A DNA stretch of 64,000 bases from Sphaerodactylus townsendi (taxonomy: Eukaryota). The DNA lies in contig NC_059427.1 of NCBI RefSeq assembly GCF_021028975.2, positions 72,106,001 to 72,170,000 of the forward strand, written 5' to 3'. This document shows, piece by piece, positions 1-64,000 of the stretch. The position numbers and the translations under genes were made by a program. The stretch's first letter is position 1, and each line of letters opens with the position of its first letter. The notes below the pieces were generated by a model that was not told where the DNA came from, did no database searches, and was given only the letters and a program-made list of their open reading frames with translations.

Positions 1-379
1 TGGTCCAAGATCACCCTTCATCAGGGCGCACTCTGTGTTTTCTGCCCCCCTCATGCCCCCACCCCCCACTTACCTTTTCTAGCCAGCAAAAAACAGCTTT
101 CTGCTGGCTGAAAACAGGCCAGGCTGCTGGGGTGGGGCCAGGCCTGGTGAGGCAGGGTGGAAGGGGGTCGGTGTGATTTTCACGCTCCCCAGACAAACGC
201 TCAGTTCAATGCGCCCCCTTCCCCCTTGTAGTTCCACCACTGGGCTTCATATGGAGGAGAAGGGAAAACAAACCCTGTTCAACAGATCAGGATCCACGCC
301 TTATGTGGAGGAGTGAGGAACCAAACACAGTTCTCCAGATTCAAGTCCACCACTCGTAACCACTGCACCATGCTGGAGC

Positions 380-1310
380 AGGTGATCCTTACAACGTGTT
401 GATCCAAAACCATATACAGCTTTAATGGTCAAAACCAACACCTTGAACTGGGACTGGGGAAAAAAAATTAAGCTAGTGCATAAGGACCAAGACCGGATTA
501 ATACAGTCTATATGTCCCATGCCAATTAGCATCCTGGCTACAGCGTTTTGTGCTAACTGAAACTTCCCAAGGCTTTTCAAAGTGACTGCAGTAATGTAAT
601 CTAGAAGTTACCACGGCATGAACCACGGTGGCCAGATCTTTCCTGCACAGGAAAGGTCACAGGTGGTTCACAAGCAGAAGCTGGTGAAAGGCACTCTTGG
701 GCATGAAGGCCACCAGCTTATCCACCAGCATGTCCAAGTCCAACAGAAGCCCAAACTGTAGGCCAGTTCCTTCAAGGGAAGCGAAGCCCTATCCATAGCA
801 AGAGATAACATTAAATCTTAGATCAGTCTATCATTCAACCTGTAACACTTCCATCTTGCTGGAATTCAGCTTCAGTTTATTAGTCCCAAATCTGGCACCA
901 GTTTCCTTAGCCTTCCTGGGGTTAGCTGGAAGCATGAGAAATGGGCATCAGCTACATGTCTGTGACAACCAAGCCAAAATCTTGGATAACCTCATTCAAT
1001 GGCTTCATAAAAATGATGAAGAGCACAATAGGTAAGGTGCAACCCTGCAGTACTCCATAAACCAAAGGCTAAGGAGTCAAGCAGGATTCACCTTCTGACA
1101 CCTAGTCTTGAGGTAAGTCTGGAGCCACAGCAAAACAGTGCATCCCAGCCATATGGTCAATGGTATTAAAAGCTGCTGAGAGATCCAGAAGGATTTATAG
1201 GACTGCATTCCCACTGTCCTTATCCCAATACAGATGATCTGTCATGGGGACCATCATGTCCCATATCCAGGCCTGAAACTAGATTGAAAAGGCTTTCAAA
1301 ATACTGACAG
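380..1310 (-). mobile_element. Degraded L2 LINE fragment
   Basis: Minus strand encodes LDLSAAFNTIDH (~1153-1188) and FQSSFRPGYG (~1260-1290), L2/CR1-group RT motifs. Confidence 0.7.
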
Positions 1311-4300
1311 AATAGCATGTCTCTTAGGATTATGCAGGGAGTTAAGACTGCATAAGGCGGAATCCATTTTAAACTCTAAGAACTACTGGGTTCCCTGATG
1401 TAGAGCTCCATCTTTTCACACAAACCACTGTATAAAAGGTGAATGTGAATTCTATTCCCAGCTGCACCTGTAGTGCTACTATGCTGTTCTAACTAATTTC
1501 AGGAACAGCAACTCTGCAGAATCAAAAGGGACTCTGGACCAAAAAGAATCAGACAGCACATGCTTCATAGTCCTCTAGTTCATTCCTTTAAAATTAAATT
1601 TTGTTATAGGAGCACACTGCCTTCGGTTTCCAATTAGTCAACCTAACTAGGTTACAGGAGTAGATTTAAAAGGGTTTTGGTCCCTTTTTACCACTGATTA
1701 CCACTGACCTTGATAGGAGAACATATCCAAAAAGGATAAAAGGAACATTTTACATTCAGTATCAGTAGCTAGGATACAAGGCTGGTAGAACACTGGCACA
1801 CAAGATAGAAATTGCGAGAGAAATGGAAGGCTACAGAGTAAGATTTTTTTTAAACAGGAAAGATGGTAAGGCAGCTAAAGGAAAAAATCTGGGGTCCGGA
1901 AGACAGGGAATCAAAATCTGTCCCTGCTCCTTGCGGTTGTATCTGCTGCAAGTGCAAACATGAATGATATACTGAACACCAAGGAAAGTTATCAGCATTG
2001 TGTAGATTCTCCCTTCTAATACACACACTTTCCTCATCCTCCCTGTCTGTAACAAAGTGACCCCTCTAATATACATACCACAATGGTAAAAAGCAATCTG
2101 CCTCTCTTTTGTTGAGAAGAAATAACCACAAAGTCTAATGCTAATGTGGGGCACATCCGAATGTGGAGACATGCTACAACATACTTCCATGCTACTCCTG
2201 TAGTCAACATGTGTGTATATGATTAGACCATGCTTGCTCTTCACCTGACTTTGTTTGTCCACATCACAGGCTAACAATTTCAGGACCAGCACAATAAAAC
2301 AAACTACATAAGCTGATTTCTAAATCTCATGACAAAATATGGTTCCCTAGCGAAACAGTTAGCAAGATATCTTTAGACAGGAAAGGTTCCAATTTCTCCT
2401 TCTGGCACCAAATCCATTCTTCTTTAGATTTTTGTGTTTTTTTTCTGCAGATCCAAAATTGTCTCCCTATACTGTGACAAAAATAAAACGTGTTCCAAAT
2501 TCTGTTAAAAGCATTTCCCAAACATGGTGAGCAACGAGTTAAGCAAGTTAGCCATATAATTTGACATTCACCCACAGAAAAAAGCTGAGCACCCAATATG
2601 CAAACTGCTCCTTTGTTAGGTGCATGGTTAAGAAGTTAAGAGAAGAACTCTAGTGCTATGTTCAGCAATGAACTGAACAGTTGTCTGAGTGGGTCTCTGA
2701 CTCTTCTAGCATTAAAAAGCCAGTTACCTTTTATCACTAGAAGTCAGAGCTGGTCATGTGTACAACCTCTATAATTCTGGCATGAAGACTGCACACACAA
2801 TGCTCTCCCTCTTTTAGAACTGGAGCAATTACTCCTTTGATGGTAGAAGAGACAGACAGACATAGCACGAACAATGCATTTGCTGAAAACACAGCTACAC
2901 TATGAAGACTACACAAATGGGTCTCTTACACTGTTTCATAGCAAAACACTAGAAAAGAGGGAGAAGCAGGGGTAGGAGGAGCAGGAGCAGGAGCAGCAGA
3001 AAAGAACAAAGCAGCAGACAGACAGCCCCCCCCCCCTCCAAATTATTTCCATAGATGAAGTAAATGGAGGGAGCATTTTCTCATGTGTTTAATTTATTCC
3101 AATCATGAAATCTGGCTTTCCTAGTAGCAAGATAAGATTGACTAACTGCCTCATGCTAAACACCTGCTAATATCATAGTCTGTTTATGCGATCAAGTATG
3201 TCAAATTCCAATTTCACTTGCCACCTGAAGCTGGACTTCCATCTACCAGCACCCTACTCATACCTATTCCATATTTTAAATTAACAGTTGACTCTTGCAA
3301 CTCTTTTATTAACTTCTAACCTGCTTCCTCTACTACTATGACAAAGATTTAGCCTCCCAAGATCAAAACAATGATCGATGCTCTGGCTCAGAACTTTCAC
3401 TTTTGACAGTGGCCAGCCTAGATGGCACAAGGAAGTTCAGAAGCAGAACATGATGGCAGTATCTTTCCCTATATGCCCTAAGAACCCTGCCAGCAGACAT
3501 ACTAAAGCATGTCTAAATACAGATGCTGAACTTTAGCCTATGGTGGCTACTAACCAACTAATCTTCTACCCATTTACCTTCATCACCACATTGTGAAACA
3601 TTCCATAAATTATGTGATATGTCTCCAATCTTAGGCAGGCTCCAGATGATTACTGTTGATTTAAAAAGGCAATCTATTCCCATCTTGTCACTACTATGGC
3701 ACTAGCCCTGGTCAAAAATCAGTTGCTTGATAAGCATCCATTGTAATGGAGTAAATAAAAGGGGAGAAAATGCCCATTTACACCTCCTGTAGTTTCTAAC
3801 TCTAAAAGGTAGCTGCTTTTCCTAATCCAAAGCGACTAACGGTCTATATAATTCCTTCCCTGAGGGAAAAAAAGTGTCATTGCAGGGAATTGCTGAGCAG
3901 TGCAGGTAGTCTGGCTCTCATGGCTTGAATGTACAGGCATACATGCATCCTTTACTGTGATGATTTATTTCAAATTCTAAATCTGTTCTGGTCACAGGAA
4001 AGCAGAGGAAAGGGAGATGGATAATAGAAAAAGAGTTATTTATCGTGAGTGCTATCAAATAGATTGCCCATAATTGTTACAGAAAATACATAGACATCTT
4101 CTGCAGGGCTAGTTTTCCAGGGCACAGACTGATATATAGTAAGATGGGAACTTGCACTTGTCTAGAGTTTGTCTGTCTTAAGTTCTTTCAACAACAGATT
4201 CATCATTCCATAAGCTGCTTTTGAACCTCTCCTCAATTTCAAGTAGAAGTTTGCCATGCAGCACTGGCACATATGGGCAGATACTTCTCTCAGGAAAGAA

Positions 4301-4437
4301 CTGTTCTAAAATTTAGTTCATGGTTTGCTGAATCCTGACCTAAGATAAGAGCAGCTTACAACACAGTGCCAGAAGTCCATCAACCAAAGAGATTTACAGT
4401 TGAAGAGAAATATGAAGGTACTTCTAAAACTACCCTA

Positions 4438-4548
<111 letters not shown>

Positions 4549-5894
4549 TTATCATGGAGGCCTGGCACAGAACCCCTTGTGAGTCACTCCAGCTTCTGTC
4601 TCCTGCCACCCTTCTGCCTCCCTCAGCAAGTCCAGCCGTGTTCAAGCATCATCATTCTCATCAGCTGCTACACCTACTAAGCTGTTGTCTTCATCATACG
4701 TGAGCCATGTTCCATGACATCCTCAGGAACCCTGCAACACACAGGCATTTAATATGTGGCATACTACATTTCCTGCAAGCTACATCTCTCTAGAGCTGAT
4801 GTTCAAAAACAGAAATATACAGTGCTAGCTTTCTTATGCAATAAGAAATATCTGAGAAACCAACCAAGCTTATTTTGTCCTCCTAATTAAAATTCCCTGG
4901 GCAATGATGAAAGAGCAAAATTAAATAGCATTAACAGCCCAGTCCTACAGGGGAAGGGTGGGGGAAATGGGCCAATTCAGCTGGTGCAGGTCATTTGCCC
5001 CATATCCTGTCATTTAAGGGCACCCAGTTCATTTGCCCCCTCTGCTGATATTACGGTCACCCCCGCCTGCAGAGAGAACAACAACAGAACCATTCAGGAT
5101 CTCCACTATTCTGCTGCAGCAAAACCCAGAAGTGGGTGCCACTTCAGAGTTTCACTGGGGTCTGAGTGGACGCTGGTATGGGGGGGGGGCACATTCCCAG
5201 GGGTGCAACCACCTATATTCGGCTTCCTCCTGGGCTTTCAAACCAGGAACACTATGACCAGGGCCTCAGACTAACGCAATTCAGCCCTATAGAAGGTTTT
5301 CCAGGTAGCTGGGTTTTTTTTCTGTTTTGCAGCCTCCACATGCTACCCAAAAACCCTTTGGAGGCAATGTGGCGGTGGACCCATCCCCAGCCACCACAGT
5401 CTCTGGATTGGGCTGTAAGTATACATGAGGCTCAGCATTTGATTATTTCCTTCATAACTGGACAATTCAGATCTCCTTGTACAAGTTCACAGATGTTCCT
5501 ACTCATCTCCAGAGGCCTTACTGTTAAGAAATCTAAGCAGTATACTCTTTCCCTATCTCCACACCATTATATTACCCTAACTGTCCAGAGAAGTAGGCTA
5601 TGCAGAGAAATTACAACTGGCCCAGTGTCATCCAGTGAGCTTTGCAAGTGTGTGGAGTCCTGAATCCAAGTTCAACACTCTATCCATCACACTGGTTAAT
5701 CAATTCTCCCTTTCCACATGTTGCGTGCCTATTTCATTTCAGAAGCCCCTTGAACTCCCAATCCTATGACTGCTTTCTGAGGGCTCAGGCCCAAGAAGCA
5801 GGACAACATTCCCACCTGTACTATTTATTCCTTAATAGGGACCAGTATCTCTTTCCCCCTAATACCCAAGGGGGCACAGATAGAACCATGGGGA

Positions 5895-6035
5895 CAGTTC
5901 TACTGCACGTGCAAAATAATGCGTTTTCAAACCACTTTCACAACTGTTTGCAAGTGGATTTTGCCATTTCGCACAGCTTCAAAGAGCACTGAAAGCAGTC
6001 TGAAAGTGCATTATTCTGCATGTGCGGAATGAGCC
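5895..6035. mobile_element. MITE-like element with imperfect terminal inverted repeats
   Basis: CTGCACGTGCAAAATAATGC ... GCATTATTCTGCATGTGCGG inverted arms. Confidence 0.5.
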
Positions 6036-8979
6036 TAGCAAAAGCTTCTTCACAGGCACAATGAGAAGAGGGAGAAAGTAGGAGCACCAAGGGGGGAAGT
6101 ATCAGCATTTGAGTTCCATGTTAAACAAAGAACTCTTCAGCCTCTGAACTTTCATAGCATTCTGATCCCTTTGCTTCTTTCATTACATTCTAAAGACAGC
6201 CCACTTGTCTTACAATCTGAACTGTGCCCACTCAGATGCTTTTTCAGCTATGGTCCATTCACATCAAAAGCACTTCAGTACTACAGAATTATTTAATACT
6301 GTTTTTCCGTAGTCTGTTAAGGACCAACTGGAATGGTCCTTTCTGTTCAAACACTCCACAAATATACTGAAGTCTGGCCCTTTAATTAAAGATACAACGT
6401 CCCCAGATAAGAATGTATAAAATATTGTGACTAGGTCTGAATCAGAATCATGGCCAATTATCTCCAACTTCCAGCTAGTCAACATTCAGTACTTCAGAGG
6501 AAATACTGACTATGATTATTTGTTTGATAATTTGATTATTCCTGGTTTCACTTCTCTTGATCTGCACAAAATCTCAGCATCAGATTATCTACAACTTCAA
6601 CAGCAAACATTCTAGATCTTTATTACTCATAAAATTCTACTTCAAAGGTCTGAGATTCCAAGGCATCTTCTCATAAATTGTTAATTTGCCCTTTTTATTG
6701 ACATCTCATTCTTGTACAAGTTAGAATACCTCCTAACTTCTTTTCCAAAGTAAGAACAAACGTATCAAGGTGTGTTTTTCTTAGTCAAAAGCTTCACTAG
6801 AGACAGAAATGCAAACAGACAGACAAAATGAAGGCACCCTGCTAACAAAACTGATTCTTAACCTAGGGAAGACAGATTAATAAGAATAATTTTTATTTAG
6901 TAATTAATTTAGCAATTAATTCATCTGATATTGCAATTATTAATTAATGTTATCTCCAGAGGAAATCTTTAACTAACTATGATTTCCATTTTGCAAATAT
7001 ACAATTTAGTCAAAGAAATATGGACTTATTCAAGACTACCCAGAAAGTCTGGCTAAAAAAACTGTTTTGAACTCAAGAATGTTTAAATCTAGAGTCAGAT
7101 CCTGATTACTAAGTTTGCAATTTGAGAAATCCTTCCCAATTCTAAACGCCTAACATTTATTAAGAGTCTTATAAATACCTCCTTTCACTAGTGTAATCCA
7201 TTTTCTGAAATTCAAAAGTCTGTTAGCAAATTTGGGCAAACTATTATTTTTCTACATAAATATACATTCAGCATTGACTTTTGTATTCACAAAAAGTAAC
7301 TAGAGAACTTGTCCTAAGACTACAGGGGAAAGACTACAATCAAGCAAGGCCTGAGAAAATGAGTAAAACAAGGTGGGCTGGGGGAGGGGGGGGGAAGAGA
7401 AAAGGAGTGAGTTCACAATGAACCAAGTGGCATTTATTTGAGATGAAAGGCACTGGTGATTTACCACAATGGGGGAAAGAGCTTGGCAACCCATGGCTTT
7501 ATTAGTATTACCAGTTTAATGAAAAAAATATTGGAATATTTCAATGACAAAAATTCCAGATTCAGCAATGTTGTACAAAAGAGAAATGCCATTTGAGAGT
7601 CATTTAACAAGCTTAAATATGTTTGCTCACATTCATTCTTGACTACCTCTGTATCCCTCTCTCTATTGTCTGTTATAGATTGTAAGCTCCTTAGGGACCG
7701 GGACTGTTTTTTTTTTAAATTCTATAAACTATGAACATTGATGGTATATGTAATAAATCATCCTTGTTTACAAAAACTACTTCACAAGGATATGCACAAG
7801 GATGCTCAAATTGTTTCCCTACATTCTAATCATAAATCTAATTCCCATAGGAATAACTTTTCTACTTCTATGAGTGACCAATCCTTACTCTTTCATTGGC
7901 AGTTTAATTTATGTACCTAAGATTTGGATTCTCTCAGTACTCTGTATACACTCTTATCTAGATAACTTCTACTATCAACAATTTCCCATTTCCCCCCAAA
8001 ATGGTAATCCTGAATATGTTTTCATGTCATACAGAGTACTGGACTCAGATCCAAAAGACTTGAAATTGAAAACCATGCTCAGCCATGAAACTTCTTGGGT
8101 GGCCTTGGATAAGTACTATCTCTTCACTACACCCTAACTGGCAGGACTGTTGTGAGCATAAAATGAGATAAAAGATGTAAGGTAACTCACCCTAAACCCT
8201 GAGGATAGGGGAGAAATCTATAGGAATAGTCACAAGCAAGCCTCATGTAATAAGCTAAATATTTTGTGGTTATTCTCCACTAGCAGGCATGTTGCTAAAT
8301 TATGCTCGCCCTTTGTTTCCTGCCCTTAGGCAACTGGTTACAGTACTTTGCATCTTGTTCCACTCCTACTTTCTTTAACTACTTCAGGCCACATGCCTTT
8401 AGAAAGCCCAGCTAAATCAAACGCCTTGACCAGATACCTTTTAAAAGAAATTCGGATTATTCCAAAAGGCAATCTTCCTCTCCAAACCCACAGCATGTCA
8501 CAAATACTCAGTTCTTTCACCTCAAGTTACCCATTTACCAAACACAAAAATACAGGCAGGCTTGAAGCAACTAGGAAACCTCCAGCCGCTCTGCCCAGAC
8601 ACACAGCGCAAGCCTCCATGACATGATTTTCCCATGCAGGGAGATTAAACTGCGTTTTAAGAATGGGTCTCCACAACCTAGTTTTAGGAATGCATCCACA
8701 GGGGACGCAATACTTAACAAAGCATAGCCATCCCATCCTCCACCGAGGGAGCCACTTCCCCACTTCCCCATGAAGGCCCTCCATTCCACCCCAATTCTCA
8801 CACAGAGACATTCGCACACAAGAGCGCACCACCGAAACCGACATGCTGTCTGCAAACGCCAACATTACTCCCATCGACCCAGTAAATCCAAACCCCCATA
8901 AACAAAACAGCTTCAGCGTTATCATTCCCTCCACCTTACATGGGCTACCTTAGGAAAGACAAATCACAAAGACAGCCCC

Positions 8980-9700
8980 CCCCCCCCCGAAGATGCCAGA
9001 ATGCCACCTCAACTGGCACCACCGAAATCCCTATTACACCCCCCGAAATATTGCATTACACACCCGCATACACCCAGCTGCACAGCCCCCTCCACCGCAT
9101 ACCCCCTTTTCCGGTACCCACCGCGCCAGTAGGTCGTGGCGGCGGCTCCAGCAGTTGTGCGCCCCGAACGGTCTTGCAACCTGCCCCCCCCCCTCCCTCA
9201 CTGCTGAACACCCCCGGGACCGACCATCCGCCGAGGGGGAGATTCCAGAGCACCAGCCCCACCACCCACCACTGTCCTCCTCCACCCCGGCGGCCCGGGC
9301 ACCAGCCCCACCACCCCCCGCAGGAGCCTCCGCTCCCCGCCTTCGGTAGAGAGTGGACCGATCCGCTGAGCCCAAACCACCCACACAAAAAAGGGGGGGA
9401 TCAGATCGTGCAAAAATGACCTACGAGCCTGCTCGATAAAGGGAGGTAGGCATCTACTGACCCACCCCACCCAGCCATTCGCCTTGCAACACCATAGGGT
9501 CTGATCTTCTCACGATTTTGGATATTGCCCCACCACTACACTATTTTTCTCCCCTTCCATGGCCCATACCACGTAGAAAAGCATGACGGGAGATGTAGTT
9601 CGACGTGGGTCTCTTAGGGAACGGTATTTGTGTGTGTGTTTCCCCTCACCCCTTCACCCCCACCCCTTTCATTTCGCGGCCAGGAAGCATTTTTAACTCT
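8980..9700 (-). promoter_or_regulatory. FAM53C: CpG-island promoter and probable non-coding first exon of FAM53C
   Basis: GC/CpG-rich block upstream of the FAM53C coding exon; candidate donor TGG|GTCAGT on the minus strand at 9461-9460. Confidence 0.7.
9581..9600 (-). promoter_or_regulatory. ZNF143 (Staf/SBS) motif with ACTACA extension
   Basis: Minus strand AACTACATCTCCCGTCATGC fits the ACTACAnnTCCCAnnATGC promoter motif; lies at the upstream edge of the CpG island. Confidence 0.7.
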
Positions 9701-10176
9701 GCGGAGTACTTAATGTAAGCCAGATGCGGTCACAACCTACACTTTCAGGAACAAGGCCCAGCCATATACAATGGAACAATATATTTACATTAATGTGTTA
9801 CTAGATTTTCTAGTGCCCCTCTTTATTAAGTAGCTTTCAGACATCTGAAGGAAAACTTAAACAATCAATGAGCCTCACTTTGAGGCTCAGATGGGCTTTT
9901 TGCACAAAACAAAGTGGGTAACCATATGGGACAAGAATGAGCAACTAGTGGCAAAGGTATGCTAAAGCTCCATGCAGTGTAACTGAAGGAAAGCAACTAA
10001 ACATATTGATCTTTGTTTCTCCAGCTAGCCAAGGATTCACTTGAAATCACAAGTATACAGAGTGGAATACACTGTAAGAAAGGCTAGTTAGGAAAGCCCA
10101 AGTATAGCCTTGAGGCCTTACTTATTAGATGCTTCATGCTTAATCACAATTCTTGGCTACTCACCACAGCTTCAAT

Positions 10177-10192
10177 TTTATTTGTATTTATT
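10177..10192 (-). terminator. Tandem AATAAA poly(A) signals, probable SLBP2 3' end
   Basis: Two TTTATT hexamers on + (10177-10182, 10187-10192), ~520 nt past the predicted stop. Confidence 0.5.
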
Positions 10193-10712
10193 CTGTATTT
10201 GACATAAGCTTTGACAGATATAAGCTTTGCTTCTTACCACTGCACACCCCCTTCACTTCATACCATCAAGCTTACATCCATGTCTGAATGTTAACATGGC
10301 CATTGCCTGCCCAAGCAATCAAAAGCCAAATATAATGCTTTTTTTATCAGCTGCTTTTAGTGGGGCCAATATGACAAGCAGAGATACTCTTCTTTCCCAA
10401 AGTAGTTCAGGCACACTGTTTATCGTTTATTGCTCAAATCACACACTTTAACAATGCAAGAGTCTGCAAGAACTATTTACATTCTGTAATACCACTGCCC
10501 ATCGACCCAAACCCATACCCCCTAGAATAGAAATGTGACCAACAAAAGCCAATTAGATGGCTAACCAGGTAGTGACTCCATGTATACGAAGACTGGCAAA
10601 GAGACACTGAGTACCAAGACAGCTTGTACAGATAGGCTAGATCTCGCAACAGTCTTAAGGATGTCAGACAGAGACATAAGTGGGGCACAGACATAAAAGG
10701 CTTATGCTTGAT

Positions 10713-13700
10713 TCAGGTCTTTCCCTCATGTAAACAGTGCCTTCTCAAGGGTGTCAAGCTCCTCCACATTCTCAAGACATCACAGCCATATTCGGGGAAG
10801 AGTGGATAGTCTTCTGTGTCTTCAGCAAAGTTCGCCACATAAGAGTGATCATTCTCACATAGCCATGGAATAAAGTAACCAGAAGCTGATGATCTGGCAA
10901 CCTAAAAAAATACAATATGAATGAAATTCTTAAGTTATTTGTCCTAGTAACTGACATCAAAGGAGTTGCTGTTCTTTCAATTCCTTCATAATATAAATTT
11001 CAATGGGATCTCTGGTCTTCGAGTCTAGAACTCCCAAAGTTTGACTTAACCCCCAATATATATATATATAATTTTTAAACTAAAATCTTCTAGTCATCTG
11101 AACTATTCCAAAGTCAGAAGAGATGTTAAAGACAATTTGAATTCAACTTACTCGAATGTGCATGCCCACTGCTAGCCATTGCTTATGTTACCCAAACAGA
11201 GTTAAATACCTGTTTGCCTAAGATTTCTTCACATGGATTTTCTAGCATCTCTTGGGTACCAAAGGAGTCATTTGAGAAGATAAGCAGAGGACTCTTCCCG
11301 GTCATCAGCTCCTGCCTTTGCAAACCAAGAACACTTTGATTCAAATTGGATAGGGAAGCAGATAGTATCAAATAGTTTTATATCCAAGCAGGAAACCAAG
11401 AAATACACAATGAGGGGTAAAGTTTTTACCATGATAATAAACAAGCTCAAATCTTTCAGTTTCTGGAAGATTCATTCGGGAGCCATTTAGCTTCAGTTCA
11501 AAACAGCCGAAAATTATTTATACTTTCCTGCATACCTGCATCTCCATTTCCTTTCCACCTACAAGATAACTATACCAAATTTCACTATTCCCATGTCACT
11601 GATTACAAAATATTACCAAGCTCTGATGGGCAAAGGAACTGTTTCTCATTGAACAGAGACAGCTCTGTTGACAATTAACTGGGTCTCCATGATAAGGAGT
11701 AATAGGGAAAAAGCATATTTAGACTAGGTCAGTTATCCCCAAACCATGTGTCATGATTGCTTCATAAATGGATCACCAAGATACTGGCAATGGATGTTGC
11801 ACAATAAGGTACTTCCAAATATAGAGCCCAGATTAAAAGTGCATCTTTCAACAAGAGGTTTCATTCACCAAGGCAGAATGTTTGGGGAGAACTATAGACT
11901 GACGATACATGTCCCACAGTTGTGCCCCTACCCTCTCTTTCTACTCTAGCCCTTCAAATTGGTCAGATGAAACCAAGAAAAACTGATAAACACTTCCCTC
12001 TCAGGTTCTGTATTCAGTCCAGGTGGGTCCCAGGCATGCAGTGCCCGTCGCCATAGCTTAATCTGCATGTCCCAGGAACGACGACTGAACTTCTTATGCT
12101 TATTTGGAGTACGTGGGTGAATACCTGACTGCCGAGAAGCTCTGAAATGAAGCACAAAAATGTATCAGGTTCTGCTACTCAGGCTACCTTCAAGCAGTAG
12201 TAAGATTTTCGAAAACAGCAATGCAAGTAGACATTCCCCTAGTGGCTCACCAGCAGTGGTGGGATTCAAATAATTTAACAACTGATTGTTTACAAGGCAC
12301 CATTTTAACAACTGGTTCTGCCGAAGTGGTGCGAACCTGCTGAATCCCACCACTGCTCACCAGGATAAGATAAAATAAACATGTGAGATATCCAAAATCA
12401 TGGGGTACAATTACAAAAGTGTCTAATCAGCACAGGTTGGATGACTTCTAGGTGAAGAGCCAGTCTCTAGATAATAATCTATGAGGCAAGAAGCAGGTAT
12501 CACTTACTTAGGAACCTGCTGGACAAAGTGTTGGTAGCCAGTGGTGTTTTTGCCATAATCTATCTGCTTCTGCCTCCTTAGCAAGACAGCCTCATCAGTC
12601 TCCTCATCAGCTCTGCAGAGGACAGACAAGAGAATGCTGAAGACAGCAAAAAGGCAAGCATCTGACCAACTAGAGCTGCTGCCCCAAGAAAACTCACCTG
12701 AATCCTGGGCATGATTTTCTTGGCCTATATGGCCTTGTACCTACACCCACACTGACCATCTGCTTTTCAAGATATAAGGTCTGGGATGATGATGTCCTAT
12801 TCACAAGAAAATGTGGTTTTGAATACTGAACATGCAAACCCATCTGACATTTGTAAAAGGATCATATAATGCTTATCGTAGCACAGCTGCTACTTTTCTG
12901 ATCTGTACATTCTAATATATTGTAATTCTGAAATAAAGTAAAGCATAACTTTTGTTTTGTTTTTTTGCAATCCAGAGCTATGGACAAGGCCACAGAACAC
13001 AAACTGCTAAAACAGATGTCCATTGGTTTTTCTCTAGGAGACTAACAGTTGGAACTCAGCAGCAAGGCAATTGAAGATCCAGTTCAAGGTCAAAACAGAG
13101 GCATTTAACACACCATGAAGATGCCTCATACAGCACTGAGATCAAATTTAATTTTATGCCAACTGAAACACATTGAACTGCTGCCTTTAAATATACTCGA
13201 AAACTATGCAAGATAATTACAGAGGATAGGATTTTTATGGAATTACTACATTACTACAAGCATGTGCTTATACTTCACTTTTTCTCCTTAGAGAAAATTT
13301 ACCTCTCAATATATGGACAAGCATTTCCCCCATCTGATTGCAGCCTCTGCCATTAGAAACCCTTCACTTTTGCAGAGGACAATAAATAATGAAGTGCTTC
13401 CATGGTTTCTTTTGCGTTATGTTCTTAGTGGCAGCAATTTCCAAAGGAGGTAAAAGTTGCTCCCAACATATTCTCCAAACCTGTTCTCCATGTATAAGGT
13501 GGATTTCTTACTAGGTTGCTCCCTTATACATTGGAGGCACAATGATACAGGGGGGTGGGATCTATAAAAAACTGCATTCGGGTAATCCAAAATCATGAAA
13601 AACAAAGAGTTGGGAAAGACAGGAATCATTTTTCAGTGATTTAAGGCACACTCACTATCATTCTTTATTAAATTCCTTAGACTTCTCATGGTATAACACA

Positions 13701-15328
13701 TTCCAGGACATGATTTATTCTCATATTAGGGAGCAGAGGCTTTAAAAGCCTTGAAGGATGGCCTCTTAAGAAATTAAATTCCCATTGACATCCCTTCCCA
13801 GGAACTGCTCCCCAAATCTTCAGTTGGCAACTCTGGTATCTAAGCCAGGTGGCAGGTTTTGTCAACACATAGAGGAAGGGTTTTCACCATTTTTAGTACC
13901 CCCTCCTCCCCACATTCATCTTCCTGATTTCATCTTAACTTGTTTTACCTACCCATCTGTTTTGGGTGATGTCCCAGCAGCAAGTCCTCCATAGCTGGAA
14001 CCCAAAGAGCCGTAAAGCAGAGAACTGAGGGAAAGTTACAAGAAAAATCACCATGTTACAGACACCTTAAACCAGGGGTCCCCAAACTACGGCCCGGGGG
14101 CCAAATGTGGCCCCCTGAAGGCATTTATCCGGCCCGCCAGGCATGGTGGCGATGGCTCCATTCATGTGCAATGGGGGCTTGAGGGAGAGGAGGAACCGGC
14201 CCCAACGGCTGTTGATTGCAGTTACATGATGGCACCCCCAAATCTCCATGAATTTTCTGACCCAGAGTTGGAAACCTTTCATGTGGCTTAACGCCGTCTC
14301 CAGCCCTTCCCTCTCACAGCTACTCCTTGCCTTCTGTTGCTCTCAGGCTTTCTGTTCCAGCCTCACTCTCATTGGCATCAGCCAGGTATTGGTGAATCAG
14401 CACAACGCTGGCTGCTAGGGAGGAAAGAACCCAGGAAGATACCTGATCCTGGGTTAGATGGAATGCTTCATTGGGAAAGTTCTGTTTTTTTTTGTTTACG
14501 GGGGAAGGTATTCCACAGCCTCCCCAACAATATTTGGAGCCCACCTTGTACTTGACATACTTTGGTCACTGTTCTAAAAATAGACCATGACAGAAAGGCT
14601 GAAAGTTGAAATCAAACATTTTACAATAATTTGTGCATAGGAATTTGTTCATAGTTTTTTTTAGTCCGGCCCTCCAACAGTCTGAGGGACAGTGAACTGG
14701 CCCCCTGTTTAAAAAGTTTGGGGACCCCTGCCTTAAACTGTTACCAGCTGTCTAAAGGAACAGAGTTTGGATTTTCCCCATATAGTAGGTTGACCCACCA
14801 CCTAAGTGACTTCCATCAGGTAAGAAACAGCTCTCATAAGACCCCTAGTATGAAAATCAATTAATAACAGTTTCCAGCTATTACTCCTTATTCATTTTTA
14901 TTCCATTCAGTAACAATGAAGAACTAGTAAAAGCCTGTAAGTTCATTCCTGAAACATATTTCCAAACAAAGAAAAATGGGGTTTACATCTAGAATACAAA
15001 CTGAAGAAACATACAAGCTTTAAACCCCTGGAGAGAAAAAGCACTCAAGCACGATAATATAGTATCTACAGCGCAAGCATTAAACCTTTAAGTGATCCAA
15101 TTTCCCAAGCCAAAGAATACTCGTTACAAAAGTGTAGTAAACGAAGGAAACTTTCACTTAACCCGTGCCACTTTATTTCTTTACTGTTGTCCCGGTGATT
15201 TTAGAAAGAAGGAAACCACTTGCGACTATTTTCCAGACCACAAGACCATCTAACACTCCAGCCTCCCTGCACAACTCAAGATTAGTCCTGCACAACCTGT
15301 TAGTCAAAGGAACCCATCCGCCTTGCAT
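10713..15328 (-). CDS. SLBP2: Oocyte-type histone mRNA stem-loop binding protein 2 (SLBP2-like), multi-exon
   Basis: Secure RNA-binding-domain exons: 12612-12508 ([35 protein letters not shown]) and 12141-~11994/11998 ([40 protein letters not shown]), joined in phase 2. WRRxLHAWD and GYQxxxQQVPK are SLBP2-type rather than SLBP1-type (WKVALHFWD). Less certain phase-compatible exons: 15328-15297, 14024-13953, 12796-12698, 11315/11311-11210, 10901-10713 (TGA). Confidence 0.88.
12254..12355. mobile_element. hAT-type MITE (102 bp) in the SLBP2 intron between the two RBD exons
   Basis: TIRs CAGTGGTGGGATTCA / TGAATCCCACCACTG; perfect 8-bp TSD CTCACCAG (12246-12253, 12356-12363). Confidence 0.9.
14073..14730. 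mobile_element. Non-autonomous hAT/Charlie DNA transposon (658 bp)
   Basis: TIRs CAGGGGTCCCCAAACT / AGTTTGGGGACCCCTG; perfect 8-bp TSD CCTTAAAC (14065-14072, 14731-14738). Confidence 0.92.
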
Positions 15329-15329
15329 T

Positions 15330-15993
15330 TTATTCTCAATTGGTAAGTTTATGTAAAAATAACCAAGACGGCTGTAGAAGCTTCCCACAGTTTAAATCTC
15401 CCTCCGGCAGGCAGGAAGGGCGGGTTCCTAAGAGGCTAGTAACACAATTAGAGGGGGAGGGCAGAAGGATGATTCTCGGCAAGCGATTGGTTGAATGAAG
15501 AGTACAAAGGAGGACGGAAAACTCCATATAGTTGTGGAACAATAACAGATGTGATTCACAAAGGCCCGCCCCCTACACCATCCCCCAATAGCTGCTGTCT
15601 CGCCGTTGACGTATGAGCTAACGGTAGCCAATTAAAAAACCTACTAGAGACTGACTGCCGGGCTTTGTCTTCTTCCTTTGATTTGATGGTTGGTTGGTAA
15701 AAAGGGAGGTGGTTGGTCGACGCTAGACCGGTAAATTTAAGTTGCGAGAAAATGTTGATTTTTAAGTCCTCTCAGCCGGTGGGAAAATTCGGTGGAATCC
15801 AGGACTGGTGATTAATTGGAGGAGAAACAACCCAAAGACGGCTTTCTTGCTAAGAGGTTGCAACTGTCTTCTAATACGGAGGAAGAGTATCCAGAGTTGG
15901 TACTGTTTTCGTAATATCTACTGAGCTTGACTTTGCTTAGCCTTATTGTTTTCTTCTCGGACGGCTGGTTGGTGGAAGATACCGCAGGCCGTC
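15330..15993. promoter_or_regulatory. Putative bidirectional promoter shared by SLBP2 and CDC25C
   Basis: CCAAT boxes at 15486-15490 (ATTGG), 15585-15589 and 15628-15632; GC boxes ~15418 and ~15566; MYB-type YAACGG sites at 15603-15608 and 15619-15624; CHR-like TTTAAA at 15391-15396. Confidence 0.65.
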
Positions 15994-18900
15994 ATGTCTA
16001 CGAATTTTTCCCCCGTGGAAACAGGTGTCCCTCGCTGGCGTTATCAGTTCCGATCCAGCTGCAAACTGTTGCTTAATTTGTTCCGGGATACCGAGAACTC
16101 CCTACCTTTCACTCCCGAACCACCTCTTACTCCAGTGTGCAACTTGATTCAAGGTTTCAGAAACGGCAGCACTTTAGCAGGGTAAATCAGACCTTGAGTC
16201 ATATTTTCTATTTTAAATATTTTCGACTTCTTTGGGTGGCCACCAACAAGAGGGAAGTGTATAGTCTTAGAAATCAACTTTTGTTGCTAGCCAGTAAATA
16301 CCTAACATAGACATGTTAGGTGTTTATGGGCTAGCAACAAAAGTTAATTTCTAACTTTCGTTTTGCCTGCCTTGGGTTTTCAGTAAAGGTTCCTGGTCTT
16401 CAGAAGAAATGTTAATCTAATCTCCATTTCTTTTAGTGAATTTATTTGTTATGTATGAGGATAACCTAAAGTCATTAACCAACCGTATTCAAGTTGCCCA
16501 AGCAGACAGATATTCTGTACTCAGCAACATACCCAAGGGCTAAGGTTTTCTATTCCCTCAGTTATATATTTGCTTTGCCATTGTTTCTAGTCATGGAGTC
16601 TTCAGACTCCTTGAGTCTCAGCAAGAAATGTGAATTATAAATGAGGCAAGTAAATAAAGAAATAATGTTTGACCTAATTGGTTAAGAGATTTAATATATA
16701 TCGTGCTGCCTTTTTTATGACTGAAAGTTCTTATTTTTAATATATAAACTGAGAGCTTCCAGTCTAGTTTTCTCCTATAATAATAAGACCAAATGCTTGC
16801 AGACTCCAGTTCCACAGGGCCTGGAAGGTGATTGAGGCAGAGATGGTTACATCTTAGCAGATTTCCCTACTCTATTGTATTTTGTTTGAATTTATTCCTC
16901 TATACTTTATTGATGTATTAGACTGCTAGTGGATATTTTATTTCTATGGTTTTAATATGGATAAAATTTTGGATTGTTTTAATATTTTTTGCTAGCCATT
17001 CTGAGCCTGACCTTGCTTGAGGAGGGATGGGATATAAATTTAATAATAATACATTCATTGAAGTGAGTAGAGTTAGGGTAGAATTCTTCTCAAAGTTGCA
17101 TTGATAGTAATTCTCTGGTGCAGCATTCTCTGGTGCAGCATTCTGGATTGGTTTCAGTACCTATGATAAGTATCCTTACATTTTTGCAAAATGGCTGTCA
17201 AGGATTTAGGATAGTACTCTTGCCTATAAGCATTCAGAGCAGAAAGGCTCTTGAAATAGATGACCAGAGGAAACCAGTCTTCAGTTTCAGTTCCTTATAC
17301 TGCATTATAGATTCTTTGGGTGTTTTTTCCTCCAAGCATTTACTGGTATGTCACTTAATTCCCACAGGGATACACCAAGACGCCGTCTAGATCTGTCCAA
17401 TCTCAGTAATGGAGAAGAAGAAACTGCCTTCTACTTCAGCCCATCTCCAGGAACATTGGAAGCTGGTACTGTTGACAACATCTCTTACAATTTTCATTCT
17501 GTATTCAGCTGCTAGCCTTTATTCATTTAGAAGTCTTATCATAAGGCCTGTCAGTGCACCTATCTTTCCTATCATGAATGTTAAACTTTAACACTAACCA
17601 GAATGCTTAGATTTAAGAGACTTTGTTTTTGGTTTTTTGATGACAGTAATAAATCCATGTGAAGTCATTTGTCTTATCTGTCTGGCAGAGGTATCCAGGG
17701 ATGCATTTTACCAGCTTGAGCAGGTTTATCAACTGCAGCCATTCCTGGAAAGAACGGAGTTAGCAACTATTATACATGCCTCTATAACTTCCAGATGAGA
17801 CTATAGTAATGTGCTGTGTCTAAGGATTCCTTTGACAAACTGCAGGAAACTTCAACAGGCACAAAATCTGCCTGCAAGGTTTTAACTGGAGCCTGACATG
17901 AAGCCTGTATAACAATAAGCCCCAACTTTCCTGGTCTTTGCAGCCATAAACAGTTGAGGGTCGTGGTGTATGAAAGACTGCTTTTCCCATGTCATCTTTT
18001 CTATGCTGTGAAGTCATATTCTTGTGATCTTCATCATTAGTTGAAGTGAAGCTGGTTGATATGTGGGACTAAGTTTCTTCATTGTCTCCAAACTGGAATT
18101 CTGTACTCGAGGAGGCTCATCAAGATCCTTCACTTGTCACTTCCTAAGGTTTGCTAAGGCTCTCTTATTCTACAGGATTGTCCATGTTCTCTTTGCTATG
18201 GCTCGCTAATTTGATGCTGTCTTTAATCACAATTGATGGTTTTTGGTTGCTGATTTAATGTTTGCTAAATAATTAACTATTTTACTAGCTTTGTATTTCT
18301 CTGGTGTTTAATAGCTGTTTAATATTGTTTTATCTGTATTTGAGATTTGTAAGTGGTTTCTAAATTGTTTTACACTTGGCAAGCAGATAACTTTTATAGA
18401 CATTGTGATTCACAGTCTTCATACCATGGTAGATAGGAAGGAACTGAAAGAGAGATGAAGGAGTGGCCGTGCAACTCAAAGTAAGCTTTTTGCTTATTCT
18501 GCACTTACTCCATTGAGTGGTCACTAGTTTCCTGGTTCAAGCCATTGGCTAGCTCCTACAAAGCCCCTAAACCCTCATATCTGCTGGACTACCTCTTTTC
18601 CTATGCCCCGCCATGATAGCTTCACTCATTTGAACAGGGTCTTCTACAGGTGCTGCCTTGCAAATGGATAAGATCAACAACTGTTCATACATGTGTGTTG
18701 TCCATAGACCCCTCCCCAAACTCACCCTATTAAATATAGAACTGTTCAGGGAGGCATTTTTATAAACAAAACCGGGCTGAATTTTAACAGGATGATTCAG
18801 GAAGATTCTTCCATAGAAAGAACGGGATTGTGGGCTATCCTAGTAATATGTATTATCTGTTTTCTTTATGTGTTACTCTCATTGCACTGCATTTCTACTT

Positions 18901-21900
18901 AGGTAATACCATTCCTTGCTTTAACATGTAATAGTTAATAGCTATGTCCTGGTTCAGATTTCTGCAGTCCTAGTCCTATTTCACTGTTTTAGATGTCTCC
19001 TTATTCCATGATTGTGCTGAATTCACTATATAATCTGCCTTGAGTACCAGTGAAAAAGACAGACTATAAATAACATAAATAGATTCTGATTGTTATTCAT
19101 CATAGAAAGTTTCAGGTGTTCCCATACCTTTTCTTTGAGGTTAAGTAAATGTATTTGATGCCCATCATTTCCACATTCTCTGGCCTTCTGCCAAAACTGG
19201 ATTCCTACAAGTTCCAGTGGTTGATGGAGATGGGGTGGGATGCAGAATTAATTATTACAGGAGAGAAGTGATTGTCTTTTACTTCTTGTACATAAAGGTT
19301 AATGCTAACTTCACTACATAGTGCACCAGGCTTCTATGTAAGAGTGTCTTGCGTACAGGTGATGGTTCTGTCCTGAGGATGGTGGTTTTCCTCCCAAGCT
19401 AGAGCTCCTTAGTTCCAGGGTTCTGATTTCAAGATTTAATGCTGTCCATTAGCTTCAGCTGTGCAGTGTCCTTAGCCATCTTAATTTCATGGATTTTGTG
19501 CCTAGTGAAATCACACAATAGAAATATATTTTTGCAAGCACAGAGTATCCTTCAGTAATAGGAATGCTGTATAATTACAGCTGTAGAGAGCATTTTAGCT
19601 TAGACTTGAGCATTATTCTTACAAGATTGTTTTCATGTTTAGCGTTCTCTTTTTTGTGCCTAATCTGTCACTTTAGGAGTCTGTGTTGGCGAATCTCCTG
19701 GCTTTCATTCCATTGTAAGTCACTTTCTAAATCTAGGCTTATTATTGACCTCTTCCTCTTTCTCATTACAGCCCAAAAGAACTTGGCAGAACCACAGGAT
19801 AATCTGTAAGTTTTGTCTGTGCATTCTTGTAGCTTAATATATCTTTTACTGTCACTGAACTTTAAAATGTGAGTGGAAGGAAGAGACCTTTATTTTTGTG
19901 GCTTTTGTTTTGAGTGCCAGGTTTCTATGAAATCCTGTGAACTTGCTCAAAGTATGCAAACGTTTGACTTCAGGGCCAAAATAAGAGTTTCTTCTGAATA
20001 TCACTTTGTGCTTTGTCATTCACCATTTCTCACCAGAACCAAACCCATTGCCCTTTTCACAAGTTTTGAAGAGGAGTATGTTGGGAAAAACTCTGATCAA
20101 ATATTTGTTCAGGTTCTTTTTTCTTTGTTGGCTACATTTTTCAAAATTCACATTGCTGAAAGCTTTTGTGTTTGCTTTACTTTCTACCAAATGACCTAAC
20201 AGGGCCTAAACTCCCTTGTGCACAATTGTTTCGTAACTTAGCTAATTTATTCAGCATCATATGGTGTACTGGAAGTTCATTAGAACTTGAAGGGCTGTTG
20301 CTAATTTGTGTGGCATATTTCCATGCAGTGCAGGGTACTAGATCTCTGTACCTTACCCCTCCATTCCCTGCCAGTGGCCAGTGGCCAGGGTCAGGCCAGA
20401 CCTGACAACTCTTAATGCACATCAAAAAGATTTTGTTCCTAGTTCAGACTATTGTTTCTATATATGCCGTTCTCACTGATGGTCTCGGTCACCAGAGTGT
20501 AAAGACAGTGCACTATGCTTGCACAGTGCATTGTTTGTACTTTCTTGCCAAGATATATCCAGTGACAGCATATTGGGTGTTTGTTGGACCAGATGTGGTA
20601 ATTCTGATAGCAGTGGGTTAGATTTTGTGCCTTCCTTAGGTTGACCAATGGAAATATGAAAAGCGGGTTGAGCTTGAGTAGCTTGAGCTCAGGGCCAGTT
20701 CGCAAAAGATGACGTTCCTTTTAAATAAAGTAGGGAGTAGACAGTAGTAGGCATTCTTCCTAGGAGACTTTGCCTGATTTCTTCCCATTGAAAATGGAGG
20801 GGGCGGGGGGGGATGTCCACAACATGTTTTTACCAGAATAGGAAGTGATGGTGAGGCAAAATAAGCCATAACCTGACTCTGTGACTGTAAATTTTTCCCC
20901 CCAGCAGAGACTCAAGGAGACAATGTGCACAATTGCTCCAGGTGAATATTTCCTTTCCTTTATTGGCATCATTCACCTAGTTTGAATGCAGGTGCCAGAA
21001 AGGCTGTAAGATGTCCTCCAGGGGACCTGGGACATTAACTGCACATCCTGAATTTGTTTGCAATAAATACTTTTCCCTTTTGGCAATTCAGGCTGAGGTA
21101 CAATGCAGTACGCCAGGCATCCTGGGTTGCAGCCACCAAGTTGATTGCGGGGTTAACAGCCCTTCTATGAACAAGGAGAACGTAAGTGCCTGTTGCAGCA
21201 AGTGATGCTTCCTCTATTTGTAAGTAGAGTGTCAGGAAATCAATCAGGCAAAAGAAGACCTCTGTTCTCCAGAGCTAAAGGATAAATAATCCATGTACCT
21301 CTTTCATGTTATTTTGTAATAATGTTTGCCCTAGGTCTTCTGAAACTTCCCTATATACTTGACTCCAGAAGTAACTCTAGTTCTTGGCACTAACGATTAT
21401 TGTCTCTCCTTATCTCCTACCAGGAGAGCAACTTTTTAAAGTACCCTGGATGGCAAATGCCCAGGTCCTTGCTGTTCCAGAAGAAACCACCAGCCACACA
21501 CTTGATTTGCTGTGCTGCAGCGCCTGTGAGTTTATATGTTTACCAGCTGATCCAATATACCAAGGTGTGGAAGCTTCCACTAGGCCTAAGGATAGTAGAT
21601 GGCTGTCTGCTCTGGGCCATTATTTAGTGATGAGATACTTTTCTGTTAGGAAGTGATGTGTCAGGATGAGAGAGCTCAGACATACCCTTGCCCAAACTTA
21701 ATGCTCCAGCAATGATGCTTACATGGTGATTTATGTAGCAGACCTGTTTTCCATGCCTTATTAGACAACTCACTGTGTGTTTATCATTGCTGATCACACT
21801 GAGAATGAGCTACTCAAACAAACCTATTATAGTGTACTTGTATTCCACTTTGCCCTGAGGTTTTTAGCAATCTCCCATCAACACTACTGTTTAAATTTGT

Positions 21901-24900
21901 ACCTGCTCAGCTTTTGCAACTCTGCAATTTAATATACTCGCAGATCACTCATTGAATACAACATACTGATACATTTTAAATGAGTGTTACTAAAAAAAAT
22001 TCTGGAGTACACTGAGAAATCAAAAGTACCAATATTGTAAGTGAATAGCTGTTTGGATCAATCCAATCCATAATGGCACAAACACCAGGACTAATTATCC
22101 GTACATCGTCACACATGTATTAAAGTTGCAGGATAAATCCACATTCTAGAAAAAATAAATTAAAGAGCTATTGTATTGTCGAAGGCTTTCACGGCCGGAA
22201 TCACTTGGGTGCTGTGTGGTTTCCGGGCTGTATGGCCGTGTTCTAGCAGCATTCTCTCCTGACGTTTCGCCTGCATCTGTGGCTGGCATCTTCAGAGGAT
22301 CTGAAGGCATCTTCAGAGGATCTGAAGGCATCTTCAGAGGATCCTCTGAAGATGCCAATACAAATGCAGGTAAGCATCAGGCAGAATGCTGCTCAACACT
22401 GCCAACCATGTGGAAATCTGACTTATAACTAAAGAGCTATTGTGTATGTAATAGTGATATTAAACTATATCCTACTTCATTTAGATTCTGGGGTTTCAGA
22501 GGCAACTCATCCTTAAAATACATTATTCATGAACTATAATAAGCATTTTTGTACTTAAGAAGCTGTGGCTTTCACCTGTGAGACTGCTTTTACTTTTTCT
22601 CCTGACAGGAAAGGGGCAGTTTAGAGGAGTATGAGATGAAGGATCTTGGCAGTCCAGTTGCTGCATTGGCAACACAAAGAATTCGAGAGGCATTGGATGG
22701 CTTTCCAGAGCTCTGCCCTGAAGAGCTGGAAGAGATTGAGGTGAGAAGGGCCTAGGCCACCTGATGTTGGTGCTGAGCAGGGAACCTCTTTGGCAACCAA
22801 AAAGCAGGAGTTGGAAAACATAAATGTGTTATTCTGTCCTCTAGAGAGCAGTGTTGGATCTCTTCATGCTGCAATGCTGCAGATTTGGCTAAAAAGAACT
22901 TTGGTAGGAGACAAGTGAATGTGGTCTGGCAATAGATAGGACCCCCAGAGTTGTGTTCACTGAAAACTTGTGAACAGTGAAAAATTCCAGGGATGAATCT
23001 GAGGAACTAATCTTCCTCAGCAGTGGCGTAGTGGTTAAGAGCAGGTGTACACTAATCTGGAGGAACCGGGTTTGATTCCCCGCTCTGCCATTGATCTGTG
23101 GAGGCTTATCTGGGGAATTCAGATTAGCCTGTACACTCCAACACACGCCAGCTGGGTGACCTTGGGCTAGTCACAGTTCTTCTGAGTTCTCTCAGACCCA
23201 CCTACCTCACAGGGTTTATTGTGAGGGGGGAAGGGAAAGGAGTTTGTAAGCCCCTTTGAGTCTCCTATAGGAGAGAAAGGAGGGATATAAATCCAATTCT
23301 TATTATTATTATTTGCTCAACACTATAAATTTCAAGTATCCAAATATCTGTATTCGTTTAACTTCCACATTAAGCCTTTTTTTAAAAAAAAGCTATAATA
23401 AGCAATCTACTCTGTATCGAGCAGTTGGTGTGTTTTTTTCTTTGACAGTGTATAATCTTGATAGAGTTCTGTTCCTGGTTCAGTACTTTCTCTCCTGATA
23501 AGAAGAAGCTTTTTGTTGAAACATCACATGCTGCTTGACCAACAAAGGAGGTTTCATAACTGATTTATCAATCAGAAATCATCAGAGCTCCAGAGTTAAA
23601 GAAAACGTATTTCTGTTCTAAAAGTTTGCACTTTTATCTGCTTCTCAGCCCAGTCCGTTCCCTAAAAATGTATCCATCCCTGAAGTAAACTAGAGAGAGG
23701 GAGGAGCTTTTGCAACTCATCTTTAAAAAAAAGTAACAAATCCTCTCTTCTGACCTATATGCGTGATAACACTAATACTGCATCAACTGAAATCCAGGGC
23801 AGGTTGCTTTATGCTCTCATGAGCAAAAGCAATTCTAGGTTAACCCAGCATTCAGCAAAATGAGTTCAACAAAGTATCTTTTGGGTTCTGTATCTGATGC
23901 TTCCTGCCATATTTCTCTCTTAGAAGCCACTTGCTGGCCATCCCTCCAGCATGGCTGTCCTGCTGTCTGGACCTCTTCTTTCCCAGGACATCAATGTCAA
24001 TGAGGTAAATATGAATGTGCACTAGGGCCAGCTCATAGTCTTGTCAGGTACTCCCCTCCAGGCAGAGGTGTAGCTCCAAGGGAGCGGGGGGTGTTTGGCG
24101 GAGGCATTCTGGGGCAGGGGCGGAGGACACACAGGTGCACCGGGCGCTTTCCCCCCTTGCTATGCCTCCAGGTAACTTTGTTTTTTTATTTCTCCTTGAG
24201 TGTACAAATGACTCATGTAAATATGTGGTGGACTGGTAACTTTTTCATGGACTTATTTGACAGGCTGCTAAGGAGGTGACTCGTTACTGTTATTTTCATG
24301 TCCATCCAAAGTGTTTGATGAAAGAGTTTAGTCAATTTTATGTAGGGAAACATCTACCTAGTAACTGACAAAATGAAAATCTACCTTCCCATTCAATTTC
24401 AACATACGCATGTAGAAAAGCCTCCAGATGCTCAGGAACCACACCCCATCAAAGTTTGGGTCAGCATGCACACTGGCCATGCTGGCAGGGCTGATGGGAA
24501 CCAGTTCCTGTGTGGAATGAGAGCGTAGGCACTCTTCTTCCCCTTCTCTCCTTCTTGCCTTATGGGAGACCCTAGGAAGTTTTGTTAATGTGCTTAAGGG
24601 AGCTGGGGGAGGTTTTTGCTTCTTCCAAGTTTTTTTTCATTTTCCTGTTGACATACTGTTCTGAGTAGGACTCCGTGAACAAGAATCGTCTCTTCCGATC
24701 TCCATCACTGCCAGAGAAACTGAGCAGGCCTACACTCAAGCTGACAGTCAAGAACCATGGCGATGAAACTCCCATGAAAGCTAAGCAAAAACACAGCCCA
24801 GTCCAAGAACAATCAGATGGGGTACAGTTGTATTTGTTTCAAGTATGCCTGTTGTATGAACTAGTAAAGACAAAACAGCATCCCCATTTATAGCCTTTCT

Positions 24901-27900
24901 TTTTTATTCCAAGCTGTGTTTTATTTATTTTTATTTGAAATATTTCTGTGATTTCTTTCCTTGTCAAGGAGTCAAACGTTAAAACATTTCAACATTAAAT
25001 CATGTAAGCAATTCAGTAGAACATAAACATGCAACACAATCACAGAGGAGGGCCAATAACAGTTAGGAGGTGAATGCCAAACAAAGTCTTTACCTGCTGG
25101 TGGAAGACAACAGTAGAGGGAGGCAGATTAATCTTCCTCGGTAGGGAGTTCTGAAGTTTTTAGACCATGCCCGAGAAGCCAGAACAGGGCCAAACAAAAT
25201 CAGCAGCACCCCTGTTTTGTTGGGATTAAATTTCAGTTTAACTGTCTTCCTCCCAAATTGCTTCCAGGCACCTATTTACCTTTTCCACAGCTTTCCTGAA
25301 ATCTGTTAGTGTAAGATACAGCTGAGTTTCATCTGCATAAGGGTAGCGCCAGTCCAGATCATTGTATGTCCTCTCTCAGCAACTTTACAGAGATGTTAAA
25401 AAGCATGGGGGACAAGATGGAACTTTGCTGGACCCCGTAGTCCAAAGCCATGGGCTGAGCAGTAGATCCCCAGCACCTCATTCTGAAACCTAGCTTTGGA
25501 GCAGGGCTGAAACCATTGCAGGGCAGTGTATTGCAGTCTTAGTCCCAAGAGGCAGTCCAGAAGAATACTACTATTCCTGGTCAGAAGTCACCAAGAGGTC
25601 CAGGAGAACAGGTTTGCATTCCTCCATCCGTTATTCAGAAGAGCCCTGGGCAGGGGAATAGAATCCTGGTGAGCTACAGCAATACCACCTCCCTGCCTAT
25701 TAGGCCAATGCTGGTACATCACTGAGTATGCTGGGGAGTATCACTGGGAGTAATTAGCCCCTCTCCCCCTCCCTTAGCCAGGCCTCAGTGCTACACACCA
25801 AATCAGCCCCCTCATCCAGAATTAAATTCTATATCGCTGTTGTTTCACCTGTAACTGACCTAGCATTTAAAAGCAAATATAGCCCACTAGGATGTTGATA
25901 TGGACACCAGCATCACCCAGGCTGGAAGAAGTGTTAGAAGGGGCAACAGCCCACAGATATCCACAGTCCCTTCCCCTTACCTGTCCACTTATTCTCCCTC
26001 CACTATATCTTCTCCTACTGCATGCACTATTGACACTGGTATTAACTCTTACTCCATTCTGCTCCCCAAACATATCCTCAGTTGGCAGATGACATAAAAC
26101 CAGCTACACATGAACAATACTATTCAATTGCTAGTTCTCTTCTGTTTCTGAACATGACGTAAGTGCTGTTATGGGGGGCATTTAACAAAGGTGATGTTGC
26201 ACTTGTATGGACAGTGAACATCAAAGTTGCTGACCAGGGACTTGTTTGCTTACAGGTTGCTGACAACTTATTGTTTGCTTACAGGTTGGGATTTTGAAAA
26301 AAACAGCCTCCTTTTCTGACATAGAGATTGTCAGAGCACTTGATCAAGACTTCGGCCACAGACATCTAATTGGAGATTTCTCAAATGTAGGTTTCTTAGC
26401 TTCTGAGCGGTTTCTCAGCCTTGAGAAGAAAATTCTGACTTTTCTGGGGCAAAAGGGCCTGGCATCATCATCATCACCGCTTTCTCTTCTACTTCTTCGC
26501 TAAACGCTATTGCCACTAAATGATTGACAACATGTAAAAACCCAACTCTCACCGTGAATTCTTTTTTTTAAAACCCAACGTATTAGGGAATTGTAGGAGT
26601 CCGCCTTGCCTTCCTTACATATATATATATATATATATGGTTTACATATATATATAATGTTTATTCTCTGTATAAACATCTCTATTGCCTTTGGGAGAGA
26701 TGGACCTCAAGGCATGGAGAAATTTTGCAAAGAGGATAAAACGTATCATGTAGTATGACCTAATCCTTTAACCTATGGTAAAACAACTGTATAAGTAGAT
26801 TCCAGCTGATCCACTCTGCCAAGTGATTTAACATGAGGAGGTCCCACCTGGGTGGCAACCCAAATGGGTTATTGCATGTGTCAACAAATCTGTTATCTAA
26901 TGCCACTATTTTGGGGGAGGGGCAATGGCTCCACTGTGCTGTGTAACATTCTTTGAATAGTTACATATATTTTGCTTAAGCATCCACAGTTCTGACATTC
27001 AGGTTTTTGGCATGCTGAGTCATCAGATCTGCAACTTAAAGGGTTGTTTACATTTCTTAGACAAAATATTAAATCTGTGTGTGCTGCCTTACAGCAGTTC
27101 TCCATGTTAAAACTATGGAGAAGCTGCTACACTGATTCATGGGCAATGGCAATAATAGTTGGCACAACCTGCAGTGTCATTCAGAATCCAGCAGACTTAA
27201 ATTTTGACTGGCCATCATTTTGCAGAGGAGCTTTAAAAATGTTTTGAAAGCACAGAAAACCTACAGTGTAGCTATGCTTTTTGTACTTCTACAGAACTCT
27301 CAGTTCTGTTTCTTATCTTTTGAAATGCTTCTGTTGCTTTTTAACTTTTTACTCCATTCTTCCTCTGCTGCATCATTTTAGGACCATAAAATGTTTTTAT
27401 AAAGATTTTTTTAAAATCCTAATTCCAAAAAAGAGGGCTTTGGTCTCAGAAAATCAACCAGATAATGAACCTGGGCAACAAACTCAGGCCTATCTTAAAA
27501 TATCAATAGTGGTGTTTGGTGTTGCTTTAACCAATGCATTCCTTGCATCAGAAATAACCAAAACAACAGCACTGTTATGGACCAAAGCCTGAAAAATGCT
27601 GGGTGAGCCATTAATCCCAGACTGAGATAAATAACATTAATTTAGCCACAAATGAGAACTGTACTATCAATTGTTCTGTGCAATGGCTGTAGGATCATTA
27701 TGTTCTACGATGCTTCTCCAAACCCTTGTGATAACTGTGCCAGGGAGAGAAACATTTTTCTGTGGCATGCCTCTGAAGATGCAGATTTGTAGCAAAATGC
27801 AAAGTGATGCACATAGGGGCAAAAAATCCAAACTTCACATACACGCTACAGGGGTCAGTGCTATCAGTCACAGACCAGGAAAGGGATTTGGGCGTCTTAG

Positions 27901-30900
27901 TTGATAGTTCCATGGGAATGTCAACTCAATGTATGGCAGCTGTGAAAAAGGCAAACTCTATGCTGGGGATAATTAGGAAAGGAATTGAGAATAAAACTGC
28001 AAAGATTGTCATGCCCTTATATAAAGCTGTGGATGCGACCAAGCTTGCTTAGAGTACTGTGTTCAGTTCTGGTCGCCACATCCTCAAAAAAAGATATTGA
28101 AGAGATAGAAAAAGTGCAGAGAGAGGGACAACGAGGATGATTGAGGGACTGGAGCACCTTCCTTATGAGGAAAGGCTGCAGCGTTTGGGACTCTTTAGTT
28201 TGGAGAGGAGACGTCTGAGGGGGGATATGATTGAAGTCTATAAAATTATGCATGGGGTAGAAAATGTTGACAGAGAAATTTTTCTCTCTTTCTCACAATA
28301 CTAGAACCAGGGGGCATTCATTGCAGAAAATGCTGGGGGAAGAATTAGGAGACTAATAAAAGGAAACACTTCTTCAATGCAACGTGTGATTGGTGTTTGG
28401 AATATGCTGCCACAGGAGGTGGTGATGGCCACTAACCTGGATAGCTTTAAAAGGGGCTTGGACAGATTTATGGAGGAGAAGTCGATTTATGGCTACCAAT
28501 CTTGATCCTCTTTGATCTGAGATTGCAAATGCCTTAACAGTCCAGGTGCTTGGGAGCAACAGCCACAGAAGGCCATTGCTTTCACATCCTACATGTGAAC
28601 TCCCAAAGGCACCTGGTGGGCCACTGCGAGTAGCAGAGAGCTGGACTAGATGGACTCTGGTCTGATCCAGCTGGCTTGTTCTTATGTTCTTATGTTCTTA
28701 TGCCAGTCACAGATGCAGGTGAGATGTTAGGAGCAAAAATTACTAAATTGCCATCACACAGCCTGTAAAAACCACAACAGTCACATAATTGCCTTTTTCC
28801 TGGCTTACCTACCTTTTTCTGGTCCTGACTGTTTGAACAAAACATAAGCTTTCCCCCAGTTTTCATAACTCTGGTTATTCAGACCCAACAATTTTAACTT
28901 GGACTTTAATACTGTGCCTTGCAACATTGTAGAACATGCAGTCAAGCATAAGTATTCAGCAGCAGTTGTGGTGCTTTTCAAAGCTTGAGTATTGTGTATG
29001 AAAAGGGAGTCTAGGTATGTTCAGTGCAGCTTCAATTTCTGCATATTTGCTTGGATGGAAATACAGCCTGTTGAATTCAGTGGTGCCAGAGTTCCAACTA
29101 AGGATCACAACTTGGTGCTAGAATTTAGCTAGTGGGCCCTCTGTTGCTCTCCAGAGAAAAGAAATAAAAGGTGGTGTATGATATCTCTCTCTAGGTGTTT
29201 GCACTGCCAACAGTAATGGGAAGACATCAGGACCTGAGATACATCACGTCTCAGACTGTGAGCGATGCCCCTGTTGTTCCATGTGTGTCCTTGACTTTGT
29301 ATGTTTGCTCTATCTTTCACACATGCATCACACTGGCTGCCCAATTGCTCCTGTAGAAGTCCCATTCTAAAGCTGAGGTTACCTTGCTGAGCAGGATAGC
29401 TGTAGTTCTCTACCCAAAGTAGGTTTGCCCCATCTTCAATATTTTTTGCACATGACTATACATTCCTGGCTGTGACCATAATTTGGTCATAGTAGGGGCT
29501 GTTCTCTATATCACTGGTTTGCCACATTCTGGGGCAGCTTTTCGCACCTGAACTGGAGTGTTCTGCTCTGCTTGTAGATGGCTGCTTTGCTCCAGAATCA
29601 GTTCCAGAGCCTTATAGAGAAATTCTGCATCATTGACTGCCGCTACCCCTATGAGTATCATGGAGGGCACATCAAGGTGAATAATTCATTTGTTGGTTAA
29701 GTCTTAAGAGAAGGAGTGGATTGTTCTCTGCACCTATCACTCATAATTTATCTACTCTGTTGCAGGGAGCTTTGAATATCCACAGGCAAGATGATCTCTT
29801 TGAGCGTTTTCTAAGGAAGCCTTTTCTTCCATCAGCACCACAGAAGCATCTTATACTTGTGTTCCATTGTGAATTCTCCTCTGAGAGAGGCCCCAAGATG
29901 TGAGTGTGGGTCTTAGTATATCCAGAGGAGCTATTTTGAGGGGAAGAAAAATAAAATCGGAGCCTTCTTGATGGAATATATTCCTCTTTCCTTTCTTCTT
30001 TGTGTGCTTCCTGTTGGTGGAAGGTGTCGTTATTTGAGAGAAGAAGACCGAGCCATGAATGAGTATCCGACCCTGCACTACCCTGAACTGTATGTCCTTC
30101 AGGGTGGTTACAAAGACTTTTTTCAAGAGTACAAGGTAATAGCAAGTGTAAAGGTTTCTGTTGCATCATTCTTTGTGTGCTTCTAAAAAATGGAAATCTA
30201 GGCCCATTATGCCCAAGGTGTTTGTTGCATGGTGGAGGCAAATGTCCACCGTGGCAAGATTTCTTGTACAGATGTATTTCCTCTTACCCTGCTTTCCCTT
30301 TCCACTCTCTCTGAGGCAAGCAAATCCACTTACAGCACAATTTTAATTTTGCTTTGCTGCCAGAGTCAGACAGATTTGCCAGTGGGATCAGCTTTGCCCA
30401 AGACCTTTTCCCTCCACCTGCTGCAGCCTGCCTAATCTTACCCCCCACTCCCTCAAGCTGCTTTGCATGCTTCCCCCTTGCTCTCTTCCTTGTCGCCAAC
30501 TACTTCCCACTTCTTGTCTTGCCATATCGTTTCTATTGTCCCTGGCCTCCTGCATATCTTTAGATCTTTAGATTTAAACAAAATTAAATAACCATATCAA
30601 TAGATCGATAAATCGATACTAACAGTAAAAAATGTAAAAATAATAAGACTAGTCAATCTCAAGCCTTGTAGTTTTACATACTATCAGTGATTTCAGATCA
30701 CATTGGGATGAACCTGTCAATCTTGACACTTGGGTTTACAGCACACCAGGAGATGGAACAATTGTCAACCTGGGGAGCTTAGCAAACAGCAGTTCATGCA
30801 GTCATTTTGTCTTTTTGCAGTTTGCACGTCGCCATTACTTCCCCCTCACTTTTCACCATAAAAGACAATTAGAGTTTGGGCAAAGCGTACAGATGCCATA

Positions 30901-31695
30901 TTCAAGACTTTTCTTTAATTGTTTGCCTTTTTTATGTTGATATATCTATCTATTGATAGATCGCTATATCAATATATTGATAAGAGTAAAGATAAAAGTT
31001 AAAGATTATATTAAAAATTTAAACACGCATGTTCAGTAGAGAACCTGCGAAACATCGCCCCACCTTGGTCGTAAGCAAAAAGCCAGCTGATGAGTAATGC
31101 CTGTCCTGCTGTGGGAAATAGTGCCAAACATGCCCCGAAACAAAGACTTCCCAACCAAGTCTCTTTGAAGTTGCGGGAACCTCACCATGCGTAATCAGCC
31201 GACATATTGCTGTTGTCATTTAAGCTCTAAAGCTTCCAGGTCTCATGTCTTTTCTATGGACAGATGATTAAACTGTGCTTTGCTTGGTAGATGGAGATTG
31301 GCCCAGGGATCCTAAAGTTTTTTGCCTTCCTCTGTAGGTAGAACAGGGTTCACTGCTGGAGTGGGGAGGGCTGTGTATTTCCTGCATTATGTAGGGTGGT
31401 TGAAATAGATGGAGTCCCTTCCAACTCTGTTTCTAGCAAATAGATAAATTTTCACCTCATATTTTATTTATTTTTGGTTGTTGGGTTTTTATATCCTGCA
31501 CAGCTTCATCATCACTGACTGTGTTCCGACATTAACTCTGTCCTTTTTTCTTAGGAGCTGTGTGAGCCTCAGAGCTACTGCCCCATGCACCATCAGGACT
31601 TCAAGGAAGAGATGCTCAGGTTCCGGGTCAGAAGCAAGACGTGGGCAGGAGAACGGAAGAGAAGGGATCAAATTGCTCATATCATGAAGCTGTGA
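15994..31695 (+). CDS. CDC25C: M-phase inducer phosphatase 3 (Cdc25C), complete multi-exon gene
   Basis: Exons: 15994-16181 (MSTNFSP...), 17368-17465 ([13 protein letters not shown]), probable 19772-19805 and 20905-20941, 21092-21181 (KEN box), 21424-21525, 22609-22740, 23924-24004 ([12 protein letters not shown]), 24669-24821 (RSPSLP 14-3-3 site), 26285-26386 (LIGDFS), 29195-29257, 29578-29676 ([16 protein letters not shown]), 29766-29899 (catalytic HCEFSSER), 30024-30135, 31555-31695 (stop TGA). All have GT-AG boundaries and compatible phases. Confidence 0.96.
22175..22429 (-). mobile_element. Penelope-like element terminal fragment with internal tandem repeats and an inverted copy
   Basis: Same terminal sequence as the GIY-YIG-bearing copy at ~45045-45563, on the opposite strand; flanked by the 14-bp direct repeat TAAAGAGCTATTGT (22161-22174, 22430-22443). 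Confidence 0.8.
22257..22299 (-). ncRNA. Minimal type I hammerhead ribozyme motif (Penelope-associated)
   Basis: Minus strand UCCU-CUGAAGA-UGCC(agccacagaugca)GGC-GAAA-CG-UC-AGGA: stem I UCCU/AGGA, intact CUGANGA and GAAA cores, stem II GCC/GGC, palindromic ACGU in place of stem III, GUC cleavage triplet. Confidence 0.75.
23019..23312 (+). mobile_element. tRNA-derived SINE (Squam3-like)
   Basis: Pol III A box TGGCGTAGTGG, B box GTTTGATTCCC, core CAGCTGGGTGACCTTGGGCTAGTCACA, (TAT)n tail. Confidence 0.8.
25030..25620 (-). mobile_element. Degraded L2 LINE fragment
   Basis: Minus-strand [10 protein letters not shown] and YADE remnants of the GVPQGSILSP and YADD motifs. Confidence 0.55.
26619..26656. 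repeat. (TA)n microsatellite
   Basis: Two adjacent TA runs. Confidence 0.85.
27781..28702 (+). mobile_element. 5'-truncated CR1 LINE in a CDC25C intron
   Basis: CR1 ORF2 C-terminal peptides ([26 protein letters not shown]; RTRGH..K) and a terminal (TTCTTATG)n octamer repeat. Confidence 0.9.
30200..30490 (+). repeat. Interspersed repeat, with a second diverged copy at ~59137-59430
   Basis: Both copies start GGCCCATTATGCCCAAG and align through CAGATTTGCCAGTGGG to GCTTCCCCCTTG. Confidence 0.7.
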
Positions 31696-32052
31696 GGAAT
31701 TATAGGCACTAAACAAGAGGGATTCCCCTGTAAATGGAAAGCCTTAGTTCACTGTAACTTATGATTCTTCACAGAGGACCAAGTGAATCTGGCCATTGTG
31801 ACAATGTGGAGAGCTCAGAAATGGGGTACATTAATTCCACAAGCTTCGTCTGGGTAACACTGTGCCTGAATGCAAAGTATCATAGCAAAAGAGATCCAAT
31901 AGAACTGGTAATGCTGGGGGGGGGGGAGCGCGGGGGGGAGTGTTTGGTTCCCAGGGATGACCGACATTCAGACTGTTTCCTGAGATGCTGACAAAAGTAG
32001 CTGGCTACAATGTTGTGTAGCCCAGGTTCAAAGCCCAGCTGCTGAAGGGGCA

Positions 32053-32114
32053 ATTTATTTAATGTTGTGTTAAGTAAAAAAACCCGAGTGCCATGTATTT
32101 AATGAAATAATAAA
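32053..32114 (+). terminator. CDC25C 3' UTR AU-rich element and AATAAA poly(A) signal
   Basis: ATTTATTTA at 32053-32061 and AATAAA at 32109-32114, ~410 nt after the stop. Confidence 0.6.
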
Positions 32115-33374
32115 CTGTTCCAGAAGATCCTAGTGTTTCACTGCTGACCATTTCTGTACTTCCAATCCACACTGCTATGTTTTGAGCAACCTGTCTCTTT
32201 TGCTATATATATTACTGTTAGAACTATGCTGGTCCCAAAAAGCCCAAAATATCTATTTACGTGATGCATACATTTTTGATTAGCCTGCTTTAGAAACCTT
32301 TATCAAGCCTAGAAAGAATGCAGATCATCTTCGTTCATTTTTTCCTTACTTGTATAATCAGAGATGTATTTGGATTTCATTTTGATATCCTCCCCTATGT
32401 CACTGTGTAGACATTTTTATAACACTTTCACTACAATCTAGGCAACCTCCTGAGCCATATATTATCAGAACACTTATTCTTATGTTTTGTACACCTCTAG
32501 GCAGTAGAGTTAAAGTAAGTAGATGATTGGCTGTTTTGGTGTTCCACATTGTGTGACCATGGTCTGGCAGTTTTTGCTCCTAATCTATGGCAGGTGAAAC
32601 ATTAGGAACAAAAATGACCACAGCTCAGAAAACCCACAACAGCCAGTTGATTCCAGCTGTGAAAGCCTTCAAAAGTTTGAAGCAGCGGATTCATTTAGAA
32701 TGGTAAACTTTATCTTGAGTTAGGCCCTTTCAGATGTTCAGCTTTTATACTGACTTCAGCCCTCAATACTTAATGCTAGAATCTAGTGTTAGATATGTTG
32801 GTGCAATTCAAAATTGCATGATAATATATTGCTGTATAAAATGGTATCCATTCTCCCAAGCTGTATCTGAGAGCAGTCTGATGCCACTTGACCTTCTGTC
32901 ATAAAGCAAGAGCCCTTAAAAGAATTGTAAACATGACCCTGTTAGTTGCCAGTTTCTTCTGTCGCTGCAGCCCAGGCCCAGTACTGAGCATCTCTTAAAA
33001 TTTACGTATATGTAGTTCACTGGCATGAGCCTTGTGATATGTTGACAGTTGGTTCACAGTTGACCACTAGGAGATGTTGAAACTGTCAATTAGGGTCCAG
33101 ACGGACAATTATGCCTGTGATCTTGTGAAGAAAATCCCGCAGAAAGCTGTTGGCACTGCCTCTGGCTGTTCCATATAATAAAGCTTACTACCACAATGGG
33201 GTATAATTAATGATTTAATTTTATTAAATCAGGCAGCATCTCTGCCTGCCTCAAAGGAGCTGCGCCGATCATACAAATGTCACAGTTCTTATAGGGTAGA
33301 AACAGCTGATGCACCATAAATGTTGCAAAGCCAAACCCTGTCAATACATGACGTTTCAATTTTCTCATCATTGT

Positions 33375-33580
33375 TAATTCCCCCCTCACAACAAACACCC
33401 TGTGAGGTGGGTGGGGCTGAGAGAGCTCCGAGAAGCTGTGACTAGCCCAAGGTCACCCAGCCTTTGGCGTGGGTGTAGTCCATGGGTTTGGAGAGAAGCA
33501 TCCACAGCTCAGGGGGCGGAGGCGGGAATCGAGAGCTGGGATTCCTCAAGATTAGATACATGAGGCTGTAGCGCCACTGT
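33375..33580 (-). mobile_element. tRNA-derived SINE, same family as 23019-23312
   Basis: Reverse complement of the same core (TGTGACTAGCCCAAGGTCACCCAG). Confidence 0.7.
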
Positions 33581-36500
33581 ATGTTTAGAAAGCAAAGTGG
33601 CACTGTGGTTGTGTGCTAAAAATGCCTTCAAAGAGAGCAGCTGAAATGGCGTATAAGAATTGGCTTTAGCTGAAATGTTTAAATGCTTTATTTCTATTTT
33701 CTAATTTCTAGGTTTGCTTTTAGATATGCTTTATTTGAAGATATTATTTTCATGAGATTTGACTTGCATACAAGCATAAGTTAGCTGAGTATTGCAGCTA
33801 GTGCAACAAGTATCATTTTCTGGAATGCAGGAACTGAATGCTTTCTCTTAACAAAGACACTTTTTAATGATTCTGTGCAATGATTTTAAACTGTATTTTA
33901 CCAAAATCTTTTTCAGAGAGCTTACTTAAGGCCTATATGATTTTATCTTAATTAGAAAACCTTAAATAATTCTATTGCTTATTATAAATCCTTAAAGCTG
34001 TGCTACCAAAGCTGGCGTAGGGTCTGTGCCACATCTGGTAGTTTGTCACTGCTTGAGTTCTACTGTTGTCTAGACTAATTGTTTTAAGCGTGTTCTTTGA
34101 ATGACTGGGGCTGAATACGTGCACCATGTTGAAGGACATGAAACTCATAGTGTTTAACTGTCACCCTTAGAATGTTCGTGCAGATGGCCAGAGTTGAACA
34201 GTGAATATCTAATAAGCCGAGTGGAAGTGAATATTTTGGAAAATCCTTTCTTAGCGAGCACCTAAAGCACATAACGAACCGGTGTGCCAAATTTCAACTT
34301 TGTAGTTTCTGTGGGTTTTGAGTTCTTTTGATGAGTCAGTAAGTGGTATTTCGTGTTTATATATAGAGATGGAGGGAAAATCTTCAGGCCTGCAGTTCTG
34401 GGAGGAGAGCGAATAGTATAAAGGAGACACAAAGGAAAATCTAATATGAGAACTTGTCTGAAGACACCTTTAGAGTGGGATACACAGTTAACTTATTGAT
34501 GGCAGTTGCCTTCCCAGTATATATTTATGTGATGTTTATTATGTTCTTTGGTCCACCTTCCTTCCAAAGAACTCAGAGCAGCATCCCGTTGGTCCTCTTA
34601 ACACCTTTTTGAGGTAGGCTAGGCCGAGACAGTGTGACTGTGCCAAGGTTACCCCATGAATTTCCTTGGTCAAAGCCAGTATTCCATGTTGCTAAGCTAT
34701 ACTGCTGTCTCTCTCTATCCTGCAAGGGCAGAATTATGCAAGTGAGAAATGGCGTGGGGTGGGGCTTCGTTCTTTAGTTTCAGTAGAGCTATTTCACCAC
34801 AACGCTCTACAAACGGAATGTGAGGCATGATAATATTTAGTTGGAAAACTTCTTATCTGCTACCAGGGAGGAAAAAGCTCCAGGTTAATGTTTGAAGGGA
34901 GGATGATCACATAACAGCAGAGTGGCAGCTGCTTCTTTATAGTGAACTGAAAAGGTGGGTGACAAAATAAGTTGCCCAGTGAATTGCCAGACTTTGCTGG
35001 CGGTTTGAGTGAAAGAGGTGTTTCTGAAGGGGGGGAAACATGAGCTGTTAAGAGAAATGCCACTAGATGGCACAATGAGAATGCCTAAGTCAAAGTCCAT
35101 GAAAGAAGAAAGCAGTTGTGGGAAGAATGAGGTGATGACAACAGAAACACATGGCCCAGGTAATGCATGCAGGGATGTGTGGGATTTAATCACTTCTTTA
35201 ATGCCACTGTGTCTGCTACAGCAGGCAATTCAATTTAAGTTTAGATTTCTTAAGGCAATCACATTAAAGGATAAGATGATCAGATTGAGCCATTTAAATA
35301 CATTGCATCAGGCAGCAAAATCTCTGTCCATCACTACTTGGTCCCAGCAGCCTCACAATCCTTAAACTGGGGGATCTAGAACATGGCAGACATTCACCTG
35401 TCACTTAATTGCCTGATGTGCCAGTTGCCATGCAATTGCTTCAAGCAAAGCAGAGTGAATAACAAACACAAAAATTACATCAGTCAGATGGCACCACAGA
35501 TATCAATTAAATTCTGTCGGTCTCCAATTGTGCATTCATGAGAGCTTAAAGAATTTATGGGGAAGCTGTTAGGAAGGGGCTCAGATGGTCACATAATCAC
35601 TGGAACATTTTTTACAGATATAAAAACTTCTCGAATATCTTGGAGTGCCTCTTCTGGAATACGAATCACAAATACTAACAAAGGGGAGAGCAGTGTCTTA
35701 AAAAACAAAGAGTAGATCAGCATTGTCCAAGGATAGTCTAAATAAAGGAAATGCAGCTACAAAACGGGTTTCTTCACACCCATTGATACCCTATTTCAGC
35801 ATCTAATGCTGTGGCAAACTGGGAGACTGAAGTCAGGAGCTGGTTGTTCTTTTGCTGCTATGGGAGAGTACATTTTGCATATCACTAGCATCTGGAATAA
35901 TTTATATTGCAATGGGGAGAGCAGGAGCTGGCCTGCAGGGAGCTGGCCTGTTCCCAAAGCTCCCTATAAGAATTCACTGGACAGTATGAGCCACCTGTAT
36001 TTTTAGTATGGCTCACCTAATTGAGTTATTATGGCTATTTTTGTTATTCTTTAATCCACCTTTTCCTGTTTGTTTAAATACCACCCTTGGAATGGTCACA
36101 CTGATTTCAACCCTGCTTACAGCGTAACAATTTGAATTACAATCTTTGAATGGAGTCCTCCTCTCCCCCCATAGTTTGCTTCTGTATCAATCACTATATG
36201 TTTTGGTAACAGGGTATCTGAAAGATTGTCTTTTCCTATGTTCCTCCTCAGGAATTCAGATCACAGAGAGAGGTCCTCCTGACAGTGGCGTCCTAAATGG
36301 CGCCTAAATGGGGCTCCTGACAGTGGCGCCTAAATGGCGCCCGGGGGGCCTGACAAGGGGACATCTCCTTGCCCCCCCTGCCTCCGTCTGGCTCCCCGTG
36401 CCCCACTTACAGGAGTCAGCAGGGAGGCTGGGAGAGGGAGGGGCTCAGGTGGCTTGGACGGGCGCAATGGAGCCCCGCCCCCTGGCCTCCCTGCAGGCCA

Positions 36501-39500
36501 GCTCCTGCTCTCCCCATTGCCTGGGGGGGCAGAAGCCAGCCTGCAGGAAGGCCAGGGGCGGGGCTCAGCTGTGTGCAGCTTGGGTGCACACCATTTGGCT
36601 ATTGGGGTGGCACCAGGCAGTTCACCACTGCCTCCTGACTGTCCCATCCATCGAAGAAGTTCATTTGGTTGAGTGCAAGAGAAAGGGTCTTCTCAGCGGC
36701 AGCTTCATGGTTATGGAACAATCTCCCTAAGGATGTGCATCCAGCCCCCTCATTTTTTATCTTTAGGGACCAGTCAAAGACCATTTTATTTAGGACTGCA
36801 TTTGATTAATTTACTAGTAATCCTAAACTATGATTTTTTAAAAAATTGAGAGAGCTTAAACATTTATCCTACTCTGAGTTTGTATGAAACAGTGATCCTG
36901 TTTGCTAACGGAAACACCAGCAAAATGGCTTGTTAGGTGGAAAAATGTATGTCCCCTGCCCCTAAGGACTCTAAAATTTTATTGGCATTTGGAATTTGCA
37001 TTCTGTTCTGGTTGTTATTATTGTTCTAAAAGGAATTCTGGTTATTACCATAGGCACTGCAGTACACTAGTCTTCTTGCTGATGGCCCACAGGCAGTGAC
37101 CCATCTGTCCATGGTGGCAGTGTTTACCAGTGCACCTTTCTTTTAAGCACCAGCACAGGCAAAAAGAGGCATTCTGCCACTAAAACTACCACACAGCTGC
37201 TGCAAGGAAGGGGAAAGAAGGGAGGGAGAATAATGGCTCTGCTAATTGTGAATGACATATGTTAATTAACAAACAAAAAACCTTGCAGAATGTTTCCATT
37301 ATCTATTAACCAGTATTGTGCTTAAAACAAATATATGATAGAACAGATCAGAAAAATGCTGCCTAATGCCATTGTAAAGTTGTCTATATTATAACTTCTG
37401 ACCATTGCAAATAAAAAACAAAAAAAGTGTGGCATCTCCCTTTATTAAGAATGTCTGTTCTGAACTTAGGCCTTTTCTGAGTCCTTCTGGGCAGACCTCT
37501 GAGCATGACTGGCTTTCCAGGAGGGACAGCTCCAAGCAAACCCCACATTTTAGTCAAATACCAGGTCAGATGGTGTAGGTAATGGAGGCCATTTTCAAAC
37601 GGACAGACTTGGATACAGAAAAGGTTAATTAGGAGTTTGTTAAAAATGTGTTTCAGGAGCACATGTTCTAATTTACTTTTTAAAATCTTCCTTGATGATA
37701 GTTCCAGAGAGTCAGCCATATTTTCCTATTGCAGCAAAATAAAATGCCCTGGTTTTCAATATGCTTCCTGGGATGGTGTGCGAATTGCATCATGGAATTC
37801 AAGGCTCATTTGATACCATTAAAGCACAGATTGCTAATCCTGCATATGTGGTGCTAAGTATTATGGAAAGAAATGTCAAATAATTACAATGACTCAAACT
37901 GAAGCAGGGAGAATAGTTGTCGGATTTTGGTGATTACCTTTGACACATATCATGTTTGCCATCATTGCTCTAGTCTATAAAACTTTATTCCAGAATATAC
38001 TTTTGCTAGTCTTTACATTTCCAGAAAGCTCCTGTTTACTTTTAAACACAGAGAGCATTTTTGTGACAGCACTTACCATTATTGAGTCCTGTTCTCCCAA
38101 GGCCAGGGACAGGGGGTGGGGGTGGATTTGATGGAATTGGCAATAGTCCTTGCACTTTTTAAAAACTAAATGCTCTGTGCATGTTTGTATGTATAAATGA
38201 ATGTACTTTGCCTTTGGATTGTAAGAGATTGTAGCCATCTTTTGAAAAGGCAGTCTCACTGCTGTGTTCATGCTTTCATCAGAGTTTCTTTCATTAGCAT
38301 GAAGCCATATCCCTCAAATTTTTTACTTGAATACAAAAGGCAAGAGTTTTCACATAAAATATGCACTTACCCTTGCAGAAAATTCAGGACTGTGCTTTAT
38401 AAGGTACATATGGAACAGATGTTAGGAAACAAAAATGCTAGTGTCTGTGTCCTTCACAAAACTGACCTTTGCTTTTGCTAGGCTGTTTGCTGGATGTGAC
38501 ACAGGTGCCAACACATGCTTTGGCTGCCATTATAGTGGACACTGTTCTTATAATGATAACCACATTCCAAATATTAACCCAACCAGAAACAAGTTTCAGA
38601 ATTTAACACAACAAAAACTTTACTGCCATTCCTCCTTCAAGAGATGTTGTACCCCTCTCTTAGAGTGTGAGACTCCTATCCTAACTAACCAGCCAGGCAT
38701 TATTGTCAGAGTCTGATTTCTCATCTTTCTTACAGAAAAGCTGTAATGCTTACTGCTTAGCAGCTAAGTACCAGTTTCTCACTTGAGAAAAAGGAGATCA
38801 TCTACAGAGCAGCACACTTTATAAAGACAAGATGCAGCTAGTTATAAGGATCAGCCTGGGACATGATGGCAGGATCTAACTTTGACCTCCGCAGTAGCAC
38901 CAGAGTTCATCTCACAAAGTTCTGCATATGACTTCCGGGTGCGACTTCCGGGTGGGCGAGACGCTAGCTTCGAGCGGCGCCTCGAAAAGAGCTCAGCTGC
39001 AATTGCAAAAACGGAAAAGTTTTTTGCTTTCACTTTTTACGGGGTTCAGAGTACAAAAGAACCCCCACAGAGGACCTCCGGAAAATTTCCACCCCCGCGA
39101 AAACGGCAGGAGCGTCAAGCAAAGCGGCGGACACGAGCGGCCCGGGAACAGCTGATCGGGTGAGAGACGAGATGCCTCGCCGGTTCCTCAGCCAAGGCAG
39201 GGAAGCGGACCCCCAGGAGGTGGAAGGTGACGGGGGGCCACTGGGTGCCAGCGCAGGAGGACCGGGACAAGGGTTGTAGTCGTGGCGGTAGTCCGACGGG
39301 AGCCGGGACCGTTCTGAAAAGCGGCGGAGCAGGGCGCGGGGCACCGTTCTCAGCGGCAGCGGAAAGGCGGAGAAAGCCCAGCTGAGCTACAGAGCCAATA
39401 GGCAGAGCTCTTTTCCGGAGCGCATTTTTGAAACTTACATAATGTAGTTTAAATGGATGTTTTTTGATATTTTCAAGCCAGCACATACCAAGGAATTACT

Positions 39501-39647
39501 GGAAGTACAAACCACAGTGGTAAAGAAATAATTAAAAATTCTGCAGTGCCCTTTAAAAAGCTGTAACGAGAGTCTCTTGGAGCCTTGCTCGTGATCCTGT
39601 TTTTTGTGTTGGTGGCTTGGGAAACCAAGTGGAATTATCTATAAAGG

Positions 39648-40472
39648 ATGACACCAAGGAAACAAAACAGGGCACAAGTAATGCATCATGCAAACCAGGG
39701 AAGCCAATCGAACACACCAGATAAAATTAACATGAATGACGTTTGGTCAAAACTGGAACAAATAGCGGAAACAACATCAGAGACAAATAATCATGTGAAA
39801 AGGCTGGAAGAAGAGCTGATGAATATAAAACAAGAAATTAAAAAGATTGGCTTGCTGGAACAAGGGATGCACCAGATTAAAGAAGAACTGAAGCAAGTTG
39901 ACAAAAGACTGGAACAAGTAGAAGGGAAAATGGGGAATATAGATGCTGAAAGAGACACATTGGAAATGGACAACTTAAAATGGGAAAGCTAATTTAAAGA
40001 AAGATTTTTGAAGTTTAGAAAGATCCCTGAACAAGAAAATGAAAACTTGATGAACAAAATGACAGAAATATTGGCAGAATTTGTAGGAAAATCACCCCAA
40101 GATGTAGAATTTGAATTGGACGAGGCATTCAGAATTAACTCCAAAATTGCTAAGGAAAGAAACTTACCTAGAGACATACTGATAGGTTTTACTAGAAAAT
40201 CATTTAGAAATGAAATTCTACATAGACATTATGAAAAAGCCTTAAAGATAGAAGGGAGAGATATTATCATCATGAAGGAGGTACCAAGTAAAATTTTGAT
40301 TATGAGGAAGGATTTTGTAGACCTAACTTCAAGTTTAAGAAATAAATATATATATTACAAGTGGGAGATACTGATAGGAGTCTCCTTTCAATTTAAAGGT
40401 ACCAGAAGATCCATTTGGAATAAAACAGAAGCAATAGAATTTTTGAAAACATTCAGAAAAGAATTGAAGTAA
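39648..40472 (+). pseudogene. L1 ORF1 (coiled coil + RRM/CTD) with one in-frame TAA at 39990-39992
   Basis: Track ORFs 39648-39992 and 40008-40472 share a frame; heptad coiled coil followed by LPRDILIGF and YKWEILIGVSF. Confidence 0.85.
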
Positions 40473-40780
40473 TTCAGATATCGCACGAGGAGATAACAAC
40501 TAGAGGGGGTTTTTTTATGTTCAAATATCGTCTGGAGATTTAAAGTGGAGGTTTGGTACACAGAACATTAAATTAAGAGGAGCAACAATTAAGAGATATA
40601 AAAATATTTTTTTTTTTGCTTTTGTGTTCCTGTCGGGTATGGTATCAAAGTCTGGCTTGTTGAGATGTGAATTGTAACATCTTTGGTTGTGTGAAACATG
40701 AAATTACTGACATAATACTGTGTAATTTCTACTGTAACTTCTATTATTACAAATACCAATTATTTTAATTATTAAACAAA

Positions 40781-43700
40781 ATGAGTAAGATAAAATGTAT
40801 AACGTGGAATGTTAATGGGATGAACAATCCCATTAAAAGGAAGAAGGTGTACAATTTCTTAGAAATGCAAAAAGCACAAGTGATATGTGTGCAAGAAACA
40901 CATGTAATTGAGAAAGATTGCAACTTGTTAAAGAATAATAAATTAGGTGTGAATTTTGTGGCCGCTAGAGAAAAAGGAAAAAAATCGGGAATAGCTTTGT
41001 ATATAGATAGGAATTTAGGTCCAAGCTTATGTTATAAAGACACAGAAGGGCGCCTTATTGTAATAGAGGCAACTTTAAATGGAACAAAATTATTAATAGT
41101 TGGGATATATGCACCTAATACTGGGAAGCAAGCTTTTTATGACAAGGTATTTAGAAAAATTATAGATATCACAGACAATCATGAAGATGTAATGATTATG
41201 GGAGATATGAATGGCTTTGTTAATCAGGACTTAGATAAAAAATATGGAGAAAAGAAAATTGATAAGGATAAGGGGAAATTGCCGGAAACTTTTTTTGAAG
41301 GAGTAAAATACTTTAATTTGGTTGACGTGTGGCGTTTTAAGAATCAGAAAGAAAAGGAGTTTACTTATTATTCTCCAAAATATAAAACTTGGTCGAGAAT
41401 AGACATGATGTGGATATCGACAAATGTAGTAACGATGCAGTGACAAATCTGAAATTCTAGCTAATACAATATCAGACCACAAACCCAATGATATTAGAAT
41501 TGGACCAGAGGAAATAAAGTGAAGGAAAGAAAGTGGAGATTAGATAATTATTTACTGTTAGATGAGGATGTAATTTCAGATACTGTAGAAAAAAATGGAA
41601 AAGGAAATTTTTCGAGAATTAACACGGAAAATTTATGAGAAATGGAATGTGATATGGGACACTTTTTAAAGCCCAGGTAAGGGGAATTTACCTTTATCGA
41701 AATAAAAAAAACTAGAAGGAAAAAAAAAATAAGAAAAAATAGATTAAGAGGGAACTGGAGAAAGCTGCTTTAAAATGACAAAGAGATAGCGAACCATGAA
41801 AAAACAGTAAAAATACAATATTACAAGAAGAAACACATTTTATTAGACATCAATATGAAGTAGCACTAAACAGAAGAAAATAGGATAAAGGTATCTTAAA
41901 ACTAAAAGGTTCTGGTTTCTTAAACATTCAAAACTAAGTTCTCAAATAAGAATTGGTTAGCCTGGAAATTAAAAAAACAAAAGAAAAGTGGAGAATTTCA
42001 TTCATGAAATAAAAATTAATGGTGAGAAAACAAATGATAAAGAAAGGATAAAACAAGAATTTAAAATTTTTTACACAAAACTATACAAGAAAAAAGAAAG
42101 TCTTAGTGAAATTGATATAATAAACAATGTGAAATTTAAAAAACTATGAATGGGAAAAAATAGATGAAGAGTCAAAAAACTTATTAAATAAAGATATTAC
42201 TAAAGAAGAAATTATGGTAGTAATTAAGAAATTAAGAGTAAACAAAACACCAGGCCCTGATGGTATTTCGAATTTATTTTACAAAAAATTTATAGAAGAC
42301 ATAATAGAAACATTAGTAATAGTATATAACAATATCATTCAAAATGGGGTACCGGAATCGTGGAGAATGGCGAACATCACACTGATACCAAAGGAAGGAA
42401 AAGATAGATCAGAGACATCTAACTATAGGCCAATATCTCTTTTAAATTCCGACTATAAGATTTACTCAACCAAGCAATTCTGGCAAACAGATTAAAAGAA
42501 GTCCTTTTAAAAATTATTTCCCCGGACCAACTGGTTTCCTCCCAACAAGACACACATATGAAAGAACAACATGTTGAATAACAGTAGTAAACATCATAGA
42601 CTTTTATGAAAATCACCCGGATAAACAAATGGCTTTATTTTTTCTAGACATGCACAAAGCGTTTGATAGTCTTAGTTGGAATCTGATAAATGAAGTTTTA
42701 TGTAAGAAGATGTTTGGAGACAAATTCCAGACAGAAGTGGATTAAACAAATGTGCCTACCTCGGTACAACAAAGCGAGAATTATAATAAACGGGGAAAAA
42801 ACAGAAAATTGCGAAATTGAATGTGGAACCCGTCAAGGTTGCCCCTTGTCCCCATTATTATTTATTTTAGTGTTAGAAATTTTGATAGATAAAATTAAAA
42901 AGACTGACAGTATAAAAGGGACAAAAATTAAAGGGGAACAATTCAAGGTCCAAGCATATGCGGACGATTTAGTTATTATTTTGGAAGACCCGTTAGGATC
43001 TATTATAGAATTTAAAAAGATACTAGAAGAATTTGAGACAATATCTGGGTTAAAAGTAAATAGGGATAAAACGCAGATTTTGGTCAAAAATATGAGGAAC
43101 AGCGATAAAATACTTCTAGAAACTTTATGGGAGGGACAGATCACGAAGAAAGTGAAGTATTTAGGCATTAACTTGACTGCATCCAATTTAAGACTATTTG
43201 AAAATAATTACTTAGTAACATGGAACAGGATGAAAAAAGACCTCAAAATCTGGGAAAAATTAAATTTATCTATACTAGGTAAAATTGGAGTATTAAAGAT
43301 GAATGTGCTACCAAGAGTGCTCTATATGTTTAATAATCTACCGATATTAAAATCTGAGAAAATTTTTAGTATTTGGCAAACGGATATTTTGAAATTTCTT
43401 TGGGGGGGGGGGGAAACCCCGGGTCAAATACAAAGTTTTGACAGATAATAAGGAGAGAGGAGGTTTGGCGGCCCCAAATTTAAAATTATATTACGAAGCA
43501 TGCTGCCTGGTTTGGTTGAAAGACTGGTTTTCAATTAAGAACAAGAGACTATTAGCACTTGAAGGGGCAGATCTGAGATATGGAACACATGCATATTTGT
43601 GGTTTCATAAAGAAAAGTTGAATAAACAATTCTTTCAACATCCCTTCAGGTTTGCTCTGTATAAAATTTGGGATAAATATAAAAACAGATTGTATAGAAA

Positions 43701-44646
43701 TGTGCCATGGTGGATATCTCCCCATGAAGCCCTTCTGAATAAGAACGTGCTGGAGAAAGGCTGGTTAAAACTGTATGATTTATTAAAACTGGTGCAGACA
43801 GAAAAAGGACCACGAGTGGAAATCAGAACGATGGAAGAATTAGAACTGATCGGATGGAATGTGAACTGGTGGTTGTACCAACAACTGTACAGCATCATAA
43901 AGAAAGAAGCGACGCCACTGTGGATTCAAGGTTTTGAAGACATACTTTATTTAAATCTTCTGAATAAAAATGATCATTTAATTAAACGAATGTATAAGCT
44001 GTGTTTAGATCTAGAAATGGAAGATGAGGTGATAAAAGAATACATGGTAAATTGGGCTAGAGATATTGGTCATACAATCCCACTGGAGAGATGGGAAAAA
44101 GTATGGAATTCAGGACTTAAAAATATTATTAGTAATGATATTAAAGAAAACCAATACAAGATCTGGTTTAGGTGGTACATTACGCCAAAGCAACTGGCTA
44201 AATTTTCTGGTTCGTCCAACAAATGTTGGAAATGTAAGTCGGAAATAGGAAGTCTTTATCATGTATTATGGGAATGCAAGAAAGTTAAGAAGTTTTGGTG
44301 TAGTATACACAAGGAAATTCAAAAAATCTTGAAAGTAAATATAAAATGCACGCCGGAACTATACCTGTTGGGAATGAGCGATAACAGGCAAATAACTGAA
44401 AATAAAACACTATTCCAACACTTATCAACGGCGGCTAGGATTATGCTTGCCAGATACTGGCGTCAACAGACAATCCCATCGATACAAGAATGGCGATATA
44501 AAGTAATGGACCTAGTAAAAACAGCAAGACTAGTAGGATACGAATTGATGGAGATGAATGGCAAATTTAAGAATGTATGGTCAGCATGGATTAAATATAT
44601 TGAAGAGAAATTAAAACAAAAATATGTGATCTTAGATATAATTTAA
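40781..44646 (+). pseudogene. L1 ORF2 (APE endonuclease, reverse transcriptase, CCHC domain), disrupted
   Basis: TWNVNG, VQETH, GDMN, SRID endonuclease motifs; PGPDG, YRPISLLN, GTRQGCPLSP, YADD RT motifs; CWKC..HVLWEC zinc knuckle. Several stops/frameshifts at ~41440-42700 and a frameshift in the poly-G run at ~43402-43413. Confidence 0.92.
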
Positions 44647-45044
44647 TAAGAATAAAAGGTAATAGAAATATAAAATAAATACAATTAGTTGATTAAACCA
44701 GTAAGTATTTGGGTTCAGCTTGGTATGTAATTGCGGAAGTCTAGTAATTATAGATAAATTTGGAAAATGAATAATATAGTAATGATATAAGGTAAATAAT
44801 AGGTTGCAAATTGTGGATGAGATTATTTTGTATGTATTTAAGCACACTTATAATTGTAACTCGCAAATTGAAAATGTTTAAAAATGGATGTAAAATGGAT
44901 GCATATTTAGAATTGTAAATTTGTAAATATAATAAAGCAACTTAAAAAAAACAAAAAACAACGTTCTGCATATGTAAATAAAGTATGGGAGGTAAGGTCT
45001 ATGGAATTATTAAAAACTAATTGGTTACAGTAGTAATAAACCTT

Positions 45045-45563
45045 TGTCAGACTGCACAGGGAAGCCATTGAAATTCATAAACACCAAGACAATTTCAACA
45101 GGAAAGAAGAGACTTTGAAAATTAGCAAAGCTTGGCTACCAGTACTTAAAAACACAAAAGCAAACACCAAGGGCATGCTAAGTTCATGAACAATGGACTC
45201 CACCCAAACACAGGATTTGCATTCACGAATATTACTGCTACTGCAGGGCATGAAAATGTGAATCACTCCCTGGACTGATAAGCCCCACCCACAATACCAT
45301 ACTATAAACCACATCTTTGCATAACAAGTTCCACCCACTTACTGATTGGTTCCCCACCCTGGGACATGGACAATATAGACCCCAAACATTTCCTTCTCTC
45401 TGGACACAGTGTGTAACAGACTTCCCTCTGTGATACACCTCTGAGGATGCCAGTCACAGATGCAGGCAAAATGTTAGGAACAAGATCCACCTGACCACGT
45501 TCACACAGCCTGGAAAACCCACCAGAACCAGTTGAATCTGGCCATGAAAGCCTTCGACAATAC
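45045..45563 (+). mobile_element. Penelope-like retroelement 3' fragment (GIY-YIG C-terminus + terminal repeat with decayed hammerhead)
   Basis: Translates RLHREAIEIHKHQDNFNRKEETLKISKAWLPVLKN; hammerhead remnant at 45438-45478 (CTGAGGA...GCAAAATGTT). Confidence 0.8.
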
Positions 45564-45740
45564 TTGGTTGGTAGTTTAGTGGAAGCAAATCTCAATAGGT
45601 GGTACAAAAATGGGTGGCCTTGTTTTTCATTTGAAGTACTCTGTGTTTATTATTCATTCCCTTTTATATTATTAATTTACATCTAACCATGATCATTAAC
45701 AAATAATCTGGTAAACTGCAACTTATTTTGAATTTCCCGT

Positions 45741-46200
45741 ATTGAAGTCTTTAAAATTATGCATGGGGTAGAAAATGTTGACAGAGAGAAATTTTTCTCT
45801 CTTTCTCACAATACTAGAACCAGGGGGCATACATTGAAAATGCTGGGGGGAAGAATTAGGACTAATAAAAGGAAACACTTCTTCACACAACATGTGATTG
45901 GTGTTTGGAATATGCTGCCACAGGAGGTGGTGATGGCCACAAACCTGGATAGCTTTAAAAGGGGCTTGGACAGATTTATGGAGAAGTCAATCTATGGCTA
46001 CCAATCTTGATCCTCCTTGATCTCAGATTGCAAATGCCTTAACAGTCCAGGTGCTCGGGAGCAACAGCCACAGAAGGCCATTGCTTTCACATCCTGCATG
46101 TGAGCTCCCAAAGGCACCTGGTGGGCCACTGCGAGTAGCAAAGAGTTGGACTAGATGGACTCTGGTTTGATCCAGCTGGCTTGTTCTTATGTTCTTATGT
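45741..46200 (+). mobile_element. 5'-truncated CR1 LINE, same family as 27781-28702
   Basis: Near-identical to 28230-28700; ends in TTCTTATG repeats. Confidence 0.9.
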
Positions 46201-49200
46201 TTTCAGGTGCTCTAGAGCTTCAGTAACATTCAAGTTTATTTACATTGATGACTCATCTTTTCTAGAACCACAAGTACTAAAGTATTTAACAGGTGGGAAG
46301 AGGAGAGGGAATAACAATACAATTCTCCAAATTTCTTCCAGTAGCTGTTATGTCACTTTATACAACCAATATCTAAACTTCAGTTGTCTTGTCATTAAAG
46401 AATACTTATCTTTGTTTGGCTGCCATAAGAGCCAAGCTCTCACATATTCCGTTAGGGTGTAATGTGAACCAGGACCCAGCCCCCAAATTGGTTTTTACTT
46501 GTAGGATGGAGTCTTGGAATGGGCAAAACAAGATAAAAGGAGTTGCCTGCTAGCATATGTGAATGCCTTTCCCTCACCATGAAGTAATAACCATGGCCTG
46601 TCTTCAAAAACTTGAGCATTAAAAGGCCAGAGGGCTGTGACATCATGGCAGCCCAGAGATTCTACCTCCTCATCCTAAGAATAATCAAGTATAATATGAC
46701 ACAAGTGAACATTTGGGAACTAAAATGCACCCCAGATCTATGGTGAGTGGCAAGGCATTAAAGCCATAACTTTAAAGCTACAGTTGTGTCTACCATCAGA
46801 TGGAAAGCACACTGTTGGTGTAGAAGTTAAAATAGTGACAAAGCCCAGAGAACAACCAAATCATTACTGCTTCCAGAAGTCATATATTAGATTAAAATCA
46901 CTTCAACTGACCTTAGAGGAGCTCTGCTTACAATTGATGCCAGTTGAGGCAGTGTTGAAAGAACTTCCAATTCAGATCACTGAGATCTGTGTAGGCAGAT
47001 TTGAAACACTGATATCAGCATGCAAAATACAGTGAAAAACTAGAGCTAATAGAAGCCTGTGATCCAGAAAAAGCAAAGTCCTGGAAAATAAGTCCCAGTA
47101 ATGGAACCTGAATGTAAAGTCTTTTTGAATACATTACAAATGCAAAAATGAGCAGGTCTTCATTGACTGGCTGAGGCAGATGCGACTTCAACTATAGCTC
47201 AATCTTGCAAGCTAAGCAGAATCAGTACTTGGAAAGGAGACCACCAAGGAAGACTGTACAGAGGAAGACAATGGCAAACCATCTCTGCTTAATCACTTGC
47301 CTTGAAAACCCCACCAAGAGTTGCTATAAATTGGCTGCAACTTGATGACACGTTACACACAGAGAGAAAAGTTGTTAAGCAGTGGAATTGGCTGCCAAAG
47401 GAGGTGGAGAGCTCCCCCCTCAGTGGCAATCTTCAAGCAGCACTTGGGTGAACACTTGTCAGGTAGACTTTAGGATGATCCCAGATTGATTATGGGGTTG
47501 GAGTAAATAGCCTATACAGCCCCTTCCAACTGTGATACTGCTATTCTAAACTGGAGCATGAGGTCAAAAGTGTCAAAATCCAGATATTTTAATTTGCGCT
47601 TACCATGTGAAGGAAAGAGGGAGAAGTATGCCATCATAAAAACAACTTGTGTCCATGATTACCAGTCAGAAGTTTATCACGATGCCTGAATGCAGCTTTA
47701 GAAACTAGTGTTTGGGAGTGGGACTTATACAGAACTACTTATGGCATTTATTCTAGCACCTTGATTACAATATGACATGCTAGGCGAAAGTGATGTACAC
47801 CAGTACAACAACCAGAGATGGAGGATAAACTCTTTGTTGTCACATTATTATTTTTTCAATTAAGCAAGAGATGCTTACATTTCTATATGAAAATGCAGGA
47901 GGAAAGGTGAAGACACGAATGCATGGGATACATTCAAACCTGACAGGAAGGAGGCTTTGTGGTATTATGCCTCCAAGGGCCTTGAAATGGCCAAGAGGAA
48001 GTTTCTACTCAGTTAACACAGTTAGAACATCCCCTTCTGTTCACATGCCCAAAGCCAGGAACACTCAGCTTCCTGGGACCTTCATGGTTTAAGGGAAGCA
48101 CACATATCCCGCTCTCTTTACCCTGTGATTTTGGGGTTTGAAGGGATTCTCTAAATTTTTTTTTTTTGCAAACTTAGTGGGTTTCTTGAGTCAAAAATCA
48201 CCTTTTATAGTACCTAACCTGACCATATGTCTGCAGTCTTCCATGTCTATACAGTGTTTCAAAGGATGGCAAATACATATTACAGATATGGCTGGGGTTG
48301 TCAAAGCCTCTTGTTTGCGCAACATGACCTTTCTCTACCCTGGGTTGGTCTTTTGTATCATTTCAGATTGGCTTTATTTACCAGGAATCACTCCTCACTT
48401 TGGGATGAATAGCTGCTTAGTAAATGAACTGCAGAGTCTGTCAGGCTTTATGGAAACAGATACATTATGGAAACTAGACTACATTTCAACTTACTCAAAA
48501 GAATCAAATTCAAGAGTAGATTGATGAGACAGGGCTTTTGAAGAAGATTAATAAACAGTCTTTTAACACCTAAAGTCAATATTACTATGCAAAACACCCC
48601 AAGGACACAGGGTCGTAACTTGCCTGTAATATTGACTTGCCCAGCAGCACTGATCCTTCTTTCTCACATCACCTGACAGAAGGCCATTAAACACAGATCT
48701 GTTCCTAACTAGATTTTATTATGGATTCTTTTTGTTCTGGCTGTCCATCATGCCTAGCTATATGAGGCCCTGTTCTTAGTCAGAGATTTTTTGTTTAAGA
48801 CCGTACACTTCACTGATGGTCCCAGTGATAGAGGCAGACTGCTTCTGAGTACCTCCAGCTAAGCTTATTGCCTGTAAAAGGCATTAATATTGCTATTGCC
48901 AGAAAAGAGAATTTGTGCATGCTAGTTAATTGGTTTGTAAAGGTCTCATTGCCATAGTTTACCAGTGATACTGAACATAAATATTCTGGGGAAAAGAATA
49001 TGTCAAATATTTTAAACATTTTATTATTTGTAGTTTTATTTACAGGCAGGGCTGTCATCATAAGATCAGTTCTTGTGGTAGATTAATTCAAGATAGTGAA
49101 TACAGATGTATGGCCACTTCATACAATTTGCCATTTGTATTGTATGTGTACTTTTCTCCTGATGAGATTATATCATGGTGGTGAAAGATGGGTGATTGAA

Positions 49201-50089
49201 ATTGCTTGTCATAAATGCAGAACACTATAGTTTTCCATGTAAACCTTCTTCTTTCCATGTAAACCTTCTTAATACAGATTCTCTGCCCCATCACCGGAAG
49301 CTCCCAGAAAAGGAAAGAAAACCTCCAGTGCTAATTCATGTCTACATGCTTTACAAATGTGATTGTTCATTGCCAATATTACAGTCTCCTTTCTGTCTGA
49401 TATTTGAGAAGGAATATTCCTTGAGTGAAGGGGTGATTTTCCACTGGTGATTAATCCTGGGATAGTCACCCGAAATATCCAGGTTTCCTTGCAATCTCCT
49501 CACTGCCGAACCGCAGCACATAGATCAGTCCTGTTTCTGGCACTCCCCCCACTCATGGGATTTTCCTGGACCTGCTTGCACCTTTTTGATTTTCCTGGAC
49601 ATATGCATGCACCTTTTTGAAAAAACACTCCAATGGGCGCTAATAGGAGATGGGAGCTACACATTTGAGGGTCCATAACTTTGGCCCCCATGAACCAAAC
49701 TTCACCAAACCTGGGTTGTATTATCAGGAGGGTCTCCTAGAGATACTCTGAAATTTTGGTGCTGCTAACTTAACAATTGCACCCCTGACAGCAGGCAACT
49801 CCCAAGGGGCAGGCCTAGACGTCTTCACTAGAAACATGCTGCAGTGAGGATGTTGGAACCTGGATGAAAAGGTGCCGATTCTTTTGAAACTTTGTATCTA
49901 GATTAAATTTTCAGTGGGAATTCGGCCAAGGATAGTTCCCAAAAATGTTATTCCAAAGTTTCAGTAGATGGTGCTATTCAGCCCTTCTATGAAGTACCAG
50001 AGTTCTATCTTATTCACAGTGTTCTATAATATCTATAGCCCTCCAGGGGAGGGTGGTATATAAGTAGAATAATAAATAAATATATATAT

Positions 50090-51095
50090 ATATATGAAGG
50101 CACTGGGTGAGGTCATTGAGAGACATGGGCTCAGTTGTCACCAATATGTTGATGACAGTTCTGTCTCATTCTTCCAACTGATCCCAGGGAGCCTGTAGAA
50201 ACCTTGAACCAGTGCCTGGAGACAGTTTGAAGTAAATGAGAGCTAATAAACTGAAGCTTAATACCAACAAGGCAGAAGTGTTATGGGTGAATGGAAAGTA
50301 TGAGGTATCACCTGTTTTGGATGGGGTTTCACTCCCTTTGAAAGAACAAATCCATAATTTGGAGCGCTCCTGGAGGATGCATGTCTACTGCTGTATAAGC
50401 ACGTGTAGCCAGCAGAGCCTTTTACCAGCTTTGACTAGTTAGCCAGCTGACAGAAAAGATCTGGCCACTGTGATGCATGCCCTGGCTAGAATGAGAGAAT
50501 TCTAACCAGGGCATGCACCACAGTGGCCAAATCTTTTTGGTTTCCTATAGATTAGATTACTGCAATGCAATCTGTGTCAGGCAGCCTTGAAAAGAATTCA
50601 CAAACTTCAACTGATACAGAATGCTGTAGCCCGATGTTGACTGGAGTGGGTCACAAGGACCATGTTACTCTGGTCTTGGTTCAGCTACAAATCTGTTTGG
50701 AGCACAATTCAAGGTGCTGGTGTTGTCCTCTGAAGCCCTTCATGGGACCAGCATACTGAAGAACCACTTACTCCTTTATAAACACTAGTCACCTTCTGAG
50801 TCCCTTGAGGTGCCCCTTGGGTGGCAACTTGTGATTAAGGCGTTTTCTCCATGGACAAAATATTCTGGGATAAGGAGGTGAAACATCCTGGTTCGGGCAT
50901 GGCTTCCAGGCCTAACTCGGAACCGCCCTGTAAGATTTCCCTTATCCCATGGCTTTCAAAAAACGATGAAATTGGCAGGTGTTTTTTAAATTGTAAAATA
51001 TGTTTTTTTAAATGTATGTTTTTAATGTGTTATCCACCTTAGTGTCCCTGATGAGGGCAAAAAGACAGGGTATATATTTGGTAAATGAATAAAAT
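50090..51095 (+). mobile_element. Degraded L2 LINE fragment
   Basis: HQYVDD, LKLNTNKAEV and RLDYCNA remnants; AT-rich tail. Confidence 0.7.
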
Positions 51096-52699
51096 AAATG
51101 GAGGGGAGTTACAACCACAAATGTGTTGAAGACAACAGAAGTGGTGTTACATTTATCTCTTAATATGACTAGTTTTACTTTCGGCATTCAAGTTTTAAAA
51201 GTGAGTTATCAAGTGATATATTACATTGATCAAGAACCTTTTCTTTGTACACCTCTACTGTTTACTGGCCTCACAGTGAAAATTTTTCACGCACATACCA
51301 CTCTAGCTTCTTAACCATCAACCAAAGTTTCTGTAGAAATGTTCTGGTTAAATGCTATCAAAAACATTCTGAAACACCATATACAGTATAGAAAAGTCCA
51401 TCAGATCACTCCCTCGTTATGTTGTATGGATGATAAGACAGAAGAGTATAACCAAATAGTCTTCTGATAATTTCTTTATACTTTGCTGACACACTTTCTT
51501 TGCCATTTCTCTTCAGAACCACTAAGCCTGTGTTGGACAGAGAGAGTGGCAGCTGTCAATCTTCATAAGTGTGTACAGAAATTCTGCTCCCTGTCTCTTA
51601 ATCACCTTGAAAGTTGTATGTTTGGAACAGTGATGTACAGGACAAAGAATATAACCAGTAGTTAGGGAGAAAGACCCCCTTCCTTAGGAAAGCCTAAAAC
51701 AACACTAGCTGACATTCAGCTTAGTAGTTAAGCAATCTCATTTGTATCATGAATGTTTGTTTTGCTCTTTACCTTCCTTGCAACCTGCATGTTTAGCAAA
51801 GCAGCTCACATAGGATCCCCAGGTGCCCTGTGCAGCCACTGATCAAAACTGCTTAGCATCACTGATGCTGCACAACATAAACCCTATAGAACCATGGCTT
51901 AGGTCCCTATGCTATATGCTCACAATTGTCATTTGCACCATATAGGTGATATTTTTCTCTTTTGCCTTTTAACAGTCTGCAATGCATTCACCTCAAATTA
52001 CATGAATGTATGCTTCTGCTTGTCAAACAGCTTGGCTATCTCACTGAGAAATACTGTTTTATTCAGTAACTACCAAACCGTGCTTCAGACCAGTTCTGAA
52101 TATTTACAGCTCGCCTCAATCTTGTAAGTTTACTGGGAAACAGCCTTGCTCTGAACGAACTCCAGCTAAGTAGGCGCAGGACTACAGCCTTAGCCTTCAG
52201 GTCAAACAAAACCCGGTGGCATTTTAAAGACTAACAAAATGTATTCCATCATAAGCTTTTATGAGTCAGAGCTCTATTTAGGCAATGTGTGGATGGTGCT
52301 ACTGGACTTCTATGTTATTTTGCTGCTAAAAGCTAACAACATAGCTACCCCTATGAAGTCTTCAAGTAAGTGATCTTGCTTATTATTATTTATAGAAAGC
52401 TAAACAGAAACCTGCCTCTTGTCTCTTAGCACCCACAATTTTGAGGTGCAAAAAGCTTGAATGAGCTCCTTCATTTTGTTTTACTATGCTCCTAGACTGC
52501 ATAAATGCTGTTTCAAGGAAGTCAATGTATATTTAATACAATAACAACCAGTTAGTTAAGGAATCTTTCTGCTAAAATTAATACTCGATTAAATTAGTTT
52601 CGTTTTAGTTTTTCCCCCCAGTATCAATATTTGCCAAGTGCAAACCTCAGTTCAACCCATGGCATTGTCTGCATCCCTCCTCCTCGGGGCAAAGAAGCA

Positions 52700-54180
52700 A
52701 AGCTGGACCTCGACAGACTGGAGAGCGGGAGAAGGCGCGAAGGAAGCAACCGCTCTCGCGCTTCAAAGGGGACGGGGGGAAGCTGACCCCACCCGCCCGG
52801 CTAGCCAGTCTACGTTGTCGAGGAGCTGGCAGAGTCCAGTCTGCCACTCTGGCCAACAAGCCTGTTCCGAAATCACTTGCTAACGCTGCTTTGGCCAAGC
52901 CGGAGCAGCGCTCAGTCCGAGATCGGCAAGCCTGCCACCCCAAGGTCGAAATCTATACGAGGAGCTCAGCTGCACCCACAGCGCACGGCACGCTCCGTTT
53001 CCCGCCAGCGTCGGCCGGCCAAGCCCTCCCTCCCTCCCTCCCCCTCCGTCCCTCCCTCAGTCTGGCAATTACTGTCTCGCTCCACCAGGGTGTTTCGTCG
53101 CCGCGCGCTTCACTCGCGCCCCGCTTGCAGCCGCTTCTCGCTTTCTGCTCTCCTCCGCGCGCGCACCTGCCAAGAAGCCCGTGCCCAGGAGGCGAGGCGG
53201 GGCCAGGACGGGGCGAGACCTCGCGAAGACTGGACGGACGGCCGCCTGCGGGGAGGGACGCTGCCTAGCTGGCCGCGGCGCTGACAGCAGCCCAGACCCC
53301 GCTGTCCAAGGGGAACATGTGAGCTCCCCCCAGGGACCAGCTCTGAACTGAGCGACCCCCGCAGTGCCGCCTCTGCTCCCGCCGACATGGGACTCCCCCT
53401 GCTTCTAGGACTGCTGTTCTCCCAAACCGGTAATGGGCTAGGGCGCCGGTGGTTTGTCCTGACGGGTCCCCTGCGCGTCTCAGCCCCGTCCTCTGGGCAT
53501 GCATGCTTGCCGGGATGGTAATTCCGCTGCCTGCGCGGAGATTTAGGATTGCGCTGCGGGGGCCTCTCGGCATGGCGCGTAGGGGTGTGTGTGTGTGTGT
53601 GAATTCAGAGCATTGGGCACAGGGGGTGCTTTCCAAAGAGGAACCCCCCCGCCGGCTTTCTGGTGCAGGTTAGAGCTCTGGCTTGGGTTATTTGCCTGGT
53701 TTCCCCTCGGACTGTTCTGTTCATCTCCTTTCTCTGCTCTCCCTTTGCAAACGCAAAGAGAATCCTTTGGCTGCAAACCTGGTCGCCGCTTCCTAGGAGG
53801 TAAGCCCCACAACGAGACTTGCTTCCGAGAAAGTGGATGGAAGTGGGCTGTGAAACGCAGTCCCGAGTTGACCTCTGTGGCTCGGATCTGCCGGCGATGA
53901 CCTGGAACCCTGTTCGGAAGCTGATGGGATTGTTTGCGAGCGCCGGGAGTGGAAGTAGGGGTCGGGGAGCGCTGAGCGTCCCATCCCGCGGCTTCCGAAA
54001 GGAGAGGGAAAGTTCCTTCCGTGTGGACCACGTAGCTGTTTTACAGCAAGGTTCATTTCCCAGCAGTTTTCCGTCGAAGAAACTTTCAGCAAGTTCATTC
54101 CCAGCCATCTCAAGGATGTTTTCCTTGGCTGACATGCTAGAACTTATTTTCTAACGCGCAGAAGCGACTTGCAACAGGGC
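52700..54180 (+). promoter_or_regulatory. GFRA3: CpG island spanning the GFRA3 promoter and exon 1
   Basis: High GC and CpG density surrounding the GFRA3 start codon. Confidence 0.8.
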
Positions 54181-56289
54181 AGTTTTACTCCATGTTTTGA
54201 AGGATGTTTTTACACGTGATGCTTAATTATTTACTTCGCTTGTACCCCATCCTTTTCCACAGTGGAGACCAATGGCAGCTTACCTTATTCTCCTCTGCTC
54301 CATTTTGTTCTCAAACAACCCTGCGAGGTAGGTTAGGCTGAGAGTATGTGACTGGCCCAAGGTCACCTATCAAGCTTCTATAGCAGAGGAAGGATTCAAA
54401 CCTGAGTTTCCTAGATCCTACTCGGACACTTCAACCACTGCATCATGCTGACTTTCAGGTTTTGGCATTTTTAGAGAATGTCATTTAAAAAAATAATAAT
54501 GTGCAAAGCTGGTGTAGAACTTTGCTTTGCTTATGTCTGTAACCTGACTCCATGTTGGCTAGAATGTGCATTTGATTTAAAATTGCTTCTCCGCTTGTGA
54601 TTTTATACTTGTCCTTAAGGTCGGGAAAGCAACTAGGATTAGCTATCTCCATTTAGGTCTGCCTGAGACATTCCAAGAGGAATCTGGGTGGCTGCTCCTG
54701 TTAGATTTAGAGTCCTGGTTTTAAAAGATCATATATAGCAAGATCTTAATTTAATGCAGAACAAAGAGAAGAAGGCTATTTTTAACTCAAGCACACATTC
54801 TAGCAAGAAATACAAAACACTTTTAGGGTAATTTTATATATGGTGATGACAGCAGTACTGTTGTCTTTGTATTTCCCATATATCCATAATGCAAATATAA
54901 AACATACACCGGCTAGAATAGCAGCCTTCTGCTTTCCTTCCTTCATTAACAGCCCTGACATTTCAAGCCATTAACTGTGCATCCGTGGAGTTTTGTTGTG
55001 CGTGGAAGCACCATTCTAGATTAACATGTTCAGAAGAGACAAGTCCCAGATTAAAATAACATGAAACATGTATATTACAGTATTTATTCAAACACAGGGG
55101 TTTTTTCACAGGTATGCCGTATAGAAAGAAGAGAACTTACATCGATGCACAAGCCAATAATATTATTGTGTGTGTGTGTGATATTTTAAGGGAAACATCT
55201 TACATTCATGTGTCTTCCTTTCAAATATCCTGTCTATATCTAGTATGGTGTTGTTTTTGTAAACTTTATTAGAATCTTACATTTGAGGAAAAACAAGAAA
55301 ACAAAAGTTTAAGCAAGACTATAATCAACTGCATGTTTACTTGACAGTAAGTCCACTAAACTAATGGGACTTACTTAAAGGAAATATATATTGCACGGTT
55401 AACAGCGTTTGCAAGGAAACCAGGTATTTTCCTACAATGACACAGGATTGTGAAATAGTATTTTAATCTAGGAATAAAATATAAACCAGGATGCAATTAT
55501 AAAATTCATTTTTAGGATTAGTTATTTAGTTAAGTATTTCTTCCCACTCGGGCTCAAAGTAGCTGACAAAAAATGTAAACAATAAAAAAAGGTGTGTAAT
55601 ATAATTTTAGCATCCTCCTGGGCTGTTTCTGAATCCACTGGCCTGGCTCATGCAGGGCCACAGAATACCTTAGGCTCAAAGCACTGGCTAGAACCCAGGT
55701 TTTTAATACCTGTAACAGAAGTTCAGCCCAGTTCACCCTCATTTGTTCCCAAGAGTCCCCTCTTTTGTTGAAAGTGTCTTTGGCTACATTCAGATTTAAC
55801 TATTCGTCACACTCACTGCTTTTCACAGACTCTGTGTAGTCACGTGTCTAACCATATGTAGTGAGGTGAGTGATTACTACTCACTATCATAAGAAGCAAA
55901 GCATAATTACTACTATAGCACTGACTGTGTTGTTAGAACCGTATTCAGTAGTATTCAGTTTGTCAGCCTTTGCTCCCATATTGAAATGATGTAAGAAATC
56001 TCAGTGACCATCCTTTTTCCCCTTCAGCTTTGCACAGGGCAGTAGTAAATAGTGTTATAGGTTGTTTTACAATGCATTTCATGATCATGTTATACTTACA
56101 GTCAGTGGAAGTAATAAGGATTGTGGTCAAAGAAACTGTAGTTTCTCTGAAGCATTTCCATGTTATTTTCATAGTTACAACAGATGCCTACTATTACCCG
56201 TTTTGATATGTTGTGAGCTGTCCTGAGCCCACTAGGAGAAGAGCAGGTTACAAGTCTAAATATCATTATTGATAATAATAGTAGTAGCA

Positions 56290-56346
<57 letters not shown>

Positions 56347-59300
56347 TATTCTTGGTAGCTGTCATGAACACACTAGCATGTCATGTGGTAGATCATAAAT
56401 AAAAATATAGCGTTGTTAAATTACTTATGGCCATGGTTTGTCAGAAGAGAAAAGCTTGTGACTTCTGAATGGTATGGATATTATGGATTAATGAGCCCTT
56501 TGGGAACAGAAGTGTTTGCATTTAGGAAAACTGATGTAAGCTTCTTTGATCATGAGAGATGTAAATCAAAGTTATACAATGGCTTTTATCTATGAAATGT
56601 CAAGTGTGGTGTGTGAATGAACTTTTCTTTTACATGTGTCTGGACAAACCTTGAGTGATTGAGTCTATGCTAAGAGTCTCCTGAGGAGTTAACTCACAAT
56701 AAAATATCTTTGTTACAATGCCTTTCTGAACAGGGCCATTTAATTTTTGGGAAAGCTTGTAAATTTGTAATAGGAAGAGTGTAAGTTAATATGCGATGGT
56801 AAACCCAATTGTGTGTGTAGGGGGGGTGGCATGGTGGATGTGAACATATATGCTCAAGAATAGACCAAAAGTTGTATGCACTAAGAATTCAAAAGCAGTT
56901 TTAGCTCTGCGACTGTCATATATCCAGTCATTTCCCCACCCCTTGCATTCAGGTACAGAGAACACTGTGGTAATTGACCAGAAAATAAGTTTATTGGCTT
57001 GTGACTTTTGTGAGATCTTAGTTATGATATGGACATCTGGCTGCATTATCCTTTTTGAAAAATCACAGTATCATGCCCTAAGAACATGTTTGGAGTGTCA
57101 AATTCTTAGATCTTTTAGAAAGTAAAAACCCACTGATTTGCTGGGCCATGCAGGATGCCCCACCAAAAAGTTAATTTCATCTGAATTCAACACCAAAAAC
57201 CCAATTTTAACGTTGGCTGTTTCCACATGGATTATTTGTCCCAGATTTAATACTGTTGGGAAATAGGATTTTTCCCTTCTTCCTCACAGCATAATGATGC
57301 ATTCATTTTCTCATCTTTTTTCACTCTTCCCAAATTTTCTACAGGTTGAAATTTTGAAATGCTGAAATTTTGGGAACCAAAGCCCAAATGGCTGCTGTGG
57401 GGGCGGGGGAGGGGGTTGGATTTCTTGCTTACACAGCAGCCATTTTCCCTACCTTCTCAGTGGACATTTCTTTCCTATACCATTGGAGGCTCCCCCACCC
57501 ACCCCCATGGCTTTCCAAACTTTCCCTTCCTGTTTCATAGCTGAGCCATAGTATAATGTTGCAGCTCTGCTGTGAAAGGGGGTGGAGGAATGTGGAGCTT
57601 TTCTCTGCAATTTGAAGGAAGAACATAGAATACAGAAGCCACATCTTGTACCTGGATTGGACACAATGTGGTATAGATCATCCCAAATAGAGTGGGGACA
57701 ATCTGCTGACCACATAGGGAGAGATAGCCCATGATACAATGAAATGTATGCAGGTGCAGATTGGAAGGCTAAAACAGCTGTAGCAAAAGACCCAGCACAT
57801 CAATGGAAGGAGGAGGGAGAAAGAGCTGGCAGAAAGAAGTCTCCTGGTTTGCCTCTCTGCCTTGTAAAGAGTATGGACTGCCACATTGTACCCACCTACC
57901 TTGTACAGAGTAGGGGTTGCTGCTACAAGCTTGTATGACTCATGCCTGCCTCACACAAGATGGGTCGCTGGCTTGTAGTGGCCTGCCCTGCATGAAATGG
58001 GAGCCAATACCTTGTGGCAGTGGCTTTCATAGTGGCAGTGCCCCCTACCCATCTTCCTCATGCGAAGTAAGAAATGTTGGATCATAGTAGCTTCCATCTG
58101 CCTTGCATGGGGGCCAACCTGCTTGAAGTGAGTTTTGCCTCATTCAAGGCCAGGGTGGACACAGCTGGGAGGGAGAGCTCCCTCAGCATACCAGGGCTTG
58201 TCTTGATGGCTTTCAGGATCAATCCACCTATGAATGCATTCATTTTTATTAGTCCACATTTAAAACTTTGAAAATACTTTTGAAGTCGTTGAATGGTACT
58301 TGTCAATCCATGTTAATATTTGGAAAAATAATGTCTAGGCACCTCTCAGTAGGCCATTACTGAAATAATGGAACATGATCAGGTGAATGCCCTCAGGATG
58401 AATTTGTAACACGTAAACACCTTTCTCTATGTGGACAGGAGGCCTTCTTGCTCATTCCATTGAACAGCTGAACAGCTGTATAACAGCCGAGAACCTCTGT
58501 CTGGCCGACCCTGTCTGCAATGCCACCTATCGGATTCTGGGAACCTGTTCCCATTCCTATGCTAAGAACAGTTTCTTCACACTGGACCATGGAGCCTGGA
58601 ACAAATGCCTGCAGGCAGAAACCGTTATTAGAAACAGCCATTTTCAGGAATGCAAGTGTCAGCGCCGCACACAAAAGCAGGAGGAGCACTGCCTGCGCAT
58701 CTATTGGACTGTGCATTCCACTGTCTCAAAAGGTGAGGGAAGCTTTAATTATCTTTAGAGGGAAGCTTTAGAGGGAAGCTTTAGTTATATGGCTTGGTAG
58801 TATCACCAGCATCCTTCCTCTAGTGGTGGAGGGCAGGGAGTGAGGATGGAATTTTGTGACCCAAAACAATACCTCAGATCCAGGAAGAAGAGAATCTTAC
58901 TAACACTTGTTCCTCATTCTGGATTAGATTGATGAACTGTTTATTCCAGTACTGTCTAGCAGTAGCTCTCCAAAGTCTGTTTTAGAAGATTTTTTCCCAG
59001 CTCTACTACTTACAATGTTTTTAACTAAAGGCTCCCATAACTAAAGACTCCAAGGGTTGGGCCTGAGACTTACAAAGCACTGAGATGTAACTATTCCCAT
59101 AAAAGCTCAAGCTACAACAAATCTATAAGTCTATGACGGCCCATTATGCCCAAGATGTTTGCTGCATGGTGGAGACAAATGTCAGGTATGGCAAGATTCC
59201 TTGTATGAATGTATTTCCTCCAGCCCTGCTTTCACTTTCCCCTCTCTCTGTGGCAAGCAAATCCAATTATAGCATGATTTTAATATTGCTACGCTACCAG

Positions 59301-62300
59301 AGCAGGACAGATTTGCCAGTGGGCACAGCTTTGCCCTGGACCTCTTCCCTCTGCTGTGAGTCAGCCCACCTAGTCTAACCCGACCTTTACTCCCTTGCAC
59401 TGCTTTGCACGCTTCCCCCTTGCCCTCCGCCCTCCTCTTGCAGTACTACTAAAATCCCCTCGCTTTGTACAAAAAAAGAGGCTCTCATGACTGCTATTGC
59501 TCTGTTTAAAAGAAGAGTGCCAAAGCTAAATGAAGCATATGCCAGATGCTACTGGGCAAGACTGAAGACCTAGCTATACATCATACTTTTTCAGGTTTGC
59601 CACAAGTTTTATGTATAGCTGTGCCCTGGAAGTTCTGTTCTGAAAATTAATTCTCAGACACATGAAGGGCCAATGCTTATCTAGAGAATAAACGGTCTGT
59701 CTAGCTGTCCCTTTAATATCAGTTTGATGCACAGCAGTTATGCCATTTACCGACATCTGTAAGATGTACCTACATCTGTAAGAAGCTTCACTTTTCCATT
59801 TCCACACATTAAACATTCGTTAAAGAGGCAGAATTTTTTTACCCTACCCTATGTGAAGAGAGGTACGTTAAGACTCTACCTATACCATTTTCCCAACATG
59901 AAACAGCCTGTGTCCTTTTTAACCCCCTTTTTCAGTTACCCCTCTCAACTGCTGTGGCTGATTCTTCTTTCTTCCCTCTCACAGAAGATCCGTAACCTAC
60001 CATTGGTTTGAGTCATTAGGAATTTGTAGCAGTGATCATTTAATACCCCCCTCCAAAAGCCACACATTACAACATGCATGTTTGGCTCAGACTTGCATCA
60101 GCCAATCCAAAATAGCCATAAGTTCAAGGCTATCCAAGTAGCCAAAGCTAATGTGTATGGAGGAAACAGTGGAAAAATATTACTATAGGATGGGGCATCC
60201 ACTCTGTTCCTCCACTAAAGCCTGTGATGGTTGCTGATCATGGTTGCATCTGATCATGGCCTCCATGTACAACAATGGCACTCAGCAACTACTGGAGAAA
60301 GAGCAGCATAGGCTACCAATCCAAGCTATGAGTAATTGAAAAAATCATTGAGAGTTCAGCTCCTATGCCAATGTCTCTGCTGTACATCACTTAGAGTACA
60401 TAGTAGTTTTTCTCATGAGAAGGCTTTTCGGCTCGCTTTTGAAACTTCAGAAAAGCTGTGCTCTCACCCCTAATGTTGTAATCCTACATGCTGAGTCTAC
60501 TCCTTTGAACCATAATGAAAATAAATCTAAGAAAAGTAGACTAAATGTTTTAATATTTGCATTTACTTAGATCCCATTCCAACTTAAGTGCTTTGTATTG
60601 TTTGATATTAGGATGAATGGTAGATTGAAGCATTGTTCTCCTGCCATATCTGCAAATTATAATATGAACATCTGCTTAGAAGGCTGGCAAAACAAAGTCT
60701 AGCGCTGAAGAGTTAGTTAAATGGTGGCACTAAAGCTGAACGTAGCTTAGATTTTTCTCCCCTAATTAATCCACAAACCAGTAGAGTTCTTGCAGTTTAC
60801 CTGTGATATGAGTTGTTTTGTAAAGTACTTTGATGAGGTCAAGAAAGCTAATTGTTTGGGAATCTTATTTTGACAGTGTTGTTCCAGAAGCCCCAAATAA
60901 GGTTAAACTTTTTAGACCACGGGGATCAATTTTCAGAGTAGGCACAACAGAAGCTATCCTTCAAATCCAGGGAATATTGCTGAAAATAAGAGAATTTGAG
61001 AAGTTTGGAAGAGAACTGAGAGGAAACTAATGTCTGGTAAATAAATGAAAAAAGAGTCACTTCTTGCCAAGTAATGAGATATTTTTATTGGAATTTGGGG
61101 AAACAATGTAGCTCTTACAGTTGCCTCTCTCTGGAGCATTTAGAAAAAATTAAACTGCTTCTACTCTAGCCTTTTGTCCATCATCTACACTGATTGTTCA
61201 CTCAGTCATTCTAGAGATGTCAGAGGAGGTCACTGTCATTATATTCTAGTATTTTCTGTGCTGCCCTGTCTTTGCAAAGACAGTTTGTTTTGGTGATTCT
61301 TCTGACTTCCAATATAATTGTAGTTCTAGCCTTTCATACAGGGACTGGAAAAATGTTGTTAATTCATCTAGCCGTGTTTGGTCTTGAAACCATTAGTTAT
61401 GTATTTATGAAGACCTAACTTTCTGCATTATTTGTCCTGCGCTTACTGGTTGCAAATTCTGCAGTCAAGGAACATTACTAGATGCAATCCCGCCCCCCAA
61501 CAACCTTGCTTCCTGCCAAACAACATTTTAACCCTACAAAAGGAATCCCTTTCCTGATTGCATTCAACAGCTTGACTGTATTTTTTCTTTATGCTTTACA
61601 TTTTCACTTTATCTTTATGCTGAAGTGCAAGTCCACAAAAAAAATGTTCATACTTCTGTGCTTGGGTTCACTACAGATGGTATGGTAATACATCACCCAT
61701 TTTGCCTTTCAGGACAGGCATTATGAGACTGTAATGGGGACCACCATCCTATATTACTGGATAAAACTATAATGCCATACCCATTTCTGGCTGATAGGGG
61801 AAGACAAATGCCTTGGTGTTGCTTTGATACACATTGTAGGAACATTAATGTATCTTTCACTTTACATAGGCGACTTTAATTTGGAGATGTCACCCTATAA
61901 GAATGTAGTAAGTGAAGAGTCCTTGAAGATGGACTACAACAAGCTGGCAAGTCAGGTTCCAGGTAGAGTTCATACATTTTATCATTTTTCTCCTTCAGGA
62001 GCTACTTATTGGGATACATTTAGGGAGGAAAAAATTTAGGGAGGAAAAAAATTAAGAATATTGATGCTAGAAAGCTAGAAGCAGACTTGTGGAGCAGAGA
62101 GAGTGGGTCTGCACAGAAGATAGTGTCATCTGATTCTCTGTGGGTTATATACAAAGCTACCCAGAAGAAGAAGGCACATTAAAGAATTACAGGAACAGAA
62201 TTGGAAGATGATTGGTTAAATAGAGTAACTGTTCTATTGTGAACCAAATAATTTTTAGTAATATTTGGGTGCTTTGTAATTGTCAAGATACAATAGATTT

Positions 62301-63061
62301 TTTTCCCATTTTAACATTTTTGCTGGATCAGTGATTTAAGCTGTATTGAAATGATAAAATAATGTTGTGAAACTGTCCACTAGATTGTATCCATGATTTT
62401 ACTCTGAAAAATCTAATCTAACTCTTGCTTAGCTTGTGACAAAGCAGTAAATAAGTAATGGAATAATTAAGGACTCATTTTTTTAAAAAATCTGAATCTG
62501 CTGGTTTCCAATGCTTCAAGAGTTGTTAGGGATTTAGGAGAACATTATTTCAAATGCTCTGTGCTATTTTGTACTTCTAGATCTTTTTTTTTTTTAAAAA
62601 AACCATCCTTTCAATAGTGAAGAACTTGATGGAAATTGTCCAATTGTCTTATTTAATTTTCCCCTGGGAGATCGCTACTGGAACTGGGTCTATTAAACCT
62701 TGTATTGTTGTAATTTTGCAGAGTCCCATTTAGTTGGGGACACAACAAATCCCTGCCTGCAAGTTGCTCAAGTTTGTAGCCTGAATCGTAGGTGCAGACG
62801 TCTTCGTTCAACATATGTTTCTAACTGCAGCCCAAAGGATGGGCACGCCTGCAATCAACGCAAATGCCACCGAGAACTGAGGCATTTCTTTGGGAAAGTT
62901 GATATGGATTTCACCAAGAGATTTCTCTTTTGCTCCTGTCAAGATGAGTTCTGTGGAGAGCGACGCAGGAAAACGATTGTCCCAGATTGCTCCTTCCAAG
63001 GCAGTACTCAGCCAAACTGCCTTGTCCTGTTGGACACATGCCTGAAAGATTATATTTGCAA
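53387..63061 (+). CDS. GFRA3: GDNF family receptor alpha-3 (artemin co-receptor), first four coding exons; continues beyond the window
   Basis: Exons 53387-53429 (signal peptide MGLPLLLGLLFSQT, Kozak GACATGG), 58439-58732 (Cys-rich D1, CLRIYWTVH), 61870-61962 (LEMSPY linker), 62722-63061 (D2, CGERRRKTIVPDCS). Phases are compatible; adjacency to CDC25C supports the GFRA3 paralog. Confidence 0.92.
54230..54450 (-). mobile_element. Older tRNA-derived SINE in GFRA3 intron 1
   Basis: TGTGACTGGCCCAAGGTCACC core and GGATTCAAACC (reverse B box). Confidence 0.6.
56272..56346. repeat. (AAT)n microsatellite
   Basis: Long AAT run with a short AGT-interrupted lead-in. Confidence 0.95.
59137..59430 (+). 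repeat. Interspersed repeat, second copy of 30200-30490
   Basis: Direct similarity to 30200-30490. Confidence 0.7.
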
Positions 63062-64000
63062 GTAGGTCTGGCATTGGGGGTACTGGGATGGCTGTAAACA
63101 GTAAGTTAAACATCCCATGTCATGTGGGCACCTAGGTTCTAAAGTGTACCTTAAACTTGGCGAAGTAATAAAATAAGCAAATGAAAATGTACTGTGTGAA
63201 GGGACTAACCATTATGCAGAACTGTATAAAATGCATCCTTTCAAATGCAAACTGTAGATTTTTGGGGGATAATGATATCTATTCAATAAAACTGTTATTT
63301 AGATCAGGGATGAGCAACTTCTTCAGTCTGGCAAAGCTACTTTATTCCCCAAATAGTTGTTGGTGAGTCAGAAATGCTCAACTGCACCATTAACATTTGC
63401 ACCATGTGTCAGTAACAGGTTCATACATATGAAGTTTATTTCCTTTTACATTAGTCTTTTTAGTGTTGCTGGCACGAGACTCATCTGCCATCAACCAGGT
63501 GTGCATCCATCATCATATGCAAATGCATATATTTACATATTATATAAAATATTAATGAACAATGCTGTACAGTATTAAAGTGTGAGATTTCAATTTTGTA
63601 TTATCTGAAGAAATTTTTGATAGGGCTACCAGGAACCATGCTCTGGGAACCATGTCCAACCCACAGGCTGCTGGTTGCCCATCTCTAACTTAGCATTGCT
63701 CTGAAGTTACAGGATGTGCTATATATTTGTTTGTTTGGGTTTGGGCTTTTTTACATGCTTCTGGTCCCATACTGCTTTGATTTATTCCTCAATTTTCTGT
63801 ATGCATTTTTGTGCCTTTAATTTTCCTTTGGGTGTTTTGTTGTTCTCTCCCCCACCTTGACTGTTTTCTTCTGGCTCTTTTGAGGCCACTTTTACCCCCA
63901 TTTTTTTTCTGGAAGCTGATTCTGAGTTGACTTTTTTCTAATGCATAATATTTCTATCAGTTTTCTTTGTCCTTCCTACTCCCATAACCTCACTTTTCAA

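Follow-up and report, generated by a model that had tools for sequence, protein, structure and literature searches.

SLBP2 is oocyte-specific in Xenopus and zebrafish and has been linked there to the storage of histone mRNA or of histones (PMC6239174, PMC5435866, PMC7226043). Storage and repression by the Xenopus protein and a zebrafish knockout have both been described (PMC6239174, PMC7226043). The bovine protein is present in oocytes and pre-EGA embryos, and loss of the gene has occurred repeatedly among mammals (PMC7226043). The paralogous protein SLBP1 requires both its DR motif and the 20 residues that follow its RNA-binding domain for processing activity (PMC5435866). In human SLBP, Arg181 makes the sole base-specific contact, to G7, and the TPNK motif includes Thr171 (PMC10388802).

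The window analysed here is a stretch of 64,000 nucleotides of the Sphaerodactylus townsendi genome. It was compared with CM037616.2 (GCA_021028975.2) of the same species and 0 differences were found over 24,616 bases. The gene at 10713-15328 is a known and ordinary SLBP2 gene. It has the same DNA, the same CDS range to the base and the same seven exons on the minus strand as RefSeq gene LOC125429496, from which it does not differ. Two products are recorded for LOC125429496, XP_048346601.1 (248 aa) and XP_048346602.1 (201 aa), under the RefSeq name 'oocyte-specific histone RNA stem-loop-binding protein 2-like'. The first-pass annotation of this DNA had presented the gene as hidden; this has to be withdrawn, because the same seven-exon model was already in RefSeq for the same assembly. 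Annotations of SLBP2 also exist for over 20 squamates, as well as for turtles, crocodilians, ratites and the tuatara. Taking all the evidence below together, we are confident that LOC125429496 is a seven-exon, minus-strand SLBP2 gene with an intact frame, an RNA-binding domain under purifying selection and a putative role in the storage of oocyte histone mRNA.

The exon model was obtained from the public protein P0270 (248 aa), the longer isoform, which is identical to the window product and was mapped exactly onto the locus. The coding sequence is 747 nt long (248 codons and the stop) and runs from the A of the ATG at 15328 to 10713, where the stop codon ends. Beyond the stop, AATAAA candidates for a polyadenylation signal are present at 10431, 10192, 10182 and 9827. 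The exons and the other features of the locus are listed in Table 1.

Table 1. Features of the gecko SLBP2 locus, in positions of the window
Feature	Position	Strand	Size	Description and evidence
Spacer	15329-15993		665 bp	SLBP2 ATG to start of the CDC25C CDS range (15994); CCAAT and TTTAAA motifs
Exon 1	15297-15328	-	32 nt	With the ATG; 10 residues + 2 nt; donor AG/gt; P0270 mapping
Transposable-element block, intron 1	14065-14730			High-copy; word depth 1e5-1e6
Exon 2	13953-14024	-	72 nt	25 residues; P0270 mapping
Exon 3	12698-12796	-	99 nt	MVSVGVGT motif; P0270 mapping
Exon 4	12508-12612	-	35 residues	First half of the RNA-binding domain; Pfam PF15247 and PDB 4L8R_C
Short repeat, intron 4	12254-12356			Very high-copy; depth about 6e6; many partial contigs end there
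Exon 5	11998-12141	-		Second half of the RNA-binding domain, with TPNK and SRRSWD; RefSeq end; Pfam and PDB 4L8R_C
Alternative canonical exon-5 ends	11994, 11992	-		Donor contexts compared in four geckos
Exon 6	11210-11315	-	106 nt	35 residues; starts at 11311 with the alternative acceptor
Exon 7	10713-10901	-	189 nt	Gecko-type C-terminal tail; includes the TGA stop (10715-10713)

Exons were compared with those of three other geckos, Paroedura, Heteronotia and Eublepharis. The ATG, the length and the GT donor of exon 1 were kept in all three. Exon 2 measured 78 nt in these geckos, which leaves an in-frame 6-nt difference in Sphaerodactylus; its splice sites were conserved and its product matched the N-termini of the Podarcis and Rhineura proteins. 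The motif of exon 3 was found upstream of the domain in tetrapod SLBP2 matches and, in a weaker form, in fish matches. The nucleotide identity of this exon to the other geckos was 0.87-0.88; the introns on either side reached 0.73-0.85. Exon 6 was recovered by tblastn with residues 126-164 of the Anolis SLBP2 protein (P0006; E 2e-5). The first-pass annotation had described phase-compatible exons forming a continuous reading frame. The frame is indeed continuous over the seven exons. Of the six introns, all but intron 5 are GT-AG; intron 5, as annotated, reads GG-AG and is considered separately below.

The high-copy block of intron 1 was absent from a related species (species B), in which a contig joins 14064 straight to 14731. 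A sequence at 14083 that resembles 'GDPW', a short way upstream of exon 2, raised the possibility of another first exon. It was rejected because it lies inside this transposable-element block, which the related species lacks, and because the ATG exon at 15328 is conserved in all the geckos.

The SLBP_RNA_bind family of Pfam (PF15247) matched the minus strand in two pieces, with profile positions 1-31 of 70 on 12507-12740 (E 1.9e-10) and positions 32-70 of 70 on 11949-12164 (E 1.3e-15). The joined protein P0270 scored 108 bits over positions 1-70 of 70 (cut-off 27). The human SLBP chain 4L8R_C was aligned in register, its residues 23-57 with exon 4 and 60-98 with exon 5. The claim that two exons encode a complete SLBP RNA-binding domain was borne out by the profile match and by this alignment. 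In the same alignment, the gecko HPRTPNK and SRRSWD stand against the human HPKTPNK and SRRSWD, and the threonine of TPNK (human Thr171) is kept, as is the equivalent of human Arg181. At the human AYDRY site the gecko protein reads GYQHF, the DR motif being replaced by QH. After the domain, the gecko sequence (GLNTEPER...) is unrelated to that of SLBP1 (AEEGCDLQE...).

A family tree was built from named proteins, 30 of SLBP2 and 21 of SLBP1. The two groups were split with a support of 100/99, and the window protein was placed among the squamate SLBP2 proteins and, within these, among those of geckos, with a support of 100/99 for each of the two clades. The assignment to the SLBP2 type made in the first-pass annotation is upheld by this grouping. 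Xenopus laevis SLBP2 (xSLBP2) and zebrafish Slbp2 fall in the same clade as the gecko protein; they share with it the SLBP2-type substitutions in the RNA-binding domain and the lack of a DR motif. The amphibian and fish proteins have about 270-330 aa, the gecko protein only 248. It lacks most of their long N-terminus except a short Trp-containing motif and, unlike the Xenopus and zebrafish proteins, carries a gecko-specific C-terminal tail. Bovine SLBP2 belongs to the mammalian lineage and has diverged from the gecko protein outside the RNA-binding domain. Human SLBP1 (SLBP/HBP; 4L8R/4QOZ) has in common with gecko SLBP2 the fold family of the RNA-binding domain, TPNK and the Arg181 equivalent; SLBP1 is nevertheless a separate paralogue, and the gecko gene is without the DR motif and the C-terminal flank needed for its processing activity.

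The neighbours of the gene were identified by Pfam and PDB matches. SLBP2 is head-to-head with CDC25C and, on its other side, lies upstream of a FAM53 gene in a tail-to-head arrangement; the best PDB match of the neighbouring CDC25 exon is human CDC25C. From synteny, the FAM53-family neighbour would be FAM53C specifically. Exons with a GDNF domain were found further along the window. The order CDC25-SLBP2-FAM53 was present in the four geckos, according to the Pfam families of the neighbours, and the gecko order matches that of the bovine locus, GFRA3-CDC25C-SLBP2-FAM53C (PMC7764440). The location between CDC25C and a FAM53 gene had been correctly read in the first place. The first-pass annotation had also placed SLBP1 beside FAM53A. 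SLBP1 is found at a different locus, which in Varanus reads TACC3-TMEM129-SLBP1, and no FAM53 gene was present within 10 kb of Varanus SLBP1. The SLBP1-side locus of Rhineura was also checked for FAM53A and had no neighbour within 10 kb. When the emu locus was checked for FAM53A, a second SLBP-domain gene was observed there instead.

Selection was estimated as omega between pairs of the four geckos. Over the full shared length, omega was about 0.31-0.45 per pair. Values of 0.04-0.09 were obtained for the RNA-binding domain, indicative of strong purifying selection. Omega was 0.33 (CI 0.15-0.68) for the N-terminus and 0.47-0.87 for the C-terminus, where some confidence intervals reach 1. The nucleotide identity of the C-terminal exons is barely above that of introns, and these exons are weakly constrained. 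Of the 'highly diverged N- and C-termini' that had been proposed, only the second stands: the C-terminus is diverged, but conservation of the N-terminal exons extends across squamates.

These data bear on two readings in which the gene would not be a functional SLBP2. It could be a decaying or unitary pseudogene whose frame is merely still open, SLBP2 being a pseudogene in human, mouse and rabbit. The repeated loss of SLBP2 in mammals (PMC7226043) and the non-canonical donor of intron 5 speak for such a fate, but the omega of the RNA-binding domain does not fit it. The ATG, the stop, the frame and the compared splice sites of exons 1, 2, 6 and 7 were kept in four gecko genera, every indel within these exons being in frame. 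No stop or frameshift was found in the reference gene or in exons 1-6 of species B, which differs from the reference by one synonymous and two missense changes. The gene looks intact, as had been claimed, and the pseudogene reading, already disfavoured by the selection data, is highly improbable. The gene could also be a second, somatic, SLBP1-like gene acting in histone pre-mRNA processing, not an oocyte storage factor. A complete RNA-binding domain with its RNA-contact residues would be expected of such a gene too. The tree, however, places the protein with SLBP2, and QH for DR and an unrelated sequence for 'AEEG.DLQ' occupy the two regions that processing requires (PMC5435866), which makes a somatic processing role a very remote prospect. 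An SLBP2 gene under purifying selection is the reading retained here.

The structure of its 3' part is less certain. Since the annotated donor of intron 5 in Sphaerodactylus is GG, the exact C-terminal join is uncertain. Two canonical GT-AG pairings near this intron keep the frame, with donors 4 and 6 nt downstream. The three joins of exon 5 to exon 6 that can be drawn read ...GAGAG|GCAGGAG with the GG donor, ...GGGAAGT|GCAGGAG with 6 nt added, and ...GGGAA|GAGCTG. Paroedura and Eublepharis likewise have GG at this donor, and Heteronotia has a perfect gtaagt. That the GG is an artefact of the assembly or of one allele was considered and rejected, the same GG being present in two other gecko assemblies; no alternative letter was seen at 11996-11997 in four DNA contig runs from one study, and hence no GT allele. 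The geckos to which the GG-donor reading applies are Sphaerodactylus, Paroedura and Eublepharis, with Gekko and Euleptes added from read-through protein models. In most geckos, splicing of SLBP2 may use either the non-canonical GG donor or a weak donor at a shifted position, or the main product may be a short protein, with the C-terminal domain being lost; we regard this as possible but rather doubtful. The low constraint on exons 6 and 7 would agree with such a loss.

The second half of this proposal can be taken further. The gene would then be real, but most geckos would retain intron 5 and produce only the N-terminus and the RNA-binding domain, while exons 6 and 7 drift; the GT of Heteronotia is taken as the ancestral donor. 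Besides the GG of three genera and the missing GT allele, the model P0271 (147 aa), which comes from the submitter of the genome, is such a read-through form. Read-through models also exist in Gekko, Euleptes and the tuatara, and the lacertid RefSeq models end soon after the domain. The omega and the near-intron identity of exons 6 and 7 point the same way. Against this, exon 7 has kept both its length and its stop codon in four geckos without a single indel, despite indels in its flanks, and exon 6 varies among geckos by 3-nt indels only. In two gecko pairs the C-terminal omega is below 1, and values of 1 or above occurred in only 1% of the bootstraps. A full-length product could also be made from the canonical in-frame pairings downstream, one of which is used by the Eublepharis RefSeq model. 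A generally short product is on balance unlikely, and the seven-exon SLBP2 is kept as the model of the gene.

As to its function, gecko SLBP2 would use its RNA-binding domain to bind the 3' stem-loop of replication-dependent histone mRNAs, as suggested by the conserved contact residues. Like Xenopus SLBP2, it lacks both the DR motif (QH in its place) and the 20 residues of the SLBP1 type. Because both of these regions are needed for the recruitment of the U7 snRNP, the protein probably does not support 3'-end processing. We infer RNA binding and the absence of processing activity from the conserved and the substituted residues, respectively. Stem-loop binding with support of neither processing nor translation, and degradation at maturation, are predicted for the gecko protein. 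Maternal histone mRNA would probably be stored or silenced by it in oocytes until maturation. The first-pass annotation had also proposed that a maternal histone-mRNA storage system is retained in this reptile; by analogy with the work on Xenopus and zebrafish, this may reasonably be inferred for the gecko.

As a discovery, the gene matters little: the gene itself, its name and its exon model were all in RefSeq for this assembly, and amniotes are known to have SLBP2 between CDC25C and FAM53C. The present analysis adds direct evidence of purifying selection on the RNA-binding domain of gecko SLBP2. It also adds the conservation of all seven exons across four gecko genera, including N-terminal exons that are absent from two RefSeq models, and the finding that the annotated donor of intron 5 is non-canonical. 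To our knowledge, there is no experimental study of how histone mRNA is handled in reptile oocytes, and gecko SLBP2 is a reasonable candidate for such experiments.

The 248-amino-acid S. townsendi protein XP_048346601.1 (isoform X1) was mapped onto the locus, giving seven exons on the minus strand whose translation gave back the protein. A large protein search was performed with exon 5, and the best matches were reptile proteins named by NCBI (Podarcis, Lacerta, Anolis, turtles and Gavialis). With Anolis SLBP2 as the query, a word search listed proteins of this kind in more than 20 squamates, and also in turtles, crocodilians, ratites, tuatara, amphibians, fish and many mammals. The shorter S. 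townsendi isoform X2 (P0183) was identical to the window product letter for letter from MVSVGVGT onward. It clustered with XP_048346601.1, named "uncharacterized protein LOC125429496 isoform X1", and with a 147-amino-acid read-through model made by the genome submitter. XP_048346601.1 is encoded on GCA_021028975.2 CM037616.2, and this locus was identical to the window across all 24,616 bases. The first-pass annotation had delimited the gene correctly, its first and last bases being those of the RefSeq model. Contrary to the first-pass claim, the gene is not hidden, because the annotated LOC125429496 range of 4,616 bases is exactly window 10713-15328. There is no novelty in terms of gene discovery.

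Features located in the window
Feature	Position	Strand	Detail
Exon 1	15328-15297	-	protein mapping
Exon 2	14024-13953	-	protein mapping
Exon 3	12796-12698	-	protein mapping
Exon 4	12612-12508	-	protein mapping
Exon 5	12141-11998	-	protein mapping
Exon 6	11315-11210	-	protein mapping
Exon 7	10901-10713	-	protein mapping
SLBP_RNA_bind (PF15247), first piece	12507-12740	-	profile positions 1-31, E 1.9e-10
SLBP_RNA_bind (PF15247), second piece	11949-12164	-	profile positions 32-70, E 1.3e-15
High-copy TE block	14065-14730		SLBP2 intron 1
Repeat of ~100 bp	12254-12356		intron 4; extreme copy number (word depth about 6e6)
SLBP2-CDC25C spacer	15329-15993		665 bp; CCAAT (about 15492) and TTTAAA (about 15395) motifs
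LINE-like retrotransposon	39645-44643	+	AT-rich stretch, long open pieces
Endonuclease domain PF03372	40769-41440		in LINE-like element
Open piece, 417 aa	43393-44643		in LINE-like element; no Pfam match
CpG-rich, GC-rich island	52600-54150		upstream of GDNF/GAS1-domain exons
GDNF/GAS1-domain exon	58417-58755	+	
GDNF/GAS1-domain exon	62697-63062	+	

The minus strand was scanned from stop to stop for open pieces, and two of those found carried plain SLBP sequence. The presence of a complete SLBP RNA-binding domain, encoded by two exons, was confirmed by the Pfam matches and by a search of solved structures, in which both pieces aligned in register with human SLBP chain 4L8R_C (residues 23-57 and 60-98). 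In this alignment, the threonine of TPNK and the equivalent of Arg181, which makes the only base-specific contact with the stem-loop (PMC10388802), were retained. The DR motif of SLBP1 was replaced by QH and the post-domain AEEG.DLQE by an unrelated sequence. Swapping Xenopus SLBP2 residues into these two regions of SLBP1 abolishes processing and U7 snRNP recruitment (PMC5435866).

Paralogue assignment was performed with a maximum-likelihood tree of 30 SLBP2-named and 21 SLBP1-named proteins (LG+C20+F+G4, 313 columns). The two groups were separated by a branch with 100/99 support. The window protein fell on the SLBP2 side, as proposed from the sequence, within gecko SLBP2 (100/99), squamate SLBP2 (100/99) and tetrapod SLBP2, alongside Xenopus laevis SLBP2.

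Pairwise Nei-Gojobori omega was calculated among four geckos. It was 0.04-0.09 for the RNA-binding domain, 0.33 for the N-terminus (bootstrap CI 0.15-0.68) and 0.47-0.87 for the C-terminus, where several intervals included 1. Over all shared codons of each pair it was 0.31-0.45, away from 1. The whole locus was alignable among geckos, with identities of 0.79-0.94 in exons 1-5 versus 0.67-0.85 in introns; exons 6-7 (0.74-0.80) were barely above their own flanks. Exon 1 began with the same ATG and was 32 nt long in each of the four geckos. Length differences in exon 2 (6 nt) and exon 6 (3 nt) kept the frame. Exon 7 (189 nt) was free of indels and closed by the same TGA in each of the four species, and its flanks carried 7- and 8-nt indels. 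Between the window and related organism B (DNA run X4), exons 1-6, the part covered by this comparison, differed by a single synonymous change and by the missense changes Q100E and L162F. No disabling mutation was seen in the geckos compared or in exons 1-6 of organism B. The tree, the omega values and the lack of disabling mutations therefore go against both an SLBP1 grouping and a dN/dS near 1 with disabling mutations.

Counterparts of exons 1 and 2 (ATG, 32 nt, 78 nt and splice sites) were intact and conserved in Heteronotia (L003, about 5221-7137) and Eublepharis (L004, about 6323-7446), yet they are omitted from the RefSeq SLBP2 models of these species, which are therefore probably 5'-incomplete. 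The intron-1 TE block was missing from the organism B contig; it was either inserted in the lineage of the window or deleted in organism B. Contigs of all four DNA runs broke at the intron-4 repeat.

Five SLBP2 introns were GT-AG. Intron 5 differed, exon 5 ending in GAGAG and the intron starting with ggaagt. At the annotated donor (window 11992-11998, minus strand), GG was found in Sphaerodactylus, Paroedura (L002) and Eublepharis, and GT in Heteronotia, where the ancestral position reads a perfect GAGAG|gtaagt. The Sphaerodactylus and Paroedura RefSeq models contain a GG-AG intron. Two canonical in-frame donors lie 4 and 6 nt downstream of the GG donor. The donor after 11994, joined to an acceptor at 11311, gives ...PERE|EL... 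in frame, the form of the Varanus, Elgaria and Crotalus proteins. The donor after 11992, paired with the annotated acceptor, yields ...PEREV|QEL..., also in frame, which is the join of the Eublepharis RefSeq model. No alternative letter was present at the GG donor in the four DNA runs; in one run, 11987 T>C gives the downstream donor a G at +5. The GG donor of several geckos and the weakly constrained C-terminal exons could mean that the donor has shifted or that a short isoform is made.

The placement of SLBP2 between CDC25C and FAM53C was upheld by the neighbours' domains and by gene order. The upstream neighbour lies head to head on the plus strand (CDS range from 15994) and contains M-inducer_phosp and Rhodanese domains; one of its exons scored 59.9 bits against human CDC25C, 44.3 against CDC25A and 36 against CDC25B. 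The spacer between the SLBP2 ATG and this CDS range had 0.71-0.76 identity among geckos. The downstream neighbour, a FAM53-family gene, is on the same strand as SLBP2 (CDS start 4545). The GDNF/GAS1-domain exons (58.4-63.1 kb) are GFRA3-like by synteny and complete a GFRA3-CDC25C-SLBP2-FAM53C block, the same order as in cattle (PMC7764440). The CDC25-SLBP2-FAM53 order was also found in Paroedura, Heteronotia and Eublepharis. In human, SLBP1 adjoins FAM53A at 4p16.3. The Varanus SLBP1 locus read TACC3-TMEM129-SLBP1, and no gene was called within the next 10 kb. At the emu SLBP1 locus (Dromaius novaehollandiae CM072391.1), two tandem SLBP_RNA_bind genes were present within 10 kb (1-1691 and 10001-16686).

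By homology, the window protein would bind the 3' stem-loop of replication-dependent histone mRNAs, a competence supported by its sequence. It would do so without the parts used by SLBP1 for U7 snRNP recruitment. A storage or silencing role has been proposed for Xenopus SLBP2 (PMC6239174), and the zebrafish maternal knockout phenotype fits such a role (PMC7226043). By analogy, we infer oocyte expression and repression for the gecko protein, which would probably act in oocyte storage or silencing, as proposed for its Xenopus homologue.

What the first reader, a model, noticed from the sequence alone, without database searches (positions are those of the whole stretch)
15330..15993. SLBP2 and CDC25C head-to-head on one compact CCAAT/MYB/CHR promoter
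Seen: predicted start codons ~666 bp apart and divergent, with three CCAAT boxes, two MYB sites and one CHR-like TTTAAA that sits on the SLBP2 side. Established: NF-Y/CHR/MYB-MuvB architecture drives G2/M genes, A-MYB drives meiotic genes, and Cdc25C triggers oocyte maturation. Inference: a co-regulated oocyte module linking histone-mRNA storage with the M-phase trigger. The SLBP2 first exon is only predicted.
Basis: partly seen in the sequence, partly recalled or inferred. Interest (0 to 1): 0.7.

Follow-up and report, generated by a model that had tools for sequence, protein, structure and literature searches.

The report
Gecko SLBP2–CDC25C compact divergent promoter
In a gecko genome an egg-cell histone-mRNA storage gene (SLBP2) and the cell-division trigger CDC25C sit back to back 665 bases apart and likely share an ordinary CCAAT-rich promoter, but the MYB sites proposed to link them change in related geckos, so joint control in the egg is unproven.

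Summary
The layout is real. SLBP2 (ATG 15328, minus) and CDC25C (ATG 15994, plus) diverge with 665 bp between; both match RefSeq Sphaerodactylus townsendi proteins, and the SLBP2 first coding exon is backed by other reptile gene models. The interval is a single-copy, weak CpG island with five CCAAT boxes (not three; shuffle P=0.011), two GC boxes and one TTTAAA, which alone is chance-level. In two related geckos four testable CCAAT boxes, both GC boxes and the TTTAAA are unchanged (P=0.02, partly post hoc), whereas both MYB sites change. The most distant relative has a second TTTAAA on the CDC25C side. Best reading: a shared NF-Y/Sp platform with a separate outward-facing CHR-type core for each gene, not a MYB-linked oocyte module. 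Published data weigh against co-regulation: human CHRs in head-to-head pairs serve one gene; SLBP2 rises in growing cow oocytes while CDC25C is not listed as changing; zebrafish slbp2 is oocyte-specific at a locus described with other neighbours. No start site could be mapped (no RNA run). The gene order is known in cattle; this scan noted it earlier in a camelid. Modest interest.

The parts
15297..15328 (-). SLBP2 first coding exon ([10 protein letters not shown] + 2 nt), GT donor at 15296
   Evidence: Exact match to RefSeq P0121; 9 of 10 residues equal in Paroedura picta model P0006; W-x-P column in lizard and turtle models
10713..14024 (-). SLBP2 coding exons 2-7 (14024-13953, 12796-12698, 12612-12508, 12141-11998, 11315-11210, 10901-10713)
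   Evidence: Joined translation equals P0121; PF15247 over cut-off; SLBP2 side of the tree
15339..15343 (-). CCAAT box 1, 10 bp above the SLBP2 ATG
   Evidence: unchanged in organisms D and E
15391..15406 (-). CHR hexamer TTTAAA (15391-96) with 4-nt spacer and CDE-like CGGAGG (15401-06, one mismatch), facing SLBP2
   Evidence: no change at 15376-15411 in D or E
15418..15423 (+). GC box GGGCGG (adjacent TAGGAA on minus at 15425-30, no CDE)
   Evidence: no change at 15415-15453 in D or E
15445..15450 (-). TAATTG, NOBOX-type homeobox core (others at 15629-34 minus and 15813-18 plus overlap CCAAT boxes)
   Evidence: motif definition in PMC4282238 and PMC3718783
15486..15490 (-). CCAAT box 2, best NF-Y context (AACCAATCG)
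   Evidence: unchanged in C, D, E
15543..15548 (+). TAACAG (CNGTTA class, OVOL/A-MYB core) inside the unchanged block 15523-15558
   Evidence: chance-level count (P=0.35)
15566..15571 (-). GC box 2
   Evidence: unchanged in D, E
15585..15589 (+). CCAAT box 3 (weak flanks)
   Evidence: unchanged in D, E
15603..15608 (-). MYB consensus CAACGG, not conserved
   Evidence: G15605T in organism E
15619..15624 (+). MYB consensus TAACGG, not conserved
   Evidence: G15624A in D and E
15628..15632 (+). CCAAT box 4
   Evidence: unchanged in D, E
15682..15687 (+). TTTGAT, weak CHR-like candidate facing CDC25C
   Evidence: DREAM binds TTTGAT above background in vitro (PMC4176359)
15726..15741 (+). CDE-like GACCGG + 4 nt + TTTAAG; reads TTTAAA in organism E; candidate CDC25C core, 252 bp above the ATG
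15815..15819 (-). CCAAT box 5
   Evidence: unchanged in C and D, status in E not seen
15994..16181 (+). CDC25C first coding exon (gene runs to 31692, 15 coding exons)
   Evidence: 100% to RefSeq M-phase inducer phosphatase 3; spliced map

Best explanation
The 665-bp spacer between the divergent SLBP2 and CDC25C start codons is likely an ordinary compact divergent promoter, in which a shared central set of CCAAT and GC boxes likely feeds two separate outward-facing cores rather than one MYB-driven oocyte switch. Shown: gene layout, CCAAT and GC-box excess, their persistence in two relatives, loss of both MYB sites. Inferred: NF-Y and Sp/KLF keep the region open and fire both ways; MuvB at a CHR near 15736-41 (or TTTGAT 15682) gives CDC25C its G2/M timing; the CDE-like + TTTAAA element at 15391-15406 lies at the SLBP2 start and would let DREAM hold SLBP2 down in resting somatic cells, while oocyte factors (NOBOX-type TAATTG sites are the better candidates than MYB) would give the oocyte peak. 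Both genes would be on in oocytes, but at independently set levels.
For: CCAAT 5 vs 1.43 expected and GC boxes 2 vs 0.25; local CpG enrichment, 33 CpG in 15001-16000, o/e 0.67 vs window 0.26; AT skew turns from + to - near 15600 and GC skew from - to + near 15400 (weak); 0 variable sites in 38 motif bases against 45 of 477 overall, P=0.020; both YAACGG sites altered; mirror-image CDE-like/CHR-like elements, the plus-side one a perfect TTTAAA in organism E; CHRs lie at or near the start site, CCAAT boxes upstream, and in human head-to-head pairs only one gene was cell-cycle regulated (PMC4176359 sections 28, 30); CCAAT arrays drive both directions at Mrps12/Sarsm (PMC1802594 abstract); SLBP2 is in bovine oocyte-growth tables S6, S7, S9-S11 while CDC25C appears only among commonly expressed genes in the stored text (PMC10998374 supplement).
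Against: No start site is mapped for either gene. In the window species and organism D the plus-side hexamer is TTTAAG, which the CHR paper's main text never names, and organism E's perfect copy comes with two changes in the CDE-like flank; which state is ancestral is unknown. Conservation is weak at this distance: the interval is no more conserved than its flanks (D: 18 of 664 vs 17 of 896, P=0.30; E: 44 of about 604 vs 60 of 930), CCAAT + TTTAAA alone give P=0.071, the quiet block round the CHR is not significant in a scan (P=0.70), and two changes in 12 MYB bases is itself what neutral drift gives (P=0.32). CDE-like + CHR occurs in 11 of 96 tiles. The TAATTG excess (3 vs 0.39, P=0.008) was picked after the fact and two of three overlap CCAAT boxes.
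Confidence: 0.5

Rival explanations
1. The TTTAAA at 15391 is CDC25C's own CHR read on the plus strand: CDC25C would start near 15400, with a non-coding first exon and an intron across much of the spacer, so the two 5' ends abut or overlap and SLBP2's promoter lies inside CDC25C exon 1/intron 1.
For: It is the only one of the three common CHR hexamers in the spacer and is palindromic; human CDC25C has its CHR at -8 (PMC4176359 Table S3); CCAAT 15339 lies 52 bp upstream in this reading and is kept in D and E; donor-like sites after 15550, 15708 and 15730 (scores 7.7, 7.3, 8.7; training range 3.5-11.4) and an acceptor-like site at 15776 (7.4; training range 6.7-15.5) exist. I recall a non-coding first exon in human CDC25C with the start some 650 bp above the ATG; this comes from no call.
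Against: The CDE-like flank is on the SLBP2-facing strand (1 mismatch vs 2); only one CCAAT lies within 250 bp upstream, against three in human (PMC4747163 passage); the putative exon holds ATGs at 15469, 15495 and 15549; the acceptor nearest the ATG (15941) scores 2.0, below all 20 training sites; the splice matrix was trained on only 18 donors and 20 acceptors.
Confidence: 0.2
2. One reading: one promoter with MYB sites and a CHR co-activates SLBP2 and CDC25C in oocytes as a functional module.
For: Compact divergent layout; order CDC25C-SLBP2-FAM53C also in cattle and CDC25C-SLBP2 in pig; both genes expressed in bovine oocytes; MYB proteins can act through the CHR without MYB sites, so site loss does not exclude MuvB co-activation; TAACAG 15543 is unchanged in C, D, E.
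Against: Both named MYB sites change in relatives; head-to-head CHRs did not co-regulate in human; different behaviour in growing bovine oocytes; zebrafish slbp2 is oocyte-specific at a locus described with zmat2, lcp2a and fam53c, in a paper that never names cdc25; SLBP2 is a pseudogene in human, mouse and rabbit while CDC25C stays; CDC25C is a somatic G2/M gene.
Confidence: 0.13
3. Inherited adjacency only: the spacer holds just the CDC25C promoter, SLBP2 starts elsewhere (an upstream non-coding exon or intron 1), and the SLBP2-side TTTAAA is a chance hexamer.
For: TTTAAA occurs in 49 of 96 tiles; RefSeq isoform X2 (P0002) and the Heteronotia model begin at the exon-3 Met, so other 5' ends exist; the Euleptes model begins antisense to the CDC25C ATG.
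Against: The first coding exon is shared by several reptile models, so a transcript must start above 15328 and, unless it overlaps CDC25C, inside the spacer; the unchanged runs of 36 bp or more all lie in 15295-15558, on the SLBP2 side (4 such runs, P=0.022, post hoc).
Confidence: 0.15

Closest known systems
Human CDC25C CCAAT/CDE/CHR promoter (PMC4176359 Table S3 row; PMC4747163 passages)
   Same: Same gene; several CCAAT boxes, GC-rich CDE-like sequence 4 nt before a CHR-type hexamer
   Different: Human has TTTGAA at -8 and no conserved MYB site listed; here the only common CHR hexamer is 597 bp from the CDC25C ATG and faces SLBP2; no ~33-bp CCAAT array
Head-to-head genes with a CHR (PMC4176359 section 30)
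   Same: CHR between two divergent genes
   Different: There only one partner was cell-cycle regulated; here the partner is an oocyte gene and expression is untested
Mrps12/Sarsm NF-Y bidirectional promoter (PMC1802594, abstract)
   Same: Several CCAAT boxes between divergent genes
   Different: That region is under 200 bp, housekeeping, and proven by reporter and ChIP
Mammalian CDC25C-SLBP2-FAM53C locus (cattle list, PMC7764440; pig list, PMC6487013)
   Same: Same gene order; a FAM53 exon lies left of the window on the minus strand
   Different: Orientation and spacing in mammals were not seen in those lists

Membership tests
SLBP2 (oocyte SLBP paralogue) | SLBP RNA-binding domain | tested here: met
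   PF15247 56.8 and 41 bits on two exons, cut-off 27
SLBP2 (oocyte SLBP paralogue) | Groups apart from SLBP1; GYQ-type segment instead of AYD | tested here: met
   Quick IQ-TREE tree of 34 rows, SH-aLRT 100 between 6 amphibian SLBP1 rows and the rest (careful tree unfinished); TGYQHFVQQ vs motif in PMC6239174; a second family locus on contig C7
SLBP2 (oocyte SLBP paralogue) | Oocyte-restricted expression | not testable with these tools
   Needs gecko tissue RNA
CDC25C | Orthology and intact ORF | tested here: met
   100% to RefSeq M-phase inducer phosphatase 3; 15 exons mapped
Bidirectional promoter | Divergent starts within 1 kb | tested here: inconclusive
   ATGs 665 bp apart, so starts must be closer or overlap; starts not mapped
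Bidirectional promoter | Shared elements needed for both directions | not testable with these tools
   Needs a dual reporter
CHR promoter (DREAM/MMB/FOXM1-MuvB) | A validated CHR hexamer | tested here: met
   TTTAAA 15391-96; plus-side TTTAAG is not a named variant
CHR promoter (DREAM/MMB/FOXM1-MuvB) | CHR conserved across species | tested here: inconclusive
   Unchanged in 2 of 2 covering relatives, but at 2-7% divergence this is expected by chance
CHR promoter (DREAM/MMB/FOXM1-MuvB) | CHR at or near the transcription start | not testable with these tools
   No start mapped
CHR promoter (DREAM/MMB/FOXM1-MuvB) | CCAAT boxes about 33 bp apart (cyclin B2 type) | tested here: not met
   Spacings 147, 99, 43, 187
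CHR promoter (DREAM/MMB/FOXM1-MuvB) | MuvB binding, late cell-cycle peak | not testable with these tools
   Needs ChIP and synchronised cells
A-MYB/MYB-site target promoter | Conserved YAACKG sites | tested here: not met
   2 of 2 fully testable sites changed; third site 15861 unchanged in C and D, not seen in E

The most novel reading that the evidence does not exclude
A vertebrate oocyte-specific gene is run by a somatic G2/M switch: the CDE/CHR element facing SLBP2 is functional, DREAM silences SLBP2 in resting soma, and in prophase-arrested oocytes MuvB activates SLBP2 and CDC25C together from this one amniote-old divergent promoter, tying histone-mRNA storage to M-phase competence.
Probability: 0.15. 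Interest if true: 0.6.

Novelty: new member of a known kind. Interest (0 to 1): 0.3.

Why it matters
Little is in print, in the library searched, on what drives SLBP2 transcription. A 665-bp natural divergent promoter joining a somatic G2/M gene to an oocyte gene is a compact system for testing how direction and tissue specificity are set at CHR promoters, which PMC4176359 left open. If the two genes prove uncoupled it is one more case of a known rule; if coupled through the CHR it would be an exception to it.

Tried and rejected
RNA evidence: no RNA holder listed among 9 runs; this says nothing on expression. Run X4 (organism B) gave no cover of the spacer and X5 (organism C) only three pieces (15093-15291, 15397-15556, 15796-16055). 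Metagenome scan with the SLBP alignment: 76 loci; none of 80 stored loci had a CDC25 or promoter match. Earlier-findings look-ups by place and by sequence were empty; one search gave 7 notes on other loci, not used. Three classic cdc25C promoter papers are not held (PMC113852, PMC398060, PMC394543), and a search for the human CDC25C exon layout listed nothing relevant in 25 of 249 rows, so the human start-to-ATG distance stays recalled. One search was dominated by papers without SLBP2; none of the 30 rows listed (of 683) contained SLBP2. Splice-site scoring could not decide the CDC25C 5' UTR. Pfam scan of 7 ORFs left of SLBP2 found nothing useful. Rejected: transposon origin of the spacer (one genomic match; flat contig depth); E-box enrichment (P=0.27) and LHX8 TGATTG (0 sites); TAGGAA 15425-30 as a B-myb-type CHR (no CDE, 3 mismatches); SLBP1 identity. 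Supplementary Figure S5 of PMC4176359 (file 1) and three image files of PMC10998374 could not be read, and both large tables were cut when stored; they may bear on the head-to-head rule and on the CDC25C absence.

Full report
Identity and layout. The window is gecko DNA: its exons give proteins identical to RefSeq Sphaerodactylus townsendi models. On the minus strand seven exons from ATG 15328 to 10713 translate exactly to XP_048346601.1, which carries the SLBP RNA-binding domain and falls with SLBP2, apart from six amphibian SLBP1 rows, in a quick tree of 34 of the 120 listed homologues plus one cluster member. A second family locus lies on another contig. On the plus strand 15 exons from ATG 15994 map all of CDC25C isoform X1. 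The ATGs are 665 bp apart. A FAM53 exon lies left of the window on the minus strand, giving FAM53-SLBP2-CDC25C, the order listed for cattle (PMC7764440, one passage); pig has CDC25C, SLBP2 adjacent (PMC6487013, one passage).

Motifs and chance. The spacer is single-copy and CpG-enriched. It holds five CCAAT boxes, two GC boxes, three YAACKG sites and one TTTAAA. Only CCAAT (P=0.011; 1 of 96 tiles) and GC boxes (P=0.026; 1 of 96) exceed shuffles; MYB sites (P about 0.1) and TTTAAA (P=0.44; 49 of 96 tiles) do not. These P values are not corrected for the several motifs tried. CCAAT spacing is irregular. By the CDE definition of PMC4176359 the TTTAAA has a one-mismatch CDE 4 nt upstream on the minus strand, facing SLBP2; a mirror element, GACCGG + 4 nt + TTTAAG, faces CDC25C 252 bp above its ATG.

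Relatives. Contigs of four public runs were laid on the region and one again on 15285-15900. Organism D (run X6) differs at 36 letters in 1560 bp, 35 listed. Organism E (run X9) differs at 44 letters in 15295-15900, 40 listed; the list stops at 15806 and lacks a change known at 15842, so I infer the 4 hidden ones lie beyond 15806, leaving CCAAT 15815 and the third MYB site unseen in E. Four CCAAT boxes, TTTAAA and both GC boxes are unchanged in D and E: 0 variable sites in 38 bp against 45 of 477 (P=0.020; CCAAT + TTTAAA alone P=0.071). The plus-strand MYB site reads TAACGA in both D and E, so the window's consensus is probably recent; the minus-strand site is broken in E. E carries TTTAAA at 15736-41 but two changes in its CDE-like flank. 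Against over-reading: the spacer is no more conserved than its flanks, the longest unchanged run is not significant (P=0.33), and the MYB changes are what neutral drift would give. All four unchanged runs of 36 bp or more lie on the SLBP2 side (P=0.022, post hoc). Three NOBOX-type TAATTG cores (P=0.008, post hoc, two overlapping CCAAT; motif from passages of PMC4282238 and PMC3718783) are a better-matched oocyte input than A-MYB, which PMC11789646 (passages) treats as the testis counterpart of OVOL.

Literature on mechanism. PMC4176359 (passages, sections 28 and 30, Table S3 rows): TTTAAA is one of three common CHRs; CHRs sit at the start site in either orientation; MYB sites are not generally needed; CHRs between head-to-head genes did not give co-expression; human CDC25C has TTTGAA at -8, a CDE at -18 and an empty MYB-site column. 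PMC4747163 (passages): three CCAAT boxes activate human CDC25C. PMC11229319 (passages): A-MYB and B-MYB both activate CDC25C in somatic cells. PMC1802594 (abstract): CCAAT arrays can drive two directions. PMC6239174 (section 5 and passages) and PMC7179931 (passages): slbp2 is oocyte-specific in zebrafish; PMC7255616 (section 13 and passages) places teleost slbp2 beside zmat2 in opposite orientation and never names cdc25, though it does not describe both flanks in text. PMC10998374 (passages and supplement rows): bovine SLBP2 correlates with oocyte size (0.89) and is in tables S6, S7, S9, S10, S11, while all 7 CDC25C hits are in table S2 (commonly expressed genes); the file was cut when stored and steady-state mRNA is not transcription. 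PMC7226043 (passages): SLBP2 is a pseudogene in human, mouse and rabbit. A shared SLBP2/CDC25C promoter was not found in print: 3 papers hold both names (all three checked by passage), 16 hold SLBP2 + oocyte + promoter (listing) and 40 of 50 SLBP2 papers were listed; most subscription papers, including the 2012 bovine SLBP2 paper, are outside the library.

How it most likely works. Shown: divergent layout, CCAAT/GC excess and persistence, MYB-site turnover. Inferred (0.5): a central NF-Y/Sp platform serves both directions; each gene has its own CHR-type core; CDC25C gets G2/M timing from MuvB on the right, SLBP2 is held down in resting soma from the left core and raised in oocytes by oocyte factors. 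Start-site mapping separates the first three; a dual reporter tests the last.

Verdict. Observation partly confirmed, interpretation partly supported. A new member of a known kind (compact head-to-head CCAAT/CHR-type promoter) at a known locus. Interest 0.3; the surviving bold reading, that a CDE/CHR element controls an oocyte gene and couples it to CDC25C, has probability about 0.15.

Noticed in passing
window 11997-11316 (SLBP2 intron 5, minus): The RefSeq protein (…PERQELMT…) needs a GG-AG intron (donor context AG|GGAAGT); a GT donor 4 nt further with an acceptor 4 nt further gives …PEREEL…, and both forms occur among squamate models. Possibly a conserved tandem non-canonical 5' splice site, or an annotation artefact.
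   Followed up: partly
window 14073-14730 (SLBP2 intron 1): A 658-bp element with 15-bp terminal inverted repeats and an 8-bp target-site duplication, read, hAT-like by recall; contigs of organisms D and E start matching only at 14734, hinting at a recent insertion.
   Followed up: no
window 15933-15995 (minus): The Euleptes SLBP2 model P0007 begins in an antisense frame over the CDC25C start codon, 86% identical to the window over 21 residues; either a prediction artefact or a sign of overlapping 5' ends.
   Followed up: no
window about 9000-9750: CpG island 1 kb below the SLBP2 stop, probably the FAM53C promoter, with a ZNF143-like motif (recalled) near 9600 on the minus strand.
   Followed up: no
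L083 500-1750 (G000:C3:72190500-72191750): CpG island with two TTTGAA 20 bp apart and a CCAAT box about 90 bp before them; by mammalian gene order possibly the KIF20A/BRD8 promoter; genes not identified.
   Followed up: no
window 38750-45000: CpG island with TTTGAA and TTTAAA at 39427-39557, followed by about 5 kb of 30% GC sequence with strong GC and AT skew; not examined.
   Followed up: no
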